Below are positions 1-64,000 of a stretch of DNA of 64,000 nt, one piece after another. Position numbers and translations under genes: made by a program. How positions within the stretch are numbered: the stretch's first letter is position 1; every line of letters starts with the position of its first letter. This DNA is from Nitrospinota bacterium (GTDB taxonomy: Bacteria > Nitrospinota > Nitrospinia > JACRGO01). The stretch spans positions 215-64,214 of the forward strand of contig JACRGO010000237.1 of assembly GCA_016212295.1 (NCBI GenBank), given 5' to 3'. Below the pieces are notes generated by a model. That model was not told where the DNA came from. It made no database searches and saw only the letters and a list, made by a program, of their open reading frames with translations.

Positions 1-42
1 CGTTCCCTGCTTTTTATTCGAGTCCGCGTTCTATTTTAAATT

Positions 43-420
43 TTATAAATTTTTTCGTATAGCCTCCGGCAAACGGGTAGGCCGTCCCCCCCGATTGACG
101 CATACAAGTTTGGCTGTCCCCTGGACTATTAATTTTCCGTCCCTTGGGCGTTCGATGCGGTGCGAGAAAGAGAAGCTGGCTTTCGTGATTCCGCCTATTT
201 CCGTTGAGATATGCAGCAGGTCCCCGTAATAGGCGGGAGATTTATAATCCATCTCAACGCGGCTTACGGTAAAAAGGCAACCGGATTCCATTAATGCCGC
301 TAAATCGATCCCTTTGTCCCGCATGAACTCCGTCCTGGCCCGCTCGAAATACCTTAAATAGTTGGCGTAATAAACCACGCCTCCGCAGTCGGTGTCCTCG
401 TAATAGATACGTATTTCCAT
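43..420 (-). CDS. acyl-CoA thioesterase, hotdog fold (YbgC/4HBT family)
   Basis: 125 aa. The layout and the 'YYEDTD..GVV...NY..YFE.AR' N-terminus are typical of YbgC-type thioesterases. Confidence 0.7.
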   Translation of the reverse strand: MEIRIYYEDTDCGGVVYYANYLRYFERARTEFMRDKGIDLAALMESGCLFTVSRVEMDYKSPAYYGDLLHISTEIGGITKASFSFSHRIERPRDGKLIVQGTAKLVCVNRGGRPTRLPEAIRKNL

Positions 421-427
421 GTCACTA

Positions 428-1222
428 TTACAAAAAAAGAATAATCACCAATGACCCGAAAATTATCCTGTACCATGCGAAGGAAATAAAAGTATATTTC
501 TTGATGAACGCCATGAACCAGGCGATCACCAAAAGGGCCACAGCCATGGACACCATGAATCCGATAACCAGCGTCTTCCATTGGTGGGGATTCAGGGTTC
601 CGAAATCCTTGAGGATGGAGTAGCCCGTGGCCGCGAACATGGTTGGCAGCGCCAGGAAGAAGGAAAACTCAACCGCTGCCGGCCGGTTCAGCCCGAAAAC
701 CAGTCCGCCAAGGATGGTCGCTGCGGATCTGGAAACTCCGGGTATCAGGGAAAGACATTGGGCGCAGCCGATCAGGAACGCCTGGCGAAAGAAGATGGCC
801 TCCACGTTCCCTTCCTGGCTTCCAAGGTCTTTTCTGCCTTCTATAATAAGGATGGCAATGCCTCCAAGGATCAGCGCGGCTCCCACGGTTGCGGGATTAA
901 AGAGATGGGCCTTTATCCATTTATGCATTAATAAACCTGCGGCAGCGGCAGGCAGGAAAGCCAGGAGAACGGAAAGGATGAAATTTCCGTGCATGGAATC
1001 CTTAAAGGATTTTTTTATGATTAAGAACAATTTTTCCCGGAAATATATAACCACGGAAAGTATCGCCCCCAACTGTATGGCGATATCGAAGGTTTTTCCG
1101 AATTCATTGTCAAAGCCAAGTAAGCGTCCTGCCACTATAAGATGTCCGGTGGAGGACACCGGGAGGAATTCGGTCAGCCCCTCCACTATGCCCAAGAGGA
1201 CGGCGGCCCCTAAATTCTCCAT
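428..1222 (-). CDS. uppP: undecaprenyl-diphosphate phosphatase
   Basis: 264 aa polytopic membrane protein. It has the conserved 'GLTEFLPVSSTGHL' and 'PGxSRSGxTI' motifs of the BacA/UppP family. Confidence 0.9.
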   Translation of the reverse strand: MENLGAAVLLGIVEGLTEFLPVSSTGHLIVAGRLLGFDNEFGKTFDIAIQLGAILSVVIYFREKLFLIIKKSFKDSMHGNFILSVLLAFLPAAAAGLLMHKWIKAHLFNPATVGAALILGGIAILIIEGRKDLGSQEGNVEAIFFRQAFLIGCAQCLSLIPGVSRSAATILGGLVFGLNRPAAVEFSFFLALPTMFAATGYSILKDFGTLNPHQWKTLVIGFMVSMAVALLVIAWFMAFIKKYTFISFAWYRIIFGSLVIILFL

Positions 1223-1590
1223 CGCGGATGTTCCTTTCTGATATAGGCCAGGAGCTGGGCATGGGTCTTGAAATGCACTTGAAAATTATATTCGTCGCTG
1301 TGGTACTCGCAGGAATCTATGCTGTGCTCCCGGCAGACATTCATGCGCTGGTGGTAAATCCCGCATTTATTGTCACTGCCCAGGAATTCGCAGCGACTTT
1401 CAAAGTGGATATACCATTTTTTCCTGTAGATATACGCCGATACCTTTTTATGGGCGACCTTCCAAAGCAGGTATTCAAAATCCTTTCTGGTCTCCGGGGT
1501 GTCTATCTCCATTCCGACATAAAGGCAGCATTTAGCCGGGAGGCACTCCTTGCATTGGTCTATCGGTTTTTTTTTTCGTTTTTTAGTCAT
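1210..1590 (-). CDS. YkgJ-family cysteine-cluster protein (UPF0153, putative Fe-S or Zn binding)
   Basis: 126 aa with a 'CKECLPAKCC' CxxCxxxxCC cluster plus further Cys and His residues. Its start overlaps the uppP stop, so the two genes are coupled in one operon. Confidence 0.55.
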   Translation of the reverse strand: MTKKRKKKPIDQCKECLPAKCCLYVGMEIDTPETRKDFEYLLWKVAHKKVSAYIYRKKWYIHFESRCEFLGSDNKCGIYHQRMNVCREHSIDSCEYHSDEYNFQVHFKTHAQLLAYIRKEHPRWRI

Positions 1591-2534
1591 ATATACAAAC
1601 TCTCTTCATAGCTCAGCATTGTTATTCCGTCCTTGAATTTTCCAATAACAGGCTCCAGGCCTGGCTGGTTGAACATTTTAACCGCGAAAAGGGGGAAATC
1701 GGCGCCTGCCTCCATTGTGAGCTGGATCGCCCCGGAAAAGCGTGGATTAATCTCGAAGAACATTATTTCGTCCCCGTTGACCTTGCACTGGATGTTGGCC
1801 GGCCCGATGACTCTAAGTTTTTCCACTATTTTAGCCCCGTAATCAATAAGGCGTTTGTCCTTTACCGTGCGCCCCTTGTCACAAACCCCCGCCCTTATCC
1901 ATAATCTTTCCCTTGGAACCACGGAAACGCAGCGGCCGTTCCTGTCGCAAAAGGCGTCTATGGTGAACTCCCTTCCCTGAAGAAAAGGCTGCACAATGGG
2001 ATCGCTTATATAGCCAAGAAAAAAGAGCAGTTCCTTTTCGTTTCTGACAGGGAAGGCATTGACGCTCCCCCTGCCGCATCGCGGCTTGATGAAAAGTGGA
2101 TATGCGATATCGCCCAAGGGGACTTCGTTCCTGAGCCAAGTCCTTGGGGTAGGAATATCGTTTTCAACAAAAAATTGATACGTGAGGAATTTATCATTGC
2201 ATATTTCGCAGGTCCTGGTCCCGGATACCAGGACCTCTACGCCTCCCATTTTAAATTCCTCCTTGTGGCTCCCGAAAAAAGGAAGTTCCTCGTCAATGGT
2301 TGGAACAATGAGGCCGATTTTTTCCTCGCGGCATATATTCCAAATAGTGTCCTTATAGGCAGGGGAGCTTGAAAGGGGGACTATATAGTGTTTTTCCGCC
2401 AGATATAGGCCGGGGGACAGCGGGTCAGCGTCGCTTGTGACGACCCTTCCCCCATTGCCGGCCTCGGATAATGTCTTTTGAAAGCCGCGGATGAGCGCGA
2501 TCCTTCGGGATGCGGCTGTGATGAGGACGTTCAT
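1587..2534 (-). CDS. ATP-grasp domain protein (carboxylate-amine ligase-like)
   Basis: 315 aa. It has a pre-ATP-grasp N-terminus and the 'FFEINPRFSG' Mg/ATP-binding motif typical of ATP-grasp enzymes. It overlaps the YkgJ gene by 4 nt. Confidence 0.7.
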   Translation of the reverse strand: MNVLITAASRRIALIRGFQKTLSEAGNGGRVVTSDADPLSPGLYLAEKHYIVPLSSSPAYKDTIWNICREEKIGLIVPTIDEELPFFGSHKEEFKMGGVEVLVSGTRTCEICNDKFLTYQFFVENDIPTPRTWLRNEVPLGDIAYPLFIKPRCGRGSVNAFPVRNEKELLFFLGYISDPIVQPFLQGREFTIDAFCDRNGRCVSVVPRERLWIRAGVCDKGRTVKDKRLIDYGAKIVEKLRVIGPANIQCKVNGDEIMFFEINPRFSGAIQLTMEAGADFPLFAVKMFNQPGLEPVIGKFKDGITMLSYEESLYI

Positions 2535-2741
2535 AAATTGTTACCGTATTAGCATGGCGTTTTATGAAATTTCAAATCTCAATTGTCAAATAACAAATAA
2601 ATCTCAACAACCAAAAGCAAAAAGAACAAACAAAGAAATGGAATTGTTTTGGACATTCGGTATTTGTAATTTGCAATTTATTTGTTATTTGAAATTTGTT
2701 ATTTGAAATTTTATTTTCCTTTTGGCTGCGGCGAAGCCGCT

Positions 2742-3749
2742 CTATGGACATTCCTTGCAAATATCCGGACAAAGATTGTTTTTAAAGGAATCCATGAAAC
2801 TCTTAAATAATTCTCCCCTTTTGATTTCGTCGAAGGGGTTTTCAAAAAGGTTTCCGAAATTGAACACTGTTGGGTCCATCCTCATGCAGCAAGGGGTGAC
2901 GAAGCCGTCGTACGTGATGAATATGCCCTTGCCGGGCCACCAGCATTCCCGGAACCTGGGGCTGGATCCGCTGAAACTGAATTCAAGCCCGTTCTTGCCG
3001 CAGATTGATTTTAATTGATCTCGCAGACGGATTTCCAATTTATCGTCCCTCAAAGGCGCTTGGACGGATTGAATGCGCTTCCTGATCTTCCGGTAATCCT
3101 CATTTATGCTTGCGGATTTATAATCGGGATTATACTGGACTGCCGCTGAAAACCGCATTTTATCCATGCCTAACTCCCTGGCGAAAGGCGGTATGTACGC
3201 CAGGGTATCTATATTTTCCTTTGAAATAACGGTTTGAAAGGACAGGGTAACGGAAAGGTTCCCGGCCCTTTTAATTTCCACGGCCATTTTTATGTTTTTC
3301 ACTATTTTTTCAAAATCCGCCCCTCTCCTGAGCCGCTGAAACAGGCTCTTTTCATTGGCGTCGAAAGAGATGACGAGTTCGTCAATGCCGCCCAAGAGTT
3401 TTTCCAGGTCAATCTTGTGAAGGTTCATGCCGTTGGTGCAGGTCCTTGCCCTTATGCCTTCCTCTTTAAGATACAAGGCCATGCCGGCTATTTCCGGGTT
3501 GAGCAAGGACTCGCCCAGGCCAATGAGCGAAACGTCGGTCAAAAAACGGTTGCCTTCGATTAATTTCCTCAAATTGGCCGGCGTGAGATGGCCTCTCCTT
3601 TGGGAGGCCAGCCCCTCGTTGTTGCAACTCCGGCATTTAAGATTGCAGAGCGTGGTGGGCTCAATGTGGGCATGGTAAGGGTATGCGCCTTCCTCTTGGT
3701 TGCTGTTCTGGGTTTTATATTCAGGCATTTTGTTTCGCTTAAGGATCAA
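2742..3749 (-). CDS. radical SAM enzyme with a C-terminal SPASM domain
   Basis: 335 aa. It has the CNLKCRSC (Cx3Cx2C) radical SAM cluster motif near the N-terminus and a Cys-rich SPASM-like C-terminus (TPCCM...CPDICKECP). Confidence 0.8.
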   Translation of the reverse strand: MILKRNKMPEYKTQNSNQEEGAYPYHAHIEPTTLCNLKCRSCNNEGLASQRRGHLTPANLRKLIEGNRFLTDVSLIGLGESLLNPEIAGMALYLKEEGIRARTCTNGMNLHKIDLEKLLGGIDELVISFDANEKSLFQRLRRGADFEKIVKNIKMAVEIKRAGNLSVTLSFQTVISKENIDTLAYIPPFARELGMDKMRFSAAVQYNPDYKSASINEDYRKIRKRIQSVQAPLRDDKLEIRLRDQLKSICGKNGLEFSFSGSSPRFRECWWPGKGIFITYDGFVTPCCMRMDPTVFNFGNLFENPFDEIKRGELFKSFMDSFKNNLCPDICKECP

Positions 3750-3850
3750 ATACTAAAAATTTTTTACCATGAAAATCAGTTTTTATTTTTTCTACATGGA
3801 TTTTTGTAATTTTCATCAGCAGGGGTGACAAATTATATATGTCATGGCGG

Positions 3851-4348
3851 TTAATTTTGTTTGCTGCCATGTCGCGCTATCTGGAGAATGCCGAGTAAAA
3901 TCATATTGGCCGAGGCAATGGCGACAGCGGCGAAAACCGCCAATGGAATGGAGGCAAACCGCCAAAGCGCCCTTTCCAGGATTTTTTTCAGCGGCAAGGA
4001 AATGACCTCCCCATTCTTATTGCACATAACAATTTGTCTTTTCCTGAAACGCAAGGCAAGGAGCAAGACGTTTTCATATCCGGCCCCGGACATATTGGAA
4101 ACCGGGACCACTACCAACGGGTAACTGTTCCTGGGAAAATCGCCAATGGCAAAGGGAGAAAAATCGCTGGCTGAGGGGTAGGTGATTATTGAATTGACGC
4201 CGCTCATTTGTTTCACGCTTTCCACGGAATGGGGATGGGCCAGGACGTCTATTCTAGCGCCTGGATACAGGGACGAGACCCTCCGGATCACCAGGGCCAG
4301 ATGCTGTATGGAAGTGGAGCGGATGATTAGGATGTTCATATCACCCAT
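3851..4348 (-). CDS. hypothetical protein, possibly a glycosyltransferase-associated domain (GT9-like N-terminus)
   Basis: 165 aa. The 'MNILIIRSTSIQHLALV' start resembles the N-terminal Rossmann half of heptosyltransferase-like GT-B enzymes, but the protein is only about half length. It overlaps the GT2 gene by 8 nt. Confidence 0.3.
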   Translation of the reverse strand: MGDMNILIIRSTSIQHLALVIRRVSSLYPGARIDVLAHPHSVESVKQMSGVNSIITYPSASDFSPFAIGDFPRNSYPLVVVPVSNMSGAGYENVLLLALRFRKRQIVMCNKNGEVISLPLKKILERALWRFASIPLAVFAAVAIASANMILLGILQIARHGSKQN

Positions 4349-5369
4349 AACTCATAAAAACCCATTTAACAGGAAGCCGGATTTTATCCAGGACCGTGCC
4401 GGCCACCACAACCCTGTTTCTGAAAATCATGGGAAGTTTCACAAAGGCGTCAAGGATGGCCTTGAGATAGATCGTTGTTCCCTGAGACAGGGAAAAAATC
4501 GCGGCATGGTAAAAAAAAGAAAACAAGATGGGCGCCATCCTGGAAGCCGGGAAGTACCGCCAAATGATCCAAAGCATGTTCCTCGTATAAAAATACGCGG
4601 CCCTGGAGGAGGTCCTTCCGGTTGGAGAGGCTTTATGGTAGGCAAATATATCCGGGAAGTGCTTTATGCGATAACCAGAGTTCCATATACGAAAGGAGTG
4701 GTCGAATTCGTTCAAATAGAGGAACAGGGGAGAGAACAGGGCCCCCGCCTTTTTCAGGCAATCCCTTCTGATCCCAACTCCGGCCCCATTGTAGCTTCCT
4801 GTTTCAGTGCCGCCTGAAGGATTAAATACTTGGCTGCCAGTTGCCGGTTGCCCGGCGCCGGTTGCCAGTGGTCGATTTTCAGGTTTTTCCCCTGGCGCTT
4901 GAGACTGGTGGTTGGGAACCTTTTCCAACCCCGCGTTTCGCACATCAAAAGCCACGGCCCCCAGGCCGGGTTGAGCTTGAAAAACCCTTACCATTCTTCC
5001 GATGGCCCAAGGGTCAGGATAGGAATCACTGTCCAGGAAAACCACGAATTCCCCTGAGGCCGATTCAAGGCCGTGGTTATACCCGCCGATCCCGATGTTT
5101 TCCTTTAGATAAATGTATTGCACGTCCGGGTGCGTTTCGCGAACTACTTTGTCCGTGCCATCTTCCGAGGCGTTATCCACAAGGATGATCTCCACTTCCT
5201 TGTAATCGGAACGCTTGATTTTTCCTATGGTCTCCAATGTGTCATCCTTGCGGTTCCAGGTGAGGATGATAACACTGACAAGATTGTTTTTATGCATATT
5301 CTTTCTATAGCGCGGCCATGCGCGCTCCACGAAGCGATTGAAAAATTCGCGTGGAAAACGCAAATTCAT
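4341..5369 (-). CDS. family 2 glycosyltransferase
   Basis: 342 aa. The GT-A signature 'VSVIILTWNR...DNASEDGT...VFLDSD' includes a DxD motif. Confidence 0.8.
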   Translation of the reverse strand: MNLRFPREFFNRFVERAWPRYRKNMHKNNLVSVIILTWNRKDDTLETIGKIKRSDYKEVEIILVDNASEDGTDKVVRETHPDVQYIYLKENIGIGGYNHGLESASGEFVVFLDSDSYPDPWAIGRMVRVFQAQPGLGAVAFDVRNAGLEKVPNHQSQAPGEKPENRPLATGAGQPATGSQVFNPSGGTETGSYNGAGVGIRRDCLKKAGALFSPLFLYLNEFDHSFRIWNSGYRIKHFPDIFAYHKASPTGRTSSRAAYFYTRNMLWIIWRYFPASRMAPILFSFFYHAAIFSLSQGTTIYLKAILDAFVKLPMIFRNRVVVAGTVLDKIRLPVKWVFMSYG

Positions 5370-5487
5370 TAACTAATAAATAAAACGTTGCTAAAGAAGC
5401 AAAGTTTCATGGGCTGGTAGTGAGGGGGCAGGGGACAGTTGCCAAAATCAATTTATGATTGAGAATTGGGAAGTTGCTGGAGACTGC

Positions 5488-5940
5488 TCACGCGACCTTT
5501 TGCTTAAGAAGGGTTACTTCCCTGAAAAGTTCGATATAACGGTTTTCAAGGGACCTGAATTGCTCCATATCCGGTTTGTTCTGGTAAAGCCCTCTCAGTT
5601 CCCGTATTTCGGCAAGGATATTGTTTATCTGCGATTCAATTGAGTCGAATCTTTTCATATTAAAATTGAAGTGGTCATCAAAGCGCGTGTTCATGTCCTT
5701 TCGCATATCCTCGAAGCGCGAGTTCATATCTGAGCGCATGTCCTCGAAACGCTTGTTGACGTCCTCGAAACGCGAGTTCATATCTGAGCGCATGTCCTCG
5801 AAACGCTTGTTGACGTCCTCGAAACGCTTGTCGATTCCGTCAAGGCGGGCCTCAACCACGGATATTTTTTCTTTTATAATGTCCAGTTCTGGAATGACCA
5901 CGGACCTTATCGCTTCTATAACTGCTTCCTTGATATCCAT
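5488..5940 (-). CDS. coiled-coil protein with internal tandem repeat (DUF1640-like paralog)
   Basis: 150 aa. Repeated 'NKRFEDMRSDMNSRFEDV' units are encoded by a perfect 60-bp tandem duplication at about 5708-5827. The protein shares the 'IDKRFEDVNKRxxDxRSxMNxRF' block with ORF 60362..60835. Confidence 0.55.
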   Translation of the reverse strand: MDIKEAVIEAIRSVVIPELDIIKEKISVVEARLDGIDKRFEDVNKRFEDMRSDMNSRFEDVNKRFEDMRSDMNSRFEDMRKDMNTRFDDHFNFNMKRFDSIESQINNILAEIRELRGLYQNKPDMEQFRSLENRYIELFREVTLLKQKVA

Positions 5941-6268
5941 GCTAGAAATTTATCAAAAAGCGGGCTTAAATGCAAGGTAATAGTTTACGGGGGCAGGGGA
6001 GTAGGCCAAAATTAGCCATTGGCCATTGGTTAAAGGCGAAGGGTGAAGGGATTTAAAATTCCAAATCTAAAATATCGTAACCGTTCACGGTTCAGGGTTC
6101 CAGGTTTTAGAAAACCCTGTATCCACGCTTATCTCCAAAACCCGCTTACCCATGCGGATTTTCATTGTGGAGCGCCCTAAAAAAACCTTGCAACATTGCC
6201 GTGTTTGACGGTTTTTCAACTCTGAACCTATAGCCTTGAACCCGTGAACGGATACAAAATATCTTTTG

Positions 6269-7564
6269 TCAGATTTTTCCCGCGTTGATCCTCTCCGCCG
6301 CAGCCTTGCCGCTTAAAAAGGCGTGGTCAAGGTTGAAGTAATTCCACTCGCCGTACCTTCCTATCGGAATAATATTATGTTCCTCCAGGAATTTCCTGAT
6401 CCCCTCCACGCAAGCGGTCCGGTTCTGGTCGAATACAATGTACCCGTACTCGATGTTCAAGTGGTCAGTTGCCAGGACCTCGCTTTCGCTTTTGATAAGC
6501 CCTGTCTTGACAATGTCGTTTATGGTCCGGCTGATTATGTTCTCCGCGTCAATCGGCTTGTGCTGGGAATGGGAAATTTCAGCGGTCAGGGAGGTAGTTC
6601 CCTCCGGGCAAACATAAGGAGACGCGTTGCTCTGTATGAACAGGCGTTGGAAGATGAATTTCTCTTCGGGATAATAGATCCAATGTTTGTCAGTGAGATT
6701 CTCCCGGTCGATGCCTATATTCACGCAATGGACTGATGTATGCCGCAGCAAATCCGCCATTTTTACGATCTCTTTCGGCGCGTCGATTATCTTCATCACC
6801 AAGTCCGGCAAGGGGATGGATGACAGCAGGAACTTGTATCCCATACTTTGGCCTGAGCTTAGCGTAATGCCTCGGTTCCTTACGTCGATTTCCCACAGCT
6901 CGGTTTTAAGGCAAAGGTCGGTATTTTTCAAACGTGGAAGGAAGGCGTCCATGAGCGACTGGCAGCCGCCGCGCAAGGGATAGCCGAATTGGGAGTTGGG
7001 GCCGTAACGGTCCTCAATGGAAGCCTTTGAGCCGCCGATAACGTCCTCAAGGCTGGGGACTTTCACCCTGTCTTCAATCCAGGAAAAATCCAAATGCTCC
7101 AGCGGCCTGGCCCATACCTTTTTGTTGTAAGGTCTCATGAAATGCTTTGCTATCCCGGCGCCGAAGTTTGCCTCTATCCATTCATCGAAGTTTTGGGGCG
7201 CGGCATTCCCCTTGTTTTCCAGCGCCGTTTTCAACCCCTGGATACATTCGTCTATGGTCTTTTGCGGCAGCCCGAACAGATTGCTCTGGAAGGGATATCT
7301 GGTGTAAACATCCTGGGAAAATATCCATGAGTTCCTTTCCTGGAAATGGTGGTTGCCAGGCAAAAGGTCCGCGAAGAGATTATTCGCGTACATATCCTTT
7401 GAAAAAAAGATATGCCCTGCATGGTCGAAGATAAAAAAGTCGACCTCCCTGGACCTCCCCAGTCCGCCGACGTTTTTTTCCTTTTCTATGAGAATACTGT
7501 TTTCCTTGAGGTGATAGGCGGCGCTAAGTCCGGCAGGACCGGCCCCTATTATTACAGTGCGCAT
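6269..7564 (-). CDS. FAD/NAD(P)-binding oxidoreductase (amine-oxidase or UDP-galactopyranose-mutase-like fold)
   Basis: 431 aa. It has an N-terminal 'VIIGAGPAGLSAA' dinucleotide-binding motif and a 'PYNKKVWARP' segment reminiscent of UGM-like flavoenzymes. Its 5' end overlaps the Maf-like gene. Confidence 0.65.
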   Translation of the reverse strand: MRTVIIGAGPAGLSAAYHLKENSILIEKEKNVGGLGRSREVDFFIFDHAGHIFFSKDMYANNLFADLLPGNHHFQERNSWIFSQDVYTRYPFQSNLFGLPQKTIDECIQGLKTALENKGNAAPQNFDEWIEANFGAGIAKHFMRPYNKKVWARPLEHLDFSWIEDRVKVPSLEDVIGGSKASIEDRYGPNSQFGYPLRGGCQSLMDAFLPRLKNTDLCLKTELWEIDVRNRGITLSSGQSMGYKFLLSSIPLPDLVMKIIDAPKEIVKMADLLRHTSVHCVNIGIDRENLTDKHWIYYPEEKFIFQRLFIQSNASPYVCPEGTTSLTAEISHSQHKPIDAENIISRTINDIVKTGLIKSESEVLATDHLNIEYGYIVFDQNRTACVEGIRKFLEEHNIIPIGRYGEWNYFNLDHAFLSGKAAAERINAGKI

Positions 7565-8940
7565 AATTCGCTCATGGAAAAGATGTCCTCCGCCATCCTG
7601 ATGGGAAGCCCCATGGAGTGGAAGTTGTAAAACTTTGTTTTTGAGTTGGCCAGGATTATTTGCTCAATATAGTTTCTGTAGCTGAAAAGATTCTGGTGCG
7701 CCGCGGCCTTGCCGCCGAATCTGTCTTTCGCCAAAACCGGTTTTTGAGATTGCATTTGATTTTGATGAAAATCATCCAAGGTAGGTCCTCCGATGGAATT
7801 TTGCCATGTCTTTCCCAAGGCGTTTCCGGACGCATGAAAGCGTTTCATTGAAAAACAGCAGTCCTGTCCGAAGAGGATGATGGGATTGAACCCAAAGCGC
7901 GCCATGAGGTCGAGTCCGACGCACGCCACTGATCCCCCTTCCTGGGTTTCGCCTTTTTGTGAAAATAATTCGGCGTCCCCGCCTAAATGTTTTTTTTGGG
8001 CGGAGGCTATAAAGACCATTTTTTTCCCCTTGTAATTCCTAACCACCTCAGGATTGGAGGCAGGGGTGAAAAGGAGAACGGAATCCTGTCCGAAGCATCC
8101 CTGAAAATGCGCCAAACTATGGCTTTGAGGGTCTATGCTTGCCACGAAGTCCGGGACAATGCCCGTCTCCACTAAAATGGGGAAAGCCGTGTCTGTCGCG
8201 AAAATGCCGGCTTTGCCCCTGAGTAATTCGAGGCAGGGCAGGGCAATGTCCAGTGACGGGCCCGCGCTTGCCAATATGCCTGTTTTCCCCGTAAACCTTC
8301 CGTAAAGCCCGGCCACTCCATCTGACTCCAAGGCCGTAGCGCGATTTTTTTGAAAATTTTTTTCTTCCAGGGCGGAAAATTCAACGCTTGTCCTTTTTTC
8401 CATCCGGACCAATTCGAAAATATTTTCAAAATCCTTGAACTCTCCAGGAATGGAGGAAAGAGAAGGGGGATGGATGAGAAGCTTGCCGTTTTCCTCCCGC
8501 AGGACCTTCAAGGCGAGTTCAAATCCTTTTAGCGCGGCTTCCCTGCTTGTCCCTAATAACATGGAAACGCGGGCATCTGAAAAAATTTTTTCCAGGTCCC
8601 TGCAAGAGCAAGCGGCTTCGAGTATTTCGCCGTTGAACTCCATTACCTGGAGTCTGCCGGATGGGCCGGTCCTGTCCAGGATGGCTTCCACATGATAGCC
8701 AAATCCAAACCCGTATATAAGGATGGAATCCCCTTCGGAAATTTGGGATTTTTCAGCGAATTGTCTCGCTTCCCCAACGGGGTCAAAGGCTGAATGGATT
8801 AATCTGTTCTTGTAGCGCAAGGTCCAATCGCCGGACTTGGTCTTGATGGTCGTGCTGTTTTCCGTTGACCCGCGCCTCAAAAATCCCTTGGCCCCAGGCG
8901 CTTTTTTTTCCAATGATTCTATGTTACCGGCTATTGGCAT
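7552..8940 (-). CDS. Maf/DUF115 (MptE-like) domain protein, putative flagellin or pilin glycosyl/nonulosonate transferase
   Basis: 462 aa. The N-terminal 'LIHSAFDPVGEARQFAE' motif is typical of motility-accessory-factor (Maf) proteins, followed by a central DUF115-like core. Confidence 0.55.
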   Translation of the reverse strand: MPIAGNIESLEKKAPGAKGFLRRGSTENSTTIKTKSGDWTLRYKNRLIHSAFDPVGEARQFAEKSQISEGDSILIYGFGFGYHVEAILDRTGPSGRLQVMEFNGEILEAACSCRDLEKIFSDARVSMLLGTSREAALKGFELALKVLREENGKLLIHPPSLSSIPGEFKDFENIFELVRMEKRTSVEFSALEEKNFQKNRATALESDGVAGLYGRFTGKTGILASAGPSLDIALPCLELLRGKAGIFATDTAFPILVETGIVPDFVASIDPQSHSLAHFQGCFGQDSVLLFTPASNPEVVRNYKGKKMVFIASAQKKHLGGDAELFSQKGETQEGGSVACVGLDLMARFGFNPIILFGQDCCFSMKRFHASGNALGKTWQNSIGGPTLDDFHQNQMQSQKPVLAKDRFGGKAAAHQNLFSYRNYIEQIILANSKTKFYNFHSMGLPIRMAEDIFSMSELCAL

Positions 8941-9301
8941 CTTTACGGAAAAAAATAAAATCGACTTGACAGGAAAGAAATTTGGTATAATACTTTTGTT
9001 ACCTTAACATTTTGGTAAAAAAGAATCAAAATTTGTAGCCGTTCACGGAAATTCCGGGGTTTTGCGTGAATTGAATAATTTCACATCCCCCTGGCCCCCT
9101 TTGCTAAGGGGGAATTAAAAGGGGATGTGCCCATTTACTAAGAGGGAGTTGGCAAAAAACGCTTGCGTCGCATAATTCCCCCCTATCAAGGGGGGGATTA
9201 AGGGGGGTTAACCAACGTAAGTAATGGAGTTAATTTCAATATATGGCGGCGCCCCGTGAACAGTTGCTAAAATTCACAATAGCCCTTTCAGGAGAAAAAT
9301 C

Positions 9302-11323
9302 ATGCATGGAAATAAAAACATGGCTCTGGCTAAAGTCGAAAGAATTCCAAAAAGCCAGGTAGAAAGACGCGGTAAAAAACTTTCCCTTGGTTTCCGCATA
9401 GGTCTTTCCATAGGAATATTCCTGGTCCTGTTTATCATCAATTTCATTTCAGCTTTTTGGGTGATCAAGGAGCAAAAGGACGATGGCGTTATCATCAACC
9501 TTGCCGGAAGGCAGAGGATGCTGACCCAAAAATACGTCAAGGAACTTGCCATTGATCTCATCCCGGAACAAGTGCGGCAGGCGGTCCTTAAATCGGCCAG
9601 GATCGCCACGAGACAGATCCAAGAGGACCGCGCGCTTTACACTAAATCCGTTGTTGGGAAAATGAAAAAAGAGCTGCCGGGATTTTCCGCCAGCCAGAAT
9701 TACCACGAAATTTCAGGCGCGGCGCCCCTTCCCGCGACTTTCGTCCGGGAAGTTTCAGAGGCCATACACGGCTCCGGCCTTTATAGTTACGATCTTTTGA
9801 GCAAATGGAATATCAATCCGAAAAAGGGGCTTCGGGACCCCTTTGAGCAGGAAGCCTTCGAGGAACTCCTCAGGACCGGGACCGGTTCATTCTATCGTTT
9901 CATGGATCACGAGGGCCGGTATGTTTTGCGTTTCGCGACCCCTGACAAGGCTTCGTCCCAGGCCTGCACTGATTGCCATAACAACAGCCCTGAAAGCGCC
10001 AAAAGGGATTTTAAATCAGGTGATCTGATGGGCATTCTCGTGGTCACCATACCGGTAAGCGATGACATCCGCCTTGCCAAGGCCCTTTTCAGCCAAGGAG
10101 CGGATGAGGGCGGCGTGGAGCAGGCCGGCTCCAGCGGCGGCACGGCCAAGGTTTTTGAAATGACCCTTGGCGCCTTGATAAATGGAGGGAAGGCCCCTTT
10201 GGACTTGGCGATGACACTGTTCTCGGACCTGCCGTCCCCGCCCCGCAAGGAGATTGAGGACGCCTTGAAAAATGTTGACAAACTCTGGAAGCAGATGGTT
10301 TTGGACGCGGGAGAATTGCGGCGGGCGGAGGTCAACACTCTGCCCTATCTTAAGGCGTTTCAATCCATCCGTGAGGTCAATTTAAAGGCATTGGATGAGA
10401 TGAACCTCGCCGTGGACGCCTTGCAAAAAGAATCCGACCGGAAGGTTTTTCTCCTGAAAACCACCCAGACCACGCTTCTGGTCCTCTCGGTCCTCGTTTT
10501 CCTGTTCATTCTTTCTTATGTCTTCAGGGGAATAGTGAAGCCTTTAAATAATATTGTCAATTCCCTCAGGGAGAGCATGGAAAACGTTTCCGACGCCTCC
10601 CTGGATATCAGCCAGAACAGCCAGGAAACGGCCGAAGGGGCCTCAAGGCAGGCCGCTGCCTTGCAAGAGAGTTCCGCTTCCCTTGAAGAGATTGCCGCCA
10701 TGGCGAAGGAGAATTCCGGCAACGCCGGAAAGGCGGACAAGTTGGCCGCTGAGACAATGGAGGCCGCAAGGGACGGCGAGGGGGCCATGAACAGAATGAT
10801 CGAGGCCATCCAGGCGGTCCGTGAGTCAGGCGGGAAGACATCGAAAATAATTAATGTCATCAATGAAATCGCCTTTCAGACCAATCTTTTGGCCTTGAAT
10901 GCCGCGGTGGAGGCAGCCAGGGCCGGGGAAGCCGGAAAGGGATTCGCCGTGGTGGCGGAAGAGGTCAGGAACCTGGCCTCCAGATGCGCTGCCGCGGCAA
11001 GGGAGACAAGCCAAACCGTGGAGGACTCGCTTAAAAAGACCGAGACAGGCGCGCTGATTTCGGCGGAGGTGGCAAAGGCATTGGGAGAGATCAGCGGCCA
11101 CGCCAAAAAAGTGAATGAATTTGTGGGCACGATCGCCGAGGCTTCCAAGGAGCAGGCGTCCGGGATAAGCGATATAAACAAAGCGGTTTCCGAGATGGAC
11201 CAAGTTACACAGCAAGCCGCGGCTGGTTCAGAGAGATTGGCCCAGTCAGCCCTTGACCTGAAAAACCAGGCAAGCATCCTGGCCGGGGCCATTGCGGAAT
11301 TGGACCATCTTGTTCATGGATAG
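9302..11323 (+). CDS. methyl-accepting chemotaxis protein with periplasmic heme-c (CxxCH) sensor domain
   Basis: 673 aa. It has an N-terminal TM helix, a PilJ/NIT-like '[13 protein letters not shown]' segment, a 'CTDCH' c-type heme-binding motif in the periplasmic part, a second TM helix, a HAMP domain and the MCP signalling domain ('[32 protein letters not shown]'). Confidence 0.85.
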
Positions 11324-11434
11324 GGATCAGGAAAACCAAGTGGTATCGGCTCGCGCTAATATTTGTCCATAGCGCTGCCATGAAACGTTTTACTTTTTGC
11401 CGCCTTTTTGAAATTTCAATATTTTTGGCTAGGT

Positions 11435-11908
11435 TTAGTATTCCTCGCCCCTTTCCTTGGCTGCGCCCACAGGCTCATGGAATTCTTCCCCGGCCTCTTC
11501 CCCCGCCTCCTCTACTTCCTGGCTGTAGAGGGTCTTTATTTTCGCCTCGTATTCTTCCTGGATTTTTTCCATCTCCTCCTGGAGTTTCAGAACGTCTCCG
11601 TGGAGTCTTTTGCCTTCCGCGAAAATTCCTTTAACGGTATCTTTTCCCATAATGTCTACTGATGGGTCCTGCTCCCTTAATGTGTAGACCTCGTTTCCAA
11701 GCCGCATCATAACCGCGTCCATTTCCTTTTTCATGGAATGGAGTCTTACCTGCATTCTGGCCAATTTGGCCTTCTCCTCCGCCTTCAAGGTGATCATGGA
11801 GGCCAGTGATTTAATTTTCATGTAGCCCTCGTCAAGATTTTTTTGTAGATTTTTCCACATAATACCACCTCCTTTATTCTTTTTGCTTCTTGTAAATAAT
11901 ATAATCAA
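11435..11908 (-). CDS. hypothetical coiled-coil protein
   Basis: 157 aa, charged and helical, with an acidic C-terminus. No recognisable catalytic motif. Confidence 0.4.
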   Translation of the reverse strand: MIILFTRSKKNKGGGIMWKNLQKNLDEGYMKIKSLASMITLKAEEKAKLARMQVRLHSMKKEMDAVMMRLGNEVYTLREQDPSVDIMGKDTVKGIFAEGKRLHGDVLKLQEEMEKIQEEYEAKIKTLYSQEVEEAGEEAGEEFHEPVGAAKERGEEY

Positions 11909-11956
11909 TTTTTTTGTTTTTTCAATGCCGCTTTTTAAAAAACCTTGACTATAATA

Positions 11957-12547
11957 TCATCCTATGAACCTTCTCACCCTTGGGACCAGGTCGTCCTTGA
12001 TAAGATGACATTTACTTTTCCGCAATCTTGCCCTGGCCCGATTAAGCCGGGATTTTATGGCGGCGATGGAAGTACCTAAAAGCGCCGCGGAATCCTGATT
12101 GGATTTTTCCTCAACCAGGCATAAGAACATTGTTTTTTTTTCCTTATCGCCAAGACCGCCAATGGATTCCAATAAAGATTCAAGGATTATTTTATTCGCC
12201 ACATAAATTAACGGATTATCCTCGCGGGAAGGACCCGGATATATTTCATGGTATTTCTCGGCCACCATGCCTATTTTCGACTCCTTCCTTATGCTCATCA
12301 GGCATTCGTTCACCGCGACCCGGTACAGCCAACTGCTCAGCTTGGAGTTTCCCTGGAAGCCGTCGATTTTTTCGTACACCTTTAAAAACACGTTCTGCGC
12401 CATGTCCTCTATTTCAAAGCGGCCTTTAAAATATTTCCGGCACACATAATGGACCATGGGCTTGTACTCGGTTATAAATGTCTCGAAGGCATCGTGGTCC
12501 CTGGCCCTCAAGCCGGCCAGCATCATTTGCTCCGCTGATTTTTTCAT
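11957..12547 (-). CDS. RNA polymerase sigma-70 factor, ECF subfamily
   Basis: 196 aa. It has region 2 ('YRVAVNECLMSIRK') and region 4 HTH segments characteristic of sigma-24-type factors. Confidence 0.85.
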   Translation of the reverse strand: MKKSAEQMMLAGLRARDHDAFETFITEYKPMVHYVCRKYFKGRFEIEDMAQNVFLKVYEKIDGFQGNSKLSSWLYRVAVNECLMSIRKESKIGMVAEKYHEIYPGPSREDNPLIYVANKIILESLLESIGGLGDKEKKTMFLCLVEEKSNQDSAALLGTSIAAIKSRLNRARARLRKSKCHLIKDDLVPRVRRFIG

Positions 12548-12620
12548 CTTTTTCCCCCTATTTTAGATGCTTGCACATTTGCTCTGAAAATTTATCTTTC
12601 ACAATAAAGAAAGAAAAGGA

Positions 12621-12968
12621 ATTCAACCACAAGGCGCGCAAAGCAGGCACAAAGATCACAAACTCGCCCTCGGAAGCAGATCATTGCGATCAAGGGGCTT
12701 TACCACGTAATCATTTGCCCCTAGGGCGAATGCCTTGTCCCTAAGCTCTATATCCGTCACCGAGGTGACCACAATGACATAAGGCTGCCGCCTGTTGAAG
12801 GAGTTTTAAATATCCCATGATGGAGTTGAAAGGTGATCTTAGATCGTGCGCCACCAGGGACACGAATTTGTCCTTCAGCTTTGTGGCCTCCTCCGCGATC
12901 TCCTTGGCTTTTTTCAGGGATTCTTCAGCAAATTTTTCAACCTCTTCTTGGAGCGCGCATTTCCGCAA
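12621..12968 (-). pseudogene. decayed two-component system remnant (HisKA fragment plus receiver C-terminal fragment)
   Basis: A 75-aa ORF (12741..12968) carries the HisKA H-box 'SLVAHDLRSPFNSIMGY'. Another frame at 12660-12760 encodes 'VVTSVTDIELRDKAFALGANDYVVKPL', the C-terminal part of a receiver domain. Multiple stops separate them, and a 'CACAAAG' repeat copy abuts the fragment at 12621-12668. Confidence 0.4.
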
Positions 12969-13000
12969 CTAAAAATAAAGTACAAGAAGGGTGCCAAAAA

Positions 13001-13208
13001 CTAGCCAAAAATATTTGAAATTTTCAAAAAAGGCGCAATGTTTTTTCACGGCCGGAGATACTTACTCGCCTATTCCTAAAATTTATCTCTAATTTTGTCA
13101 TAAAACGTTTCACTTTTTGCCGCCTTTTTGAAATTTCAAATATTTTTGGCTCATTGCCGAAATGAAATGTGCGAGATAAATTCTCAGAATAGGCGAGTAA
13201 GTATCTAA
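13001..13208. repeat. composite intergenic repeat (mosaic of modules shared with 11383-11430 and 32124-32170)
   Basis: Modules 'ctagccaaaaatatttgaaatt', 'gatacttactcgcctattc' and 'aaacgtttcactttttgccgcctttttgaaatttcaaatatttttggct' recur at 11383-11430 and 32124-32170. The modules also appear as inverted copies within the element. Confidence 0.6.
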
Positions 13209-13527
13209 CTTATTGATTTAACAGGAAGTTGAAATTGATATTGCTGCTGGAAATTACGGAAATTTTCAGATAAAACCAATAGGGAAAGATGAACCGCCTT
13301 ACTAGCCGTGGTGAAACGCCTATGCAAATTCTTGCAGGCTTTTGCTAAAACTTGCAGTCAATTTTTTTCGATCTTCAAGAGATCATTGTTTGCGGAGCGA
13401 AGCTGGACAAATCACTAAAATGCGCCTTTTCCTTTCGGCCCAGCTTTGACAGGCCACAAGCCAAGCCTCAATGGTTTTTCCTGACTCTACTTCATCGAGG
13501 CGTCGAAAAGGGACCTTGAAAGACGTT

Positions 13528-15015
13528 CTATTCCCTGATTTGCTGTGACAAAGCCTCCAGCATGGCCTCCGCTTTCTTCTCCGTCTCCTGGAACTCCATC
13601 TCCGGGACCGAATCCGCCACAATCCCGGCGCCGGTCTGGATATATGCCCTGTCCCCTTTCACCACAATAGTTCTTATGATGATATTCAGGTCCATCCTGC
13701 CGTCAAAGCCGATGTATCCCAATGAGCCGGTATAGGGGCCTCTGCGCGTGGGTTCAATCTCATCAATAATCTCCATGCAGCGGACCTTTGGGCAGCCTGT
13801 TATGGTCCCCCCTGGAAAGCAGGCGGAAAGAATCCCGGCAAGCCCCACCCCTTCCCGGAGCATTCCCTTTATATTGGAAACAATATGCCACACGTGGGAG
13901 TAGGACTCCAGGACCATTAACTCGTCCACTTCAACGGTCCCTGGACGGCAGACGCGGCCCAGATCATTCCTCTCCAGATCCACCAGCATCAGATGCTCCG
14001 CCCTTTCCTTTTCATTAAGGATAAGCTCTTCCGAGAGGCGAAGGTCCTTAACGGCATCGCTCCCCCTGGGCCTTGTTCCAGCAATGGGACGAGTGGATAT
14101 GTTTTGTCCATCGACCTTGACCAGCCGCTCCGGCGAGCAGCAGACCAATGAAAAGCCGTCCAACCGCATAAAGGCTGAAAACGGCGAGGGGTTGATTTCA
14201 AAGAGACGCTCGTAAAGGCCAAAGGGATCGCCGTCAAACTCCATTTCCATGCGACGTGATATATTGGCCTGGTAGACGTCCCCTTCCCTTATATAATCCT
14301 TTACCTTTCTCACGCTTTCCTCAAACTCCCAGCGCGTTTGATTGCACCCAAGCCGCTTGGCCGTCCATTTGGACTTCGCGGATTTATTTGAAATATTCGC
14401 TCCGCAGGCATCCTGGATGCGGCCCACGAATTCCCCCAACCGCTCCAGGCCGAATTGATAAGAATTAGAGGAAGGGTCCATCCCCTCCCCTTCCACCAAA
14501 ACCACCGCCCTTGTTATTCCCGATATGTGGTCCATGACAACCATTTCCATGGGAAAGAAAAAAACCATGTCAGGCAGCTCAATGTCATCCGCGGTGGTAT
14601 CAGGCAAATCTTCAATGAAATGGGCCGCGTCATACCCCAAAAAACCCACGCACCCTCCCCAGAAATGCGGGAGAAGGCCGGGACCGCTCCAGGCTTTAAA
14701 ATCAATTGTCTTCTCTAATTCCAGGATCGGGTTGCCTTGTCTCCTGGTTACTGTCCCGTCTCTTTCAATGATTTCGATTTCGTCCTTCCTGCTTTTAATG
14801 ACCTTGAATGGGCGCCCTCCTGTAAAGGAAAATCTGGAGGTTTTTTCAGGACCAGGGCCGCTCTCCAGCAAGAAGGAATAATTCATGCCTGAGTATAGCT
14901 TTTTGTATAGAGAGCGCGGCATTTCCTTTCCGGCATTAATTTCAGTGGAAAAAGGAAGATGAGAGCGCGTTTTTAAGAGAGATTGATTGATGGCTTCGGA
15001 AGAAAATATCATCAA
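13528..15015 (-). CDS. anthranilate synthase component I / aminodeoxychorismate synthase (TrpE/PabB family)
   Basis: 495 aa with the chorismate-binding enzyme core ('[26 protein letters not shown]', '[15 protein letters not shown]', '[15 protein letters not shown]'). Confidence 0.85.
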
Positions 15016-15062
15016 AGAAACAGAAATAGTTAGCCACGGATGTCAGCGGAGCGGCGTAGGCG

Positions 15063-15165
15063 CAACCAAAAGGAAGAAATAACCACAAAGGACACAAAAA
15101 ATTCACAAAGAACACGGAGAAAAAACTTTGCGGTCTTTGTGGCTACTTTGTGCGCTCTGTGGTAA
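15063..15165 (+). repeat. 'CACAAAG' intergenic repeat, copy A
   Basis: About 95 % identical over roughly 110 bp to 18172-18280. It contains direct CACAAAG(G/A)ACAC units followed by inverted CTTTGTG units, giving hairpin potential. Confidence 0.7.
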
Positions 15166-15251
15166 AAAAATTTTAAGGTATCGCATCGCGGATTGCAAAT
15201 CCGTAACGGACAAAAGATATGCGCCGCTGTATGTTCAGAAAATAGACGGGA

Positions 15252-15635
15252 TCAATAGTGGGATATTTTTTCTATGAAAAACCTAGCATCCTTCAGTAAT
15301 TCTTTTAAAACTCCGGATGACTTCAAATTCCCTCTGTAATATCCTGCTATATGAAGCTCCTCATAAAGATTATTAAATTTCCTTAGCAGCTTGCCATTAT
15401 GAATCGAGACATGTTTTCTTAAGGCTTCCCTGTAACCATCCACCGACCGTGGGAGCTTCTTTTCAGTTATTCCCCTTTTTAACAGGCATTCATCAATGGC
15501 TTTCAGGACGGCAAGGTAGGCTGTAGAGCAAGCCTCCTTAACGTATTTAACATCAATATAGTCGTTATCCTCTATAGGAGACTTGTTTAATAATTCCCTT
15601 GCGTTCTGAAGGTATCTCAAAGGCCCATTCTTCAT
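15252..15635 (-). CDS. hypothetical protein (DUF5618/HEPN-like helical protein)
   Basis: 127 aa all-helical ORF. The family assignment is by resemblance only. Confidence 0.4.
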   Translation of the reverse strand: MKNGPLRYLQNARELLNKSPIEDNDYIDVKYVKEACSTAYLAVLKAIDECLLKRGITEKKLPRSVDGYREALRKHVSIHNGKLLRKFNNLYEELHIAGYYRGNLKSSGVLKELLKDARFFIEKISHY

Positions 15636-15710
15636 GAGAAAAATTATAGCCTAGGAATTCATGGGTTACAAGCACTATCCCATTCACACTCACTTGACTG
15701 TTTACGGGCT

Positions 15711-16034
15711 TTGCTATACGATTTTATTCAGGAAATAAGGATGCATACCCGCAAGGAGGGCGCTATAAAAGTCATCAAGGGACTTGAAGCTGTAATTTCC
15801 GATTTTACGGAATATAAGTGGAAGGTTACAAAGGATGAGCTGATCGGCGCGATAAGAAAGGAATTTGTAACGAGGGAGTTATTTGAGGAGAGAGTGAACA
15901 CCCTCAAGGTTGAACTGGAAGGGAAAATTGATAAACTGAATCAGAAGTTAAACTTTATGATTATCCTCATGATTATAGCCCTTACCTTGATGAACCCCGT
16001 GATGGCCGAGGTGATAAAGGGATTTTTGAAGTAG
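15711..16034 (+). CDS. hypothetical coiled-coil protein with C-terminal TM anchor (DUF1640-like)
   Basis: 107 aa. A coiled-coil 'VNTLKVELEGKIDKLNQKL' is followed by a hydrophobic C-terminus 'MIILMIIALTLM'. The architecture matches ORF 60362..60835. Confidence 0.4.
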   Translation: MLYDFIQEIRMHTRKEGAIKVIKGLEAVISDFTEYKWKVTKDELIGAIRKEFVTRELFEERVNTLKVELEGKIDKLNQKLNFMIILMIIALTLMNPVMAEVIKGFLK

Positions 16035-16437
16035 GGGCCAACCAATTTTAGATTTAAGATTTTAGATTTGGGATTTTAAATCCCTTCACACAATGACTCA
16101 ATGACCAATGGCTAATTTTCAATTGACAATTGAAAATAACCGAATCCCCTGCCAACCGCTTCCTGATAACTGCCTTTTTCATTACAAATCCGCAACGAGC
16201 GGAATTGGCAAATTCGCAATCCGCAATCCCAAGTTTCCTTGCCCCTTACGCCAGGATTTTAAATCCGGGGATGGTTTTTCCTTTAATTTTATTTTTTTAT
16301 TCTCACACAAAGGCACTAAGCCACAAAGAATCATAACCATTAACCGGGGGCAGTTGTCAGGGTACAGTTATCAGTAAATATCCGGCTTACAACCGCCTTC
16401 CGTTCTCTGCGCCTTTGTGCCTTGGTGTGAGTTATCT

Positions 16438-16710
16438 TTATTCCTCTATCTCCGCCTTGTCCACCAGGACCACCACCTTGTTGTTGCTGGTCTCAAGGAA
16501 GCCGCTCTGGACCCTTACCGTGACGGGAATCAGGTCGCCCGCCTTGCGGATCTCGATCTTGCCCGGCTTAAGGCTGGTCAGCAAGGCCGCATGGTTCGCG
16601 AGGATGCCAAGGTATCCCTCCTTGCCGGGGGCGGTGACGCTTACCACGTCTTCCCTGTACACGACCTTTTGCGGGGTGATTATTTCCAACTGGAATTCTT
16701 TTTCGTTCAT
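16438..16710 (-). CDS. atpC: F1Fo ATP synthase epsilon subunit
   Basis: 90 aa. It has the conserved N-terminal beta-sandwich ('LEIITPQKVVYREDVVSVTAPGKEGYLGILANHAALLTSLKPG') and sits immediately downstream of atpD. Confidence 0.9.
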   Translation of the reverse strand: MNEKEFQLEIITPQKVVYREDVVSVTAPGKEGYLGILANHAALLTSLKPGKIEIRKAGDLIPVTVRVQSGFLETSNNKVVVLVDKAEIEE

Positions 16711-16711
16711 A

Positions 16712-18280
<1,569 letters not shown>

Positions 18281-18394
18281 ACTTTACTGTTATTAACAGT
18301 CTCATAATAGTAGCGACATAACACACCCCGGCCTTCGGCCACCCCTCTCAAGAGGGGAATTTTTATGTATGTTCTATTTTGAGACCGTTAATAA

Positions 18395-18730
18395 TCATTC
18401 ATAAAACCTTTTAACTATATCGAACTGCTTTTTCAAATGATTGGAAAGATTGTCCCTCATCTCCTTGAGAAAGCAATATTCTTCCTCTATTTCCAGCTTG
18501 ATAGCGGCAATGGCCTCTTCTATGGACGGGCCTTCCGCTGTTATGTCAGTGTCCCTGAGTTTTGCCAGGATGTCACCGTTGGCGAAGATGGAAATGGATA
18601 TGTTCGCCTTTTCCCTGGGGAACGAAACCTCCCTGTCGAATTCCAGGACAGGGATGAAATTTTCCTCTTCGCAAAAGGAGCAACCGTGGGCCGATTCTTG
18701 CGATAGTTTTCCTCCCGGATACTTGCCCAT
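18395..18730 (-). CDS. hypothetical protein embedded in the atp operon between atpG and atpD
   Basis: 111 aa. Its start overlaps the atpG stop (coupled). It has 'HGCSFCEEENF' and a C-terminal segment 'ITAEGPSIEEAIAAIKLEIEEEY' faintly reminiscent of UPF0150/HicB-like folds. Confidence 0.4.
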   Translation of the reverse strand: MGKYPGGKLSQESAHGCSFCEEENFIPVLEFDREVSFPREKANISISIFANGDILAKLRDTDITAEGPSIEEAIAAIKLEIEEEYCFLKEMRDNLSNHLKKQFDIVKRFYE

Positions 18731-18732
18731 TC

Positions 18733-19629
18733 TTATCCCGCCTTGATCGCCTCTGACCCTGAGACGATCTCCAGTATTTCCTTTGTGATGCTCGCCTGCC
18801 TGGCCTTGTTATAGCTGAGGGTCAGGGTGTGGATCACTTCCTTGGCGTTGTCCGAGGCGCTCTTCATGGCGACGAGCCTTGCCGCGTGCTCCCCCGCCTG
18901 CGTCTGGGCCAGGGCGTTATATACTTGCGATTCCAGGTATTTCGGGATCAACTCCGCCATCAACTCCTCAGGCTCCGGCTCAAAGAGATAATCGCCGGCC
19001 GCCTTTTTGTCCTTCTCTGCCTTGCGTTGCTGTTGCTCCGCCTCTTCCTCCGATGGCTTTGTGAAGGGGATGAGGGTAAGCGACGTCGGCCGCTGCACCA
19101 TCGGAGAGACGAACTGTGAGTAAATGAGGTCCACCTGGTCGTACTCCCCCTTTTCAAATCCTTCCGAGAGGTCCTTCACAAGCTCTATAATCAGTGAAAG
19201 CTCCAGTTCCCTGTCCGACGGCATATAGGACTTTTTGATTTTGTATCCCCTGCGGGAGAAATAATCCCTGGCCTTCTTCCCCACGCAAAAGAGCATATAT
19301 TCCTTACTGGCGTGCCTTAGCACGTTGTCCTCGGCCTTTCGCAGGATGTTCCCGTTGAAGGCCCCGCAAAGGCCCTTGTTAGAGGTGAGCACGGCCAGGG
19401 CGATTTTTTTCACCGGCCTGTCCTTGAGAAGGGGATGCTGGATATTGCCCGCCGCCTTGCCAAGGCTGTGGACCATTGAGTTTATCTTCTCCGCGTAAGG
19501 CCGGGCGTGTTGAGCCGCAGACTGGGAGCGGCGCAATTTAGCGCCTGCCACCATCTCCATGGTGCGGGTGATCTGCTGTATGTTTTTTACGCCCTTGATT
19601 CTTTTTTTTATGTCGCGAGGCGAAGCCAT
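18733..19629 (-). CDS. atpG: F1Fo ATP synthase gamma subunit
   Basis: 298 aa. It has the conserved N-terminal 'IKKRIKGVKNIQQITRTMEMVAGAKLRR' and the C-terminal helix. Confidence 0.9.
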   Translation of the reverse strand: MASPRDIKKRIKGVKNIQQITRTMEMVAGAKLRRSQSAAQHARPYAEKINSMVHSLGKAAGNIQHPLLKDRPVKKIALAVLTSNKGLCGAFNGNILRKAEDNVLRHASKEYMLFCVGKKARDYFSRRGYKIKKSYMPSDRELELSLIIELVKDLSEGFEKGEYDQVDLIYSQFVSPMVQRPTSLTLIPFTKPSEEEAEQQQRKAEKDKKAAGDYLFEPEPEELMAELIPKYLESQVYNALAQTQAGEHAARLVAMKSASDNAKEVIHTLTLSYNKARQASITKEILEIVSGSEAIKAG

Positions 19630-19726
19630 GTTTTTTTTAAATTTAAATGTTTTGTATTAGCGCAGTCCCACCGCAAAGACGCAAAGAACGCAAAGGAAAT
19701 TTGCGGCGAGCTATTACAATGTTTTT

Positions 19727-21365
<1,639 letters not shown>

Positions 21366-21378
21366 TTTCTTTATGATA

Positions 21379-21915
21379 TTACTTGAGCATGCATTCCTTT
21401 GCTTTTTTAAGGCGCCCGACCACGCTTGCGTCGATTATCTTGGAGCCCATTGTGATCACCAATCCGCCGATGATGTCCGGGTTGATGGACTGGTTTATAA
21501 CAACCTGCTTGCCGGAAATGGCGGAGAGTTTTTTCTTCAAGCCTTCCACCTGCTGGGGAGAAAGGAAAAAGACCGTCTCCACCTCCGCCTTGACTATATT
21601 TTTGTGGCCGTCCGCCAGCCGGGAAAACTCCTCGTGAAGATAAGGCAAAATGTGCTCCCTCCGCTTGTCAACCAGGAGAGACATAAAATTCCTTAGCGCC
21701 GGGTCCAACGATCCGCTGAATATTTTTTCAATGAGCGCCTTCTTCTTGTCCTTTGCGAGCAAGGGATTATTCAAGGTTTGGACAAAGGAAGGGTTGTCCT
21801 TGCAAACCTTATCAACGTTAGCGAGCTGGCCTTCCACCTTGTCCAGGAGTTTTTGCTCAAGGACGGTCTCCATGAATGCCTTGGCGTATCTGCCTAGTAT
21901 GACGCGGTCTATCAA
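21379..21915 (-). CDS. atpH: F1Fo ATP synthase delta subunit
   Basis: 178 aa OSCP-like subunit. Its position between atpF and atpA fits, and it overlaps atpF by 4 nt. Confidence 0.8.
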   Translation of the reverse strand: MIDRVILGRYAKAFMETVLEQKLLDKVEGQLANVDKVCKDNPSFVQTLNNPLLAKDKKKALIEKIFSGSLDPALRNFMSLLVDKRREHILPYLHEEFSRLADGHKNIVKAEVETVFFLSPQQVEGLKKKLSAISGKQVVINQSINPDIIGGLVITMGSKIIDASVVGRLKKAKECMLK

Positions 21916-22412
21916 ACCATTTCTCCCAGATCCTTGATAACGCCATCCGCGATTTTCCTCGCGGCGTTTTCATCAAGCGCGTGGCGCAATATCTTAGTGG
22001 CGGTCACCACGGAAAGGGAAACCACCTGTTCTCGGATTTCCGACATTACTTTCTTTTTCTCGTGTAAAATGTCCTGGGCCGCCTTTTTGCGGATTTCCTC
22101 CCCTTGCTGTTTGGCTTCCTGAAGTATGTCGTCGCGGAAGGACTTTGCTTCCTTTATGGCCTCCTGAAGCTTCTGGTTAGCCGCGGCTTCGGCATCGGAC
22201 AGTTTTTTCGCGTAGTCCTTCTTCATGTTCTCCAGTTCGGATTTCAGCTTTTCCCCCTTTTCCAGGTCGCCTTTGATCCGGCTGCTCCGCTCGTCCAGCA
22301 CCTCCAGAACAGGCGGCAAGGCGAATTTATAAAGGACCAAAAGGAGAATCCCAAAGGATACGATGGACCAAAATACCAAGGGACTCAATAATTGGAGATC
22401 AAACTGCGGCAT
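21912..22412 (-). CDS. atpF: F1Fo ATP synthase subunit b
   Basis: 166 aa. An N-terminal TM helix is followed by a long charged helix ('KKLSDAEAAANQKLQEAIKEAK'). Confidence 0.8.
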   Translation of the reverse strand: MPQFDLQLLSPLVFWSIVSFGILLLVLYKFALPPVLEVLDERSSRIKGDLEKGEKLKSELENMKKDYAKKLSDAEAAANQKLQEAIKEAKSFRDDILQEAKQQGEEIRKKAAQDILHEKKKVMSEIREQVVSLSVVTATKILRHALDENAARKIADGVIKDLGEMV

Positions 22413-22434
22413 TTTTTTACTCCTAAAAAATTTT

Positions 22435-22716
22435 TTAAAAACCGTTTTTATCCGGCCTGTCCTCGCCGGAGTTGTTATTATTAAACTCCTGAAACGCCCT
22501 GTAAATATTTAAAAATCCCGCCGCGCCTCCGAAGATCAATCCCAACAGCATCAGCCAGGGGGAGGAGCCTAAATACTCGTCCAGCAGATATCCGCCGTAA
22601 GTCCCGATAAGAACGGAAATAACCAATTCCGAACCGATTCTTGACGCGAACCCAAGACCCGATCCAATGTTTTTTGGCTCGGTCCCCACGTTTTTCTCCA
22701 GGACTTTTTGCTTCAA
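22435..22716 (-). CDS. AtpZ/AtpI-family small membrane protein
   Basis: 93 aa with two TM helices and a GxxxG-rich pattern ('LIGTYGGYLLD...LGLIFGGAAGF'). It lies upstream of atpF. Confidence 0.55.
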   Translation of the reverse strand: MKQKVLEKNVGTEPKNIGSGLGFASRIGSELVISVLIGTYGGYLLDEYLGSSPWLMLLGLIFGGAAGFLNIYRAFQEFNNNNSGEDRPDKNGF

Positions 22717-22879
22717 TAAAATTCGACCTTTATACTAGAATTTTCATGGGAAGTCAAATGGAAGGATAAAAGAAAACGAGGGAAAAACCCCTAAATATAT
22801 GTTTTAAAAAATATTTCCAGGCTTGGATTTATTTTAGTTTTTTTTTGTTGATTCTGAAAAATTTGTTATAATAAAAAAA

Positions 22880-23299
22880 ATGGCCATCATAACATCAATC
22901 ATAAACATTTCCACTCGTGGAATGTGCGATGTCCATGACATCACGCCCCAGGTTGATAAAATTTTGCGGGATGCCGGTCTTGATTCCGGAATTATTTGCG
23001 TCTTCGTTCCTGGCTCCACGGCAGGAATCACGAGCATTGAATATGAGCCGGGCATGGTGAACGATCTGAAAAAGGCCATTGAGAGGCTGGCGCCGTCTGA
23101 TATGCCATACGACCACGACGCAAGATGGGGCGACGGAAACGGATTTTCACACGTGAGGGCCTCCTTGATGGGCGCATCCTTTTCCATCCCTTTCTCCGGC
23201 AAAAAGATGCTTTTGGGGACGTGGCAGCAGGTGGTCCTGGTGGACTTCGATAACCGGCCTAGAAGGCGGGAAGTGGTGATACAGGTACATGGAGAATAA
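22880..23299 (+). CDS. YjbQ/UPF0047 family protein (secondary thiamine-phosphate synthase-like)
   Basis: 139 aa with the 'HVRASLMGASFSIPFSGKKMLLGTWQQVVLVDFDNRPRRR' signature of the YjbQ family. Confidence 0.8.
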   Translation: MAIITSIINISTRGMCDVHDITPQVDKILRDAGLDSGIICVFVPGSTAGITSIEYEPGMVNDLKKAIERLAPSDMPYDHDARWGDGNGFSHVRASLMGASFSIPFSGKKMLLGTWQQVVLVDFDNRPRRREVVIQVHGE

Positions 23300-23483
23300 T
23301 CAGGAAATTCACCAAAAGAAAAAATTCATCGGCATTCAATTCGAATGCTGCAACGTGTACCGCCGGATTTATGTGAACAAGGACAACACCGCTTATGCCG
23401 GCAATTGTCCAAAGTGCTTTCGGAAGGTATCGATCAGGATAGGAGAAGGCGGGACCAGCAACCGTTTTTTCAAGGCTATTTAA
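23289..23483 (+). CDS. small CxxC...CxxC zinc-ribbon-like hypothetical protein
   Basis: 64 aa with 'ECCNVY...NCPKCF'. It overlaps the yjbQ stop and lies directly upstream of lysC. It could equally be a non-coding leader. Confidence 0.25.
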   Translation: MENNQEIHQKKKFIGIQFECCNVYRRIYVNKDNTAYAGNCPKCFRKVSIRIGEGGTSNRFFKAI

Positions 23484-23493
23484 ACATTTCGAG

Positions 23494-24738
23494 GTGAAAA
23501 TGGCGTTAATCGTGCAAAAATACGGCGGCAGTTCGGTTGCCGACCCGGAAAAAATCAAGAACGTGGCCCAAAGGGTCATAAAGACCAAACAAGCTGGAAA
23601 CGACGTTGTTGTGGTGGTCTCCGCAATGGGAAAGACGACTGACAAGCTCATCGAACTGGCAAAGCAGATCACCCCTCTTCCCTCGGACCGGGAAATGGAC
23701 CGGCTCCTGGCAACAGGCGAGCACCAGTCCATAGCGCTTTTGAGCATGGCCATCCATCATTTTAACGAGAAGGCCATCTCCCTTTCCGGCGCTCAGATAG
23801 GACTAATAACCGACACGGCCCATACCAAGGCCAAGATAAAGGAGATCAAGGGCATCGAGCTTATCAAGGGCTATTGCAAAGAGGGAAACATAGTGGTTGT
23901 GGCCGGTTTCCAGGGAGTGACGGAAACCCAGGCCGTTGCGACCCTTGGAAGAGGCGGTTCCGACAGCACGGCGGTTGCCCTTGCGGCGGTCCTGAAGGCG
24001 GACGAGTGCGAAATTTATTCGGACGTTGACGGCATATACAGCGCCGACCCTAGGGTAGTGCCCAAGGCGCGAAAGTGGAATTATATAGGATATGACGAAA
24101 TGCTCTCAATGGCCAAACTGGGGTCCAAGGTGCTGTATCTGAGGTCCGTGGCCCTGGCAAAGAGATATAACGTGGCAATACACTCCAGGTCGACCTTTAC
24201 TCAAGGCGAAGGGACCAGGGTGATGGCGGAAAACAGAATCAAGGAGGAGGGAAAAATGGAGGAGGCGCTTGTAAGAGGAGTGACCCATGACCGCAACGTG
24301 GCCAAGATGACCATAGTCGGCATACCGGACAGGCCGGGCATAGCCGCCAGGGTCTTTGAGACCGTGGCGGAGAAAAACGTAAACCTCAACCTGGTGATCC
24401 AGAGCATCAGCGGGTCAAAGGAGGTCACCGACATATCCTTCACCTTTCCCAGGACCGATCTGCCGAAGATCGTGGACCCAATGGAAAAACTGGTCAAGGA
24501 GCTTGGCGGCCAGGGGCTGATTTACGACAGCGATTACGCGGCTGTTTCCGTTGTGGGGCTTGGGATTGTCGACACCCCCGGGGTCTCGGCCAGGATGTTC
24601 CGCTGTCTGGCCAACCTTGGCGTCAATATAGCCATGATCGGGACGTCGGACCTGACCATAACCTGCATCATCAAGGAAAACGAAGTGGAAAAAACCGCCA
24701 GGGCCCTGCACTCCGAGTTCGGTTTGGATTCGGATTAA
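23494..24738 (+). CDS. lysC: aspartate kinase
   Basis: 414 aa. The N-terminal 'IVQKYGGSSV' kinase motif is followed by two ACT domains. Confidence 0.9.
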   Translation: MKMALIVQKYGGSSVADPEKIKNVAQRVIKTKQAGNDVVVVVSAMGKTTDKLIELAKQITPLPSDREMDRLLATGEHQSIALLSMAIHHFNEKAISLSGAQIGLITDTAHTKAKIKEIKGIELIKGYCKEGNIVVVAGFQGVTETQAVATLGRGGSDSTAVALAAVLKADECEIYSDVDGIYSADPRVVPKARKWNYIGYDEMLSMAKLGSKVLYLRSVALAKRYNVAIHSRSTFTQGEGTRVMAENRIKEEGKMEEALVRGVTHDRNVAKMTIVGIPDRPGIAARVFETVAEKNVNLNLVIQSISGSKEVTDISFTFPRTDLPKIVDPMEKLVKELGGQGLIYDSDYAAVSVVGLGIVDTPGVSARMFRCLANLGVNIAMIGTSDLTITCIIKENEVEKTARALHSEFGLDSD

Positions 24739-24916
24739 GGGACTTGGAATTTAACAATAAACCAGGACACGAAGAGAAAAGATTCATTTCTTTCCGCGAG
24801 GAGTGATTCCCTGTAGTCATTAAGTTTTCCTTCGTGATCTTTGCGCCTTTGTGTGAGACCATATTTTTAATGGGTCTTATTCGTGTGTTTCGTGAATTTC
24901 GTGTTTAAGGATTTTA

Positions 24917-25187
24917 AATATCTGGGGTATGCACTTAACTTGAGTAGGTGCCATATATTGTGGGTGACGATGAAAAATATCGGACTTTATCCGAACTCTG
25001 ATTTTCATGGGCGTAAAGCGCATTTTAAACCCCTCAAAGCAGCAACTGGTTGTTTTTTTCTGCGAAACCCAAGAATAAAGCATGTAAATTTAAAAAAAAT
25101 TCAATGAAACCTGCGTGGAAGCTTTAGAATAAGAAACACCACATATTGTGTTTACTCAAATCAAGTGCATACCCCAGTTAAATATTT
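24917..25187. mobile_element. MITE-like element with roughly 50-bp imperfect terminal inverted repeats
   Basis: The left arm 'aaatatctggggtatgcacttaacttgagta...' (24917-24968) is the reverse complement of the right arm '...tactcaaatcaagtgcataccccagttaaatattt' (25139-25187) at about 80 % identity. There is no coding capacity. Confidence 0.6.
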
Positions 25188-25559
25188 TGAAATGAAATAA
25201 CTTTTTCTCTCGTTCCCAGGACTCGCTATGATAAAAGGCTTTGGACGGAAGTTTTTCAAAGATCTAAAATGTTGCGAATTTTTGTATTTTACCTTCCCTG
25301 GTTCTCAATAACTTGACGACCTGAACTTATCGCCCTTCTGCGGGCTTTAAAGAATTGAGCAGCGAACATCCTACCAATATCGTTCAAGCCCTGTAAAGGC
25401 GATACAATGAAGGGCAGAGAGCTTTCCCCTTTATATGGCATATTAGTATTTAGAAAAATATAATGATAATAAGCAGATATGCCAATAATCATTCGTGGGT
25501 ATTTGCGTGTATTGACCAAACCAAAACTTTGTGCTAGCATTTTCTAACTGTCTAATAAC

Positions 25560-26200
25560 TTGGAGGAGAGTACTCACATGTCCAAGAAAGATATTCGCAA
25601 GTTTTGCGATAATTACAAGAGGCTTGAAAATAACGGGACATATCGATGGAAGATTCTCGACGAGACGCTACTTGGAATATGTGACGCATACCCTTCCCAT
25701 ACGTCTGCTGACGAAGTCTTTTCTAAGGTCGCCCTCATAAATCGCAGCTATCGCGCTAACCTACACTTCACAGGTAAAGATACTGAGGAAAAAATTGCGA
25801 AGGCATTTGTGAAAAAGGGCCTCGACAAAGTGCTTGCCCCCTAAATAGCATAACTGCATTAACAGCCGAAAGCCTGCCCACGTTGGTAAGAGCACATGGC
25901 AGTGTTGTCAGTATTGTGAAAGATGTCACAAGTCGGATTCACAACTCCTTCGCATCAAAGTATCTTCACTTTCATTTTCCGCGCGTCGTTCCCATATTTG
26001 ATAAATTCGCTTACAATGAATCATGGCGACTGGCTCCAGTGCCGAAAAACGAGTGGCAAAGGTGGAGCAATTTAATAAACTATAATTACGGAACTCATTG
26101 TACATCTGTAGTCGCCTTACTCACTGAGCTAAAGGCTAATGGGGTCAATTCGCCGAACATCAAATTGATAGATATACTGCTCTATGAAGGGATTGGCTAA
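25560..26200 (+). CDS. hypothetical protein(s) in AT-rich islet, two ORFs possibly one frameshifted gene
   Basis: ORFs 25560..25844 (94 aa) and 25883..26200 (105 aa, TTG start) are in different frames. The second frame stays open upstream across the junction, which is compatible with a single roughly 210-aa product broken by a frameshift. No recognisable family. Confidence 0.3.
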
Positions 26201-26360
26201 CCAGTTGACCCTTCGGTTCCTCCGCACTGTTTCGCTTCGTCGCCGAAGGTGGCTTGCGAACCAGGCGTTAGAAACAGGCCGCCAGCCGGGCTGTCAAGCC
26301 TGCGGCTTGACGCCCGCTTGTCGGCGGCTCAACGCCGCATTAAGTGTTTTGGAGCCGTCA
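26184..26360 (+). other. GC-rich, hairpin-dense leader element upstream of the DUF3800-like gene
   Basis: About 65 % GC in a roughly 35 % GC context. Nested stems include ccttcgg...ccgaagg and gtcaagcc-tgc-ggcttgac. The ORF-track translation here reads as nonsense. Confidence 0.4.
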
Positions 26361-27269
26361 ATGAATCAAGTTATTTTTGTTATGGACGAATCGGGGGCAA
26401 AGGGCTACTCCGACAACATTGAAAGCACGCCAGGTGAGCTTGGTGTAATGGCTGGCTATCTCATTCCAATCGACTGTTTGAGTTTGGTTAAAAGTGAGTT
26501 AGATGCAATTCGATCAAATTTTTTTTCAGAAGGAAAAATTCACATTACAGACTTGCTCCCGCAGCAGGAAGAATTACGAAAAAACATATTTGATTACTTC
26601 CTCCAAAGGAAAATATATTGGGTTTACGAAGCCGCCTATGTCCAAGGTTATTTTGAAAATGCCGATTTTCTTAATCAGCTAAACAAGAAAGCCCATGACT
26701 CAAGACGATCAAATATACAAGTGTCATGGAAGGAAACAAAAGAGCTTCTTCATTCCGAGCTATTTCAAGGAGCCTTCGGGAAGGCTTTAGCATTTTGCCT
26801 AGATTACGTAGGTAGACCATTCGAGCTCAGAGTCATTACCGACCGAACGGATAACTCAATCATTAAAAAATTTCAGAGCGAAGCCGACGCCCTCCTATCT
26901 GTGGGAAAAGAAAAAATCCACGAAACTACGGGCTTCAATAAAAAAACGAAGCAGATTGTAAGGGGAAGCATTGCAACAAAGGTTTCTGCTGACACAGATG
27001 CAATCGGAGATTTTTCTGGCATTACATATTCCATTGCTTGCGAAGACTCTTCTCTTACCCTTGCCGCCGATGTGCTAGTAAACAGCGCCCATTATCACCT
27101 TAAATTACTGCAATCAGAGAGTACTGGAGTTGCTCTCAATGTTGCATCCTCAATCTCTAATCACCAACTGAGTAGCTTGGTGTACGGGGCATGGGACAAT
27201 ACGGAAGGAAATTATTTTGCTGATGCCATATTTATGCACCCCACGCAAAAGAGCAGAGACAACACCTAA
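26361..27269 (+). CDS. DUF3800-like protein
   Basis: A likely true start ATG at 26361 has GGAG 10 nt upstream. The N-terminus 'MNQVIFVMDESGAKGY' matches the hallmark 'iYiDESG' motif of DUF3800 proteins. The gene is AT-rich. Confidence 0.5.
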   Translation: MNQVIFVMDESGAKGYSDNIESTPGELGVMAGYLIPIDCLSLVKSELDAIRSNFFSEGKIHITDLLPQQEELRKNIFDYFLQRKIYWVYEAAYVQGYFENADFLNQLNKKAHDSRRSNIQVSWKETKELLHSELFQGAFGKALAFCLDYVGRPFELRVITDRTDNSIIKKFQSEADALLSVGKEKIHETTGFNKKTKQIVRGSIATKVSADTDAIGDFSGITYSIACEDSSLTLAADVLVNSAHYHLKLLQSESTGVALNVASSISNHQLSSLVYGAWDNTEGNYFADAIFMHPTQKSRDNT

Positions 27270-27849
27270 CCTTACATTCAAGAGGGACAGGCCAGAAGCG
27301 GCCTGCCCCTCAATTTAACGTTAGGCATACGCTCTACCTATGGTACGAAGCGCGCTATAATTGCTTCATTAGTTTTGAATGGAGTCAGATCATGAACACA
27401 CAACTCTTATACATAAGGACGATATTCCTACATATTCTTTTGGGTCCTTCATTGCACGCGGCGGCGACATCTTGGACGGCTGGAATCTCCTTCTCAGAGA
27501 CGGCCCCAAGAAGGTTCACGGCGGGCTTGTCATTGTTCAAAGCGATACGCCGCATTTCATTCTTGACCTCCTCGTAGGCATCCACGCTGCAAACGACTCA
27601 CAGCAGACTGGGTCGGATTCATCGTTCAACGCCGTGAAAGCAGTGACGAGCCAGGGGCCACCGGCCCTCTCCGCGTCGACCCTTAGGAAAAAGAGGTGGC
27701 TACAGTTTTGGAAATAACCATGCCGGGCGCAATGGCATGCGGTCAAATGACGGAATGGTAAAGGGGTCAGAGGTTTGCAAGATCACATTATTTTGCCTCG
27801 TTGCCGAAACGCACACAATGTGTTAATCTCTTAATTTTGGAGGAGAGAA

Positions 27850-28128
27850 ATGAAAGCTAAATTAACTAAAGAAGAACAAGAAATATTGGGCAGTTTTGAA
27901 AAAGGAGAGTGGGTCCCGGTCAAGGACCTTTCAAAAAGAAAAGCCGAGCTAATGAGGTATGCAAGAAACACGTTAAAAAAAGACAAAAGACTAAACATAA
28001 GAATTTCCGAAAGAGACTTGACTGAATTGCGGAAAAAGGCGGTAAGCGAGGGATTGCCTTATCAGACATATGTTTCCAGTATAATTCATAAATTTGTCAG
28101 CGGCAGGCTGGTAGAGGCAAAAAATTAA
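27850..28128 (+). CDS. ribbon-helix-helix antitoxin (BrnA/CopG-like), orphan
   Basis: 92 aa. The 'KRLNIRISERDLTELRKKAVSEGLPYQTYVSSIIHKFV' segment is typical of BrnA-type antitoxins. No cognate BrnT-like toxin ORF is recognisable nearby. Confidence 0.65.
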   Translation: MKAKLTKEEQEILGSFEKGEWVPVKDLSKRKAELMRYARNTLKKDKRLNIRISERDLTELRKKAVSEGLPYQTYVSSIIHKFVSGRLVEAKN

Positions 28129-28340
28129 ACCGCCAACAAATCGCTCAACACCGGTGCCCATTACGCTCCGCTTCATTCGCACGGGTTAGCCAATCAGTTA
28201 TTTTCTGCCGCCCACTTTGGGGCTTAAATCTTTTTATTCCAGTTCCGGGGGCTGACGCCCCCGGCTATACGCTTTCGGCCCTCCGGGCCTAAAAAACATG
28301 CTGGAACAGCCTCACTGACTTATGGGTCAATAGGCATTTT

Positions 28341-28556
28341 CTAAACAAGTCTTTTTAAATCTTCAATAGAAAGATCAATTTTTTTTAGGATATTGTGCAG
28401 TGTCCCTTTTTTAAGCTCCTTATGGTTTGGGACCACAACCGAGATATTTTTTTCGAGGTTGTGAAGAAAAATATGGCTTCCTCTTTGGTGGTCCACCGTG
28501 TACCCTATTCTGTGTAGAGCTTTAACCACTTGCCTCCCGGAAAAGGTTTTGCTCAA
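28341..28556 (-). CDS. hicA: HicA-family mRNA interferase toxin
   Basis: 71 aa. The '[24 protein letters not shown]...[14 protein letters not shown]' segment matches the HicA/YcfA fold signature. Confidence 0.85.
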
Positions 28557-28768
28557 ATCGTTACCTCGATTTCGCTGACGCTGACTCCCGGCCTTGTTTT
28601 TATTTCATTAAGCTTTTCAAGTCCCTCAAGATAACACAATATTGCTTCCTTGGCATTTTCAAGCGCCTGCTCAGTGGTTTCACCTTGGGTAAAGCATCCA
28701 TCAAGGGCAGGAACCGAAACCGTAAAACCTCCTTCGACTGCGCTTTCCAAAACAACGCTGAATTTCAT
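28553..28768 (-). CDS. hicB: HicB-family antitoxin (UPF0150-type, short form)
   Basis: It starts at MKFSVV (the second Met of the ORF). The '[30 protein letters not shown]' segment is the HicB N-domain signature. It overlaps hicA by 4 nt. Confidence 0.8.
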
Positions 28769-29457
28769 CCGGCAAACCCTCCTTTTTCCCATTTCGTTTT
28801 TGCATTCGTGAAAATATTATTCCCAATTTCAGGGAAAGTCAATAGGAAATTTGCGGTAACACTTTAGCTGTTACTCTCGCTCCCAGTGTCCTCCCTGGGA
28901 GCGTCCGAGCTAAGATGCTTTTCACCTCAACTTTTTAAAAAATTATAATCATAACAATTTGTCTCTGCATTGCAAAATAGTCATGACAATTTGTCATTTG
29001 AATAACAATTTGTTATGATTTTTCCATGAAAAAGAGAGTTTGTGAAAGACATATCATTATGGGACAAAATAGAGTATCTGAATTACGACTCCACCAAGGA
29101 CAGGAAAATCTTTTTGGAGGAAAGATAAGTTTAAAAATTGGAAAAATAAGGTCAAGGGTATATACGATATTTATTTTCACAATAGACTGCATATCGATTC
29201 CGTCCAACTCGTTCTCAATTTGAGAAAAAACCTCCAATACGGGATAGCCAATGCCTTCCCGTTCCCGTTTTTTTAAACTCCCTTTCCTGCTAAACCGGCC
29301 AGGGGCCGGGACCCAAAAGGGCTTCCGCCATGATGCCCATAAAATGTTTTAGCCGCGAAAAAAGGATATCTTGCGAACACAGGGTCTAACAGATGACGCG
29401 GATTGACACGAATTTCCGAACGTAATAATATCAATATCTTGAACGCCAAATTTCACC

Positions 29458-30873
29458 GTGATTCCATCATGGATTTTTGGTTTTAACCCTTCAGCCCTTA
29501 GCCCTTTGCCTTTCGCCTTCAGCCCTTCGCCTGGAAAAGCCTTCCTTTTCTTGGCTTTGATTTTTGGTACCGCCTTTTGTCTGATAACCCCTCCATTTCA
29601 GGCTGTTGACGAGGAATTCCATTTCTTTCGCGCTTACCAGTTGTCCGAAGGGGCGGTTTTGTCCGAGGTGGTTGAGGGCAAGGCCGGACACAGGCTTCCC
29701 AAAAGTATTGAGGACTCCATCTCCTTAACCAAAAATTTACAGCGCCACCCGGACAAAAAATACGGCATTGATACGGCCTTGGCCGAGTTTCATATACCGC
29801 TCAATGAAAAAGACAAGAATTTTGTACCCTTCCCTAACTCAGCGGTCTACAGTCCGGTCCCATATCTCCCGCAAGCAATTGGGATTTTCATTGGAAGATT
29901 TTTCCAGTTGCCGCCCGTTTTTTTGGTCTTTCCGGGCCGTTTTTTAAACCTGCTTGCATGGACTTTGCTGGTATATAACGCCATAAAGGCGGCACCTGTT
30001 TTAAAATGGTTCTTCTTCGCGCTTTCGCTCATGCCAATGACGATCTTCACCGCCGCTTCCTTGTCCGCTGACGCGGCAACGATAGGATTGGCTTTCCTTC
30101 TGACCGCCACGGTCCTGAATTTAGTGTTCGTGAAAAAAACTATCAGCGCGCCTGAAATGGCCAGGCTGCTTATTTTAACCGCGCTCCTGTCGCTGTCCAA
30201 GCAAATTTACGTCACCCTGGCTTTAATGGTCTTCATTGTTCCAAGCGAGAAATTCAAATCAAAAAAAACTTATTTCCTTTTCATGGCCGGGCTGCTGATT
30301 TTAAATCTGGCCGTGAACATCGCGTGGACTTTTCAGGTGAAGGGCTATCTGAATTATGAGAACGGAGCGGCCGGGGGAGAGCAAATACGTTTTATTCTTC
30401 AAAATATTTTCAGTTATCTTTGGATTGTTTCATGCACGTTTTTAAACGAACTTCGTTTTTATCTGGTTTCCCTGGTAGGCATATTAGGGTGGTACGACAC
30501 TCATTTCCCCAGTTGGTTTTACTTCTCGTTCCTGCTTATACTGTTGCTGTCCCTGCTTTTTGAAAACAGCGGCGATATTTATTTTAACGCCCGGCAAAAA
30601 ATCATATTGATTTTAGTTCCCTGCTCCTGCCTCCTGCTGAACTACACGGCTATTTATGTGACCTTTAATCCAGTGGGCAGCCAGGGAATAACGGGCATGC
30701 AGGGCAGGTACTTCATCCCGTTGGTTCCCATGTTGTCCCTGGCGGCTGTTTCAAAAAGGCCCTTGTTTTCCGGTAAACTAACAACCGCCTTTCATGTGGC
30801 GCTGTTGATTCTGTCTCCGCTCTGGCTGGCCTTCACTTGCTTTGTTTTGGTCCAGAGATTTTATATAATCTAA
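29458..30873 (+). CDS. polytopic membrane protein (DUF2142-like)
   Basis: 471 aa with at least 10 predicted TM helices. A periplasmic loop with 'DEEFHFFRAYQL' resembles the DUF2142/GT-C-like family. Confidence 0.55.
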   Translation: MIPSWIFGFNPSALSPLPFAFSPSPGKAFLFLALIFGTAFCLITPPFQAVDEEFHFFRAYQLSEGAVLSEVVEGKAGHRLPKSIEDSISLTKNLQRHPDKKYGIDTALAEFHIPLNEKDKNFVPFPNSAVYSPVPYLPQAIGIFIGRFFQLPPVFLVFPGRFLNLLAWTLLVYNAIKAAPVLKWFFFALSLMPMTIFTAASLSADAATIGLAFLLTATVLNLVFVKKTISAPEMARLLILTALLSLSKQIYVTLALMVFIVPSEKFKSKKTYFLFMAGLLILNLAVNIAWTFQVKGYLNYENGAAGGEQIRFILQNIFSYLWIVSCTFLNELRFYLVSLVGILGWYDTHFPSWFYFSFLLILLLSLLFENSGDIYFNARQKIILILVPCSCLLLNYTAIYVTFNPVGSQGITGMQGRYFIPLVPMLSLAAVSKRPLFSGKLTTAFHVALLILSPLWLAFTCFVLVQRFYII

Positions 30874-30949
30874 CCCCTGCTATCATGTGGAAAGGCTCTC
30901 CAGGCATGACGCCAAGACCTTCGCCCTTGAAAGAAATCTCAATCCATTT

Positions 30950-31942
30950 ATGAAAACGCCGCAACTAAAAATTTTCCACTGCTTTCTTCTGGCTCTTTTA
31001 CTTTTTGCTTGCGCCACTACGTCAGCTCAAAAAGATGCTGCCGTGAAGCCAGACCCGGCAAAGGAACTGTTTCTTGCCGGCAGAACGCTCTTCCAGGAAG
31101 GAAAGCCAAAGGAGGCGCTCGTAAAATTTGAAGAGTCCCTGAAAATTTGCGAAACGGACAGCATCAAGTCCTGCATGGCGGACAATCTCTACCTTATGGG
31201 ATTGTCGCATGCGACTTTGGCGGACCCGGAACAGGCGCCGGCTTTCCTTCAAAGGGCAGAGGGACTATATAAGGAATCGGGAAATGAAGCGGCGCTTGCG
31301 GCGGCGCTGAACGCCTTGGGGAAAATATACGTGGACAGGAATGAGTTTGCCATTGCGCTGCAATATTTCAACCAGTCCCTTGAAATAGACAACAGGATCA
31401 ACAATTCCTCAGGGGCCGCCGGCACATACAATAACATCGGAAAAATATATTACAAGAGAGGGGACTACGCCAAGGCATTGGATTATTATAACAAGGCCCT
31501 GGATTTCTTTGTTTCCACCGGCAATGCCGGCCGCTCCAAGGTGGTCCTGCTCAATATACGCATGGCTGAAAAAGAGATGCTGGAAAGGGAGGGGAATAAA
31601 GAGGCCGGCGCCAAGGAAGGGCCGTCATTGGACAAGGAAGAGTCCGTTGCGAAGCCTCTGGAAGCCGGGCGACAGGAAGATCAAGTTTCAGAAGTTCCAA
31701 CGAACGTGGAAAAAAAAGAAAACATCCAGCACGTTGAAATTACCATCCTCGCCAATTTATTGAATTTATACCAAGCCCCTTCAGCGGGGTCCATGGTAGT
31801 AGCCAGGGTTTTAAAGGGGGGGGCATACAAAACCCTCGATTATGTCCATGATGAAAAGTCAAGAGAATCCTTCTTCAGGATTCAGTTAAAAAACGGCAAG
31901 ACAGGCTGGATCCGCGAGCGGGAAAACAAAGGAGGAAATTAG
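30950..31942 (+). CDS. TPR-repeat lipoprotein with C-terminal SH3b-like domain
   Basis: It has a signal peptide plus lipobox ('LLLFACATTSA'), several TPR units and a C-terminal 'KNGKTGWIRE' SH3b-like segment. Confidence 0.65.
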   Translation: MKTPQLKIFHCFLLALLLFACATTSAQKDAAVKPDPAKELFLAGRTLFQEGKPKEALVKFEESLKICETDSIKSCMADNLYLMGLSHATLADPEQAPAFLQRAEGLYKESGNEAALAAALNALGKIYVDRNEFAIALQYFNQSLEIDNRINNSSGAAGTYNNIGKIYYKRGDYAKALDYYNKALDFFVSTGNAGRSKVVLLNIRMAEKEMLEREGNKEAGAKEGPSLDKEESVAKPLEAGRQEDQVSEVPTNVEKKENIQHVEITILANLLNLYQAPSAGSMVVARVLKGGAYKTLDYVHDEKSRESFFRIQLKNGKTGWIRERENKGGN

Positions 31943-32181
31943 GCGAAGGGCTGAAGGCAAAGGGCTAAGGGCCGATCCACTAATAATTCATATGAACGTT
32001 AATTTTCACACTGTGTTGAAGCAAGGCTAATATTTCCTGGTCCCTGACACCTGTGAACTATTACCAATCCACGATTTCAGAATGTGCAAGAAAAACCGCC
32101 GGCGATATGTGGCATTATAAAACCTAGCCAAAAATATTTGAAATTCTCAGAATAGGCGAGTAAGTATCTAAGGCTTCATGA

Positions 32182-33605
32182 TCAGCTTGTCTCGCAAGCT
32201 GCACTGCTGAAAGGATTGTTTGTGAAACAAGAAATTAATTTCCCTTGCGTCTTCCGCAGTTTTTCCATCTCCGTTTTGACTTCCGCGAAATTGGGATTAA
32301 GCCTCAGCGCTTTTTTAAAACAATCCACAGCCTCGTGGCTTTCTTGTTTCAGCGTATAAACCATTCCCATGTTATAGTGGACCACCGCGTCGTCAGGATA
32401 GATTTTCAGGGCTTTCCTGTAATTCCTGATTGCGTCATCATACTTTTTTTGTTTTCTAAGGGAGATGGCGACACGATTAAGGGTGTGGAAAAGGTCCTCT
32501 TGGGTACCGCCGCTTCCTTTTCTGTTTCCGTCATTACGTGGTAAAGGTCCGCAAGGGCGATAAGGGCATTGATGAATTTGCCGCCCATCATTTTCAGCGC
32601 CAGCATAAAATACTCTTCCGCCTTCTGGTAATTTTTTTTGAGCTGGTACGCCCGGCCTTCTCCCACAAGCCGCCGAGGCGCGTAGGTGTTCATTGCGTCC
32701 GTTTTGAATTCATACTTCTTCCTTAGATTCAGAACGGTTTCCTTCAAAAGATATATGGCCTTTTGAAATCCTCCAGATTCATCAGGATTTGACGCATCAT
32801 GGTTGGATTGGATTTCCCGGACCATTGCCATGGCCTCCTCTCTTTTTGAATCCATTACTTCAATTACTTTTAATTCCCCCTTTAATTCCCCGGCCATCCT
32901 GTCCATTAAAGACAACAATTCCTGGACCCTGGAATATTGAAAAGTCGACAGCGCTATATCCGCGGCCCGGGGATCGTTTTTCCTTTCTAAAATATTTTCT
33001 CCTATGTCGATCAGTTTCTTAAAAGTCGAATCAGTGAGTTTTTCGTTGATATGATCGAGGGCCGCCTCTATCATTTTTGTTATATTTTCGCTGTTTTGAG
33101 ACACCACGCTGGCCTCTATCTTCGCTTCCTTGGCGAGAGCTATGATTTGGCTGTGTCTGTTTTGCTCATCCAGGGTTAAGCCGTCCATATTTGGAAAGTC
33201 AACTACAATGACAGCGCCGCTAAAACGGGGATGCGACCTGAGTTCCTTGACCGTCTCAATGGCGCGAGGGGCATCGGCGAGATCCGTTATGGACAAAAAA
33301 ACAAGACGGCATTGAAGCATCATCTCCTTGGAATCCATTGCTTTTTCTCCCATGAGGTCCGCAATCATATTCCACTCGTCGCCTATCAGGCGCATGGCCT
33401 CGGAATAACTTTTCAGCAGGCAAATATTCTCCACCCCCTGGTCTTTCAGTCCTTTTTTCACCGTGGACCGTCTTGCGCTGCTTCCCGTTATTTCCACGAC
33501 CGCCACATACCCGCTTTGGTTTTTTGAACTATTCCGGCGGTCCAGCAAAAATTCGCCAATATTTTTTATTTTTTTTTGATCCGTTTTTCTTTCAAAGGGG
33601 TTCAT
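32182..33605 (-). CDS. TPR-repeat protein with unknown N-terminal domain, interrupted by a frameshift or stop near 32385-32406
   Basis: ORF 32406..33605 (399 aa) ends in a non-TPR-like tail. The TPR register resumes in ORF 32182..32385 ('VHYNMGMVYTLKQESHEAVDCFKKALRLNP'). Confidence 0.5.
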
Positions 33606-33748
33606 GTTTTTTTGAGGTAAGAGGGCTTACGCATAAGAAACCGTTCAGTGCCGTAAATGGATTTTAGCCACAACTTACACGAGCCCGGCATACGGATGGC
33701 ATACAGATTCGATTTTAAGGGAGTAACAAAGGGAAATGCGCTGGTTCA

Positions 33749-36700
33749 CTACAGGAGGGTTTTGTATATCTCTTCGGTTTTTGGAGAGGGGACGTCGCCC
33801 AGTGACGAAAAAAGGATTCGGCGGCATTGCTTATAAAAGGATATCCCCAAGGCTGGATTCCCCGCGCTCCGGCAGCATACCATGATCCTTTGGTAAAATT
33901 CCTCAAGGGCAGGGTCCGTATCCAGTATCCCTCGATAACAGTCAATGGCCTTGTCGAACTCTTCCCCTCGCTCAAGGTAATTTCCCGCCTTGGACGCCAT
34001 GTGGACAAATCTGTTTTTGAGCCTTTCTCTATAGGCGATCAACCATGCCTTTTCACTGTCTCCCGCCAGATACCTGCCTTTATACAGCTCGAAAACCTTT
34101 CGAGCCAGGGAGGACGCGAGTTTTATATCATTACCATCGGAACTAACGCCCTCTTTCCCCTCGCATCTTTTCATGAATGCTTCCATCTCTTCGTGCAGTT
34201 TGCCAAAGGCCCATATATCCACCCAACAATATCTTCTATTAATGGCTATGGCGCCTCCTTGCCGCTGTATAGTTTTATCGTTTCCTATGAGCTTGCGCAG
34301 CCTGTGCAATGCCGCCTCGAAGGACTGGTAAGCCAGGTCGCCGTCGGCATCCGGCCAGAGGACATCGGCCAATTGCTCGAAATTCACATTCGCGCCGCCA
34401 AGGGTGATCAGCGCCTTGAGCAGTTCCAGCGGTTTCTGCTGCACCTTCCCTGAAAACTCAATCGGTTTGCCGTCCTTTATGATCCTGAATCCGCCCAAGG
34501 TATATATCTTTATGGGATAGGGCCAACTTTCGGACGACCTAGTATTCGCAGGGGGCGTTAAGTTCCGCCTCCTGATGAGGCCCAGCACGTACTCCGTTTC
34601 GATGCCTTGTTCAAGGGCCTTGGCGCAGAAAAGTGACATCATCTCCGGGCGCCAACGCGAGAAGTTCACGTAGTTGTGGCGGGCGCCGATGGCGAATGCC
34701 AGACGAAGTTCGCTCACGCCTTGCGCTTCATCTCCCTGTTCAAGGGCAAACCACGCCTTAAAAACATGGCATAGAAACTCAACATGAGTCAGCCCGCGCA
34801 TCAGAGACAAGGCAATAGCCAAATCCTGCTCCGCCTCCTTGTAACGCTTCATGTCGAACAACGTGACGCCGCGCTCGATCCGGCACAATGCCACGGTAAA
34901 GGGACACGCGGTATCCTCGCTGAAACTTACCGCTTGATTGCCATGTTCGATGGAAAGCGTAAAATCGCCTTGATACCAGGCCACCAAGGCTGCCATGTAG
35001 TGATAAAGGCTCCTGTCCAATGTGCGGACGGAATTAAGACGCGCGATTCTGTTCAGGAAATCCTTGGCCGCTGCAAGATCGCCTTGAGAAATTTCGCTAT
35101 AGATGCCCTGGCCGAAAAGGAAGAAATCCAACAGGTGCACGCCCGTTTCCTCGCCAAGGGCCATGCCATGAGCGATGGAGGAAAGACAGGTATTGTGATC
35201 GGCTACAAGCCAGGCATACATGGCTTTTATGCCATACCACCCCTGCATCGCCAGAGGATCCGTGCCGGGTTTTTCGCTTGCCTGGCGCAAGGCGTCCACG
35301 ATGAGCGCGCCCTTCGCGAAATCCCCCATAATATAACGCCAGGTTGTTTCCGAGCGAGATGCGTAGGGAAAAGTCGGCGTCGCCTAGCACGATGCGATTC
35401 AGACGCTCCGCCCACATTGGCAGATCAGGATGAAGGGGTTGCCGCCAAAGCAAGGCGTTGAACATGCCTGACGCCACCCGCGCCTCAATATCGGACGACG
35501 GAAAGGCAGGATGCTTCCGCGCAATGGTTTCCAACTCGTCAATCCACGCGCCCATCGGCCTGAAGTCGTTCCATGCAAAGACAAAAGTGTCCATGACGGC
35601 CGCCCACGCAAGAAACAAACCGGATACATCCTCTTCTTCCTTGAACATCGGGCAGGCCTTTTCGAAATGTCCTCCGGCCTCGACGGGGTTATAGGCCATC
35701 CGGCATATTCCAAGCCAATAAAGGAGCCAGGGGGATGCTTCTTTCAGTTCGCCCGGAATATTTTCTATCCACTCCTCAAGACTCTTGCTTCTGCCCTGCG
35801 ATGCCAACGCTGGAGCAAGGCTTACCGTCAGGCGCATGGCGTTGCCCCAGTCATGGGCATCCATATAAAGGCCAACCGCCTCGTCCATTTGCCCCCTTAT
35901 CTCCATGAGTAAAGCGGCCCTTTGCCGTAGGATGGAGATTTCCAGTCGCGTGAATGTCTCGCGGGAACGGGCCAGCAGGAACTCCCTGAAGAGAGGATGA
36001 TACTGGTATCCGTCCATGTACAATTTGGTGAAATAATTTTTACGGCTCAGGCTTTCCAGGATTTTTCCGGCGGAGTCGATCTCCGTGAGTTTTTCCGCAG
36101 TTTCCGGGTCAATTTTATTTAAAAAGACCGTTTTGAGAAGGACTTCCTGGACCACTGTATCTGTCCTGTCAAAAATCTCGCTGGCGAAATACTCGAATAC
36201 CTCTCGCTGTTTTTTTTTGGGGACAGGCGTCATTTCGCCTGAGGGAGAGCTTTCCATCATCAGCAGGAGCCCGGCCGCCCATCCATCCGTTCGCTCGTGC
36301 AACTTCTTCACGGAGTCGCCGGGCAAGTCCTTCCTCTCTTTTACCTTTAAAAACTCTTTTGACTCCTCCAGGGAGAATTTTATTTCAGCCCACCCCAGGG
36401 AACTGATTTTATTGTTTGCCCGCAGACGCGCGAATTGCGGCGGCGGTTCCTGGCGGCTCAATATGATAACCTTGACCCATTCAGGAATAAGGTCCAGGCC
36501 GCCGCTCATCATCTCCTGAAAAGCAGGACCAGGGACGTCCTGGTAGTTGTCGAGGACTATGGTGAATGATTTTGAATCGCGTTTTTTCGCGGCGCGGGGA
36601 CGGCCTTTGCCCGTGGCAGCCAAATCCGCCGGCAATAGCCTATGGAAAAGTTTTTCAAAATAGCGCCTTGTAAAGGATGGGATGGCCTGGAAATATTCGG

Positions 36701-36989
36701 AGGTCAATAGAGGAAGCGGTTTCTTATATCTTGGCGCGGCCTTTTTGGCGGCCAGTCCCATGTAATAAAAGAAGGTCGCGAGGTCGGAGTCGCCCCCATC
36801 CACCTGATACCAGAGGCATGGCAGCTTTCGGGCGTCCAGATAGTCGGCCACCAAGGTGGTCTTTCCAGAGCCAGGAGAGGCGCTGACCCAGGTAATCGGC
36901 TTTTCTCTTCCTGTGTCCAGCAAGTGGAAAAGTCGTTCCCTCCGGGCAATCCCGGTAAGATTCGGACGGTTTATTTTGGTTGCGGCCAT
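33749..36989 (-). CDS. STAND-type NTPase fused to SARP-like regulator (winged-helix plus BTAD); reading frame broken near 35330-35400
   Basis: The N-terminal ORF (35097..36989) has a Walker A 'SASPGSGKTTL' and a MalT-like NTPase. The C-terminal ORF (33749..35329) has 'YTLGGFRIIKDGKPIEFSGKVQQKPLELLKALI' (an OmpR/SARP-type DNA-binding segment) and a BTAD-like C-terminus. The two ORFs overlap by 233 bp in different frames. Confidence 0.6.
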
Positions 36990-37254
36990 GTAGCGCTATG
37001 GTATCGTTGAAGAACTGAAAAATCAAGCGCTTATTTTCCAGGAATTCGACTCGCGTGATCCGCGAACTCCGCGGTTAAAAAAAACTAATTTTTTTTATTC
37101 ACGGTTGCGATGCCGGGCCTTTTGCCATATTTATAATCCTTGAAAATCCGGAATGCTTTTTCTTTTAATTCCGTTCTTTTTGCTTTTTGATTTTACCAAC
37201 TGTTAACTGTAAACTGTAAACCGTTAAAGCCTTTCAGCATGACAAAAAAACAAA

Positions 37255-38082
37255 ATGAAAGATTACTATTCAATACTTGAAATTGGCAGGGACGCCGGGG
37301 AGGACGGGATAAAAAAATCCTACAGGAGGCTGGCCATGCAGTACCACCCGGACCGCAATCCGAACGATCCCAAGGCCGAGGAAAAATTCAAGGAAATAAC
37401 CGAGGCTTACGGGGTCCTGATGGACCCGGTAAAAAGAAGGGAGTACGATACTTTTTTCAGCCATGCCAAGGAGCGCCGGGGACACGAAGGGACCCAATTC
37501 CGGTATAGCGAGGAAGAAATCTTCCGTGACCTCTTCAATGATCCAAACCTTTTCAATTTTTTCAACGAGCTTGGGAAAGAATTTGAAAAGTCCGGCGTCC
37601 GCTTCGGTCCCTCCCTGTTTGAAAGCGTATTCTTCCGCAAGGGCGGTATTTTTTTCGCCGGGGCGGTATTCAGTCCCTTGAACAAGGCTTATAAACTGTA
37701 TAATTTCTTCAAAATGGCCCAAACCGCCCATTCCGCTTTCAAAAAATACCAGGACTCCAAGGGGGACAGTCCGGGTGGACTAAAAGAGGAGAAGTCTACA
37801 AAGCCGGGGTTTATAAAGGAAAAGATCAAGGGCCTATTTGGAAAGAAAGAGGCCGCTCAAGGGGCGGAAGGCGATCCGGTTTTCCGCTTGCGCATTTCCC
37901 CCAGGGAGGCGGCGGAGGGGACTGAAAAATCCATGGCGTTTAAAATCAACGGCCAGGAAGAAAGGCTTAAGGTAAAAATACCAATGGGCGCCGGAAACGG
38001 GACTAAATTAAGGCTTAAGGGAAAGGGCGCGCGAACAAGCGATGGCAGAGGTGATCTTTATATTCTCATCGAGGTTGGATAG
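37255..38082 (+). CDS. J-domain protein (DnaJ-like co-chaperone)
   Basis: The N-terminal J domain '[36 protein letters not shown]...' has the HPD motif. The C-terminus 'DLYILIEV' resembles a DnaJ C-terminal fragment. Confidence 0.8.
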
Positions 38083-38187
38083 ATTCATACCCGGCTACCG
38101 CCCCTCCGGTATGTATCATTATCGGCCTCCCTGCCTGAAAAATTGCGCCGCTTTTTCAAAAGCGTTAGCTGTAGTACAATAATAATC

Positions 38188-39153
38188 ATGACAAAGGCTC
38201 TTAAAAAACCACTCGCGCTATTCCCAATTTTTATTTTCCTGGCCGTGGTTTTCGCTTTGCCGGTTTTTGCCCTGGCCACTGACGCTCCAAAAAACGAAGT
38301 CCCCACGGCGGTAAGCCCCAATTGCGCCATTGAAATCAAGGCAAACATGATTACCGCCAAGATAGATGGAGCTCCCCTGTCCGAGGTCATTGATAAAATC
38401 ACCCAAATCACCAAGGTGAAATTTTCCTTTTCCAAGCTACCGGAAATTTCCGTGTTCGCTAATTTTCAAAACCTCGCGCTGGAGGAGGGGATAGGCAGGA
38501 TACTGGAGTTCATGGATTACATATTCCTGTATGAACCGGACCCTAAGACTGGCCAAAGGCTCATGGAGGTAAAGTTACTTTCCCTTAAAAAAGGAGTTGT
38601 GCCGGCAACAGCGGCCAAGGGCAAGGAAATCAAGGACAAAAACGGCAAGCCCGTGAAACCTCAACCAGTGGTTAAAGGCAATGAAAAAAAACCGGGTGAG
38701 ACCGCCACTGAGGAAAACCCGGATGAGCTTGCCAAGCTCCTCGGCGAGATAGAAGAAGGCCAAAAGATCAAGGAAATAATCAAGAAACTAAAGGACAAGG
38801 ACACCGCCGCCAGGCTGAAGGCGGTGCATGATCTATCCAATTTCGATGGAGAAATGGCCGTCGACGCCCTGATCATCGCGCAGGATGACGCAAACCCGGA
38901 GGTCAGCCAGGCCGCTGAAAAGGCCCTGGATGTAATTGATGAGCGGGAAACCTTGTCCATAGTGAAGGACGACATAAAGGACCCTGACCCTATGGTACGG
39001 TTGAACGCGGTCGAAATAGCCGAGGACTACAAAGGAGGCAATTGGGTCCAGGTCCTTGAAGGAAGCCTCCATGACGAAGACAGCAGGGTGCGGCAGAAGG
39101 CCGCCGAGATTCTTAAATCCATGACCGGCAAGGACTATCACGTGGCGCCTTAG
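38188..39153 (+). CDS. secreted HEAT/PBS-lyase-repeat protein
   Basis: It has a signal peptide ('LALFPIFIFLAVVFALPVFALA') and C-terminal HEAT-like repeats ('ARLKAVHDLSN...', 'DPMVRLNAVEIA', 'DSRVRQKAAEIL'). Confidence 0.65.
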   Translation: MTKALKKPLALFPIFIFLAVVFALPVFALATDAPKNEVPTAVSPNCAIEIKANMITAKIDGAPLSEVIDKITQITKVKFSFSKLPEISVFANFQNLALEEGIGRILEFMDYIFLYEPDPKTGQRLMEVKLLSLKKGVVPATAAKGKEIKDKNGKPVKPQPVVKGNEKKPGETATEENPDELAKLLGEIEEGQKIKEIIKKLKDKDTAARLKAVHDLSNFDGEMAVDALIIAQDDANPEVSQAAEKALDVIDERETLSIVKDDIKDPDPMVRLNAVEIAEDYKGGNWVQVLEGSLHDEDSRVRQKAAEILKSMTGKDYHVAP

Positions 39154-39159
39154 AAAATC

Positions 39160-40599
39160 ATGAACATCAAAAAACTCACGGACTACAAATGGGAGATCGA
39201 GCAGGACGCGGCCAGGGGAATGCGCGTCCCCGGCATCATTTACGCTGACGATAATCTCATGCGGTTGATAGAGAAGGACAACTCCGCCGGGCAGGTGGCG
39301 AACGGCGCGACCTTGCCGGGAATAGTAAAGGGCTCAATGGCCATGCCGGACATGCACTTCGGTTACGGTCTCCCCATCGGAGGGGTCGTTGCCACGCGCA
39401 TGGAGGACGGCGTCGTGTCGCCCGGCGGCACTGGATACGACATCAATTGCGGTGTCAGGCTCTTGAGGACCAATCTGAATTCGCAAGAGGTGGAAGCCTC
39501 GGCCTTGCTTCTCGCCAATGAACTCTTTCAAAGCATACCAACAGGCGTCGGGTCCAGGGGAGACATACGCCTTTCCGGAAGGGATTACAGAGACGTGCTT
39601 ATTAACGGCGCGAGATGGGCGGTGGAAAGAGGTTACGGCGCGGTCGAGGACATCGGGCATATAGAGGCCCAGGGCCGCATGGAGGGGGCAGACCCCGCCT
39701 CAGTCGGACAAAAGGCAATGGACAGGGGCAAGGACCAGTTGGGCACCCTGGGGTCTGGAAACCATTTCCTGGAAGTGCAGGTGGTGGAGGAAATTTTTTT
39801 TCCAAAGGCGGCGGCCGCCTTTGGACTCTTCCCCGGCCAGGTCACGGTCATGATCCACACCGGCTCCAGGGGATTCGGACACCAGGTCTGCACTGATTAT
39901 TTACAGGAGATGGAGAAGGCCGTCAGGAAGTACGGTATCGAACTCCCGGACCGGCAGCTGGCCTGCGCACCCATCCAATCCCCGGAAGGAAAAAGCTATC
40001 TCTCCGCCATGAGGGCCGCCGCCAATTACGCCTGGGCCAACAGGCAATGCCTGGCCGGACTGACGGAAAGGGCCTTTGAGCGGATTTTACAAATGGGGCC
40101 TGCCGCCCTGGGCATGTCCTGCCTGTACGACGTGGCCCATAATATAGTCAAGATCGAGGAACATATAATCGGCGGAAAAAAGATGAGACTTGCGGTCCAC
40201 CGGAAAGGCGCCACAAGGTCCTTTCCGCCCCATCACCCGGAAGTCCCGGAGTCATGCAAGGAAGTGGGCCAGCCGGTTATCATTCCCGGCGACATGGGAA
40301 GGGCCTCATACGTTCTGGTCGGGACCCAGAAGGCGATGGAGGAAACCTTCGGCAGCACCTGCCACGGCGCCGGGCGCCTCCTGAGCCGGCACGCGGCCAT
40401 CAGGCAGACAAAGGGAAGGGCAATTGAAAGAGAGCTTGGGGACAAGGGCATCATCGTGAGGTCAGCCGGAAGACACACACTGAAGGAAGAGGCCCCTGAA
40501 GCCTACAAAAACGTCACCGAGGTGGTGAACGTCGTGGAAAAGGCCGGGCTCTCCCTCAAGGTCGCGCGGCTGAGGCCGATAATAGTGATAAAGGGATAA
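39160..40599 (+). CDS. rtcB: RNA-splicing ligase RtcB
   Basis: 479 aa with the conserved metal-binding and active-site motifs 'GSGNHFLEVQ', 'HTGSRGFGHQ' and 'CHGAGR'. Confidence 0.9.
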   Translation: MNIKKLTDYKWEIEQDAARGMRVPGIIYADDNLMRLIEKDNSAGQVANGATLPGIVKGSMAMPDMHFGYGLPIGGVVATRMEDGVVSPGGTGYDINCGVRLLRTNLNSQEVEASALLLANELFQSIPTGVGSRGDIRLSGRDYRDVLINGARWAVERGYGAVEDIGHIEAQGRMEGADPASVGQKAMDRGKDQLGTLGSGNHFLEVQVVEEIFFPKAAAAFGLFPGQVTVMIHTGSRGFGHQVCTDYLQEMEKAVRKYGIELPDRQLACAPIQSPEGKSYLSAMRAAANYAWANRQCLAGLTERAFERILQMGPAALGMSCLYDVAHNIVKIEEHIIGGKKMRLAVHRKGATRSFPPHHPEVPESCKEVGQPVIIPGDMGRASYVLVGTQKAMEETFGSTCHGAGRLLSRHAAIRQTKGRAIERELGDKGIIVRSAGRHTLKEEAPEAYKNVTEVVNVVEKAGLSLKVARLRPIIVIKG

Positions 40600-40616
40600 G
40601 AGAGGCTGCAACAAGT

Positions 40617-41015
40617 ATGAGCATTGACATTGAAAGCATGATTATGACTGTGCTTATCTTTATCGCGGCTCTTTTGTATTCATCCGTTGGCCATGCCGGA
40701 GCTTCCGGCTACATTGCCGCTATGGCGCTAACTGGCTTATCACCTGCCGTCATGAAGCCCGCGGCCTTAGCCTTAAACATCCTTGTAGCCTTTATCGCCA
40801 CATTCAAATTTTACCGCGTAGGCGCTTTTTCATGGGATCTCTTTTGGCCGCTTGCGCTTGCTTCTATACCGTGCGCCGACAGGGGGGCTTCTTACATTGC
40901 CTACCCGTATATACAAACCAATTATTGGGCTTGTGCTCATTACGGAAGCGCAAACGCGGCGCGTTGTCTGCTTTTGTGGTCTTGGGGGCGTATAGGGGCG
41001 TGTTTTGAATTGTGA
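40617..41015 (+). pseudogene. TSUP (TauE/SafE) family transporter, truncated and frameshifted
   Basis: The N-terminus 'SSVGHAGASGYIAAMALTGLSP' is the TSUP signature. After a G6 homopolymer at about 40870 the conserved continuation ('GGLLTLPTRIYKPIIGLVL') is in another frame. The total is about 130 aa against about 250 aa expected. Confidence 0.5.
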
Positions 41016-41030
41016 TTATAATCCCTGCAA

Positions 41031-41457
41031 ATGGAAATAAAAAATCCTTATATAAAGATATTTCAAGACCTTCAAGCCAAGAATATAAAATACCTGGTTG
41101 TTGGAGAATTGGGCCTTACGAAAGACTTTGACCAATTGTATTCAAGGGGATTAAAACAAGAAGCAGGAAAAAATTCCTTGTATTTCATCGGCAAGGAGTA
41201 TCTTATAGATATGAAGGCAAAGGCCGGGAACGCCGTCTGGCTGGACAAAATCAAGGAAAAGTTCGCCGGTGAAAAAGAATAATAAAAAAGAAATGCAGGA
41301 AGCTTGGATGGATTCCGCCCTGGATATGGATGCGTTCAGGTCGTGGGACATAGAGAAGCAATTGGACGCCATAGTGGAATTCGCAAAAACCCGGTATTCC
41401 CTGGAAAAAGAGTTTTCATTCAAACAGTTGAAAAAACGCCGTGTAAAAAAAGATTGA
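41031..41457 (+). CDS. two small AT-rich hypothetical ORFs (83 and 62 aa)
   Basis: ORFs 41031..41282 and 41269..41457 have no recognisable domains. They are AT-rich, unlike their flanks. Confidence 0.25.
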
Positions 41458-41616
41458 CGAAATTTGAAGCGCCAAATAACAAACATCAAATCACAAATAA
41501 GCTCCAAAAGCAAAATTCCAATAACAATCCTTGATTATTGAAATTTTGAGTTTATTTGAAATTTGTAGTTTGAAATTTGAAATTTTTGGTTTCTTGCATT
41601 AAGCTCAGGAGCTCCC

Positions 41617-43434
41617 ATGTTTCCCACTGGAATTCCCCTGGAAAGCCTGCTGAAGATCGACCTTACGGGAAACGCCCTGGACCTTGGGGCCTTGGCGAAG
41701 GCCCAGCCAGGAGACGTTCTGCAAGGGCAGGTGGTGAAAGGCCCCTCCCCTGACGGCGTAAGCGTCGCTAGGCTTGGCGGCCAAAACGTCTCCCTGCCCA
41801 ACACCCCCAACCTTTCCCAGGGCCAGACAATATCAGTGGAAGTGGTGAAGGTCGCCTACCAGCTCTCACTCAAGATTGTCCCATCAGAGTCCCAGCCTAA
41901 GCCATACCAAGGGACCGGACCATACCAGCAGCCGGTTCTTCCCCAAGCCGCGCCAGGCATGCCGCCCTCGGCCCTGGTCCTCCAGCTTCCTGAAAGCCTC
42001 AAAACCGGAAACATCCTCTCCCTGGCGAAACCGGGCGACATCATCTCAGGCGTCGTGGTAAAGAATCTTGGGCAGAACCAATCCATAATCCAATACGACG
42101 GGGTGGACGTCCCGGCCTTCAGCTCTCAGGCATTAAATGAAGGCCAGACCGTAAGGGCGAAAATCGAGCGAACCCTTCCTCAATTGACTCTCAGGGTCTT
42201 GCAGGACAGCCAATCAGCCGCGTCGCCCGGCCAGCGGTCCCCTGCCCTTTCCTCTCTGACCCAACCACCGTCCTTCCAGGAAATCGCCATGAGGATCTCC
42301 GCCAGCCAATTGAAAAGCCTCTCCGGCGGATTTCTCCCCAGGGAGGGCCAGCTCGTGGATGTGAAGGTCCTGCAAACCATGTCCGGCGGCAAGGCCCTTG
42401 TGGAAATCGGGGGAAGGCAAATCGAGGCGTTCCTCTCCCCGGACGCGAATGCGCAGCCCGGGAAGACGCTCTCCATGTCGGTTGACTCCCTTTCGCCCGA
42501 CCTTGTGCTGAGGTCCGTCCCTCCGGCCCAGGACCTCAGCCTGGAAAAGGCCGCAGGCTACGTCCGCGAATTCCTGCCGTCCAAGGAGCCCATGGAAAAG
42601 GTGTTGGGCCGCCTTTCGCATCTTGTGTCCGATGGAAAACTCCCGCAAGCGTTGCAATCCGAGAAGGGACTGCTGGACGGCCTTCGCCAGGCTCTGAACG
42701 ATTCAGTGCTCCAGAAACCAGGCTCTCCTGATCCGGCCCTTCTGGAACGCGCTGTGAACGTTTCCGGCCAGAGCTATGAAAATAACCTGAAAACCGCGCT
42801 GGAATTGGGCATCTCACCGGAGGAGATAAAAAACACGCTTCTGAAAGGGGACCTGAAAGGGGAGTTGTTGAAGCTTCAAAATGCAGTTGATGAAAAACTC
42901 CCAACCTTGAAGGGAGACAACCCGGAGGCGCAGGCCCAACTTCGGGAACTGCAAAACTTCGGCGGCGCGATCAAGGCCGCCGTGAACCAGATAGACCTCC
43001 ACCAGGTAATGAACGCCGTGAACCAGAGGGACCAGGGCTCGGCCTTTTTCCAGGTCCCGTACATCGCCTCAAACGGCGAGACCAAGACGGTTGACGTGTT
43101 CGTGAAAAGGAACTGGAAGGAAAAAGGCGGCAAGGGGGACACGGGAAAAGAGGACTGCAACGTCACCCTCTTGCTGGACATGACCTCGCTAGGCTCCCTG
43201 CGGGCGGACGTCCACCTGCAAAAGGACTCTCTCCATTGCAAGATTCTCTCACAGGACCAGAAGGTGGTGGATTTCATGGAAAGCCAATTGCCTTCACTGG
43301 AGGCGGGCCTGACAGGACTGGGGTACGAGGCTAAAATCGAGTGCAACCTGACCAAAAAGGAGAAGGTCTCCGCGCCTGTACATTCTGAAAAAACGCCCAT
43401 TGAAAAACTGGGGATTCTGGATGTGAAGGTTTGA
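41617..43434 (+). CDS. FliK-like flagellar hook-length control protein (three internal repeats plus a Flg_hook-like C-terminal domain)
   Basis: 605 aa, Pro/Gln-rich. It has three roughly 30-aa 'GDxxxGxVVKxxG...V...GG' repeats. The C-terminus 'VDVFVKRNW...VTLLLDMTSLGSLRADVHLQKDSLHCKILSQDQKVVDFMESQLPSLEAGLTGLG' fits the FliK C-terminal pattern. Confidence 0.5.
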   Translation: MFPTGIPLESLLKIDLTGNALDLGALAKAQPGDVLQGQVVKGPSPDGVSVARLGGQNVSLPNTPNLSQGQTISVEVVKVAYQLSLKIVPSESQPKPYQGTGPYQQPVLPQAAPGMPPSALVLQLPESLKTGNILSLAKPGDIISGVVVKNLGQNQSIIQYDGVDVPAFSSQALNEGQTVRAKIERTLPQLTLRVLQDSQSAASPGQRSPALSSLTQPPSFQEIAMRISASQLKSLSGGFLPREGQLVDVKVLQTMSGGKALVEIGGRQIEAFLSPDANAQPGKTLSMSVDSLSPDLVLRSVPPAQDLSLEKAAGYVREFLPSKEPMEKVLGRLSHLVSDGKLPQALQSEKGLLDGLRQALNDSVLQKPGSPDPALLERAVNVSGQSYENNLKTALELGISPEEIKNTLLKGDLKGELLKLQNAVDEKLPTLKGDNPEAQAQLRELQNFGGAIKAAVNQIDLHQVMNAVNQRDQGSAFFQVPYIASNGETKTVDVFVKRNWKEKGGKGDTGKEDCNVTLLLDMTSLGSLRADVHLQKDSLHCKILSQDQKVVDFMESQLPSLEAGLTGLGYEAKIECNLTKKEKVSAPVHSEKTPIEKLGILDVKV

Positions 43435-43740
43435 AAAAGGCTTCTTTCAAACTCCTTAACCACGAAGAACGCGAAGGACACGAATGCCATAAAGATTGCG
43501 CCCCGGAGGGGTGGCTGCCAGGGGAAGACCATGCCATAAGATGCCCAGGTCTCCATCAGCACATCGTCTTCGGAAACGAAAACCCGGTTGCGACCCCTCC
43601 AGGGTCGGATTAATTAATTTTTCAGATACCAGGGGTATCGGCCTGTGGCTTCAACCCCTGGCTAATGGCTGGCATCCCTCCGGGATGCATAATATCGCCC
43701 AATTTAGGTAATAAATAAAAAATCGCTATGCTATATGTTA

Positions 43741-44535
43741 TTAAAAAACCAGCCTTAACTCCAAAACGCCGGTCCGCTTGTCTATCATGTATTCCCTTTC
43801 AGGAGCAAAATTTTCCGGGGCCAAATCCAGGACCTCCTGCCGCGTCCGGCATTTTCCCCCATCCGTCCCCAGAAACATGTTTATATCAAAGAGAAAATTA
43901 TAGGGATCATCCCAGGGGTCCACGAAGTGCTCTATGATGGCCAGACGCCCCTTTTCCGTGAGCGCCCCGGCGGCCTTGTTAAAAAAAAGCCTTACTGAAT
44001 CGTCGCCGTACATGTGGATCACCTGTGATATCAGGATGAAATCAAAATTTTCCCCCCAGGGAAGGTCCCGGAAATCGCCTGCTATGATTTCTCCCTGGAG
44101 TCCCTTTTCCCTTGCCAGGGCAGCGGCACTTTCAATGTCCATGTAGGTTGCTGCGATATCGGGAAATTTTTTTTGTATTCCTCTCAAATAAGGGGCCGTG
44201 CCTCCTCCCACGTCGAGCAGACGGCGGACCCCGGCCAGGTCGACCAGTTCCAGAAACGTATTAAGGGAAAATCCGGCCTTTTCCTCCTGCGCCTCCATGT
44301 AGATACGGTAGTCCTCCTCGGTTCCGTGAGGGACCTCGCGCTTATCAGGCAGTCCCTTCCAGTGCTCCGCCATCCGCTCCATCTGCCTGGCCATGTGGGG
44401 CGCTTTGATTTCCTGGGGATAAATCCGGTCCAGCGCCTTTTGAATCCTTGGGGGAAGGGGGCCGTTTTTCACCGAGGCGATCAGCAGCCTGGTCTTCCAT
44501 GCGCCGGTGAGGACGTCAAAAAATAGTTCTTCCAT
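43741..44535 (-). CDS. class I SAM-dependent methyltransferase
   Basis: 264 aa with motif I 'LLDVGGGTAPY' and the overall O-methyltransferase-like layout. Confidence 0.7.
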   Translation of the reverse strand: MEELFFDVLTGAWKTRLLIASVKNGPLPPRIQKALDRIYPQEIKAPHMARQMERMAEHWKGLPDKREVPHGTEEDYRIYMEAQEEKAGFSLNTFLELVDLAGVRRLLDVGGGTAPYLRGIQKKFPDIAATYMDIESAAALAREKGLQGEIIAGDFRDLPWGENFDFILISQVIHMYGDDSVRLFFNKAAGALTEKGRLAIIEHFVDPWDDPYNFLFDINMFLGTDGGKCRTRQEVLDLAPENFAPEREYMIDKRTGVLELRLVF

Positions 44536-44746
44536 TTTTCACTAACCCGGACAAGCCGGAACTAAAATAAAATTCCGATGTATTCAAACATTTGATGATA
44601 CCTCTTTTGGACCGCCGATTCCATGCCGCGCCATGGAACCCCGGCGCAGGATTGTGCCCCCGCAGGAAGAGGTCTGGAGGTTGATATTTTACTTCACAAT
44701 TTTTTTCACATTTTTAAAAATTGAGCAGAAGTGGTTTCGCAACCCA

Positions 44747-44791
44747 GGTCGGCGCGAAAGGATTTGAACCTCCGCCCCACCTGCTCCCAAG
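44747..44791 (-). tRNA. tRNA-Pro(TGG)-like 3' half fragment (anticodon loop to 3' end), a probable integration-site remnant
   Basis: The minus strand reads 'CTTGGGAGCAGGTGGGGCGGAGGTTCAAATCCTTTCGCGCCGACC'. This has a T-arm GGTTCAAATCC, an acceptor 3' strand and an anticodon loop CTTGGGA. No matching 5' half is present upstream. Confidence 0.5.
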
Positions 44792-45437
44792 GATATGGGG
44801 ATGAAAGGGTCATTGACAACTATCGTTACGAGGTATATTTTATATTCACTTGTTGCCGCGTTATTGGCTGGATAAATGCTGAAAGCCCGGCTCCTATAGA
44901 TTGGAAAATAGGATGGAGAATTAGAAAATGGGAGCCATCCTTCAATTTGAGTTGCTTCATTGGGAGGAAGAAATAAATGGCAATTAACAAAGCAATAGAA
45001 GAAATAAGAAAAACCCGTCATGAAATCTCTTCAAGGCACCATCACAACACTAAAGAATTATTGGAGCACTATAAACAACTGGAAAGCAAATATTCGGACA
45101 GGATTTGCGACCGGACAAGGGACAGCAAAATAATCCAGAGGACACTAAAAAGCAGCGCGGTTGATTAAGGAGCAAGCTTCGTAATCCTCAGCCGGTTCTC
45201 CTTCTCTTTCCTCGATGGCTTTCAGGTCGGATAAATATTCAAAAGTCCGTTGGGCCTAAAAACTTTGAAAATGAGCTGAAATAATTAAATCCTAAATTAT
45301 GCGGATTCGGCATAATGGTAAAACAGATTATGTTACATGGAAAATCATGGCGGACTTTAATGAATAAATGATTAACAAGCCTTGAAAGCAATAGAAGTGT
45401 TTCTGAATAAATAAACAAAGAGTATGCATAAAAATAA

Positions 45438-46055
45438 ATGTTCGCGCCGCCATTAGGCTTAAAGAATATGAACCGAATTTATCTATCAATATTAATAATA
45501 TGCTTCCTCCTTGGCACGTGTACACTTATAGCATTTGTCAAGGCTGGAGAGTCTATATCTGGGAATTTGTATCCAGAATTAATAGGCTTTTGTTTAGATG
45601 GAATATTCTTTGTAATTCTTTTTACTGTTTATGAGGGGCGAAGATTTAAAGTAGAATCAACAAAACAAAAGATTAAATTAAAGAAGAGTTTGCGAGATTT
45701 ACTCGCAATAATACTGCAATGGTCACAACCTATTAACAGCAAAATTCCTTTTAAAGAGATCATTTTAAATCCCGATAACCTCAAAGCAATTCAAAAGGAA
45801 TTAGAGTCAACAAGACGACTTGATGGAGTGCAGGCAGATTTTCTCAGAATACATGCTTTAGCAAGGATTCCTTCTATCCAAGCCGCAATTCCAGTATCTG
45901 CTACGATTGATGGAAGACATTTACAGTTATGGGACTTAATTTTAAACAATCTTCGGGCAATTGCTGAATCTACTAATGACGAAAATGCTTATGAAGCACT
46001 GTTAGATTTTATTAACTTTGTAATCAAATTTGATGAAGCTCAAGTGTCTGCCTAA
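45438..46055 (+). CDS. hypothetical membrane-anchored protein
   Basis: 205 aa. Two N-terminal TM helices are followed by a helical soluble domain. It is AT-rich and has no family match by eye. Confidence 0.35.
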   Translation: MFAPPLGLKNMNRIYLSILIICFLLGTCTLIAFVKAGESISGNLYPELIGFCLDGIFFVILFTVYEGRRFKVESTKQKIKLKKSLRDLLAIILQWSQPINSKIPFKEIILNPDNLKAIQKELESTRRLDGVQADFLRIHALARIPSIQAAIPVSATIDGRHLQLWDLILNNLRAIAESTNDENAYEALLDFINFVIKFDEAQVSA

Positions 46056-46212
46056 CAAAGAAACAGTTGCAGGAGTCAGACATTGATCTGGAACAAAAAT
46101 GGGCTTGCCTAACAACCGCCTCCACGGCAGACGCTTGACTGTCATGCGCCTTGCAAAGTTCCGCAAGCCTTACGCCAGCCTGCGCTTGTGAGGCGAGCGT
46201 TAGATTTCAAGG

Positions 46213-47067
46213 ATGCCAATGGCTATTCACTGGTCAGAATCCGAAGTCGAGGCAGCAGTTGAAGACTACTTCAACATGCTCCGCCAGGAGTTGACCGGTC
46301 GCAAATACAACAAGACCGAGCATCGCCGGGCATTAATGGAACATCTGAACAATCGGTCAGAAGGTTCGGTTGAACTGAAGCATCAAAATATCAGCGCCGT
46401 TCTGATCGAGATGGGTATTCCATACATTGACGGATACAAGCCACGTTCAAACTACCAGCGCACACTACTGCCCGCAGCGGTGTCTGATTTCCTCGCCAAT
46501 CACCCCGAGTTTCACGCGCTGTTCCAAGAGGACTCCGAGGTCGCGCCATCCATCCCATCGGTTGCGGATTTTCTCGCGGCGATGGAAGCTCCGCCAAGGC
46601 CGGAAAACAAGGGCAGCTCAACGATCGCGGAGACTCAAGCTATCTACAATCCCGCCGGTGTGAACTACCTGGAACGGGAGGCGCAAAATCATTCACTAGG
46701 AGACGCCGGGGAACAATTCGTCATCAATTTTGAGCGGGCCAGGTTAATCCACGCCGGGAAGGAATACCTCGCGGATCAAATTGAGCAAATATCAGTCTCG
46801 GTCGGCCCTTCCGCTGGGTTTGATATCCGGTCGTTTGAAGAAAACGGAACAGACCGCTTTATCGAGGCAAAAACCACGAAATACGGCAAGAGCACGCCAT
46901 TCTTCGTTACTCCCAACGAGTTGGATTTCTCACGGGAGAATGCAACCCGGTACTTTCTATACCGTGTCTTCAAGTTCCGCGCGGAACCACGCTTGTTCAC
47001 TTTGCATGGCTACTTGCAGGATCAGTGCATACTCCAGCCGTCGCAGTACTTGGCGAAGCCAGCGTGA
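46213..47067 (+). CDS. COG3183-N-terminal-domain plus DUF3883 (restriction-endonuclease-like) protein
   Basis: The N-terminus 'EAAVEDYFNMLRQELTGRKYNKTEHRRALMEHLNNRSEGSVELKHQNISAVLIEMGIPYIDGYKPRSNYQ' matches the non-catalytic N-domain of HNH-type predicted restriction enzymes. The C-terminal half 'GDAGEQFVINFE...GFDIRSFEENGTDRFIEAKTT...FFVTPNE...YFLYRVF' fits DUF3883. Confidence 0.55.
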   Translation: MPMAIHWSESEVEAAVEDYFNMLRQELTGRKYNKTEHRRALMEHLNNRSEGSVELKHQNISAVLIEMGIPYIDGYKPRSNYQRTLLPAAVSDFLANHPEFHALFQEDSEVAPSIPSVADFLAAMEAPPRPENKGSSTIAETQAIYNPAGVNYLEREAQNHSLGDAGEQFVINFERARLIHAGKEYLADQIEQISVSVGPSAGFDIRSFEENGTDRFIEAKTTKYGKSTPFFVTPNELDFSRENATRYFLYRVFKFRAEPRLFTLHGYLQDQCILQPSQYLAKPA

Positions 47068-47129
47068 AATCTGGCAATGCGTTGCAACTGGCGTATTGAC
47101 ACGATTTGATCTTTTTTATAACATGAAGG

Positions 47130-47714
47130 CGAAAATATATCCCCCCTGCTTCTTCGGAAGCAGGGCGCGAGGCCGGGGATGCCGATTTCGATACCCTCAT
47201 CGCCTGCGCCTTCAACTATGACGCCCATTCCTCGGAATTCGATAAACTGGGCCGGATTCCGGTGCTCAAGGCCAGGATGAACGCCGACCTGCACATGGCA
47301 GGCGACCTCAAGAACACCGGCAAGGGGAACCTTTTCGTCATCTTCGGAGAGCCGGACATTGACATCCTCGACGCCGGGGACGGGCAGGTGCGGGTGAAGA
47401 TCAACGGCGTGGATGTCTTTCATCCCAACACCGGAGAGATTCGCAGCGACGGCGCGGAGGGGATCGCCTGCTGGTTCATCGACACCGATTATAACGAAGA
47501 GAGCTTCTTTGTCCGCCACGCCTATTTTCTCGGGGCCAACGATCCCTACAAGTCCCTCAAAACCACCCTCAAGGCCGAGATCAACGAAGAAGCCTGGGGT
47601 ACCCTGAACAGCGACACCTCCCGCCCCTTCCGGAAACCAAAATCCGGTCGGATCGCGGTAAAGGTGATCAATCATCTGGGGGATGAGGTGATGAAGGTGT
47701 TTCGTCTGAAATGA
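47130..47714 (+). pseudogene. orphan C-terminal fragment of a DNA methyltransferase (type III Mod / type IIG-like)
   Basis: The frame opens right after an in-frame TGA with no start or N-terminal catalytic domain. The C-terminal 'EAWGTLNSDTSRPFRKPKSGRIAVKVINHLGDEVMKVF' resembles the conserved tail of adenine-specific Mod-type methyltransferases. It is GC-rich, unlike its neighbours. Confidence 0.4.
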
Positions 47715-47744
47715 TAGAATTTTGTATTTTAGAACATTGAAAGA

Positions 47745-49258
47745 GTGTTCACGGGAGTGTCTGCCATGCGCCTGACTATCGAACAGCTCCAAAGCATTAT
47801 GAACTCCACGGAAGGGGAGCATTTCGAATTCAAGGAAGCCAAAACCAAATTTCATTTTGAGAAGCTCCTTAAATATTGTGCTGCTTTAGCGAATGAGGGT
47901 GGTGGGGAAATGGTTCTCGGCGTTACCGACAAACGGCCAAGACATGTGGTTGGAACTCAGGTGTTTTCTCAACCGGAACGGACGAGAAGCGGGCTTATTG
48001 AAAAGCTGCGTTTAAATATCAATTTTGATGAAGTCCAGCATCAAAATGGGCGCGTCCTGATTTTTCACGTTCCCTCTCGCCCCGTCGGAATGCCGATCAA
48101 GGCGGAAGGCGTTTACTGGGAACGAAAAGCCGACAGCTTGGTTCCTATGTCTGAAAATCGGCTTCGTGAAATCTTCTCCGAGGCAGGGCATGACTTTTCA
48201 GCCCAGATATGTTCAGGCGCAACAATAGCTGATTTGATCCCGGCGGCCATTGAAGATTTCCGGAACCGGTGGCTTATCAAGTCAAACAATCCCGGTTTAT
48301 CCACGTTGAGCCATGAACAGCTTCTTTCCGACGCCGAAGCGGTTGTTGATGGTTATCTTACCTATGCCGCGTTGATCTTGTTCGGAACAAAACAAGCTCT
48401 GGGCAAGTGTTTAGCCCAATCCGAGGTGGTTTTTGAATATCGGTCTTCCGATGCCTCAGGTCCAGCCCAGCATCGAGAAGAATTTAGAGAAGGGTTTTTC
48501 AGTTATTATGAAAAATTATGGAAGTTGATTAATTTGCGTAATGATATCCAGCACTTTCAGTCAGGTTTATTCCTGCTGGATATCCCGACTTTTTCGGAAC
48601 GGCCAGTTCGAGAAGCTGTCTTAAACGCCGTCAGCCACCGGGATTATCAGCTCGGAGGCAGCATCTTTATTCGCCAATATCCAAGGAAGTTGGTGTTTGA
48701 GAATCCAGGCGGATTTCCGGTTGGCATAAATCTCGATAATATCCTTGATCGCCAGTCGCCGCGCAATCGCCGCATCGCGGATATTTTTGCAAAATGTGGT
48801 CTTGTGGAGCGTTCCGGTCAAGGCATGAACCTGATGTTTGAGCGAAGCATTCAGGAAAGCAAAGCAATACCTGATTTTTCCGGCACTGATCAGTACCAAG
48901 TGATATTGAAAATCGCCTTCAACCTCGATTACAGACACTAGTGTCAAAAGGCGTCATCGAGCGCTTTGGCCGTGGGCGCGGTGTTAAATACATTCTCAGC
49001 CGTCAATATTATCAGATGGTAGGGAGTAGGGGTGTATATACGAGAAAGAAGGGATTGGATCGTGAAACAAACAAGACCTTACTTTTGAAACATATCGTTG
49101 AAAATTCCGAAACCGGAAGCCGCCTCAAGGAACTGAGACAAGTGCTTCCTTCGTTATCAATGCCACAAGTGCAAACCCTGCTTAGAGAACTTAAATTAGA
49201 AAGAAAAATTCATAAAACTGGAGCTACACGAGCGGCTCTTTGGCATGCCAATCTTTAA
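47745..49258 (+). CDS. Schlafen/AlbA_2-domain ATPase-like protein (COG2865 family) split by a frameshift at 48941
   Basis: ORF 47745..48941 has an N-terminal AlbA_2-like 'EGEHFEFKEAKTKF...' and a HATPase_c_4-like middle. ORF 48941..49258 (GTG start overlapping the TAG) carries 'GVIERFGRGRGVKYIL' and a wHTH, which normally forms the C-terminus of the same polypeptide. Confidence 0.6.
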
Positions 49259-49384
49259 TAAATCTATTGCATCAGCAAAAAAATCTAATTGCAATCCAAA
49301 TGCAATATAATACCCCAAGGTCTTTAATTACAAATAGTTAATATATATCGCTATTTAATTTGATATATAAAATTATGCAATAAA

Positions 49385-51457
49385 ATGGAATTTCGAATAG
49401 CCGATACCTTTACCGACAGCCTTTCCAAACTTAACGGAGAGGAACAGAAGGCCGTCAAGACCACCGCCTTCGACCTCCAGATGAATCCAGCCAATCCGGG
49501 GATGCAGTTTCATAAACTGGACAGGGCCAAGGACGCCAATTTCTGGTCAGTCCGTGTGAGCCGGGACATCCGATTAATTGTCCACAAAACAAAATCCAGC
49601 CTCCTGCTCTGCTATGTCGGGCACCATGATGACGCCTATCACTGGGCCGAACGGCGAAAACTGGAAACGCACCCGAAGACCGGCGCCGCGCAGATGGTTG
49701 AAGTTAGGGAGACCATAAAAGAAATCACCATCCCCAAATATGTTGAGGTTGAGCAACCCGTACCTTCCAAGCCCTCCCTGTTTTCGGATGTGTCCGACAA
49801 TGAACTCCTGAATTACGGTGTGCCGTCCGAGTGGTTGAACGATGTGCGGAAAGCCAATGAGGACAGCCTATTGGAACTGGCCGGCCACTTGCCAGGCGAG
49901 GCAGCCGAGGCGTTGCTCAATCTGGCCACCGGGGTGACGCCGCAAATCGCACAGCCGGGTTCCACTGAAGTTGATCCCTTTGACCATCCCGACGCCAAGC
50001 GGCGGTTCCGGGTGATGAACAATGTCGAGGAACTTGAACGTGCCCTGGAATATCCCTGGGAGAAATGGACTGTCTTTCTTCACGCCGCGCAACAGGAGTA
50101 TATAGAACAGGATTACACCGGCCCGGCAAGGATTTCCGGTTCCGCTGGCACTGGCAAGACTATTGTGGCCCTCCATCGAGCGGTTTTTCTTGTCCGTTCC
50201 AACCCTGAAGCCAGGGTGTTGCTCACCACATTCTCCGATACCTTGGCGAATGCACTGAGAACAAAATTGAGACGCCTGATCTGCAACGAACCGAGTCTGG
50301 GCGAACGTCTGGAAGTTTACGCCATGAATCAAATTGGCCTCAGACTCTATGAACTGAATTCTGGACGTCCACGGATCGCATCCCGAAAAGATATCAAGCA
50401 ATTTCTTGAAGAAGCCTCCATTCAAATAGAAGGACACAAGTTTACCCTGCATTTCCTGATGACGGAGTGGGAGGAGGTTGTTGACGCATGGCGGTTGGAA
50501 ACCTGGAAGGCGTACCGCGATGTTACGCGACTGGGAAGAAAAACGCGTCTGCCGGAGAAACAACGTGCCATGCTCTGGTCTATTTTTGAACGTGTGAGGT
50601 CCAATCTGAAGACCCGGAATCTTGTAACATACTCCGCCTTGTTCAGTCGTCTGACGTCTCAACTGGGTAAAAGCAAGCACCCGCCTTTTGATTTCGTCGT
50701 TGTGGACGAGGCACAAGATGTTAGTGTGGCTCAATTGCGGTTTCTGGCTGCCCTTGGGGCCAGACGAAAGGACAGCCTTTTTTTTACCGGAGACCTTGGG
50801 CAGAGGATTTTCCAGCAACCCTTCTCCTGGAAGGAACTTGGCATTGATATTCGCTGGCGTTCCCGCACACTGAGAATTAATTACCGCACCTCACACCAGA
50901 TCAGAATACAGGCTGATCGGTTGTTGGGACCTGAGTTGTCCGACGTGGACGGCAATGCAGAAGAACGGCGCGGTACAATTTCTGTTTTCAACGGGCAAAA
51001 TCCAACTATTATGATTTTAGATAGTCAGAAAGAAGAAATTAAAATGGCCGGCAAATGGATATCGGACCGTATAGGGGAAGGCTTAGCGCCAAGCGAGATA
51101 GGCGTTTTTGTCCGTTCCGAAGCGGAACTGGACAGGGCGCGGACCGCTGTTAAAAAAACGGGCTTGCCCTATAAGGTTCTCGACGAGAAGGTCGAAACAA
51201 CCGCCGGAAATATTTCCATCAGTACCATGCACCTTGCCAAGGGCCTGGAGTTCCGCGCCGTTGCTGTGATGGCCTGTGATGATGAGGTTCTTCCCTTGCA
51301 AGAAAGAATCGAATCCGTAGCGGATGATTCCGACCTGGAAGAGGTTTACAACACGGAACGTCATTTGCTTTACGTAGCCTGTACCCGGGCACGGGACTAT
51401 CTTCTTGTAACAAGTGTTGATCCGGCATCGGAATTCATTGATGATTTGAAGATGTGA
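49385..51457 (+). CDS. UvrD/Rep-like SF1 helicase with N-terminal RelE/ParE-like domain
   Basis: 690 aa. The N-terminal roughly 90 aa 'FWSVRVSRDIRLIVHKTKSSLLLCYVGHHDDAYHWAE' fits the RelE/ParE toxin-fold consensus. The rest has Walker A 'GSAGTGKT', a DEAQD box 'VVVDEAQDV' and C-terminal UvrD motifs 'ISTMHLAKGLEFRAVAVM...VACTRARDYL'. Confidence 0.7.
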   Translation: MEFRIADTFTDSLSKLNGEEQKAVKTTAFDLQMNPANPGMQFHKLDRAKDANFWSVRVSRDIRLIVHKTKSSLLLCYVGHHDDAYHWAERRKLETHPKTGAAQMVEVRETIKEITIPKYVEVEQPVPSKPSLFSDVSDNELLNYGVPSEWLNDVRKANEDSLLELAGHLPGEAAEALLNLATGVTPQIAQPGSTEVDPFDHPDAKRRFRVMNNVEELERALEYPWEKWTVFLHAAQQEYIEQDYTGPARISGSAGTGKTIVALHRAVFLVRSNPEARVLLTTFSDTLANALRTKLRRLICNEPSLGERLEVYAMNQIGLRLYELNSGRPRIASRKDIKQFLEEASIQIEGHKFTLHFLMTEWEEVVDAWRLETWKAYRDVTRLGRKTRLPEKQRAMLWSIFERVRSNLKTRNLVTYSALFSRLTSQLGKSKHPPFDFVVVDEAQDVSVAQLRFLAALGARRKDSLFFTGDLGQRIFQQPFSWKELGIDIRWRSRTLRINYRTSHQIRIQADRLLGPELSDVDGNAEERRGTISVFNGQNPTIMILDSQKEEIKMAGKWISDRIGEGLAPSEIGVFVRSEAELDRARTAVKKTGLPYKVLDEKVETTAGNISISTMHLAKGLEFRAVAVMACDDEVLPLQERIESVADDSDLEEVYNTERHLLYVACTRARDYLLVTSVDPASEFIDDLKM

Positions 51458-51575
51458 TCCGCAGGAATACCTTTAGATGCGCATAGAAGTGAGTAAGTCT
51501 TACATTTCCAAGGTCTTAACTGACTGTCCATAAAACCTTCCGAAAAAAGGTTTTGTAACCCATTGATTTAATGCA

Positions 51576-51773
51576 CTACCATAGAAAGGAGTTGCCCCTC
51601 GCCTTTTTTCTCTTGACCAGGAGGGTGTCCCTGGTGATGAGGACCCGGCCCTCCGCCAAGGCCAGCTCCACAAGCTCGCCGTCTTCCATGCCGGGGAAGC
51701 ATTCCACGTCGCAGCCCAGGATGCGCATCCACTTCGCCAACCGGCCCAGCATGCCGTCCACGAGGAATTTCAT
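51576..51773 (-). pseudogene. Mut7-C/DUF82 (PIN-like RNase) N-terminal fragment
   Basis: 65 aa. The 'MKFLVDGMLGRLAKWMRILGCDV' N-terminus is typical of Mut7-C proteins, but the zinc-ribbon C-terminal half is missing. The ORF stops about 120 bp from the helicase gene end. Confidence 0.45.
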
Positions 51774-51828
51774 GAACTCCCTCCCGTCCCTGTTCTTTCC
51801 TTTTCCGCCCCTGAATTTTTACCCTTTT

Positions 51829-52314
51829 TCATTCCAGAAGGACCAAGCCGAAGAATTGGGCGGTTTCAGGGTCATGGCTTAAATCGTACCCGAATTTTCT
51901 GACAGTGCCGAACACGTCAATGCCCATTGCTTCCATTGAGGGCCGCGCCTCCTCGGTCTTCACGCAAGGACGGTCATCCGGGCACTCCTCGCAGAGTCCG
52001 CATGGCCCTGACCCCATGCCGAATGCCTTGAAAAAACCCAGTTCCACGGCCTTTTTCTCTATCTCCGTTACCGCCCACCGTATCTTCCAGGATGCATGGT
52101 CGTGGATCAGCAGGGCGGTGTTGTATTCGGAAAAAATTTGCCTGGAGAAAAAGGGCGGGGGAGGAAATGGGGGGCAAGAGTACCTTTTACCGAACTCCCC
52201 GCACCCGTACCGGCACTTGAATAAAACCCAGGGCGCGGTTTGAATGTCCTTACTCTCAATGAGCAGGATTTCCTTGAGGTCCAGTTCTTTTTTCAAAGCC
52301 AGGAGATTTTTCAT
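51829..52314 (-). CDS. predicted metal-binding protein (DUF2284-like)
   Basis: 161 aa with Cys clusters 'CRYGCGEF...YSCPP' and 'CGLCEECP'. Confidence 0.45.
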   Translation of the reverse strand: MKNLLALKKELDLKEILLIESKDIQTAPWVLFKCRYGCGEFGKRYSCPPFPPPPFFSRQIFSEYNTALLIHDHASWKIRWAVTEIEKKAVELGFFKAFGMGSGPCGLCEECPDDRPCVKTEEARPSMEAMGIDVFGTVRKFGYDLSHDPETAQFFGLVLLE

Positions 52315-53578
52315 TTAATAAGCAGTCAAACAATTCATGAAGCTCCTCGGCCTTCTCATGCGATCCCTCAACGGGGCCGTCAATGTCCATGCCGCGGAAT
52401 TTATCGAAGACCCTTTGGGCCTCTACCTCCATTGTGGAATATATGCGTTGAATTTTTTTGTCGTGGAAGGGGTAATCGATAAAGTAAGGACTCCGCCCGT
52501 TCAGGTTGAGTTTTTGGACGTATCTTTTGTACATGGGCGTCCCGGCGTATAAAAAGACCTTGTGGGAAAGGAGCTGCGCCGCGTTGGTGGCGCAACGGAC
52601 CAGGCCGTTTCTCCGAAGGAACTTTAAATTTTCCCCTAATTCGGCCAGGGTCACCTCCGGATCGAACATGATGAACCCCGTGGAGAGTTTTATCCTTCTA
52701 TCCTGTATCAAGGCGATGGCCCTTTCATTCTGGTCCACCGTGGTCCTTTTATGAAAACGGTCCAAGGCGGATTGCGCGCCGGACTCAACCCCCAGAAAAA
52801 CTTCCGTGAGCCCTGCTTCCGCCAGGGGATCAATGGCGTCCGGCGAAACAGAATCGGCCCGGCATTCCAGTCCGAAGGGAATCCGGCGGCCTCTTTTCAT
52901 TATCTCCTTCGCCAATCCTGCGGCGTATATCCCTGCCTGCTTGCCTGGAGGAAAAAAGCAGGGATCAACAAAATATACCTTTTTAAATCCCTCCGCGACC
53001 CGTTGTTCCATCTCGTCCACTATGCCACGGGCGTCTCTCCCCTTGTAGCCATCGAAGAACCTCCCAGCGTAACAAAAGGTGCAATTTCCCCAGCAACCCT
53101 TGGACCCCAGCATAGGGGCGCATTCCCCTTTCTTTATCCTTGGGAAAGGGCCTGCGGTGCTCCCTTCTCCTAAAGGGTCCCCTTCAATGATGGAATCCAC
53201 GAAGGGAAATTCCCTCAGCAATTCATCCTTGAAAAAAGTCGGGTAGTAACCGAACAGGAAAAGCCTTGCCCTGGAAGAAGCCCTGATTTTCCGCAGGCTC
53301 TCCAGTATTTTCCCGGTGTTTTCCCATTGGAACAATAAATTCACATATATTTCTTCCGGTTTCATTTCGAGGAGGCGATTTTCAAAGGCGTCCAGGTCGC
53401 GCTCCCCGGAAGCGTCAAAATATCCGGCATCCAATCCCTGTTTTTTCAGCCTGGAGCAGGCGTATCCTGGCAAGAGACAAGAGGCAAGGGGGGCGTTGGA
53501 GACCACGTTGAAGTATCTCTGGGGCCGCAGGGCCGGGGGATCCACCACCACGGCGCGGGTTGATTTTAAGAACGGCAT
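52256..53578 (-). CDS. B12-binding-domain radical SAM protein
   Basis: 440 aa. It has an N-terminal cobalamin-binding-like domain and a 'CWGNCTFC' Cx3Cx2C radical SAM motif. Confidence 0.75.
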   Translation of the reverse strand: MPFLKSTRAVVVDPPALRPQRYFNVVSNAPLASCLLPGYACSRLKKQGLDAGYFDASGERDLDAFENRLLEMKPEEIYVNLLFQWENTGKILESLRKIRASSRARLFLFGYYPTFFKDELLREFPFVDSIIEGDPLGEGSTAGPFPRIKKGECAPMLGSKGCWGNCTFCYAGRFFDGYKGRDARGIVDEMEQRVAEGFKKVYFVDPCFFPPGKQAGIYAAGLAKEIMKRGRRIPFGLECRADSVSPDAIDPLAEAGLTEVFLGVESGAQSALDRFHKRTTVDQNERAIALIQDRRIKLSTGFIMFDPEVTLAELGENLKFLRRNGLVRCATNAAQLLSHKVFLYAGTPMYKRYVQKLNLNGRSPYFIDYPFHDKKIQRIYSTMEVEAQRVFDKFRGMDIDGPVEGSHEKAEELHELFDCLLNEKSPGFEKRTGPQGNPAH

Positions 53579-53882
53579 CTTTTTTGCTTAACAAAATAGA
53601 GGATAAAAATCAGCCACGAATGAACACGAAGTTTCACGAATTTTTAAAAATTTCTTTTAAATTAGCGCCCCTTAGTATTCATTCGCGGCTAAATAACATT
53701 TTTGTTCTATAATTTTTCCATACTTTTTAAAAAGGATAGACCGGATGTCGCCAACTTGTCAATTCTTGTTTTTATTATCGCGATACCTTTTTCACGTAAG
53801 GCCGTCTAATAATTTGTGGCTTTTTCTGGAAAAAAACATTATACTTAATAAAGAAAAACTAGCCTTAATTAAGGGGAAAAAA

Positions 53883-54662
53883 ATGAAAAAATCCTTATTT
53901 TTAGGGATCGTTATAATGGGCCTTTTAGGGATAAGCGCCTCCGCCGTTTATTCGCAGGAAACCATTACAACCGACCTCAAGAAAAAAATCAAGGAAATAG
54001 AAGTCAGGGGAAATGTAACTGTCCCAACGGATATAGTTCTCCCTCTTATCCACTTGAAAGTCGGGGATTACTTCAGTGAAGAGGCGCTCAAGGAAAACAT
54101 CAGCAGCATACTGAAACTCGGTGAGTTCGAGGGCGTGGAGGCAAGGCAGGTGGATGTCCCAGGGGGCATTAACCTCCTGTTTTTTGTCAAGGAGATAGAT
54201 AAACGCGTCCAGGCCATCAAGATAAAGGGAAACATGAAGACAAGACGTGATGAAATCAGGGGCCGCCTTCTGATTAACGAAGGGGACAAATACAACTACC
54301 AGTTGGTCCAGGAAGAAATTTCACGTCTTTACGGCACGCAGCAATTTGAAAAAGTCGAGGTTATCAAGAAGGATATTCCAGGTGGACTGGAACTCACTTA
54401 TGTGGTGACGGAGTTCCCCACGGTATCTGATCTTCCAACATCCACGAAATACGGCCCTGTAAAGTTTCAAACCCTGCCTTCCAAACCAGGGATACCTTAT
54501 GTAAGGTCCACCTCGGTTCCAGGCTTCACCGACAACGAAGACAAATTCCCCTTCATGAATAGAACGCCGGATTATTATAAGGATGAATTCTATACCGGAT
54601 CAAAACAGGGGCCTTTGATGTTCAGCATCGGCGCCTCCCACAATTTCCTGGGCTCCAAATAA
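53883..54662 (+). CDS. POTRA-domain protein (Omp85/TpsB-like N-terminal region) lacking a beta-barrel
   Basis: It has a signal peptide and two POTRA-like units ('IKEIEVRGNVTVPTDIVLPLIHLKVGDYFSEEALKENISSI' and 'IKIKGNMKTRRDEIRGRLLINEGDKYNYQLVQEEISRL'). It ends where a barrel would begin and overlaps the downstream minus-strand ORF. Confidence 0.55.
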   Translation: MKKSLFLGIVIMGLLGISASAVYSQETITTDLKKKIKEIEVRGNVTVPTDIVLPLIHLKVGDYFSEEALKENISSILKLGEFEGVEARQVDVPGGINLLFFVKEIDKRVQAIKIKGNMKTRRDEIRGRLLINEGDKYNYQLVQEEISRLYGTQQFEKVEVIKKDIPGGLELTYVVTEFPTVSDLPTSTKYGPVKFQTLPSKPGIPYVRSTSVPGFTDNEDKFPFMNRTPDYYKDEFYTGSKQGPLMFSIGASHNFLGSK

Positions 54663-55778
54663 ATCGTCAAATTTGTATTCTTCGGTTAAAAATGAGTTCA
54701 AGGCCATGTGGATAAGGCGGGGGTTCAGTCCGCGCTTGAGTCCCAAGCATATCTTTTCAAACATCTTCATCTTTATTTGAAGTTCATCCATCAGCGCCTT
54801 CTTTTTGTTTTTTAAAACCTCATCCGCATCCAACGGCATCCAGCCGTCCACCGCCATCAACAGGCCCTGATTCCAGTAAGGGGTTGACCCTTCAGCATAA
54901 GTTTCCAGGATCAATATGCCCTCATGTCTTGCCTTGCACACATACGCGACTATATTTTTTATAACCTCCCCATCGTTCATGGCATCGGTGATTGGCTTGG
55001 GTTCCTGCCGGCTTGTTTCCTCAAAAAACGCCTCGGCGGTTAATGGAGCGTCCGGAAACAACGAATTGAGTTTTTTCATTAGCAAATAGGGGTTGTCCCC
55101 ATCGCCAAGCCCTCTAATTCCAATTCGCATCATTTCCAATCTCCGCCCGGATTCGTATAAAACGGACCGGCGTTTTTTCTCCGCTTCCGAAACTATTTGC
55201 CCGGCGGAGCAATCATCCAGGGTCATTTCAAAGAGATACCTGCTGAAGGGATCTTTTATTTTGTCCATGATCGCGTCAAGAACAAGGGGGCTCTCTCTTC
55301 GGACTTCCCGGCAGACAGGGAGCCAGTATTTCATGATTTCCTTAAAGGAAGCCTTGGTTAAATAAAATTCTCCCATTTCCTCCCTGTCCCCTGATTTTTC
55401 CCGTTCTTCTTTATAGTCCCCAATTAAAACTTCCTTTTCCTGGCGCAAAATTATGTAACCCCTTTCTTCATATTTTCTGACGAGGCCAAGGATTTTTTCT
55501 TGAACTTCCTTGATCTCCTTTAAAAAGGGATATTTATCCGCGCTGGATTCATGAAATCGAGTATATTCCGCTAAAATGTATTCAATGGAACGCCTCCTTA
55601 CCCGGTTTACATTGTTTAAAACCCTTATTTGAAGTTGCTCAGGCTCATTTAACATGGCCAGGGCGATGGTATCATTGAGGAGCCCGTCCTCCCCGGAAGC
55701 GCCCCACAAAACTATTTGCAACGACCTGTCATCAAGAAGCCTCAGAATCTCTATTCCGTGTTTTTCAAATGGGTCCAT
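54600..55778 (-). CDS. hypothetical protein
   Basis: 392 aa, helical and soluble, with no recognisable motif. Confidence 0.4.
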   Translation of the reverse strand: MDPFEKHGIEILRLLDDRSLQIVLWGASGEDGLLNDTIALAMLNEPEQLQIRVLNNVNRVRRRSIEYILAEYTRFHESSADKYPFLKEIKEVQEKILGLVRKYEERGYIILRQEKEVLIGDYKEEREKSGDREEMGEFYLTKASFKEIMKYWLPVCREVRRESPLVLDAIMDKIKDPFSRYLFEMTLDDCSAGQIVSEAEKKRRSVLYESGRRLEMMRIGIRGLGDGDNPYLLMKKLNSLFPDAPLTAEAFFEETSRQEPKPITDAMNDGEVIKNIVAYVCKARHEGILILETYAEGSTPYWNQGLLMAVDGWMPLDADEVLKNKKKALMDELQIKMKMFEKICLGLKRGLNPRLIHMALNSFLTEEYKFDDLFGAQEIVGGADAEHQRPLF

Positions 55779-56057
55779 TTAACGCCTATTTTCGTTTTTC
55801 TTTAAAACAACTTTAAAATCTCGCTTATTCTTCCTGATCATCCTGGAATATAAACGATAAGGCAATGCCAATGGCTGAGCCCAAAGGAAGGCCCAATGCA
55901 GTATTGTCCACAGCCAATCCCAACGTGGACAAGCCACAACCAAACAAGGTTAGAAATATTTTGCCAAAATTGGTTGAAATATTATTGATAAGACACTAAT
56001 GAAAGGCCAATGGAAATGCCAATTAGAAACCAGAATGAATCCATTATGTAATTTTTT

Positions 56058-56960
56058 TTATTCCATCTTAATCATAGCTTTAATATTTATAGCCGACAGC
56101 CCTTCCTGCTCGTCAATAATGTCCAGGGCGCCAATGCCGTTGATGGATTTGGCCCCCGCCATTAGCTTCAATATGAAGTCGTCCTTTTCCCCGCTAAAGG
56201 GAAAGGCATAAACGGAGGTATGCTGTGTGGAATCGTAAGTCCTCTTGGGGCTTTTCCCTGCGGCCTCCCTGATTATTTGCGAAAATCTGATGGAGGTCTC
56301 GGAATCAAGGACATTGGATATCAGGAGATGAATGGATTTGCCGTTCTTCGCCATGTCATTTATCTTCTCCTGGATTTTAGTGGTCAGGAACGCGGCTGTA
56401 TCCCTGGCCGCCTTGATTTTCGCTGTTTTCATGCTGCTCCCCATGCCGGTCTTATTCCCGGTAAGCACGGCCAGAACGTCCGCGCTTTTGGGGTCCACCA
56501 CCTTCAGTTCTTCCACGATGAGCTTGACCACGTAAAACCCTGAGTCCTTTCCCATGTCCTGAAACTCATGATTCGCGGATACGGTGTAATCCGCGGAAAG
56601 CGCGCCTGCCAGGGAGTTGAGCACCTTGGATTCGCTCTCCGCCAATGCGCCTTTTGAGAGTTCCGCGTCATCGTATTTTTCCTGAAGCGACCCCATGACG
56701 GTTTCCTGTACGCCCTTGTCCCGCAACTGGCTAGCGTAATGTTCTTTCGCTTTTTTGAGATCGCTGTCGGCAACAACCCTAAAGCCCTGTTTCTGAAACT
56801 CCGACTGAAAGGCTGTGGAGAGGGTGGCGTCTTTGCTGTAAAAAAGGAAGAGGGGGGAGGGCGTGTTATCCTGGGCTTGGGCGAAGTCAGGACCAGGCAC
56901 AAAGGCACAGAGGCACAAAGGCAGAAAGATAAAAAAATTAAAGAATCGTTTTAATGACAT
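56058..56960 (-). CDS. secreted (lipo)protein, LPP20/FlgP-like domain(s)
   Basis: It has a signal peptide ('FIFLPLCLCAF'). Segments such as 'GFYVVKLIVEEL' and 'AKIKAARDTAAFLTTKIQEKI' resemble LPP20-family lipoproteins. Confidence 0.4.
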   Translation of the reverse strand: MSLKRFFNFFIFLPLCLCAFVPGPDFAQAQDNTPSPLFLFYSKDATLSTAFQSEFQKQGFRVVADSDLKKAKEHYASQLRDKGVQETVMGSLQEKYDDAELSKGALAESESKVLNSLAGALSADYTVSANHEFQDMGKDSGFYVVKLIVEELKVVDPKSADVLAVLTGNKTGMGSSMKTAKIKAARDTAAFLTTKIQEKINDMAKNGKSIHLLISNVLDSETSIRFSQIIREAAGKSPKRTYDSTQHTSVYAFPFSGEKDDFILKLMAGAKSINGIGALDIIDEQEGLSAINIKAMIKME

Positions 56961-57098
56961 TTTTAACGGCTCCTTGTTCAGGGTTCAGGGTTCAGGGTTC
57001 AGGGTTGGAAGAACCCTGGCCTTTTAATTTTTGATGGTTAATTGGATATAAAAGACGCCGTGTAACCGGTAACCGTGAACCATGAACGCTTACCAAAT

Positions 57099-58331
57099 TC
57101 ACAAGCCACCGAATTTGTCTTTCAGGACGCTTGCCAATTGCCCTTGAATGTTCTTCGTTATTTTCTCCACTTCTTTTTCAATGTCGTTTTCGTTCATGTA
57201 TGTCCCGCCTTTTTCGATGTTCGCGGTTGTTTTAAGTCCGCCCGTCGCCGTGTCGTAAACATTCAATTGAAGCGTTCCTTTTACCCCTCCCGCCGCTTCC
57301 TCCCCTTTTCGTTCCGAAATTTCCACCAGGAATTGGGCGTCGATTACATAGTTGGCCGCTTCCGCCAGGGTTTTCCCGGACCTGTCTTCAAACCAGCGCA
57401 AGGCGGCTTGATTCAGAGAGGCATCGTTGACCCAGGTTATATTCTGGCCTTCCAAAAAATTTCCCACTCCAGTCTTCAAGGCTTCCTGATGCTGGGGGTA
57501 TTTTTTGTCAGGTTGGGTCTTGGACACGATGATGAACTTTTTTGCCGCAATGCCTTTTAAATGGAAGGGGGCGAGACGGGCGGGGATGGCAACGGAGACG
57601 GTAGAATAATTCTGGCTGCCCGCATCCGTGAGCAAGGACATCTTGACCTGGTATTCGTTTCCAGCCTGGCCGATTTCCGTTTTCACGGTCCAGTGGACCG
57701 AAGCGCCCTTTTTATCAAAGACATTGGGATAGGGAGAACTCTTCGTCCATATTCCGCCCAGCGTCTTGCGGATATATTCCCCCAGCCCCGGCTCCGGCTT
57801 CCCTTGGAATACCGGCTCCTCCATGAAGAAGTTCTGGTCGATGGCGGAAAAATGCGTATCCTCCACAAGCTTTTGAAGATAATCGTCAAAATGCTCCTGG
57901 TATAGGGAAGGCCATTTGGTTTCCAGGGATTTTATTTCGTAGGAGGCCAGTTTTCCGCCGGTTTTCGTGTCGATGATCTTCGCGTACAGTTCCGCTTTTT
58001 CGCCTTTCAGGCGGATGAAACCGGTGAGCGAGTATCCTGTCTTGGCGCCTAAATAGGGGAGCATAACCCCCTTCTTGCCTTCATTCTTGAGCAGATTCAC
58101 CAACGCATCGTTCAAAAAGCGGGTCAGGGGAATAATCTTGTTTTCCTTGGTCTTGAATAGGTCGATGGAGACCAAAAGCTCGTCTTGTTTGATTTGCCTT
58201 TCCAGGTTTTGGACGATCTCGCACGCCAGAGACGCCGCGTATTCCTTTTCGTCCGCGTAGGCATGGGGAAGAAAGACTATAGTGCATAACAGTATATATA
58301 AAGGCAGTATGAATCTAAGCCTTCCAAGCAT
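57099..58331 (-). CDS. secreted hypothetical protein
   Basis: 410 aa with an N-terminal signal peptide. No family recognised. Confidence 0.4.
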   Translation of the reverse strand: MLGRLRFILPLYILLCTIVFLPHAYADEKEYAASLACEIVQNLERQIKQDELLVSIDLFKTKENKIIPLTRFLNDALVNLLKNEGKKGVMLPYLGAKTGYSLTGFIRLKGEKAELYAKIIDTKTGGKLASYEIKSLETKWPSLYQEHFDDYLQKLVEDTHFSAIDQNFFMEEPVFQGKPEPGLGEYIRKTLGGIWTKSSPYPNVFDKKGASVHWTVKTEIGQAGNEYQVKMSLLTDAGSQNYSTVSVAIPARLAPFHLKGIAAKKFIIVSKTQPDKKYPQHQEALKTGVGNFLEGQNITWVNDASLNQAALRWFEDRSGKTLAEAANYVIDAQFLVEISERKGEEAAGGVKGTLQLNVYDTATGGLKTTANIEKGGTYMNENDIEKEVEKITKNIQGQLASVLKDKFGGL

Positions 58332-58529
58332 TTGACCAAGCCCTCCTTTTTATTGATTGACATGGCGCGGCCTTTGCTTTTCCACCGCAACTTTAGCTCG
58401 CCTTGCCACTGTGGCACAGGTAAAGGACACTCCCATAGCGGCCTGCACAACCGACTCTATAAAGAGCGCATCAACCGCATTAAGGCATGTTGGTTTTTAA
58501 GCCTGCCCTGACGCGTCGGCGGCCGATTG

Positions 58530-59273
58530 TCATTTTGCCTGCCGTCCGGTATTAGGCTTATTTCCGGCGTTGCCGCCACCAACCGCATTGAACATTCCGC
58601 CAAACACACCGCCGATGGTTCCCAAAGCTTCTTGGGCCTCTTGCTTTCCCTCTTCCCGCTTTTGGGCCTTTCTCATTTTCTCTTTTTCGTCTTGCGGGAT
58701 GTCCATCTTCGCAATTTCTTGCTGTTCCTTATCTGTCAGCACGGATTCTTTTGTGAAATTTTTCAGAAGCTCGTCCGCGACTTTATCCGCCAAAAAATCA
58801 TAATCATTCTCATTTGCCTGGGCCTTCACGGAAGTGACAACCTGCTTGGAGCCAACGTCAATGAATCTTGCCGTAAGTATTAAGTTAGTTTTAGACTTCG
58901 TCAATTTGGAAACAACGATTTTGGTGGCGCCAAGGCTCTCGACCATTTTGGCTTGATCCTCTTCGCTCATTTTAAACTTTCCTCCTTCAAGAGAGGAGTC
59001 CCTTTCCTTCATGGCGAGTTGCAATTGAGAGCGTTCAAATATGACCAATTTAGTGGATCGAGAAAAAATATCTGTAAAAGTATCCACCACTCCTTTGGCA
59101 TATTCCGAGGCTCCTTCCACCGCGTTTTCGCAATCAAAAATAGCAATCTTATCTTTCTCACCCGCTACGGCGGTTCCTGAGCAGAACTGAATAATGCAGA
59201 GAAGCATTAATAAAGATGAAAGAAGCGATAGAAAAACGCCATTGATGGTTTTTATTGTTTTTTTCGCAGTCAT
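58530..59273 (-). CDS. CsgG/LpoB-fold lipoprotein
   Basis: It has a signal peptide with lipobox-like 'IQFCSG'. 'KIAIFDCEN...YAKGVVDTFTDIFSRSTKLVIFERSQLQLAMKE' matches the CsgG/LpoB-like pattern. The C-terminal tail is disordered and Gly-rich. Confidence 0.5.
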   Translation of the reverse strand: MTAKKTIKTINGVFLSLLSSLLMLLCIIQFCSGTAVAGEKDKIAIFDCENAVEGASEYAKGVVDTFTDIFSRSTKLVIFERSQLQLAMKERDSSLEGGKFKMSEEDQAKMVESLGATKIVVSKLTKSKTNLILTARFIDVGSKQVVTSVKAQANENDYDFLADKVADELLKNFTKESVLTDKEQQEIAKMDIPQDEKEKMRKAQKREEGKQEAQEALGTIGGVFGGMFNAVGGGNAGNKPNTGRQAK

Positions 59274-59578
59274 TTTATTCCTCCTGTTTTTTATTCTGTC
59301 ATGATTTTTTGGGGTATATAAAACCGGGATTCTTCGTCGCGGAATTTATACTGAGTGAAACGAATGTGCTCCTCAGTTAATATGTAGGCCGTGACAAAGC
59401 GTCGGAATCATTTTTAAAATGGATAGAAAAATCATTGCCTTTAAAAATATCACATGCCTTTCTCCTCCTCCTTTTAAAAAAATATTGGAAAATGAAATAC
59501 CGTGAAACTGCTTCATGTTTTCAATGCTTGGTTGTCCCACCCCCCTTCCTATAAAAATAAACCGATTGCCCTTATTCC

Positions 59579-60322
59579 TTATTCCATCACAACACTCATC
59601 TCCAGCTTTACCCCATTAGCATTCTCTTCCAGCCAGTTTTCCTCTGCCGTGTCCAATAATTTCATAGCGTTGTCTTTGGATAAACCGTGCTCTTTTGTCA
59701 GTTTCTTTAAAAGATCTTGCTTCGCCGCCCTGCGCGTGTTTTCTTTCATGGTTCGAATCAATCCTATCTCGTCTTTGTCCGCATGATAATCACGCAGGGT
59801 TTTAACCTTCTTTTTTTGAGACTCCAGATCCAATTCAAAAAAATACTGCTTGGTGTTAGACAGGACCTTGCCGTCTTTTCTGTTTATGGCCTTATAAGAG
59901 AGACGGACCCCTTTTTCTTCCGCCCACATGCTTCCCACAATCAAGAGGTCAATTCCAACCTTGGATAAGTATTCCTCCCCATCTTCATCTTTTGAGCCAA
60001 AACGCTCATTTTCCTTTGCCAGCTTTTCCAGGTCCGCTCGTTCCACGAAGGCATGATTTTTTCCGCCCCTTGTAATGAGAGCGGACATCAAGCCGTCGTT
60101 AAACTTTTTTGCTGTTTCAGGGGAAATAGGTCCCTCTTTTTTTTCGAATTCCCGAATGCCGATTTTAAAGGAACTGTTGAGTGGGGATAAAATTTCTTCC
60201 GCCATCTGACTGAAGTTAGTCTCGTATGCGGTTTGGCCGGCAAAGGAGGGTGGAGAAAAAAAGAGGTAAAAAATAAAGAGGTAAAAAATCAGCCTGGTTT
60301 TCAAGATCGAGGTTTTATTCAT
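59579..60322 (-). CDS. CsgG/LpoB-fold lipoprotein paralog
   Basis: The likely start is MNKTSIL (internal Met of ORF 59579..60514), with a signal peptide. 'KIGIREFEKKEG...FNDGLMSALITRGGKNHAFVERADLEKLAKE...GIDLLIVGSM' shows the same fold signature as 58530..59273. Confidence 0.5.
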   Translation of the reverse strand: MNKTSILKTRLIFYLFIFYLFFSPPSFAGQTAYETNFSQMAEEILSPLNSSFKIGIREFEKKEGPISPETAKKFNDGLMSALITRGGKNHAFVERADLEKLAKENERFGSKDEDGEEYLSKVGIDLLIVGSMWAEEKGVRLSYKAINRKDGKVLSNTKQYFFELDLESQKKKVKTLRDYHADKDEIGLIRTMKENTRRAAKQDLLKKLTKEHGLSKDNAMKLLDTAEENWLEENANGVKLEMSVVME

Positions 60323-60361
60323 TTGACAACCCTTTCCGTTTTCTTTTAAGATTAAACCATT

Positions 60362-60835
60362 ATGAGAATTAAACTCTTCCATAAAAGCCTCTTCCCTGTT
60401 TTCGCCTTTGTCTGGCTTTCTTTCTCCCCTAATCCCGGTTTTGCCGTGGAGACCGCGCCCAGAATAACCGACCGCGAGATCGTGGAAAAATTGTCCCGGC
60501 TGGAAGAAGGGCAAAAAAGCATTGATAAACGGTTTGAGGATGTTAATAAGCGCATCGACGATCTTCGCTCCGAGATGAACAACCGGTTTAACGACCTGAA
60601 CCAGCGGTTCAGCGTCCTGCAGTGGATGTTCGGTGTATTCATTACCATCGCCCTCGCTATTTTCGCGGCCATCGCCAGGGTTTTATGGGACCAGAACCGA
60701 AGCCGCGCCGCCCATGAAAAAATCATCCAAAACCTGTCCGGCGAAATAGAATCCCTCAAGCAAACCGACCTTAAACTCATGGACCAGATCCGGGCCCTTA
60801 TCGAGGCCCTCAAGCCTCCCAGGGGGGTTTTGTGA
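60362..60835 (+). CDS. DUF1640-like coiled-coil protein with C-terminal TM helix
   Basis: 157 aa. 'IDKRFEDVNKRIDDLRSEMNNRFNDLNQRFSVLQWMFGVFITIALAIFAAI' is a paralog of 5488..5940. Confidence 0.5.
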   Translation: MRIKLFHKSLFPVFAFVWLSFSPNPGFAVETAPRITDREIVEKLSRLEEGQKSIDKRFEDVNKRIDDLRSEMNNRFNDLNQRFSVLQWMFGVFITIALAIFAAIARVLWDQNRSRAAHEKIIQNLSGEIESLKQTDLKLMDQIRALIEALKPPRGVL

Positions 60836-60997
60836 AATAACCCTCCCCTCCCGTGCTACAAACAACCTATAAAACTTTGTTTTTTTAGCAAAGTTTTTTC
60901 CAGTTCAAGTTTAAAGTGACTAAAGTTTAAAGTGAGCTAACGTTGCGCGGTATAAAAGCAATTTTTTATTTTTTAACTTTAGGCGCTTTAGTTCACT

Positions 60998-61618
60998 TTA
61001 AGCCGCCGGCAAATAATCATTCAGCAGCCTGCTTATCTCTCTTCCTATCTCCCTTGCCGTGTCGATTAAGGTTTCGCGGACGGCGAGGTCCACGTCCGCC
61101 AGGCGCGCATCAGGCCCCATTTCCCTGTACCCCTCCTTGGAAAGTTTCGCAATTATCTTTTTCTTTTTCGCGTCTATGGCCCACGAGTCTATGGAGACAT
61201 TGACGTTCTTGTCTCCCTCTCCCGTCTTTCCCCGTTTACGGACCTGAATGTCCAGAAAAAGAACGATGTTTCTTTTTTCCCGCTTAGAGACCCGGACCCC
61301 CTCGTTAATCATGTCGATCTCTCCTCGGGCGGTAAACTCGCTGGCCACTACGGAGGGATAGGCAACATTGATAAGAATCTCCCGGAGGGCGTTGGTTATT
61401 TCGCCGCCGACCGCCAAAGCCAGATCCGAGTTGTGAGACAGGGACTGGTTGGTTCTCTTATAGAACTCCATGACCGCCGCCGCTCTGTCAAAGGAATCCT
61501 TGTCCGTGTAAATTCCGGCTGCCGTTTTATCCGTGGCCGTGGCAATCGGATGTTTTGAGGCGCACCCGGAGGCAAGGAGCGCTGCGATAGCCGCCGCGCA
61601 TAAAGACATTTTTTTCAT
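60998..61618 (-). CDS. lipoprotein
   Basis: The likely start is MKKMSLCAAAIAALLASGC, a classic lipobox. The mature protein is about 190 aa and of unknown family. Confidence 0.5.
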   Translation of the reverse strand: MKKMSLCAAAIAALLASGCASKHPIATATDKTAAGIYTDKDSFDRAAAVMEFYKRTNQSLSHNSDLALAVGGEITNALREILINVAYPSVVASEFTARGEIDMINEGVRVSKREKRNIVLFLDIQVRKRGKTGEGDKNVNVSIDSWAIDAKKKKIIAKLSKEGYREMGPDARLADVDLAVRETLIDTAREIGREISRLLNDYLPAA

Positions 61619-61713
61619 AAAAATCCTCTCTTTTGAAATGAGTCGTGTGTCATGAGTCATGTGTCGTGCGATCTTCGTCCTTCGTGATTCGCCCTTCGTC
61701 TCTCGTCCCTTTA

Positions 61714-62628
61714 TCAATTGGACTGGCGGACGCGGATTTTCGATAGCGTCATTTCCGTTCCCTGTGTGCTTGTTGAGACCGGAATCTTCAAGTCCTTCAA
61801 AATCAGATCAAATTCCGACGTCAATTTGGACTGGTCCGCCGTGGACCGGTATTCCACTTCGGCCGCGGTCGGCGTTTGCTTGAGCTGGCGATGGGAGACA
61901 TAGCCTTCCACTTTGGAAAAGGAGTCCAAAACATCCTCAAGCTCTCCGGTCTCAAATTTTTTAAAGGTGAGCGTGTAGATGCGCCCGCTCTCCTCTAATT
62001 TACTCCTGTTTTTTCCGCCCTTATCCATGAATCCCGGCGCCTGGCCTCCGCCTCCCCCGCCTCCGACATGGGCCTTGATTTGCAAGCCGAGCTCTTTCGC
62101 GGCCTGGGCCGCCACGTCCTTGGCCGATTCCCCTGCGGCATCCATGATCTGGGGTTTCTGAAATGGGGCGCGCACCGTAACCGGCACCTCGGTGGTCACG
62201 TCCACCTTTCCAATGGTCCTGGCGGATTTATCGACAAAAAACGCCTCCAAAAAAATTTGCGCCCTTACTTTTTTGAATCCCCCTGTATCTTCCAGCCACG
62301 GGGTAACCTGAAAGATGACGGCGATGTCGCAATGGGCCGCCTGCGCGATTCCCGCCAGCTCCGCTTTGTTTCTGGCCCCTTCCGTGTAAGTGTCTTTCAC
62401 GGCCACAACTTCGTCCTTCACTTCAAAATCAAAATCCTGGATAAGGATGTCGGTGATCTCCGTCAGCGTCTGCTGGAATGTCCTGCTTTCGCGGGAAAGG
62501 GACTCCGGAAATTCCTTTTGCCCGAAAAACATCATGACAGGCTTGTCATACGCGAAAGAGGGCATGGGCGCGGCAAATAAAACAGCCGAAAAAATGGACA
62601 AAAACAAAACCATGATTTTTGTTCTCAT
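61714..62628 (-). CDS. secreted hypothetical protein with Gly-rich linker
   Basis: The likely start is MRTKIMVLFLSIFSAVLFAAPMPSFA (signal peptide). It has a 'GGGGGGQAPG' linker and overlaps the downstream lipoprotein gene by 4 nt. Confidence 0.45.
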   Translation of the reverse strand: MRTKIMVLFLSIFSAVLFAAPMPSFAYDKPVMMFFGQKEFPESLSRESRTFQQTLTEITDILIQDFDFEVKDEVVAVKDTYTEGARNKAELAGIAQAAHCDIAVIFQVTPWLEDTGGFKKVRAQIFLEAFFVDKSARTIGKVDVTTEVPVTVRAPFQKPQIMDAAGESAKDVAAQAAKELGLQIKAHVGGGGGGGQAPGFMDKGGKNRSKLEESGRIYTLTFKKFETGELEDVLDSFSKVEGYVSHRQLKQTPTAAEVEYRSTADQSKLTSEFDLILKDLKIPVSTSTQGTEMTLSKIRVRQSN

Positions 62629-62838
62629 TATGGATATCCTCCGTTGTTGGGTTGTTTGAAAGCAGATAAATGACAAAAAAATATTCCTTGGCTGACACCT
62701 CCTTCCAAAAAATTTTGGTAACAATTCACGGCGCGGCCTTTGGCCGCAACCAAAGGGAAAACATGAGCCTCTCGATTCCCTCACGATTTTCTCACGATTT
62801 TAAAATAGTTTTTTAAATCGAGAAGTAATCATGAAGCT

Positions 62839-63130
62839 AAAAATTGTAATAGTTCAGCCCTGTCTAATCCACCTGTCTGTGTGCGGACACGCACAGGCAG
62901 GAATGAGCTGTTATACTGGTTTTTAATAACTCCGCCATTTATGGCGGAGAAACGAAAACAACTACCCGGCTTTAGCCATGACTTTACTGCCCGCGCTTCG
63001 TGCGCCAGAGCGCGTCGCGCGCTGACAGGCAAATATAGTCAGGGCTAAAGCCCTACTTAGTTTGTTCACAGGCTCCAGCCTGAAGGCTGGAGTTAATAAC
63101 TGTCCATAAGGGTGAACTATTACAAAAATT
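62839..63130. mobile_element. MITE-like structured element with 12-19-bp terminal inverted repeats (TGTAATAGTTCA)
   Basis: The left arm 'aaaaattgtaatagttca' (62839-62856) is the reverse complement of the right arm 'tgaactattacaaaaattttt' (63113-63130). The interior is a chain of hairpins. There is no coding capacity. Confidence 0.55.
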
Positions 63131-63185
63131 TTTGGGCAGAGCGAAGAATCTCAAGCCTTTCATGTTTCACCGAGAATTGCTGTTT

Positions 63186-64000
63186 CTATTGGTCCTTCTT
63201 TTTTTGGCGTTTTTGGTGGTCTTTAAGTTGCCCGTTTTTTTGGGTTATATAATTTTTCTTGTCCTGGGATAGGGGGGCGGAGGCAAGCCAGGATTCCAAT
63301 GATTCAAAGGACCAGCCTGAAAAGAAATCCTCCTTGAGCGCGGCCTCCAGTTTTTGTCCCGCCTCTTTGACGTCTCGTCCCAGGGCGGCAAGGGCTACGC
63401 ATTGCAGATACAGGGCAATGGCCCGGTCTTTTCTTTCCCCGGCTATTTTCAGAGTTTTGGGAATAATGGCCAGGGCATTTTCATATTGATTCTGAATGAT
63501 ATAAAACTCGGTAAGGTTGTTGTAAGGCTTGGCGTCTTCCGGATGGAGTTCAATGGCCTTGTAAAAGTCCTGTATGGCCTTGTCATACTCCTTGAGATAT
63601 CTATAGGCGCTGCTCGTGTAGTCGCGAGCCGAGGCGTCTTTCGGATCGAGTTCAATGGCCTTGTCAAAGTCCCGTATGGCCTTGTCATACTCCTTGAGAT
63701 CGATATAGGCGTCTCCTCTGTTGCTGTAAGCCGAGGTGTCTTTCGGATTGAGTTTAATGGCCTCGCCATAGTCCCGTATGGCCTTGTCATACTCCTTGGA
63801 CAAGCGATAGGCATTTCCTCTGTTGTTGTAAACCGAGGCGTACTTTGGATCGAGTTCAATGGCCTTATCATAGTCCCGTATGGCCTTGTAGTACTCCGTG
63901 AGATTGCTATAGACGCTTCCTCTGTTGTTGTAAGCCGAGGCGTATTTTGGATCGAGTTCAATAGCTTTGCCGTAGTCCCGTATGGCCTCGTCATACCTCT
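63186..64000 (-). CDS. TPR-repeat protein (partial, continues beyond the window end) built from near-identical 102-bp tandem repeats
   Basis: 'YDKAIRDYGEAIKLNPKDTSAYSNRGDAYIDLKE' units repeat at least five times. The same frame stays open to position 64000. The overlapping ORF 63449..63994 in another frame is repeat-driven and spurious. Confidence 0.65.
   Translation of the reverse strand, partial: RYDEAIRDYGKAIELDPKYASAYNNRGSVYSNLTEYYKAIRDYDKAIELDPKYASVYNNRGNAYRLSKEYDKAIRDYGEAIKLNPKDTSAYSNRGDAYIDLKEYDKAIRDFDKAIELDPKDASARDYTSSAYRYLKEYDKAIQDFYKAIELHPEDAKPYNNLTEFYIIQNQYENALAIIPKTLKIAGERKDRAIALYLQCVALAALGRDVKEAGQKLEAALKEDFFSGWSFESLESWLASAPLSQDKKNYITQKNGQLKDHQKRQKKKDQ

Follow-up and report, generated by a model that had tools for sequence, protein, structure and literature searches.

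A probable protein-glycan decoration cluster with a radical SAM and ATP-grasp pair in a Nitrospinota bacterium

The block of genes at 1210–8940 is probably a cluster for the decoration of a protein glycan, most likely that of flagellin, in a Nitrospinota bacterium. The glycan is most likely an unusual, sialic-acid-like one on a surface protein. This interpretation is based on the comparative context: NeuB, PseG-like, CMP-transferase, flagellin, and FliD genes lie beside orthologous cassettes in other genomes. A surface-protein glycan had been proposed in the original prediction, and it is supported by these neighbors and by the fold of the Maf-like protein. Neither an ordinary LPS or capsule neighborhood nor a failure of the Maf assignment was found.

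The block itself is real. All seven genes named earlier are open reading frames on the minus strand of the window (the whole 64-kb stretch of DNA analysed), at the predicted coordinates (Table 1). Their family matches hold, while the FAD oxidoreductase is better described as a homologue of UDP-galactopyranose mutase (UGM), the SPASM domain as a Twitch-type domain, and a 150-aa coiled-coil gene had been missed. Translational coupling was overstated. Only three of the seven internal junctions overlap (Maf/UGM by 13 nt, GT2/unk165 by 8 nt, and ATP-grasp/CxxCxxCC by 4 nt), and the other four are spacers of 101–328 bp. All cluster genes are under purifying selection, with dN/dS of 0.05–0.36 in every one against a close relative.

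Table 1. Features of the cluster and its flanks (positions in the window).
Feature	Position	Strand	Basis
Undecaprenyl-diphosphate phosphatase UppP	428..1222	-	NF001389, 316.5 bits vs cut-off 262
CxxCxxCC (YkgJ-family) small metal-binding protein	1210..1590	-	PF03692, 30.5 bits vs cut-off 23
ATP-grasp carboxylate-amine ligase, 315 aa	1587..2534	-	PylC-like_N (84.8 bits), ATPgrasp_Ter (83.2 bits), ATP-grasp_3
Palindromic element of CAAATNN heptamers (MITE/REP-like), non-coding	2536..2744	.	Inverted arms 2564-2630, 2648-2714
Radical SAM enzyme with BtrN-like Twitch auxiliary-cluster domain	2742..3749	-	PF04055, PF13186
unk165, conserved 165-aa protein	3851..4348	-	Rossmann-like domain similar to the N-terminal half of GT-B (GT9) enzymes; C-terminal transmembrane helix
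GT2-family glycosyltransferase, 342 aa	4341..5369	-	PF00535, 86.4 bits
150-aa coiled-coil protein with RFED(V/M)-type repeats, lineage-specific	5488..5940	-	Weak Pfam coiled-coil matches only
UGM-like flavoenzyme (nucleotide-sugar pyranose/furanose mutase), 431 aa	6269..7564	-	PDB 3ute, 4dsg matches
Short-form Maf (motility-associated-factor) type nonulosonic-acid glycosyltransferase, 462 aa	7552..8940	-	PF01973 MptE-like (131.7 bits), fold match 5mu5
Methyl-accepting chemotaxis protein (MCP), divergently transcribed	9302..11323	+	PF00015, Tll0287-like, PilJ matches

The Maf-like protein also matches PF20157 (Maf_flag10_N) with 21.2 bits, slightly below the cut-off of 23.5. This domain is present in many homologues, and the NCBI name is Maf family. 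The best PDB match of its AF2 model (pLDDT 91.7) is 5mu5, the Maf of Magnetospirillum (E 1.3e-18), followed by archaeal MptE (E 1.8e-5). Judging from this model, the predicted Maf assignment holds at the fold level. A 38%-identical short-form homologue (P0031, locus L079) sits within a flagellar operon, flgAHIJNKL-csrA-fliW. The window protein has no TPR flagellin-binding domain, and no adaptor like GlfM, described for Maf glycosyltransferases (bioRxiv 10.1101/2023.12.03.569772), was recognised by sequence. The Maf-UGM synteny is retained in L013 and L077, and in L013 the MCP/Maf/UGM arrangement is identical. Flagellin-linked cassettes have no Maf gene within their available flanks, which makes the Maf link a trait of this lineage (L013, L077).

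The UGM-like protein matches the UGMs of Aspergillus fumigatus (3ute, E 2.6e-66) and Trypanosoma cruzi (4dsg, E 2.5e-59, residues 3–425 covered), while the bacterial 1i8t gives only E 1e-6. It is a homologue of the eukaryote-type UGMs. In Heliobacterium mobile (L004), this position is occupied by a classical Glf (PF03275). The GT2 is present in every copy of the cassette (39–60% identity) and shows a weak match to GlfT1 (E 1.6e-5). The coiled-coil gene between UGM and GT2 is missing from L006, L016, L019, and L022. Its 125-aa counterpart is kept in the close relative L077, relative to which the window copy carries a 75-bp tandem duplication.

The radical SAM protein probably starts at the ATG at 3728. 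Its CX3CX2C motif is at C35/C39/C42, and C269, C287, C331, and C334 align with C169, C187, C232, and C235 of BtrN, the best PDB match of the family profile (E 6e-18). The domain matching Pfam SPASM (47.8 bits) is, from its cysteine pattern, a single-cluster BtrN-like Twitch-type domain. It has five conserved cysteines, arranged as in Twitch domains, and not the seven of a SPASM domain. Of 142 relatives, 132 keep the extra cysteine, Cys288. Some family members are fused to class-III aminotransferases; by analogy, this would be consistent with the oxidise-then-transaminate logic of BtrN. Relatives at 28–35% identity adjoin NeuB/CMP-transferase genes or directly follow Glf, and a classical Glf is upstream of the radical SAM gene in L023 and L025. 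L027, which holds relatives of 31% identity, is a polysaccharide locus that encodes a MatE/Wzx-like transporter, a GT4, a NeuC-like epimerase, and deacetylases.

The ATP-grasp protein resembles PDB 2pn1 (E 3.2e-45) and scores 299 bits against NF009405 (PRK12767.1-4), below the cut-off of 390. It is paired with the radical SAM enzyme in L002, L003, L004, L008, L012, L016–L018, L020, and L034. Between the two genes, the palindromic spacer predicted at 2535–2741 is confirmed: its arms of 67 nt are 73% complementary, and its RNA fold has −47.7 kcal/mol (z = −3.8). In the close relative L012, which lacks the palindrome, the radical SAM stop overlaps the ATP-grasp start. The spacer at 2536–2744 is an inserted repeat built of heptamers. 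Like the coiled-coil gene, the palindrome is an addition specific to the lineage. A similar element is seen at 41473–41579 of the window.

The core cassette (UGM, GT2, unk165, radical SAM, and ATP-grasp) is found in the Nitrospinota loci L002, L006, L016–L020, L022, and L064. It is also found in H. mobile, where it adjoins a flagellin gene. NeuB adjoins the cassette in all seven orthologous loci that reach at least 1 kb past the ATP-grasp gene. L003 and L018 run on into PseG-like, GFO/IDH/MocA, CMP-transferase, flagellin, and FliD genes. In the Clostridiales MAG L008, only the radical SAM/ATP-grasp pair is present, embedded in a PseB/PseC/NeuB/CMP-transferase/PseG-like operon; this operon showed no gene for a PseH-type acetyltransferase. 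Flagellin, NeuB, PseB/C/G, and CMP-transferase genes are all absent from the 64-kb window. The CxxCxxCC gene, whose position is held by NeuB in other loci, is outside the conserved cassette and is found beyond the window only in L012. It overlaps uppP by 13 nt, and uppP is possibly co-transcribed with the cluster. The downstream genes CxxCxxCC-uppP-ybgC are probably housekeeping neighbors.

Instead of modifying flagellin, the Maf-like protein could add nonulosonic acid to an undecaprenyl-linked oligosaccharide, and the cluster would then build or tailor an envelope glycan on a lipid carrier (an O-antigen, a capsule, or a general O-glycan of proteins like that of Tannerella forsythia). Given the coupling of uppP through gene overlaps, the membrane anchor of unk165, and the distant radical SAM relatives in the flippase-containing locus L027, a lipid-linked glycan fits equally well. 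Flagellar genes are absent from the window, and Maf-like nonulosonate transferases reportedly work on the T. forsythia O-glycan (PMC5420450). Nevertheless, the 1–9 kb region has no gene for an initiating phosphoglycosyl transferase, a flippase, a polymerase, or an oligosaccharyltransferase. Where the cassette has true orthologues, they adjoin flagellin and FliD, not envelope-polysaccharide genes, and a short-form Maf homologue is in a flagellar operon. We regard a lipid-linked product as rather unlikely, but as the alternative to be kept in mind.

The cluster might also make a small molecule unrelated to protein glycosylation, such as an aminocyclitol-, aminoglycoside-, or nucleoside-sugar-like metabolite, through a BtrN-like dehydrogenase, an amide ligase, and glycosyltransferases. 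BtrN, the best solved relative, acts in butirosin biosynthesis, aminotransferase fusions occur, and the ATP-grasp is of the metabolite-making PylC-like/Ter-pathway type. The absence of inosose synthase, aminotransferase, and export genes from the cluster, its Maf-type protein glycosyltransferase, and the consistent linkage to NeuB and flagellin make this improbable. RiPP-type maturation, suggested in the original prediction, is hardly credible. In that case, a precursor peptide made by the ribosome would be crosslinked by a SPASM radical SAM enzyme together with the ATP-grasp, and glycosylation would follow. The Pfam SPASM match, the weak NCBIfam similarity to PqqE, AlbA, and sactipeptide maturases, and the production of graspetides by ATP-grasp ligases (PMC8939145) speak for it. 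However, every NCBIfam RiPP-maturase score is far under its cut-off, the auxiliary domain is the BtrN-type Twitch of a carbohydrate-acting enzyme rather than a seven-Cys SPASM, and the conserved neighbors are sugar enzymes in 15 or more loci. For ATP-grasp ligases, there is genetic precedent for a role in tailoring the glycans of flagellin (PMC5207246, PMC3765264). As noted originally, no precursor gene was found: no plausible open reading frame is in the spacers 5900–6300 and 8930–9310, and 2536–2744 is a DNA repeat missing from the close relative. Only 34 residues precede CX3CX2C, leaving no N-terminal peptide-recognition domain (RRE/PqqD-like). With no precursor found and no recognition domain present, the RiPP reading fails.

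For a flagellin-type glycan, we propose the following scheme of three modules. The short-form Maf would transfer a CMP-activated nonulosonic acid (pseudaminic- or legionaminic-type) onto Ser/Thr of the target protein. The UGM-like mutase would produce a nucleotide-furanose, which the GT2 may attach to the glycan, aided by the membrane-anchored, half-GT-B-like unk165. The radical SAM enzyme and the ATP-grasp could be a tailoring pair acting on the sugar. The former might abstract a sugar C-H as a dehydrogenase or epimerase in the style of BtrN or HygY, with Cys288 as a candidate H-atom donor. The latter might join a carboxylate and an amine as an amide, e.g., by acylating the amino group of the nonulosonate with an amino or hydroxy acid. 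Because flagellin and NeuB are both missing from the window and the cluster continues into uppP, the target in this genome, be it flagellin or some other envelope glycan, is inferred, as is the radical chemistry. The donor sugars, the type of radical SAM reaction, and the ATP-grasp substrates are likewise proposed, the latter two by analogy.

The cluster is similar to the Maf flagellin islands of Campylobacter, Aeromonas, Shewanella, Clostridium, and Magnetospirillum in its Maf-type transferase with the MptE-like core and the Maf N-terminal domain fold. Such islands typically hold extra glycosyltransferases and tailoring genes, as this cluster does, and the neighbors of the orthologous cassettes are those of pseudaminic/legionaminic islands. 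In contrast, the window Maf is short (462 aa vs about 600–650 aa), with neither TPR nor recognisable GlfM adaptor, and flagellin and nonulosonate synthesis genes are absent from the window. Here, the island also includes a Twitch radical SAM enzyme and a homologue of eukaryote-type UGM. No description was found in the literature of a radical SAM enzyme tied to Pse/Leg flagellin glycans, or of such a UGM homologue in Maf islands.

HygY and NeoN are Twitch radical SAM sugar epimerases with a cysteine as H-atom donor. BtrN, 2-deoxy-scyllo-inosamine dehydrogenase, shares with the window enzyme CX3CX2C, four aligned auxiliary-cluster cysteines, and a carbohydrate context. The profile similarity is partial, in two stretches, and the window enzyme is longer (335 aa vs 250 aa), has the extra, nearly invariant cysteine beside a cluster ligand, and is accompanied by ATP-grasp, GT2, and NeuB instead of aminocyclitol genes. 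Compared with Glf/GlfT-type pairs of UGM and GT2 galactofuranosyltransferase, the UGM homology is full-length and a GT2 gene is close by, but the enzyme belongs with the eukaryote-like UGMs and not with the bacterial Glf branch; from this likeness, a furanose could be passed on to a flagellin glycan. For the ATP-grasp, the closest systems by description are the "carbamoyl-phosphate-synthase-like" proteins of flagellin modification loci. CDR20291_0245 of Clostridioides difficile is needed for the peptidylamido-sugar part of its type B flagellin glycan (PMC5207246), and SfmE of Shewanella oneidensis is in the sfm operon, adjoining a Maf gene (PMC3765264). Those systems have no radical SAM partner, and the C. 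difficile glycan has no nonulosonic acid base. The radical SAM/ATP-grasp pair is apparently new to flagellin-type nonulosonate glycan pathways.

Ten minus-strand genes lie head to tail at positions 43-8940; among them, the block at 1210-8940 continues downstream without a break into uppP and a ybgC-like thioesterase gene. Upstream of the block, a chemotaxis receptor gene is encoded divergently. The domain calls of the original prediction (YkgJ-like, ATP-grasp, radical SAM, GT2, FAD and Maf/DUF115-like) are confirmed by Pfam and NCBIfam. Against the PDB, GT2 yields only generic GT-A matches, and the CxxCxxCC protein yields no match. Every gene shows dN/dS of 0.05-0.36 against the close-relative loci L012 and L077 (88-94% nucleotide identity), which indicates that the genes are working throughout the block. 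The block had been described as largely translationally coupled; overlaps are seen at only three of the seven block-internal junctions.

Features of the gene block, with the basis of each assignment
Feature	Positions	Strand	Basis or remark
CxxCxxCC/YkgJ-like protein	1210-1590	-	Pfam/NCBIfam
ATP-grasp protein	1587-2534	-	PylC-like_N, ATPgrasp_Ter, PRK12767-type (Pfam/NCBIfam)
Radical SAM protein with SPASM match	2742-3749	-	Pfam/NCBIfam
unk165, 165 aa, Rossmann-like half-GT-B-type domain and C-terminal TM helix	3851-4348	-	
GT2	4341-5369	-	Pfam/NCBIfam
Coiled-coil protein, 150 aa	5488-5940	-	Absent from the original prediction
FAD enzyme, UDP-galactopyranose mutase (UGM) homologue	6269-7564	-	Pfam/NCBIfam and PDB matches
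MptE-like/DUF115 protein (Maf)	7552-8940	-	Pfam/NCBIfam

The chemotaxis receptor (9302-11323, plus strand) has a Tll0287-like periplasmic domain with the motif CTDCH. With this CxxCH motif, the receptor may bind haem c and sense redox state or a gas. The pairing of the receptor with Maf is kept in L013. Far from the block, at 54600-62784 on the minus strand, seven successive ORFs (239-410 aa) lack any Pfam match at E <= 1e-5, with genes for a POTRA-domain and a TPR protein on either side.

The comparative context of the cassette is the decisive evidence for its interpretation. Searches for the radical SAM locus in 185,579 species genomes returned 10 loci, and metagenomes added 61 more. The order UGM-GT2-unk165-rSAM-ATP-grasp recurs in the Nitrospinota loci L002, L006, L016-L020, L022 and L064. 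The same core is present in rearranged form in Heliobacterium mobile (L004), where classical Glf, NeuB and a flagellin gene are also found. NeuB adjoins the ATP-grasp gene in all seven orthologous loci that reach at least 1 kb beyond it, and L003 and L018 go on with PseG-like, GFO/IDH/MocA oxidoreductase, CMP-sugar cytidylyltransferase, flagellin and FliD genes. In a Clostridiales MAG (L008), the rSAM/ATP-grasp pair is the only part of the core present, and it is located between PseC and NeuB within a PseB-...-PseG-like operon. No PseH-type acetyltransferase gene is seen in that operon, and the ATP-grasp enzyme may replace PseH there. More distant relatives of the radical SAM protein (28-35% identity) are also encoded near NeuB/CMP-transferase genes (L024, L026, L027, L029, L031 and L059) or directly behind Glf (L023 and L025). 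These NeuB, Pse and flagellin neighbourhoods across loci indicate that the cassette is a recurring part of nonulosonic-acid/flagellin glycosylation islands.

In the 64-kb window itself, no flagellin gene is found, and tblastn with PseB, PseC, NeuB, PseG-like and CMP-transferase queries from L003 and L008 gave zero matches; a pseudaminic-acid pathway (PseB, C, H, G, I, F) in the cluster is rejected on these unmatched queries. The linkage of the cassette to flagellin/CMP-nonulosonate genes is seen in relatives only (L003, L004 and L018).

Two further observations concern the related loci. The immediate upstream flank of the UGM gene is occupied by defence and mobile genes in L019 (81-7096), L006 (3925-5064) and L001 (1-5371). 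They include UvrD-like helicase, N6/N4 DNA methylase, DUF3800, ResIII helicase, TnsA-like endonuclease, DUF1016/YhcG nuclease, Fic/RhuM and ORF6N genes. The margin of the glycosylation cassette resembles a hot spot for insertions. In H. mobile, the GDP-mannose-dehydratase/epimerase-like gene that follows the radical SAM gene is split into two ORFs (10953-11477 and 11553-12041), by a frameshift, as a pseudogene or through an assembly error.

The best solved-structure match of the radical SAM subfamily profile is BtrN (E = 6e-18, 68 bits), and the similarity is partial. The core motif CX3CX2C corresponds to C35, C39 and C42. Four other cysteines, C269, C287, C331 and C334, align with C169, C187, C232 and C235 of BtrN, which we take to be the ligands of its single auxiliary cluster, the one defining the "Twitch" domain. 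These four are conserved at >=96% among 142 relatives, 93% of which also keep an additional cysteine, C288, adjacent to the second ligand. Most relatives have 5-6 cysteines in the C-terminal domain, and the protein of the window has five (269, 287, 288, 331 and 334). Judged from its sequence, with CX3CX2C and one predicted four-Cys auxiliary [4Fe-4S] site, the protein fits the BtrN-type Twitch class. The original call of a SPASM-domain radical SAM enzyme thus stands for radical SAM and falls for SPASM, as the protein has five conserved cysteines in place of the seven of the type with two auxiliary clusters. A BtrN orthologue acting on 2-deoxy-scyllo-inosamine was also rejected, because the similarity is partial and aminocyclitol genes are absent nearby.

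BtrN is a dehydrogenase, and HygY and NeoN are sugar epimerases that use Cys as the H-donor. By analogy with these enzymes, we infer that the radical SAM protein could be a sugar C-H-abstracting dehydrogenase or epimerase. A word-indexed search with the radical SAM protein returned only 14 relatives, which made the family seem rare; at E <= 1e-30, an exhaustive HMMER search gave 3,743 cluster representatives, and it is the close subfamily alone that is rare. Some relatives are giant proteins in which two to four rSAM-SPASM units follow one another, and others are fused to class-III aminotransferases; among P0153, P0161, P0168, P0190 and P0224, one carries a B12-binding domain and two are aminotransferase fusions. 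The aminotransferase fusions fit a BtrN-like logic in which an alcohol is oxidised and then transaminated. A second radical SAM protein of 440 aa without a SPASM match is encoded in the window at 52256-53578 (minus strand), and resembles the B12-binding radical SAM proteins that adjoin distant relatives in L007 and L009.

The best solved relative of the ATP-grasp protein is the uncharacterised "CPS-like" 2pn1 (E = 3.2e-45). In Clostridium difficile, CDR20291_0245 is required for the peptidylamido-sugar of the type B flagellin glycan (PMC5207246), and in the Shewanella sfm operon SfmE adjoins a Maf gene (PMC3765264). These two genes provide a genetic precedent for ATP-grasp in flagellin glycan tailoring. 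By analogy, the natural reading is that the ATP-grasp enzyme would form an amide on an amino sugar or sugar acid. A graspetide (microviridin-type) ligase was considered and rejected based on the PylC-like_N/ATPgrasp_Ter domains, the 2pn1 match, the lack of a precursor gene and the sugar-enzyme partners.

The enzyme originally named an FAD oxidoreductase is an FAD enzyme, and is more exactly a full-length homologue of eukaryote-type UGMs. The best match is 3ute (E = 2.6e-66), the match to 4dsg (E = 2.5e-59) covers residues 3-425, and the N-terminal FAD-binding GxGxxG appears as VIIGAGPAG at residues 4-12. These features are as expected from sequence for a UDP-galactopyranose mutase homologue.

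The spacer between the radical SAM and ATP-grasp genes (2536-2744) is an imperfect hairpin with arms of 67 nt (fold z = -3.8), composed of CAAATNN heptamers. In L012, the stop of the radical SAM gene and the start of the ATP-grasp gene overlap and the element is absent, indicating that the copy in the window is an insertion. A sister element is present at 41473-41579, with fragments at 6055-6073 and 16052-16077. The heptamer arrays oppose their complements, and the pattern matches 16 times against 0.57 expected. The element at 2564-2714 is a dispersed intergenic repeat and not a peptide gene, which agrees with the earlier view of 2535-2741 as a palindromic DNA repeat. It may belong to the MITE/REP-like repeats or act as an array of protein-binding sites.

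The assignment of the last gene in the table to the Maf-type transferases is upheld by both sequence and model. Its central MptE-like/DUF115 domain (PF01973, residues 195-364) scores 131.7 bits against a cut-off of 34.6, and the N-terminal PF20157 domain is borderline (21.2 bits vs 23.5). The AF2 model (pLDDT 91.7) matches the Magnetospirillum Maf 5mu5 over 532 columns with E = 1.3e-18. The next matches, archaeal MptE kinases, cover the central domain only (E = 1.8e-5), 13 orders of magnitude behind. The model thus predicts the Maf N-terminal domain and the overall Maf fold. Enzymes of this type transfer Pse/Leg from CMP to Ser/Thr of flagellin, and the protein of the window may do likewise. 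The homologues, 460-510 aa long, make up a short-form subfamily in which many members contain PF20157, and they carry the Maf family name at NCBI. One homologue with 38% identity is the last gene of a flgA-flgH-flgI-flgJ-flgN-flgK-flgL-csrA-fliW operon (L079), and a relative with 57% identity keeps the Maf-UGM-MCP synteny (L013). An HMM derived from 120 homologues of Maf detected no Maf in any of the 70 cassette/rSAM loci, the flagellin-linked ones included. Linkage of Maf to flagellin and a CMP-nonulosonate pathway is absent in the 64-kb window, and for the subfamily it is seen only in the relative L079.

Known Mafs bind flagellin via a C-terminal TPR (Maf-1) or a cis-encoded GlfM four-helix adaptor (Maf-2) (bioRxiv 10.1101/2023.12.03.569772). 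No flagellin-recognition module is found in the Maf of the window, which ends at residue 462 with zero TPR matches. The coiled-coil protein is the sole small helical protein nearby and, by position only, a candidate flagellin adaptor; no FliS/FliT/GlfM-like sequence match was found, and a GlfM-like adaptor therefore lacks sequence support. Its gene lies between two long spacers and is missing from all other cassettes. The form in L077 has 125 aa (3044-3421), and the copy in the window carries a 75-bp in-frame tandem duplication of 25 aa beginning VNKRFEDMRSDMNSRFED. Three Nitrospinaceae homologues of Maf are found among housekeeping genes, in two cases with a separate TPR gene next to them. 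This TPR protein of about 205 aa is encoded downstream of Maf (L014, 11419-12051; L078, 7731-8342), and may be the detached equivalent of the flagellin-binding TPR domain at the C-terminus of Shewanella Maf-1.

Taken together, the block probably decorates flagellin or another protein Ser/Thr glycan. Decoration of a surface-protein glycan was part of the original prediction, and is well supported by the recurrence of the cassette beside NeuB, Pse and flagellin genes. The target in this genome is less certain than the glycan itself, because flagellin, NeuB and Pse genes are missing from the window, and because the cluster is coupled to uppP and unk165 is membrane-anchored. These facts would also fit a lipid-linked envelope glycan, which we consider less likely. 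That the enzymes serve a small-molecule pathway is improbable given the recurrent NeuB and flagellin neighbours of the cassette.

RiPP maturation, which had been proposed from the ATP-grasp and radical SAM pair, is the least probable and fails each defining feature tested. As stated originally, no precursor peptide gene was found; the spacers examined contain the DNA repeat or non-conserved ORFs of 22-56 aa, with no conserved small ORF among them. No RRE is present either: zero PqqD matches were obtained in any protein of the cluster, and the CX3CX2C motif of the radical SAM protein is preceded by just 34 residues, starting at residue 35, which indicates that it has no peptide-recognition domain. 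A seven-Cys SPASM is absent too, and the neighbours are sugar enzymes.

It can be speculated, at somewhat less than even chances, that the Twitch radical SAM and ATP-grasp enzymes jointly make an undescribed derivative of a nonulosonic acid or an attached furanose. The product might be, for example, a radically epimerised or oxidised sugar with an amide-linked amino or hydroxy acid, and the ATP-grasp enzyme would stand in for the PseH acetyltransferase. If so, the biosynthesis of sialic-acid-like or flagellin glycans would have its first radical SAM step, one common to anaerobic Nitrospinota, heliobacteria and clostridia. Heliobacterium mobile DSM 6151 is a cultivable carrier, so the prediction is directly testable. 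Full-text searches yielded no paper linking a radical SAM enzyme with pseudaminic/legionaminic acid or flagellin glycosylation islands; the matches are limited to mentions, without annotation, of radical SAM genes in Campylobacter surface-glycan loci.

Pse/Leg-based glycans of flagellin and surface proteins influence how filaments assemble, recognition by phages and the immune system, and diversity among strains. The tailoring reactions known for them are acetylation, amidination, methylation and acylation, all of them non-radical. With a conserved rSAM/ATP-grasp pair inside such islands, a new class of sugar modification is indicated, and a sizeable Twitch radical SAM family (the 3,743 representatives) receives its first biological context. 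As a Maf/nonulosonate glycosylation island, the system is of a known kind; what is new is its tailoring set of Twitch radical SAM, ATP-grasp, eukaryote-type UGM and half-GT-B proteins.

Follow-up and report, generated by a model that had tools for sequence, protein, structure and literature searches.

Chemoreceptors with a periplasmic heme c are already known: the family that contains their sensors was defined in 2026, and the examples from Geobacter go back to 2008. The family, Tll0287-like/DUF3365 in Pfam, was renamed 'sCache_heme' in a preprint that includes the Geobacter heme chemoreceptors (10.64898/2026.02.01.703092). Its CxxCH motif is 99% conserved in the Pfam family, and heme c binding has been demonstrated experimentally (10.64898/2026.02.01.703092). 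According to the same work, stand-alone sCache_heme proteins have redox and not sensory roles, and those coupled to signalling are sensors of NO and not of O2. The signalling-type member that was measured, from P. azotoformans, lacks the axial Cys, releases NO slowly (koff 6e-4 per s) and forms no stable complex with O2 (10.64898/2026.02.01.703092). GSU0582 and GSU0935 of Geobacter sulfurreducens (PDB 3B47 and 3B42) are methyl-accepting chemotaxis proteins (MCPs) with a periplasmic c-heme sensor of the PAS/Cache-like type; they bind NO and CO, and their spin state switches with the redox state (PMC8396549).

The nitrate chemoreceptor McpN (PA2788) of P. aeruginosa has a ligand-binding domain (LBD; 6GCV) that is a continuous bundle of ~130 aa with no cofactor. 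McpN also has a HAMP domain. In McpN, as in NarX/NarQ, a single nitrate ion is bound at the dimer axis by a motif called the N-box. The consensus of the N-box is [IVL]-[ND]-x-A-G-x-Q-R-M-L-[ST]-Q (PMC6381276). The receptor described here combines features of these systems in one periplasmic sensor.

The receptor gene was found in a 64-kb window, by which we mean the whole stretch of DNA that was analysed; all features given below lie on its + strand. The coding sequence (9302..11323, from the ORF list) encodes an MCP of 673 aa with the Pfam domains MCPsignal (PF00015; E 1.2e-44), Tll0287-like (E 9.7e-19) and PilJ (PF13675; 1e-7). An NCBI protein with 100% identity to the product comes from a Nitrospinae MAG and carries the label 'DUF3365 domain-containing protein [Nitrospinae bacterium]'. 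A ribosome-binding site, AGGAG, can be read in the sequence 8 nt 5' of the ATG (9290..9294). A candidate promoter for the receptor gene (8966..8994), consisting of TTGACA and the extended -10 element TGgTATAAT (~8981-8991), was picked out by consensus scan and direct reading and is proposed on its consensus match only. The 5' untranslated region contains two C-run/G-run palindromes able to form hairpins (~9079-9130 and ~9173-9207, within 9079..9207; inverted repeats I4-I6 and direct repeat D1). The 360-nt upstream region gave no match in Rfam, and the palindrome was not found elsewhere in the window as a dispersed repeat.

Two membrane segments could be identified by hydropathy, TM helix 1 at ~aa 33-55 (9398..9466) and TM helix 2 at ~aa 387-408 (10460..10525). 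TM1 follows a cytoplasmic tail (aa 1-32) rich in K/R by charge count. Because this tail has nine K/R residues and the C-terminal MCP domain must be cytoplasmic, hydropathy combined with the positive-inside rule places residues 56-386, including CTDCH, in the periplasm. The original prediction had put a CxxCH motif in the periplasmic ligand-binding region and had named a cytoplasmic or membrane position as evidence against this; the motif indeed falls between the two TM helices. It comprises C222, C225 and the putative proximal ligand H226 (aa 222-226, 9965..9979), and in the AlphaFold2 (AF2) model it sits on a short helix (220-228) inserted between strands β3 and β4 of the Cache fold (206-216 and 242-253).

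Apart from CTDCH, no CxxCH occurs in the protein or in ~60 ORFs of the window, and C222 and C225 are the only periplasmic Cys residues. With the Cys/His frequencies of the window proteins, 6e-4 chance occurrences of CxxCH are expected in the 329-aa periplasmic part, against conservation of the motif in 118 of 120 homologues. The motif is predicted from sequence to receive covalent heme c from the cytochrome c maturation system of the cell, with H226 as proximal iron ligand. No maturation genes were found by Pfam in 30 ORFs of the window or by the CxxCH scan of ~60, a 64-kb window being too small to inform on this point, and heme loading in this organism is therefore assumed. This result is what could be said for a chance motif or one that binds no heme. 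Such a reading has a negligible probability in our judgement, as it has to face the chance expectation, the conservation in homologues, a Pfam family with experimentally shown heme c binding and a fold that matches 5B82, a solved member of that family.

A search for DUF3365 had been proposed together with the original prediction. It identified the heme region as PF11845 (Tll0287-like/DUF3365) with 68.7 bits against a cut-off of 24.1, covering aa 89-251 and profile positions 2-144 of 144. The complete sCache_heme module spans aa 89-253 (9566..10060), and its N-terminal helix is the distal extension of the first periplasmic helix, α1. Within sCache_heme, a 'Cluster 1' of stand-alone, His/Cys-ligated proteins of the Tll0287 type, defined by an axial Cys and no signalling output, is distinguished from a 'Cluster 2', exemplified by the Cache_heme-HAMP receptor of P. 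azotoformans (10.64898/2026.02.01.703092 and 10.64898/2026.05.25.727664). Since C222 and C225 are the only periplasmic Cys and an MCP output is present, the protein groups with the signalling-coupled sCache_heme proteins. It resembles 'Cluster 2' in the periplasmic Cache-like fold, the CxxCH on a short helix between β strands, the lack of an axial Cys, the two flanking TM helices and the signalling output. It differs in that the module is not the whole sensor but lies inside an N-box PilJ bundle, and in having an MCP output with no HAMP domain. Tll0287 of Thermosynechococcus (5B82) is in contrast a stand-alone soluble protein with His/Cys ligation, whereas the present transmembrane receptor has no candidate Cys.

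The sensor was analysed with profiles and a fold search, the latter with a sensor-only model, because Foldseek results for the whole protein were dominated by the signalling domain. A single-sequence search of the PDB with the sensor had given only weak, spurious matches to sialic-acid binding proteins. In the fold search the best structural match was the McpN-LBD, with the four-helix-bundle fold of 6GCV, NarX and NarQ; the match to 5B82 came from the same search. Alignment of the sensor profile to the McpN-LBD gave two pieces that flank the heme module. The first is helix α1 (aa 56-90, 9467..9571; Pfam PilJ aa 53-83), which aligns to McpN-LBD residues 19-40 and forms the N-terminal half of a split PilJ-type bundle. 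The C-terminal half, α2-α4 (aa 277-386, 10130..10459), aligns to residues 71-139 and has conserved FExTLxAL, GG, DLxM and W329. Between heme module and second half lies a return helix with a variable linker rich in Gly, Ser and Glu (aa 254-276, 10061..10129), with pLDDT <50 at aa 267-275 and poorly conserved alignment columns.

Splitting of the bundle is also seen with the PilJ profile. In the intact protein only the N-terminal 31 profile positions match (32.4 bits, cut-off 26.6); when aa 91-275 are excised the match becomes contiguous over positions 1-92 and rises to 44.9 bits. Helices 1 and 2 of the bundle are hence separated by a heme-bearing insert of ~190 residues, in contrast to the continuous bundle of McpN. 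Other genomes encode chemoreceptors (L016, L017, L018, L022 and L074) that have an uninterrupted N-box PilJ domain and show homology to both flanks.

Sensors with this nested arrangement were collected from other proteins, giving a set of 179 in which presence of CxxCH (179/179) was a selection criterion; C222, C225, H226 and R110 are invariant in it. No Cys, His or Met that could serve as distal heme ligand is conserved across these 179 sensors, so that small ligands can probably reach the heme, which would be five-coordinate or water-ligated. His135, His156 and His203 were rejected as distal ligands since they are not conserved among homologues (H203 is kept in only 44% of the nested sensors). 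Met243 was downgraded: it is found in 116 of 120 close homologues and 82% of the nested sensors, but is replaced by Leu in a second clade of them.

Met243 also bears on the alternative that the receptor is a redox sensor for energy taxis of the Geobacter type, in which the heme would report redox potential through a change of spin state or distal ligand, not gas, and the N-box would be a structural relic. GSU0582 and GSU0935 belong to the same domain family (10.64898/2026.02.01.703092) and have been proposed to signal by a redox-linked axial Met switch (PMC8396549). A Met at position 243 in most nested sensors, and hosts that often live at redox interfaces (e.g. Scalindua and Deltaproteobacteria), would fit with this. 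However, the Met is Leu in a whole clade, and the Geobacter Met60 is located on the N-terminal helices, where the nested family instead conserves R110, Y113 and T114. The helix of aa 84-124 has no conserved Met here, M121 being Leu in 114 of 120 homologues; a profile search gave no match to 3B42. N-box residues conserved to at least 95% are above what is expected of a relic, and the measured signalling-type relative acts as an NO sensor. We regard an exclusive redox sensor as possible, if doubtful.

The first reading of the sequence had also suggested an analogy with Desulfovibrio, where the chemoreceptor DcrA of D. vulgaris carries a c-type heme in the periplasm and reportedly responds to oxygen and to redox state (PMC8396549). 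By this analogy, O2 binding or heme oxidation would drive aerotaxis or oxygen avoidance. DcrA has a cytoplasmic PAS domain that is absent here. The tested sCache_heme proteins form no stable O2 complex but autoxidise and yield superoxide (10.64898/2026.02.01.703092), which makes an oxygen sensor improbable. By analogy with the measured relatives, NO or the redox state is more likely to be the signal than O2; the support for NO comes from one protein, that of P. azotoformans, which has no PilJ frame.

The N-box (aa 65-76, 9494..9529) marks the nitrate site of McpN-type PilJ domains and matches the published consensus exactly (PMC6381276), as it does by strict criteria in 78 of 120 homologues. 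G69, R72 and M73 correspond to McpN G58, R61 and M62, and at the variable position 70 an Arg replaces the Ala of McpN. Among the 179 nested sensors R70, Q71, R72, M73, L74 and Q76 all reach a conservation of 95% or more, in part by construction of the selection pattern; in one Scalindua sub-clade the N-box Gly is replaced by Ala. A nitrate site may form here in the dimer of the interrupted bundle, of which the models made are monomers, but the N-box may instead be kept for structure or dimerisation.

The perfect N-box and the McpN-LBD as best structural match could suggest an McpN orthologue that senses nitrate only, through the four-helix bundle, with the heme module tuning or gating the response or being cytochrome-like, in keeping with the redox roles of stand-alone sCache_heme proteins (10.64898/2026.02.01.703092). 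The heme module is however placed on the signalling helix α1, none of the nested sensors, whatever their type of output, has lost either Cys, the His or R110, and the axial Cys that marks the stand-alone, cytochrome-like group is absent. A nitrate-only receptor therefore seems improbable.

The original description of the protein as an otherwise canonical MCP was right for the signalling domain and did not hold for the rest, as a HAMP domain is lacking and the sensor consists of two nested modules. The kinase-control domain (aa 413-665, 10538..11296) matched 3zx6, 1qu7 and 6s1k in phmmer (1e-44 to 1e-45). Alignments were gapless, over 253 residues of either protein for the Tsr part of 3zx6 and over 249 for 6s1k, which assigns the domain to the 36-heptad length class. 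Identity to the Tsr cytoplasmic domain is 46% in the Foldseek alignment, and the MCP hairpin tip is conserved. No HAMP domain was detected by Pfam between TM2 and the signalling domain at E<=0.1; the end of TM2 (~aa 408) is followed by the Tsr-like alignment from aa 413 onwards. HAMP is present in more distant homologues. Only one methylation-consensus site (aa 452-460) was found. The protein lacks a C-terminal tail, the part that can tether CheR, and a conserved ...DF tail is found in 77 of 120 homologues.

Taken together, we give a probability of about 0.55 to a heme-c chemoreceptor with a split N-box PilJ domain whose heme senses NO or redox state and whose N-box possibly senses nitrate. 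The earlier suggestion of a redox- or gas-sensing heme-c chemoreceptor is supported by the DUF3365 match and by the Geobacter heme chemoreceptors in that family. Chemotaxis to nitrogen oxides is the most likely function, with putative ligands taken from relatives. As a two-pass membrane protein the receptor would report to the CheA/CheW pathway. Its periplasmic sensor (aa 56-386) would consist of two modules on one long helix: a membrane-proximal PilJ-type four-helix bundle with intact N-box, and the sCache_heme module, which would replace the connection between bundle helices 1 and 2. In the AF2 model TM1 runs on unbroken into α1, and a single unbroken helix extends from aa 347 through TM2 to aa 540. 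Binding of NO, or a change in redox state or ligation of the heme, may move α1, the helix that heme module, N-box and TM1 would share, against α4/TM2. With no HAMP domain in between, this movement would be transmitted straight down the continuous α4-TM2-signalling helix as far as the kinase-control tip. Since nitrate bound by the N-box would likewise act on α1, the receptor may in this way integrate two nitrogen-oxide signals.

The original prediction had taken the heme motif as a hint of a Geobacter- or Desulfovibrio-like lineage. This was not borne out: the identical protein is from a Nitrospinae MAG, and the nearest relatives outside the Nitrospinae group are from anammox Scalindua. The latter would fit with genes having been exchanged between Nitrospina and marine anammox bacteria; for nitrite oxidoreductase such an exchange has been proposed before (PMC3578206). 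Nested sensors are found in Scalindua/Brocadiaceae, other Planctomycetota, Deltaproteobacteria and a Shewanella, with outputs of the chemoreceptor, kinase, GGDEF-EAL and GAF types, and make up at least ~85 protein clusters at 50% identity. Judged by sequence, the nested sensor is a portable cassette.

In the window, no che genes are found near the receptor gene, which is an orphan. In favour of a role in chemotaxis, flagellar genes are represented in the window by Maf, a FliK-like and a FliG_C-like protein. An orthologue of 66% identity likewise adjoins a Maf gene. Relatives are found in cheA-cheW-mcp-cheB-cheR and cheV-cheW-mcp clusters. Five loci of relatives had no conserved nitrogen-metabolism neighbour, only che genes in two of the five.

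Compared with the searchable papers, the new features are the heme module inside a PilJ bundle with perfect N-box, the absence of HAMP with TM2 leading straight into a 36-heptad domain, and the portable nested cassette. Our literature search found no paper that combines PilJ, Cache, heme c and chemoreceptor. Neither of two preprints (10.64898/2026.02.01.703092 and 10.64898/2026.05.25.727664) mentions PilJ or nitrate; four-helix bundles are absent from the former and appear in the latter only for HAMP and a kinase domain. Given the Tsr length and ~46% identity to Tsr, the receptor may be directly testable in E. coli kinase/FRET assays.

As a tentative proposal, the PilJ(N-box)::sCache_heme unit could be a dedicated two-input sensor, with nitrate at the bundle, NO at the heme and one shared helix, by which nitrogen-cycle bacteria would follow gradients of nitrate/NO in their motility and in other outputs. 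Its users would be anammox Scalindua/Brocadiaceae, Nitrospinae (by label), nitrate-respiring Deltaproteobacteria and Shewanella. The architecture could matter as a cofactor-bearing Cache module within a nitrate-type bundle that serves chemotaxis, kinase, c-di-GMP and GAF outputs alike. Provided that both sites are active, it would be a compact case of one receptor integrating nitrate and NO. The searchable papers describe no chemoreceptor ligand for anammox bacteria or Nitrospinae, and the receptor would be a specific candidate for the sensing of nitrogen oxides by Nitrospinae and by those anammox bacteria that are marine.

The receptor is encoded at 9302-11323 (+ strand; 673 residues according to the ORF list), with a ribosome-binding site (AGGAG) 8 nt before the ATG. 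A consensus scan and a reading of the sequence gave several promoter-like sites in the 360 nt that separate the receptor gene from the divergent gene upstream. The 5' untranslated region (window 9079-9207) also carries a C-run/G-run palindrome twice, e.g., TAATTCCCCCCT...AGGGGGGGATTA, which has no Rfam match and is not dispersed in the window, the sole exception being a TAATTCCCCC pair at 32871-32892.

Hydropathy analysis gave two membrane segments, at about aa 33-55 and 387-408. Together with nine Lys/Arg residues in the N-terminal tail and a cytoplasmic C-terminal MCP signalling domain, these place aa 56-386 in the periplasm. The single CxxCH of the protein (CTDCH, aa 222-226, nt 9965-9979) lies within this stretch and is the only one among the about 60 ORFs scanned in the window. 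At the Cys and His frequencies of proteins in the window, chance alone would give 6e-4 such motifs in aa 56-386, and 118 of 120 homologues retain the motif. The original prediction of a CxxCH in the periplasmic region of an MCP is therefore borne out, and CTDCH, judged from sequence, is not a chance motif.

DUF3365 had been named along with the prediction as a domain to search for, and Pfam matched aa 89-251 to this family, now Tll0287-like (PF11845, 9.7e-19). An NCBI record identical to the receptor, on a 65.7-kb contig, is likewise named 'MAG: DUF3365 domain-containing protein [Nitrospinae bacterium]'. A 2026 preprint renamed the family sCache_heme, with a CxxCH that is 99% conserved, heme c binding shown by experiment, and the Geobacter chemoreceptors GSU0582 and GSU0935 among its members (Deshpande, Xing, Gumerov, Crane and Zhulin; 10.64898/2026.02.01.703092). 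For one signalling-coupled member, which has no axial Cys, it reports tight NO binding (koff 6e-4 per s) and no stable O2 complex (10.64898/2026.02.01.703092). The receptor agrees with the family in profile, motif position, fold and location, and its CTDCH occupies the defining insertion of sCache_heme described in the same preprint. Membership, together with these published properties, supports the predicted Geobacter-type heme-c receptor for gas or redox signals; by the same placement, that reading is not new in itself.

The heme module does not stand alone in the periplasm. Pfam also matched aa 53-83 to the start of the PilJ profile, covering just the first 31 of its 114 positions. When aa 91-275 were excised in silico, the PilJ match became contiguous over positions 1-92 and scored 44.9 instead of 32.4 bits. 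Chemoreceptors with an uninterrupted PilJ domain of roughly 145 residues, alignable to both flanks, were found in a scan of GTDB genomes (examples from Ca. Thiodiazotropha, Omnitrophota, Aminicenantia and Nitratidesulfovibrio), and this alignment places the insertion point between helices 1 and 2. The AF2 model shows one continuous helix (aa 29-124) made up of TM1, bundle α1 and the Cache module's N-terminal helix; the route back is a short helix followed by a disordered, variable linker (aa 254-276). The receptor has the profile, motif and fold of an N-box PilJ domain but not a continuous bundle, and we put at about 0.95 the probability that it is a chemoreceptor with a heme-c Cache module nested in a PilJ bundle. 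Three homologues (P0100, P0108 and P0113) have a closely related heme module within another type of helical sensor (Pfam 4HB_MCP_1, plus HBM in one of the three), which suggests that the module has entered helical bundles more than once.

Residues 65-76 conform at every position to the N-box, [IVL]-[ND]-x-A-G-x-Q-R-M-L-[ST]-Q. Martin-Mora et al. (PMC6381276) based this consensus on the nitrate site in McpN and suggested that it could predict which PilJ domains bind nitrate. G69, R72 and M73 are the counterparts of the McpN contact residues G58, R61 and M62. A strict match is found in 78 of 120 homologues, and most others differ at one position. Conservation across 179 nested sensors is 95% or more for each of R70, Q71, R72, M73, L74 and Q76, in part by construction, since some of these residues were constrained by the pattern used for selection. 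McpN takes nitrate but not nitrite, whereas NarX and NarQ bind both anions. That the nitrate-type site is functional here is a tentative proposal, somewhat on the doubtful side.

The only Cys residues in the periplasmic part are those of CTDCH, which rules out Tll0287-type His/Cys ligation. In the 179 nested sensors, for which CxxCH was a selection criterion, C222, C225, H226 and R110 are invariant; Y113 and T114 are 88-89% conserved, M243 82% (Leu in a second clade) and H203 44%. With no spare Cys, the values for M243 and H203 thus leave no conserved protein-derived distal ligand. This would fit an open or water-ligated heme, as in the NO-binding relative, rather than a Met-switch like that of GSU0935 (PMC8396549). 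Our guess is that R110 and Y113 line the distal pocket, and the chances that NO is the main heme signal seem about even.

The original prediction of an otherwise canonical MCP held in part. The MCPsignal domain (aa 480-636, 1.2e-44) was confirmed, and the alignment of aa 413-665 with the cytoplasmic domain of Tsr is gapless (253 to 253 residues, 1e-45), giving the 36-heptad length; the nested sensor and the lack of the usual HAMP, which Pfam did not detect, depart from it. TM2 is followed by the Tsr-like alignment after about 5 residues, and the AF2 model has a single helix from aa 347 to the hairpin tip. More distant homologues have a HAMP. A single site fits the methylation consensus. A conserved acidic tail (...IPMGE..xEHDExFxDF), which may be a CheR/CheB-tethering motif, ends 77 of 120 homologues, most of those outside the Nitrospinae pair; the receptor and its closest relative have LVHG at the C-terminus instead. 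A Scalindua/Brocadiaceae sub-clade (P0056, P0058, P0060 and the locus L003 5914-8496) has receptors of 830-1023 aa, in which the normally single hairpin-tip segment (IASQTNALALKAG...) occurs in two to three tandem, diverged copies within the signalling domain, an unusual chemoreceptor geometry. In these receptors the N-box Gly is Ala.

Helix α1 is common to the heme module, the N-box and TM1. Ligand binding at the heme, or a change in its ligation, could displace α1 against α4/TM2, much as nitrate acts in NarQ-type sensors, and without a HAMP the kinase-control domain would receive the displacement directly. Nitrate bound to the N-box might gate or add to this movement.

The gene stands alone between minus-strand genes. 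Directly upstream and divergent is a flagellin-glycosylation-type island (2742-8940, - strand, Pfam) with radical SAM/SPASM, GT2, flavin amine-oxidase-like and MptE-like/Maf proteins; an ECF sigma factor gene lies downstream. The amine oxidase and Maf neighbours are kept at a 66%-identical orthologue (GCA_029261755.1). Pfam found no cytochrome c maturation genes among 30 ORFs scanned in the 64-kb window. An F-type ATP synthase run (16712-22716, - strand; alpha/beta-family subunit confirmed at 16712-18226), an RtcB RNA ligase (39160-40599, Pfam) and a FliK-like hook-length protein of 605 aa (41617-43434, Pfam) look like ordinary housekeeping and flagellar genes. An ORF with TPR and BTAD domains (33749-35329, - strand) overlaps a long ORF without a Pfam match (35097-36989, - strand), and the pair resembles a single large AfsR/MalT-like regulator interrupted by a frameshift or sequencing error. 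The flagellar genes, FliK-like and FliG_C-like, farther along the window indicate a motile organism; the N. gracilis genome paper makes no mention of flagella or chemotaxis (PMC3578206).

Heme chemoreceptors are a known kind. Neither sCache_heme preprint mentions PilJ or nitrate, and a full-text literature search found no paper combining PilJ, Cache, heme c and chemoreceptor. Within the literature searched, this architecture (nested, without HAMP, with an N-box) is a variant not yet described, although precomputed domain annotations already show it. A search of 1.84 billion representatives gave 5447 profile matches at E<=1e-3 and 330 at E<=1e-30, and about 85 of the best 150 matched the whole nested sensor. 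Among the named hosts are Ca. Scalindua, Brocadiaceae, other Planctomycetota, Deltaproteobacteria MAGs and the cultured Shewanella canadensis, and two relatives have the gene within a che cluster (cheA-cheW-mcp-cheB-cheR or cheV-cheW-mcp). The nested sensor is coupled to outputs of several types, among them hybrid histidine kinases, GGDEF-EAL and GAF proteins and MCPs both with and without HAMP, and is therefore a portable cassette. In a 1125-aa chemoreceptor of S. canadensis HAW-EB2 (locus L009, 5803-9180), the same combination of N-box PilJ and nested heme module precedes one HAMP and four HAMP_2 units; being cultured, this strain would be tractable for work on the nested sensor.

Follow-up and report, generated by a model that had tools for sequence, protein, structure and literature searches.

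Does the DUF3800-like gene downstream of lysC in a Nitrospinae MAG contig belong to an undescribed multi-gene module, or does it stand alone? The gene lies in an islet of about 24.74–29.46 kb, flanked by lysC and a DUF2142 membrane-protein gene, within the 64-kb stretch of DNA that was analysed (the window). The GC content falls from 55–58% in lysC to 35–39% at 24750–25500, as the first-pass annotation had described, and averages 42.8% in the islet versus 49.2% across the remaining window. The islet represents a small area of decayed mobile DNA, made up of integron cassettes, a transposon relic and toxin-antitoxin genes, and we consider it probable that, among these decayed cassettes, MITE and toxin-antitoxin genes, the DUF3800-like gene is a stand-alone, cassette-borne RNase H-like defence nuclease. 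The islet comprises an IS1595-derived MITE, at least two integron gene cassettes, an orphan ribbon-helix-helix (RHH) gene and a hicBA pair, and the cassettes, with no integrase nearby, would represent a CALIN-like remnant. The earlier picture of a small hotspot for defence-type, toxin-antitoxin and mobile genes, with a MITE at its start and the orphan RHH gene and hicBA at its end, is supported. The features, with their coordinates and strands, are as follows.

24922–25177 (256 nt; 24914–25185 with duplications), no strand: MITE, IS1595-family derived, from its repeats and target duplication
25578–26200, plus: HI_0787_N-family (PF27257) gene, 207 aa, frameshifted, from merged frames and homologs
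26195–26345, plus: GC-rich "leader", interpreted as the upstream cassette's attC in degenerate form, from R''/R' positions, fold and comparison
26340–27320, plus: integron gene cassette, putative mobile unit of 981 bp, from the TT of the upstream R' to the G of its own R'
26362–27269, plus: RNase H-fold, DUF3800-like protein, 302 aa (GenBank HZA01_17030, "hypothetical protein")
27264–27326, plus: canonical integron attC, 63 nt, from its R''/R' hairpin, matrix score and fold
27327–27849, no strand: unexplained segment, 523 bp, 50% GC overall
27850–28128, plus: RHH protein, 92 aa, borderline CopG/BrnA-type antitoxin
28245–28290, plus: Acido-Lenti-1 RNA motif (RF01687), 49.3 bits versus a gathering threshold of 37, E 3.7e-9
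28341–28792, minus: hicB (28553–28792) and hicA (28341–28556), antitoxin first, 4-nt overlap

The 302-aa gene is followed by a canonical attC, in which R'' (ACCTAAC) overlaps the stop codon of the gene and is succeeded by the spacer CTTAC, L'' (ATTCAAGAGGGAC), L' (CCCCTCAAT) and R' (GTTAGGC). This site was the top R''/R' hairpin on both strands of the window, with 0 mismatches, and scored 36.4 bits, 12 above the next match and with the plus orientation favoured, on matrices trained solely on attCs of other loci. The detector was home-made, not the IntegronFinder covariance model, and yields false positives: another site with zero mismatches in the window has a weak fold (z −1.8), and a third match sits within an ORF. 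As DNA, the bottom strand of the attC folds at −20.0 kcal/mol (z −7.5) with bulged bases, versus −14.8 (z −4.8) for the top strand, and no T-run lies past the hairpin. Neither this attC nor the Acido-Lenti-1 match was present in the first-pass annotation.

The boundaries of the cassette were set against three homologs in differing contexts, L192 (90% identical protein), L071 and L004. From the crossover TT onward, 22 of 24 nt are identical between the window and L192, and all upstream sequence is different. The R'' at the stop and the L'' box are common to L004, L071 and L192, and in four contexts (these three and L068) an attC was found at or just after the stop, or just before the start; most of the distant family members have no adjoining attC. 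In the cassette, the ORF is preceded by a 22-nt 5' leader bearing a GGAG ribosome-binding site and followed by the attC. An integron integrase could mobilise the cassette by acting on the 63-nt attC, whose folded bottom strand it would recombine.

Clusters of attC sites without an integrase are known as CALINs (Cury et al. 2016, PMC4889954), and integron cassettes seldom carry promoters (PMC4889954). The window resembles these systems in its single promoter-less-looking ORF followed by an imperfect palindrome (RYYYAAC...GTTRRRY), in the more stable, bulged bottom-strand fold of this palindrome, in sequence that homologous cassettes elsewhere share solely between the crossover points, and in that no integrase is adjacent; a crude integrase search, confined to the 64-kb window, found no tyrosine-recombinase signature. 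It differs in that there is one canonical site, with a degenerate neighbour (ATT not GTT, 151 nt), in that the host is a Nitrospinae MAG, and in that a MITE and toxin-antitoxin genes in reverse orientation are interspersed with the cassettes.

For the region upstream of the cassette, the "two unknown small ORFs" of the earlier description (25560–25844 and 25883–26200) proved to be a single gene, since full-length homologs span both. The merged 207-aa product is 60–65% identical, over 96–100%, to full-length homologs of 199–218 aa (P0121–P0124), and these homologs carry PF27257. The homologs read A-P-L over the join in a gap-free alignment; the window has five Cs at 25837–25841, where six restore the frame, and the tblastn match in the window splits at 25838–25841. 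One C is missing from this run, and the gene is either inactivated or mis-assembled. One homolog, P0121, is flanked by its own attC pair in an array with eight attC-like matches, and the GGCTAAC at its stop opens a canonical 59-nt attC. The HI_0787_N-family gene is a separate neighbouring cassette, unrelated to the RNase H-like gene.

In the window, GGCTAAC (26195–26201), which is R''-like, overlaps the TAA stop of the upstream gene and opens the GC-rich leader. The leader had been described as a structured element, and it is real (26195–26375, 62% GC, RNA fold z −3.84, with fold z-scores of −3.6 to −4.2 overall); its standing as a conserved riboregulator is not borne out, as it has no counterpart in homolog loci. 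It contains the L-box-like GTCAAGCC/GGCTTGAC and ends with an R'-like ATTAAGT (26339–26345), in which A is found where the crossover G is expected. Its 3' half scored 10 bits on the attC position-weight matrix, at about rank 12 of 128,000 positions, and the leader ranked 4th to 11th in the pair scoring of attC-like sites. The similarity of the window to L192 and L071 begins exactly after this G/A position. As an attC, the leader is atypical: it is 151 nt long, its fold is branched, and its R'' and R' hardly pair. On these sequence comparisons, we read it as the attC of the upstream cassette, now degenerate, with the crossover G mutated to A.

In favour of one undescribed module that unites the DUF3800-like gene with the leader and the upstream ORF(s) are their adjacency, common strand and close spacing in the window, the better folding of the leader than of shuffled sequences, and the presence of both gene families in defence-type islands. 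However, tblastn with seven queries of the HI_0787_N family gave no match in any of the 62 loci with a 302-aa homolog, and the genes found beside HI_0787_N homologs are different, unrelated ones (an AAA+Mrr gene, RelA_SpoT and a REase). In addition, the upstream gene is frameshifted, the leader is conserved nowhere, and attC-type boundaries lie between the two genes. The first-pass annotation had proposed a survey of homolog neighbourhoods for a conserved partner and a structured leader; neither was found, which counts against the module on that annotation's own terms, and the module is highly improbable and already largely refuted. A related proposal, that the leader is a new structured RNA working with the DUF3800-like protein, as with the eleven DUF3800-I to -XI motifs and the drum and skipping-rope RNAs, would accord with the striking linkage of DUF3800 genes to many unrelated structured RNAs (PMC5737381), as well as with the GC-richness of the leader amid AT-rich surroundings and its stable fold. 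We give it a slim chance: the leader had no Rfam match in a search of the window at E<=1, none was obtained at the gathering level in 24 homolog loci, and no DUF3800-associated RNA motif lies near the window gene. Moreover, none of the homolog loci contains a relative of the leader sequence, and L192, with its 90%-identical protein, has a canonical attC at this position instead, and both ends of the leader fall on R''/R' positions. Finally, the attC-like site downstream could be a chance palindrome or a terminator in a generic genomic island with no tie to integrons. Its score of 12 bits above every other window position with matrices trained elsewhere, the R'' at the stop and L'' box kept in four homologs on unrelated contigs, the break in similarity exactly at G|TT, and the lack of a T-run after the hairpin make this very improbable, even though no integrase was found in the window, the islet has only one canonical site and the detector produces false positives.

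The 302-aa product carries the "VMDESG" N-terminal motif that had been reported, at residues 7–12, and has an RNase H-like fold (AlphaFold pLDDT 91.6). Its designation as DUF3800-like stands at the level of the superfamily and fold, and not at that of the Pfam model, which the window protein did not match even at E<=10. PF12686 (DUF3800) was matched weakly by 15 of 65 relatives (best E 6.2e-5), and a DUF3800 protein was the sole significant BFVD match and the closest viral match by structure. D9, E10, D161 and D237 are invariant across 65 sequences with identity down to 34%, and are candidate catalytic residues: assigned by secondary-structure position, not by residue-level superposition, D9 and E10 would lie where strand 1 ends, D161 would come after strand 4, and the helix that follows would hold D237.

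DUF3800 is described as having an RNase H fold and an association with mobile elements and defence (PMC10910872, PMC13594972). A "catalytic rearrangement" has been reported for it. The window protein shares with DUF3800 the N-terminal D-E-S-G motif where strand 1 ends, the fold, and the mobile and defence contexts, and differs, besides missing the Pfam model, in being a stand-alone protein of about 300 aa with the extra conserved motifs GKxHITDL and LTLAADVLxNS and no TPR fusion. Unlike the Type 2 RNases H (RNase HII, H2A and HIII), with which it has no detectable sequence homology (hhalign probability 0.07 versus E. coli RnhB), it is larger, sporadic and island-borne, not housekeeping. Within the DUF3800/RNase H-like superfamily, the protein is a remote relative and represents a divergent branch that carries no annotation. 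Its family comprises about 465 clusters with a patchy taxonomic distribution, is absent from the phage collection searched and rare on plasmids, and all homologs with a source name are called "hypothetical protein".

The neighbourhoods of the homologs showed no conserved partner: the most widespread neighbour cluster occurred in at most 6 of about 55 loci, and no Pfam family in more than 3 of 126 neighbours. The neighbours are variable, and include restriction-modification, CBASS, BREX, TIR and toxin-antitoxin genes. Relatives are flanked by a methyltransferase and a ResIII gene or placed within Type I R-M operons, adjoin a TIR gene or CBASS, follow a HEPN cassette, or, on a plasmid, adjoin BREX and RelE. 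Recognisable defence genes are a minority of the neighbours.

The protein most probably acts alone as a metal-dependent nuclease, and a single-gene nuclease used in defence is its most likely function. The substrate is likely to be nucleic acid of foreign origin, perhaps RNA:DNA hybrids or intermediates of replication, and such a single-gene defence or anti-mobile-element function would be akin to that recently shown for integron cassettes. Integron cassettes encode phage defence as bacteriophage-resistance integron cassettes (BRiCs; 10.1101/2024.07.02.601719), which are likewise small cassettes with one or two genes whose function had not been known before, with homologs also in defence islands outside integrons. 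Nucleases and RNase H have 0 occurrences in the text of the BRiC paper (10.1101/2024.07.02.601719).

Even with the cassette reading right, the protein might be a processing or maintenance factor, such as one removing RNA:DNA hybrids for a mobile element. It might also be a toxin-like addiction gene, or a binding protein with no catalytic activity. Integron cassettes have many non-defence functions, no known defence model matches the window protein, and defence genes form the smaller part of its relatives' neighbours. DUF3800 proteins at CRISPR-Cas12 loci are, in addition, accessory and not effector proteins (PMC10910872, PMC13594972). We regard a role of this kind as unlikely, in view of the four invariant acidic residues at RNase H-typical positions, the recurrence of the gene within R-M operons and beside CBASS, TIR, HEPN and BREX genes, and the patchy distribution of the family.

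For the MITE at the start of the islet, the earlier identification was correct. It has no ORF with a coding signal, and a perfect 8-bp duplication of the target site (TTAAATAT, 24914–24921 and 25178–25185) lies on either side of it, with an inverted repeat of 44 nt (77%) and a DNA fold z-score of −5.0. Its terminal repeat (CTGGGGTATGCACTT...) was found as inverted pairs about 1.0 kb apart in six metagenome contigs, where the elements encode DDE_Tnp_IS1595 (4.4e-32) and Zn_ribbon_IS1595, and also in a 111-nt derivative with its own 8-bp duplication. With the same terminal inverted repeats, an 8-bp duplication and no transposase, it is an ordinary member of the IS1595-family insertion sequences and MITEs, and no difference from them was noted.

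For the segment downstream of the attC (27327–27849), the GC-richness reported at 27440–27720 is real (57% at 27450–27750). The segment gave no Pfam or NCBIfam match, no tblastn match in plasmids and no homolog on either strand, and its merged minus-strand reading had no homolog among 5.8 billion proteins. Host-like codon usage within it is confined to 27388–27585 on the minus strand, which has the best coding signal, and the segment is possibly an orphan ORF or pseudogene on that strand, or a 112-aa plus-strand ORF.

The RHH protein that follows had been called an orphan BrnA-like antitoxin; no toxin partner was found for it, in keeping with "orphan", and its CopG_antitoxin assignment falls just under the cut-off (6.1e-6, 27.3 bits versus 28), with a PHROG Arc-like repressor match at 0.005. 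An attC candidate after this gene (28131–28192) does not fold (z +0.8). The Acido-Lenti-1 motif, the sole gathering-level Rfam match in the window, lies where the RHH gene and hicA converge, between their 3' ends, and the hicBA pair itself is real, with matches to HicA_toxin (4.5e-17) and HicB_lk_antitox (4.3e-11).

The islet, an AT-rich stretch at ~24.74-29.46 kb, is flanked on the left by lysC (23494-24738, with AA_kinase and ACT domains) and on the right by a gene for a DUF2142 membrane protein (29458-30873). The GC content of the islet is 42.8%, compared with 49.2% in the rest of the window, and falls sharply to 35-39% directly after lysC, with two GC-rich peaks at 26.2-26.4 kb (62%) and 27.45-27.75 kb (57%). 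Because of these figures, the drop in composition downstream of lysC described in the first-pass annotation is correct. The islet is made up of known element types in an unremarkable mosaic that resolves cleanly into its parts, and an unannotated family of RNase H-like cassette genes is the one item of moderate interest in it. The following features are considered.

24922-25177: MITE of the IS1595 family, flanked by TTAAATAT, an exact 8-bp direct repeat, at 24914-24921 and 25178-25185
25578-26200, plus strand: gene of the HI_0787_N family, 207-aa merged product
26195-26345: "leader", from GGCTAAC (26195-26201, overlapping the stop codon of the HI_0787_N gene) to ATTAAGT (26339-26345)
26362-27269, plus strand: RNase H-like gene, 302-aa product
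27264-27326, plus strand: canonical attC (integron recombination site), ACCTAAC-CTTAC-ATTCAAGAGGGACAGGCC...GGCCTGCCCCTCAAT-TTAAC-GTTAGGC, 63 nt, 0 mismatches
28245-28290, plus strand: Acido-Lenti-1 RNA motif (RF01687), full-length, 49.3 bits (gathering score 37) at E 3.7e-9

Both strands of the window were scanned for RYYYAAC...GTTRRRY pairs 50-150 nt apart, with pairing forced at AAC/GTT, and the best match was the site at 27264-27326. The R'' box of this site overlaps the TAA stop codon (27267-27269) of the RNase H-like gene in the same orientation, and its L'' box, TTCAAGAGGGAC, matches the L'' boxes of independent attCs. Nine attCs aligned too raggedly in MAFFT to yield a covariance model, so scoring relied on position-weight matrices that were anchored at the two ends and built from the attCs of other loci alone. 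The site scored 36.4 bits in the plus orientation versus 13.3 bits in the minus orientation, and the next window position was 12 bits lower. Folded as DNA, the bottom strand reaches -20.0 kcal/mol (z -7.5) in a structure that has one 3-nt bulge and isolated unpaired bases, and the top strand reaches -14.8 (z -4.8); a better-folding bottom strand is the asymmetry expected of attC sites. Another candidate, at 34853-34951, lies within a 526-aa ORF and was rejected as a chance match.

The closest relatives, which sit on unrelated contigs, have this attC architecture as well. In L004, a 122-nt attC beginning with ACCTAAC is located at the stop codon of the homolog, and in L071 and L192 the stop is accompanied by ACCTAAC or ATCTAAC and a TTCGAG.GGGAC box, where the contigs end; the start of an attC at the 3' end of the gene is conserved in all three. 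In L068, L069, and L070, a 91-nt attC lies 77 nt downstream, and L068 carries one more attC. At the upstream end, L192, whose homolog is 90% identical at the protein level, reads ...CTAC GTTAGGT GTTTTGGAGCCATCAATG after a canonical attC, and the window reads ...GCCGC ATTAAGT GTTTTGGAGCCGTCAATG. Across the crossover (G|TT), the window has TTAAGTGTTTTGGAGCCGTCAATG versus TTAGGTGTTTTGGAGCCATCAATG in L192, and L071 behaves likewise: identity between the window and L192 (22/24 nt) starts at the TT after the crossover G, with unrelated sequence throughout ahead of that point. Such a break at the crossover is the signature of cassette exchange. Because the identity starts at the crossover TT and the sequence upstream is unrelated, the cassette is placed at 26340-27320 (981 bp). 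The four hallmarks of an integron gene cassette, namely an R''/R' pair, an imperfect hairpin, an attC 3' of the ORF, and sharing between G|TT points, were all found, and the RNase H-like gene very probably has cassette anatomy. As a self-contained cassette, it should be open to IntI-mediated excision and capture through the attC at 27264-27326. These results document integron-type cassettes in a Nitrospinae genome.

Elsewhere in the window, a 99-nt site at 46107-46205 is attC-like and also free of mismatches, with a DNA-fold z-score of only -1.8. On one side of it is a 205-aa ORF lacking any Pfam match, the stop codon of which lies in GCCTAAC at 46050-46056; on the other is a NOV_C-domain ORF (46213-47067) that begins 8 nt after GTTAGAT. 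This region (45438-47067) is possibly a further lone cassette, at a distance of ~19 kb from the islet.

The GC-rich leader between the HI_0787_N gene and the RNase H-like gene had been proposed as a structured part of a module. A structured RNA at this position would accord with the literature on DUF3800, the family to which the downstream gene had been likened: DUF3800 has been connected with mobile elements and defence loci as well as with a large number of structured RNAs (PMC10910872, PMC13594972, PMC5737381), and the RNA motifs DUF3800-I to -XI, drum, and skipping-rope are associated with it (PMC5737381). In contrast, Rfam scans detected none of these RNA families at E<=1 in the window, and none at the gathering level in 24 homolog loci. 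The leader itself has no relative in any homolog locus by blastn and no match in Rfam. P0121, an HI_0787_N-family homolog on the contig L001, also ends with GGCTAAC, which there opens a canonical 59-nt attC ending in GTTAGGC. The window leader is long, branched, and weakly attC-like (10-16 bits), with an A in place of the crossover G. Because it has attC-like ends as in P0121, no relative in the homolog loci, and no Rfam match, the leader is read as a decayed attC and not as a riboregulator; that it is a structured RNA is highly improbable. For sequence scans in general, GC-rich hairpins at the gene junctions of AT-rich islets can be attC sites.

No tyrosine recombinase or integrase was found in the 64-kb window by a crude motif and tblastn search, and the islet lacks the organization of a complete integron, with intI and attI beside the array; its flanks are lysC and the DUF2142 gene. 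An attC cluster without an integrase (CALIN) is defined by the presence of two or more attC sites on the same strand within 4 kb (PMC4889954). The islet contains one canonical attC and the degenerate site at 26195-26345, and a further candidate at 28131-28192, after the RHH gene, was rejected as an attC since it does not fold. The islet is therefore at best a degenerate CALIN, with a single attC that looks live and at least one that is dead.

The two small ORFs that had been noted upstream of the leader turned out to be one frameshifted gene. Frame 1 stops at 25844 (...KVLAP*), and frame 3 goes on (...PLNSITALT...). The merged 207-aa product has full-length homologs of 199-218 aa that span the join, are 60-65% identical over 96-100% of the length, and all carry PF27257 (HI_0787_N), and tblastn breaks the window match at 25838-25841. 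Because the alignment of the merged product with the homologs runs without a gap through A-P-L, the five-C run at 25837-25841 is one C short, which may reflect a real inactivation or an assembly error. By its identity to four proteins with a precomputed PF27257 match, the merged product would belong to the HI_0787_N family; searches of NCBIfam, PHROGs, PADLOC, and a copy of Pfam lacking the PF27257 model gave no usable family, and a weak DUF6308 match in Pfam (E 0.23) was the sole other family clue. Neighbouring small ORFs can thus be one frameshifted cassette gene, a further lesson for sequence scans.

The RNase H-like gene and its upstream partner or partners had been considered the likeliest candidate in the islet for an undescribed module. 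HI_0787_N homologs adjoin genes for an AAA+Mrr nuclease and a RelA_SpoT protein (L001) or a restriction endonuclease (L003), and no RNase H-like gene was found in the loci that carry them. In the reverse direction, none of the 62 loci in which the RNase H-like gene occurs gave a match to tblastn with seven HI_0787_N-family queries. In addition, ORF clustering of ~55 loci revealed no neighbour family common to more than six of them, and a Pfam and PADLOC scan of 126 neighbours revealed no partner and no Pfam family occurring more than three times. The co-occurrence on which the module depended is thus absent from these loci, and the RNase H-like gene is almost certainly independent of the HI_0787_N gene; the apparent new module with a structured leader has turned into known biology. 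On L001 (ENA ERZ23486252 scaffold_120), the region around P0121 at 4182-10875 is a defence-type cassette array with eight attC-like matches, the same-strand ORFs of which include an AAA+Mrr_cat ATPase-nuclease and a RelA_SpoT-domain protein.

The 302-aa product is 100% identical to the GenBank "hypothetical protein" HZA01_17030 from a Nitrospinae bacterium MAG. Among 143 close homologs, every one named in its source is likewise a "hypothetical protein". A profile search retrieved 465 cluster representatives (clusters at 50% identity) at E<=1e-3, distributed over Proteobacteria, Bacteroidota, Planctomycetota, Cyanobacteria, and Nitrospinota. In a 65-member alignment reaching down to 34% identity, D9, E10, S11, K14, G15, E21, K59, H61, R73, D161, and D237 are invariant, and the motifs DESGAKGY, GKxHITDL, ITDxxD, and LTLAADVLxNS are conserved. 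The 302-aa protein itself matched nothing in PADLOC, NCBIfam, or PHROGs, and PDB sequence searches, including one with the family profile, gave nothing relevant.

The AlphaFold2 model of the protein (pLDDT 91.6, pTM 0.90) was matched by Foldseek to RNase HII (E 1.4e-4), and the one significant match in BFVD, a library of viral structures, was a "DUF3800 domain-containing protein" (E 1.6e-6, TM 0.47/0.57). Homology to RNase HII at the sequence level was rejected: no Pfam RNase_HII match was obtained, and the family profile aligned to E. coli RnhB with an hhalign probability of 0.07. Membership in DUF3800 as Pfam defines it was also rejected, since PF12686 did not match the window protein even at E<=10, and 15 of the 65 relatives matched it weakly (best E 6.2e-5), with no other Pfam family recurring comparably. 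The earlier description of the gene as DUF3800-like therefore holds for the N-terminal DESG-type motif, in which D9-E10-S11-G12 is invariant or nearly so, for the RNase H-like fold, and for the BFVD match, but not for the Pfam model. DUF3800 has been described as an RNase H fold "with a catalytic rearrangement" (PMC10910872, PMC13594972, PMC5737381). The protein has the core fold of the RNase H-like superfamily, and its conserved carboxylates are found on strand 1, behind strand 4, and in the helix that comes next. By their position in the 65-member alignment and the AlphaFold2 model, rather than by residue-level superposition, these four invariant carboxylates, those of strand 1 lying at its end, would fit an RNase H-type metal site. 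The protein is a remote, unannotated branch of the DUF3800/RNase H-like superfamily.

Members of the family move as cassettes and also occur inside restriction-modification (R-M) operons. In L020, L026, and L050 (Bacteroidales, Bacteroidota, and Binatia), the gene, X, lies beside or between the hsd genes of Type I R-M operons, which then read hsdM-hsdS-X-hsdR or X-hsdM-hsdS-hsdR. The homolog in L006 lies between genes for an N6_N4 methyltransferase and a ResIII helicase, with gaps of 14 and 31 nt, and L005 was grouped with these R-M-type neighbourhoods. This recurrent arrangement as a passenger in an R-M operon could point to a functional link in that sub-branch. Other homologs neighbour a TIR gene (L004), a CBASS operon (L066), a HEPN cassette (L071), or genes for CapP-like peptidases, AbiEii, and integrases, and on Moellerella plasmids a homolog lies near BREX and RelE. 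The family is absent from the phage collection. Near a distant homolog on an Aeromonas salmonicida chromosome (L009), a JUMPstart RNA element (4994-5031, 51.4 bits) was seen ~1 kb upstream, preceding an unannotated 233-aa ORF.

The cargo protein would be a metal-dependent nuclease acting alone, and we consider it rather probable that it is active as such. It would most plausibly serve defence against phages or other mobile DNA, a role that fits because of the gene contexts and because integron cassettes of unknown function, with homologs in defence islands, have been shown to encode phage resistance (10.1101/2024.07.02.601719). That the gene is a bona fide stand-alone defence system is nevertheless doubtful. 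Tentatively, the ~300-aa DESGAKGY/LTLAADVLxNS family might represent a previously unrecognised single-gene anti-phage or anti-plasmid nuclease, a divergent DUF3800/RNase H-like branch spread as an integron cassette and as an R-M-operon passenger, a proposal to which we assign a low probability. The family is compact, combines an RNase H-like fold with an intact-looking acidic tetrad, and is captured by no annotation library, with no model in Pfam, NCBIfam, PADLOC, or PHROGs. If the nuclease reading is true, its study could give a first biochemical handle on DUF3800-type RNase H domains; if the family proves to consist of defence nucleases, a one-gene system would be added to the catalogue, and light would be shed on the enigmatic DUF3800 superfamily.

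The MITE at the opening of the islet is bounded by an inverted repeat (44 nt at 77%, bounds 24919-25180). Its terminal 15-mer, CTGGGGTATGCACTT, has this element as its single place in the window, and was found as inverted pairs ~1.0 kb apart in the metagenome contigs L074, L079, L084, L096, L115, and L130; paired matches alone were counted, because single 15-mer matches in the metagenome collection may well be due to chance. The 1-kb elements with these termini encode an IS1595-family transposase (DDE_Tnp_IS1595, 4.4e-32, and an IS1595 zinc ribbon), and L093 carries the 15-mer in a 111-nt derivative with its own 8-bp duplication. No coding signal was detected in the ORFs within the window copy. 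With terminal repeats common to an autonomous element, a target-site duplication, and no transposase, the element has all the properties of an IS1595 MITE; that it is a MITE had been noted in the first reading.

For the remainder of the islet, neither strand of 27327-27849 has a homolog in Pfam, NCBIfam, plasmids, or a set of 5.8 billion proteins, and host-like codon usage was confined to 27388-27585 on the minus strand. The RHH protein scored 27.3 bits against CopG_antitoxin (cut-off 28), and no toxin-like ORF, BrnT-type or other, lies on either side of its gene. Its description as an orphan BrnA-like antitoxin is thus apt for the missing toxin, but the model cut-off was missed; the protein is a borderline CopG/BrnA-type antitoxin of uncertain role. 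The hicBA pair is intact as proposed: the HicA_toxin and HicB-like antitoxin genes scored 62.3 and 43.5 bits (cut-off 27) and overlap by 4 nt. Overall, most of the earlier observations on the islet stand, and their interpretation stands in part. The Acido-Lenti-1 match, the sole gathering-level Rfam match in the 64 kb, consists of two GC-rich hairpins with a conserved CUGACG loop and is placed in the interval where the RHH gene and hicA converge at their 3' ends; its host, a Nitrospinae genome, is outside the phyla in the name of the motif.

In the AT-rich intergenic region between hicB and the DUF2142 gene, 28947-29020 contains a 37-nt palindrome with three copies of ATAACAATTTGT, overlapped by several promoter-like sites, which looks like an operator. 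A 32-34-nt inverted repeat (29491-29532 / 31941-31975, 82-91% complementary) surrounds the DUF2142 gene and the next gene, for a TPR protein, and its left arm falls within the start of the DUF2142 ORF. A second family of short repeats occupies 11356-11436, 12996-13208, and 32119-32174 of the window; 13178-13208 and 32141-32171 share 31 nt at 100% identity, and 13056-13089 and 13173-13206 form a 34-nt inverted repeat. It probably represents one more MITE-like element, with no relation to the IS1595 MITE. At the right edge of the window, at least five tandem 102-nt repeats (63414-63996, 79-85% identical) probably encode 34-residue (TPR-like) protein repeats.

Follow-up and report, generated by a model that had tools for sequence, protein, structure and literature searches.

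The GC-rich, hairpin-dense DNA directly upstream of the start codon at 26361 is probably a decayed and doubled attC region, lying between two gene cassettes of a small, integrase-less, CALIN-like cluster in a Nitrospinae chromosome. The element proper spans 26195-26345 (151 nt) of the window, by which we mean the whole 64,000-nucleotide stretch of DNA that was analyzed, and it is most likely a site on the DNA that folds in single-stranded form rather than a transcript. We arrived at a decayed and doubled attC from the left boundary, the right boundary, the canonical partner attC downstream, the cassette-borne relatives found at other loci, and the motif signals inside the element. The comparisons show where the element lies, where it begins and ends, that it is homologous to attCs at other loci, and that a canonical partner attC stands downstream. 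The features used in the argument are listed here by position in the window.

25578-26200, + strand: gene of the upstream cassette (cassette U), HI_0787_N family (PF27257), frameshifted; from the fused translation and tblastn
26195-26201, + strand: GGCTAAC, R''-type inverse core (RYYYAAC, one mismatch), holding the stop codon TAA (26198-26200)
26195-26210, + strand: simple site S1, GGCTAAC-CA-GTTGACC, with a 2-nt spacer
26195-26273, + strand: attC-1, putative degenerate attC of cassette U, made up of S1, the CCTTCGG/CCGAAGG stem, and S2; best model placement, 3.4 bits
26255-26273, + strand: simple site S2, TGCGAAC-CAGGC-GTTAGAA, with the canonical 5-nt spacer
26255-26345, + strand: attC-Y, putative second attC-like unit, from S2 to S3; from motif coordinates and a shuffle test
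26264-26336, no strand assigned: 73-nt imperfect palindrome GGCGTT...AACGCC with the tip GTCAAGCC-TGC-GGCTTGAC at 26293-26311; from a stem search and folds
26327-26345, + strand: simple site S3, GCTCAAC-GCCGC-ATTAAGT, with the canonical 5-nt spacer and ATT in place of GTT
26339-26340, + strand: cassette junction A/TT, left edge of the downstream cassette (cassette D); from alignment with loci L006 and L007
26340-26360, + strand: conserved 5' UTR of cassette D, with the ribosome-binding site GGAG at 26351-26354; from alignment of upstream regions
26361-27269, + strand: 302-aa gene of cassette D, hypothetical protein with a conserved N-terminal DESGAKGY motif; 100% identical to P0001
27264-27326, + strand: canonical attC of cassette D, ACCTAAC-CTTAC-ATTCAAGAGGGAC...CCCCTCAAT-TTAAC-GTTAGGC; from model R3, fold, and motif scan

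Extent, composition, and folding of the element

The first-pass annotation had described 26184-26360 as a block of about 65% GC in surroundings of about 35%. A contrast of this kind exists but is smaller: the GC content is 60.5% (0.605) over that interval and 0.629 over the trimmed core 26195-26345, vs 43.3% (0.433) in the upstream and 41.7% (0.417) in the downstream gene. The core lies within the original interval, both ends of which belong to the flanking genes, and the element is accordingly narrower than first drawn. At the left, 26184-26200 is taken up by the last codons of the upstream gene, which is read in another frame and stops at 26198-26200, and at the right, 26340-26360 (the last 21 nt) is the conserved 5' UTR and ribosome-binding site of the downstream cassette.

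Folding of the stretch is strong. As RNA, the + strand of 26184-26360 folds at -85.6 kcal/mol, beyond chance (z = -5.06, with none of 200 shuffles as good). As DNA, the - strand of the same interval folds with z = -3.77, and again no shuffle was as good. Both stems named at first reading are present, the one formed by CCTTCGG (26210-26216) and CCGAAGG (26243-26249) and the other by GTCAAGCC (26293-26300) and GGCTTGAC (26304-26311), with TGC between the arms.

The stretch does not code for the downstream protein: all 35 aligned homologues (~300 aa) begin at the ATG corresponding to 26361, and the in-frame translation upstream of that ATG is arginine-rich nonsense. Blastn-short found no second copy of the element within the 64-kb window, a repeat search of the window yielded no family that includes it, and a plasmid search in 'distant' mode returned nothing matching it.

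The upstream cassette and the left boundary

Two short ORFs upstream of the element (25560-25844 and 25883-26200) are one gene with a frameshift at about 25838-25841, within a run of five C. The fused two-frame translation matches two proteins of 207-208 aa (P0121 and P0122) at 61-65% identity over 100% of their length, and in tblastn the match falls into two pieces, 25578-25841 and 25838-26197, that are read in different frames. In an attC, the R'' inverse core coincides with the cassette's stop codon or follows it closely, and GGCTAAC (26195-26201) stands at this place with one mismatch. Homologues of this gene in three independent loci (L053, L056, and L097) terminate in the identical GGCTAAC. 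The L097 contig stops 9 nt past this motif, so the sequence downstream of it can be read only in L053 and L056, and in both of these GGCTAAC opens an attC of ~59 nt that forms an imperfect palindrome.

The L053 attC reads GGCTAAC...CCGGGCGTTAGGC, and its GTTAGGC end lies 5 nt ahead of the next ORF. This site (4619-4677 of L053) was recognized at 20.8 bits (E 0.006) by our covariance model R1, whose training did not include it. Homologous cassettes of the upstream type begin G/TTAGCCAAA ~20 nt before their ATG, where the slash marks the junction and the TTAGCC complements GGCTAA. Such cassette ends and starts are exactly what a circularized integron cassette would show and, by the architecture described in PMC4889954, are an attC signature.

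The downstream cassette and the right boundary

The downstream ORF (26361-27266) is 100% identical to the NCBI protein HZA01_17030 (P0001, from a Nitrospinae MAG) and has 143 homologues of ~300 aa spread over many phyla. The label "DUF3800-like" that this gene had been given is not borne out: Pfam assigned the 302-aa protein to no family at E <= 10, DUF3800 included, except for a chance match to TM225, and the precomputed Pfam entry is '-' for nearly all of the homologues. The N-terminal D-E-S-G motif, invariant in the homologue alignment, is presumably the sole reminder of DUF3800.

We located the left edge of this cassette by aligning the window with the relatives in L006 (90% identity) and L007 (76% identity). 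The junction reads ...CAACGCCGCA/TTAAGTGTTTTGGAGCCGTCAATG in the window (GCCGCA before the slash), ...TTCTACG/TTAGGTGTTTTGGAGCCATCAATG in L006, and ...TTTTTTCG/TTAGGTTTTTCGGAGGTATCAATG in L007 (TTTTTCG before the slash), and A/TTAAGT of the window aligns with G/TTAGGT of L006 and L007. Similarity between the window and L006 starts exactly at the TT of TTA(A/G)GT, and cassette D therefore starts at 26340. In L006 and L007 the base ahead of this TT is the G of an attC R' core, and an attC of 60-70 nt precedes the junction. The window and L006 have in common only the last ~21 nt ahead of the ATG, and the GC-rich block is missing in front of the 302-aa gene's relatives in all of L001, L002, L003, L006, L007, and L008.

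The closer relatives of the 302-aa gene are cassette-borne, directly followed by attCs in L001 and L003 and by cut attC starts in L006 and L007. Scanned with the alignment of the 302-aa protein, a genome collection yielded 44 loci (24-62% identity). None of the 44 has an attC-like site by the strict attC scan, and the five loci that were read with their flanks show non-cassette contexts.

A canonical attC follows the downstream gene

The stop codon TAA of the 302-aa gene lies inside ACCTAAC, the R'' core of a canonical attC at 27264-27326. Model R3, which was trained only on other loci and holds no window sequence, scored this site at 43.4 bits (E 4.9e-9) on the + strand vs 8.7 bits on the - strand, and the strict motif-and-pairing scan also picked it up. 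Its DNA folds with z = -7.5 on the bottom strand and -4.8 on the top strand, with the R and L boxes both paired. The covariance models used here (R1, R2, and R3) are home-made from attCs in the loci studied and contain only 7-11 sites, mostly of one subfamily. For the structure imposed on them, paired cells amount to 85% and the covariation lies above that of all 500 shuffles, and R1 found further sites at the ends of neighboring ORFs in L001 and L003. Taken together, the junction motifs at left and right and the canonical attC at 27264-27326 mark the genes on both sides of the element as integron-type cassettes, and the element is the sequence between them.

Internal architecture of the element

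The left (R''-L'') and right (L'-R') sites of an attC both take the form AAC-spacer-GTT, in which the spacer is normally 5 nt. The element has three such motifs (S1, S2, and S3), one more than the two simple sites that define an attC. In 20,000 shuffles, three or more AAC-N(2-6)-RTT motifs within 151 nt arose with P = 1e-4 and at least two exact AAC-N-GTT motifs with P = 0.003.

The left-hand unit, attC-1, may be compared with the attCs that follow homologous genes. An alignment of the L053 and L056 attCs to the window by MAFFT was uninformative, and we used local alignments with shuffles instead, in which the core of attC-1 resembled that of the L053 attC with p = 0.014 and that of the L056 attC with p = 0.001. 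The end of attC-1, CCAGGCGTTAGAA, is comparable to CCGGGCGTTAGGC of L053, and its GTTAGAA (26267-26273) has one mismatch to the R' core GTTRRRY and stands 73 nt ahead of the point where the conserved cassette sequence begins. Taken alone, attC-1 (26196-26272) does not surpass shuffles in folding (z = -1.3 and -0.4). Its minimum-energy fold leaves the R box unpaired.

The right-hand unit, attC-Y, folds well and recombination cores are its weaker part. As DNA, 26256-26345 (90 nt) folds with z = -4.0 on the - strand and -4.7 on the + strand into a long hairpin of L box and tip in which the R box is unpaired. The cores TGCGAAC (R''-type) and ATTAAGT (R'-type) are off consensus and unpaired in the predicted fold, and the core found at the actual junction (26339/26340) is ATTAAGT, without the G, where L006 and L007 have GTTAGGT. 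The attC-Y core nevertheless resembles the attC ahead of the homologous cassette in L007 (p = 0.001, local alignment vs shuffles). A single-strand hairpin with R and L boxes both paired was found neither for 26196-26272 nor for 26256-26345. The attC models gave no match covering 26255-26345; their best score for the element was 3.4 bits at 26195-26273 (R box alone), and nothing in it reached E <= 10 in searches of the whole window.

We read the 73-nt palindrome at 26264-26336 as part of a second attC-like hairpin, namely its L box and variable terminal structure, since the ends of the palindrome have GTT...AAC polarity, which suits an L box and not an R box. Two other readings of these 73 nt were tried and rejected. 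As a canonical attC, the palindrome fails by the GTT...AAC polarity of its ends on both strands, and as a self-sufficient ORF-less cassette it fails because the circle would hold just one simple site.

From these signals we infer that the element would consist of two overlapping attC-like imperfect hairpins built on three AAC-N-(G/A)TT simple sites. In this arrangement, attC-1 (26195-26273) would be the upstream HI_0787_N cassette's attC in decayed form, and attC-Y (26255-26345) would reuse the middle simple site and end at the junction where the 302-aa cassette begins. A pairing of GTTGA (26204) with TCAAC (26329) is possible as well and would enclose all 151 nt in a single branched structure, and the predicted folds leave the internal parse ambiguous between this structure and two hairpins.

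Alternative explanations

The alternative that survives best, although we consider it unlikely, takes the branched structure at face value as one long (151-nt) attC of the upstream cassette. Its R'' GGCTAAC (26195) and L'' GTTGACC (26204) would pair with L' GCTCAAC (26327) and R' ATTAAGT (26339), both inner hairpins would make up a variable terminal structure with branches, and the GTTAGAA at 26267 would be incidental. The minimum-energy DNA fold of 26195-26345 does close, on either strand, with GTTGA/TCAAC around both hairpins; the right end has the canonical L'-5 nt-R' layout, and long attC-like regions are known in these arrays, such as the 142 nt at 3843-3984 of L053. However, the homologous attCs of L053 and L056 are just ~59 nt long, and their 3' end (CCGGGCGTTAGGC) matches CCAGGCGTTAGAA in the interior of the window's element, not its outer end. 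The pairing of R'' with R' would moreover be limited to TAA/TTA, with spacers of 2 and 5 nt, and no attC model aligns the element in this way.

We regard it as rather improbable that the element is a degenerate attC (26195-26273) joined at a GTT junction to an unrelated palindromic insertion of 65-73 nt, such as a miniature mobile or REP-like hairpin. The relatives of both flanking cassettes do occur without the 73 nt, and the 8-mers that flank the palindrome are alike and would form an imperfect direct repeat (GCGTTAGA / GCATTAAG). The 19-mer tip GTCAAGCCTGCGGCTTGAC also recurs at the tips of many unrelated metagenome hairpins, including a MITE-like inverted-pair repeat in sample Ga0247804. 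A metagenome scan with this 19-mer returned 40 loci, none of which has the same flanks (nothing matched beyond 19-21 nt) and none of which carries the same 73-nt palindrome; 11 of the 40, all from sample Ga0247804, are head-to-head inverted pairs of an unrelated ~90-nt repeat. Against an insertion stand this failure of any locus to match beyond a 19-21-mer and the single copy in the window. The outer stem of the palindrome also uses bases of attC-1, which leaves it no terminal repeats of its own, and its 3' end has the L'-5 nt-R' layout of an attC, with a core that resembles the L007 attC.

A structured RNA, whether a small ncRNA or a 5' leader that regulates the 302-aa gene in cis, was among the candidates of the first-pass annotation and now looks very unlikely. 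The strong RNA fold (z = -5.06) would suit it, as would the element's place immediately 5' of the gene on its coding strand, where any read-through transcript would include it. The Rfam scan suggested at the time gave no match in 26184-26360 at the gathering threshold or even at E <= 10, a tRNA/tmRNA scan of the window found none, and 26184-26360 contains no site resembling a sigma-70 promoter or an intrinsic terminator. The block is not conserved upstream of any relative read, including the 90% identical one in L006. The opposite strand, in addition, folds comparably as DNA. Hairpins of attCs hamper translation of downstream cassettes, and those of the element would also form in read-through mRNA, where any effect on expression would be a by-product; nothing points to a dedicated RNA function. 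High GC content and stems are properties of these DNA sites.

A leftover of GC-richer host DNA, from a disrupted gene or an intergenic region, caught between two acquired genes of low GC can be set aside as scarcely credible: the core genes of the window are similar to the element in GC content (0.53-0.60), but the boundaries match, to the base, cassette junction motifs known from other loci, simple-site motifs are enriched, the translation is nonsense, and nothing similar was found in plasmids or elsewhere in the window. A fragment of an insertion target, the third of the original candidates, came nearest to our reading in that an attC region is where the downstream cassette joins at the 3' edge of the element, although no match to a disrupted gene appeared. 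The first-pass annotation had also named what would count against its proposal, namely homologous loci without a conserved structured element and a match to an unrelated disrupted gene; the former is what we see at six loci, and the latter was not found.

Genomic context and comparison with known systems

The element lies in a low-GC island (24739-29457; GC 0.428 vs 0.487 for the window) between an aspartate kinase gene and a DUF2142 gene, and this island also carries HicAB and a CopG-like antitoxin. The rest of the window is ordinary chromosome (ATP synthase gamma, BacA, aspartate kinase, DnaJ), with core genes of 0.53-0.60 GC. We found no integrase in the 64-kb window by Pfam on 30 ORFs or by tblastn with an IntI1 query, the latter serving as a lead only. 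Elsewhere in the window, an attC-like site adjoins a candidate phage-defence gene.

The architecture of attC sites (R and L boxes, spacers, and terminal structure) and the definition of the CALIN, at least two attC sites within 4 kb without a nearby integron integrase, follow Cury et al. (2016, PMC4889954). Our data for this definition are the strong attC at 27264-27326 and the degenerate sites at 26195-26345 and 28135-28199 (5.1 bits). Like a CALIN, the locus has a strong attC and, ~0.9-1 kb upstream on the same strand, attC-derived sequence, with no integrase detected in the window, and its cassettes encode unknown functions and toxin-antitoxin pairs. It is unlike a CALIN in that just one site would clearly pass a model threshold, and IntegronFinder might call a lone attC. 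The locus is close to the CALIN of IntegronFinder, though perhaps just one of its sites passes the threshold.

Compared with an integron attC (59-base element), the element follows a promoterless cassette ORF whose stop codon falls in an RYYYAAC-type core, contains AAC-N5-GTT simple sites and imperfect palindromes, and ends at the (G)/TT junction that opens the following cassette. Homologous cassettes elsewhere bear attCs that the models recognize at matching positions. It differs in having three simple sites, not two (doubled or fused), a left hairpin that no longer has an attC fold, a junction core (ATTAAGT) without the G of GTT, and a score of 3.4 bits with home-made models.

Fused or hybrid cassettes with truncated attC sites have been described for resistance integrons. 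As in those, one of two adjacent attCs would be partly lost here and the neighboring units welded together. Unlike them, the remnant retains a complete L-box hairpin and right-hand simple site and shares a simple site with the preceding attC, and no ORFs are fused. The VCRs of Vibrio are long chromosomal attCs of ~120-130 nt with one long stem, highly repeated within a genome. Like the VCRs, the element is longer than 100 nt and is GC-rich and structured relative to the cassettes; unlike them, it is branched and single-copy in the window.

Origin, activity, and significance

In a working attC, the bottom strand self-folds when replication or conjugation exposes it as a single strand. The R and L boxes, once paired, are bound by IntI, whose strand exchange falls between G and TT in the R' core and excises or inserts the cassette. 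The element has probably become partly or wholly inactive in such recombination, as suggested by attC-1 not folding like an attC, by the ATT core at the junction, and by there being no integrase in the window.

We infer that the two hairpins arose by a joining event. The simplest and likely route is a crossover or a (microhomology) deletion in which the R' of attC-1 was fused with the L'' GTT of a neighboring attC, and this event would have removed the R'' of that neighboring attC together with any cassette body between. There is a slim chance that the doubled site is the record of an unusual integrase crossover of this kind (R' core with the L'' GTT of the next attC), leaving two hairpins that share a simple site and a 73-nt ORF-less 'micro-cassette'. 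A weaker alternative would make the 73-nt palindrome a distinct functional module, for example an insulating hairpin in cassette leaders, with the 19-nt tip recurrent in unrelated elements.

The element is an ordinary, well-known kind of DNA site, worn and doubled, in which the shared-simple-site architecture alone is mildly novel. Its recognition removes a false lead, since a block upstream of a start codon that looked like a riboswitch or an sRNA is better read as a site of DNA recombination. Integron-type cassettes, including one textbook attC, are in addition documented in a Nitrospinae chromosome whose window has no detected integrase. As an example of how attCs may decay and fuse once orphaned, the doubled architecture opens no new question and is a small curiosity for integron specialists, in which the shared simple site may record an unusual crossover.

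Cassette boundaries around the 302-aa gene

A textbook attC, whose model score was strongly strand-asymmetric, closes the cassette that carries the 302-aa gene:
27264-27326, immediately 3′ of the gene: attC, 43.4 bits, E 4.9e-9, under a model trained on other loci only

The 62% identical relative of this gene (locus L003) is preceded on its 5′ side by a collapsed attC (~2925-3000, GCCTATC-14 nt-GTTAGGC), followed by ~49 added nucleotides and then a relic TTAGGT immediately before the ATG. This locus is another instance in which sequence has been added after an R′ core, ahead of the place where the ancestral cassette began.

The HI_0787_N-family gene of the upstream cassette is cut into two ORFs by a frameshift at 25838-25841, within a run of five C, and is either a pseudogene or the product of an assembly error. 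Cassettes of its homologues (loci L053, L056, and L097) share a conserved 5′ start, G|TTAGCCAAA, which is absent ahead of the ATG in the window's own copy and with which GTTAGCCAAT at 28186-28195, the reverse complement of 26191-26202, agrees. The presence of a start-like motif at this position and its absence before the HI_0787_N ATG hint at rearrangement, although a match of 9-12 nt may be due to chance.

The 19-nt hairpin in metagenome loci

The window's 19-nt hairpin GTCAAGCCTGCGGCTTGAC (26293-26311) recurs in metagenome sample Ga0247804 as part of a ~90-nt repeat that also includes a CCCCTCC...GGAGGGG hairpin (loci L059, L065, L069, L074, L076, L077, L082, L090, L093, and L094). Copies of the repeat form head-to-head inverted pairs in almost all of these contigs, a MITE-like arrangement. 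The same 19-mer was also found at the tip of unrelated hairpins, for example directly past a tRNA 3′ end in locus L091.

A second cassette-like spot and other repeats in the window

At about 46-49 kb we found a second palindrome resembling an attC, which scored just 11.8 bits (E ~1) with R3, our independent attC covariance model:
46107-46205, 3′ of a low-GC 205-aa ORF: attC-like palindrome, GCCTAAC...GTTAGAT

The ORF starting 7 nt past it (span 46213-48941) is a hit to PDC-S36, one of the candidate defence families in PADLOC (E 3e-105), and is followed by a Schlafen/AlbA_2 protein. Together, the palindrome and this ORF look like a further small cassette spot with defence-type genes.

Repeats were also present elsewhere in the window, those at its edge being typical of TPR-type repeat proteins:
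15048-15175 and 18159-18286, either side of a ~3-kb GC-rich segment: direct repeat, 128 nt, 88% identity
18291-18393, adjoining the direct repeat: near-perfect palindrome, 103 nt, TATTAAC...GTTAATA
63414-63996, minus strand, window edge: tandem 102-nt (34-codon) repeats

Other features of the low-GC island

Two further elements were located within the island that holds the cassettes:
24919-24962 and 25137-25180: inverted repeats, 44 nt, 77% complementary, 174 nt apart
28245-28290, plus strand: match to the Rfam family Acido-Lenti-1 at 49.3 bits, against a gathering score of 37

The inverted repeats, at the island's left edge shortly past the aspartate kinase gene, look MITE-like. The Acido-Lenti-1 match, here in a genome that carries the label Nitrospinae, has a weak attC-like site on one side (28135-28199, 5.1 bits) and the end of hicA on the other. 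The occurrence of Acido-Lenti-1 within a cassette cluster may be of interest.
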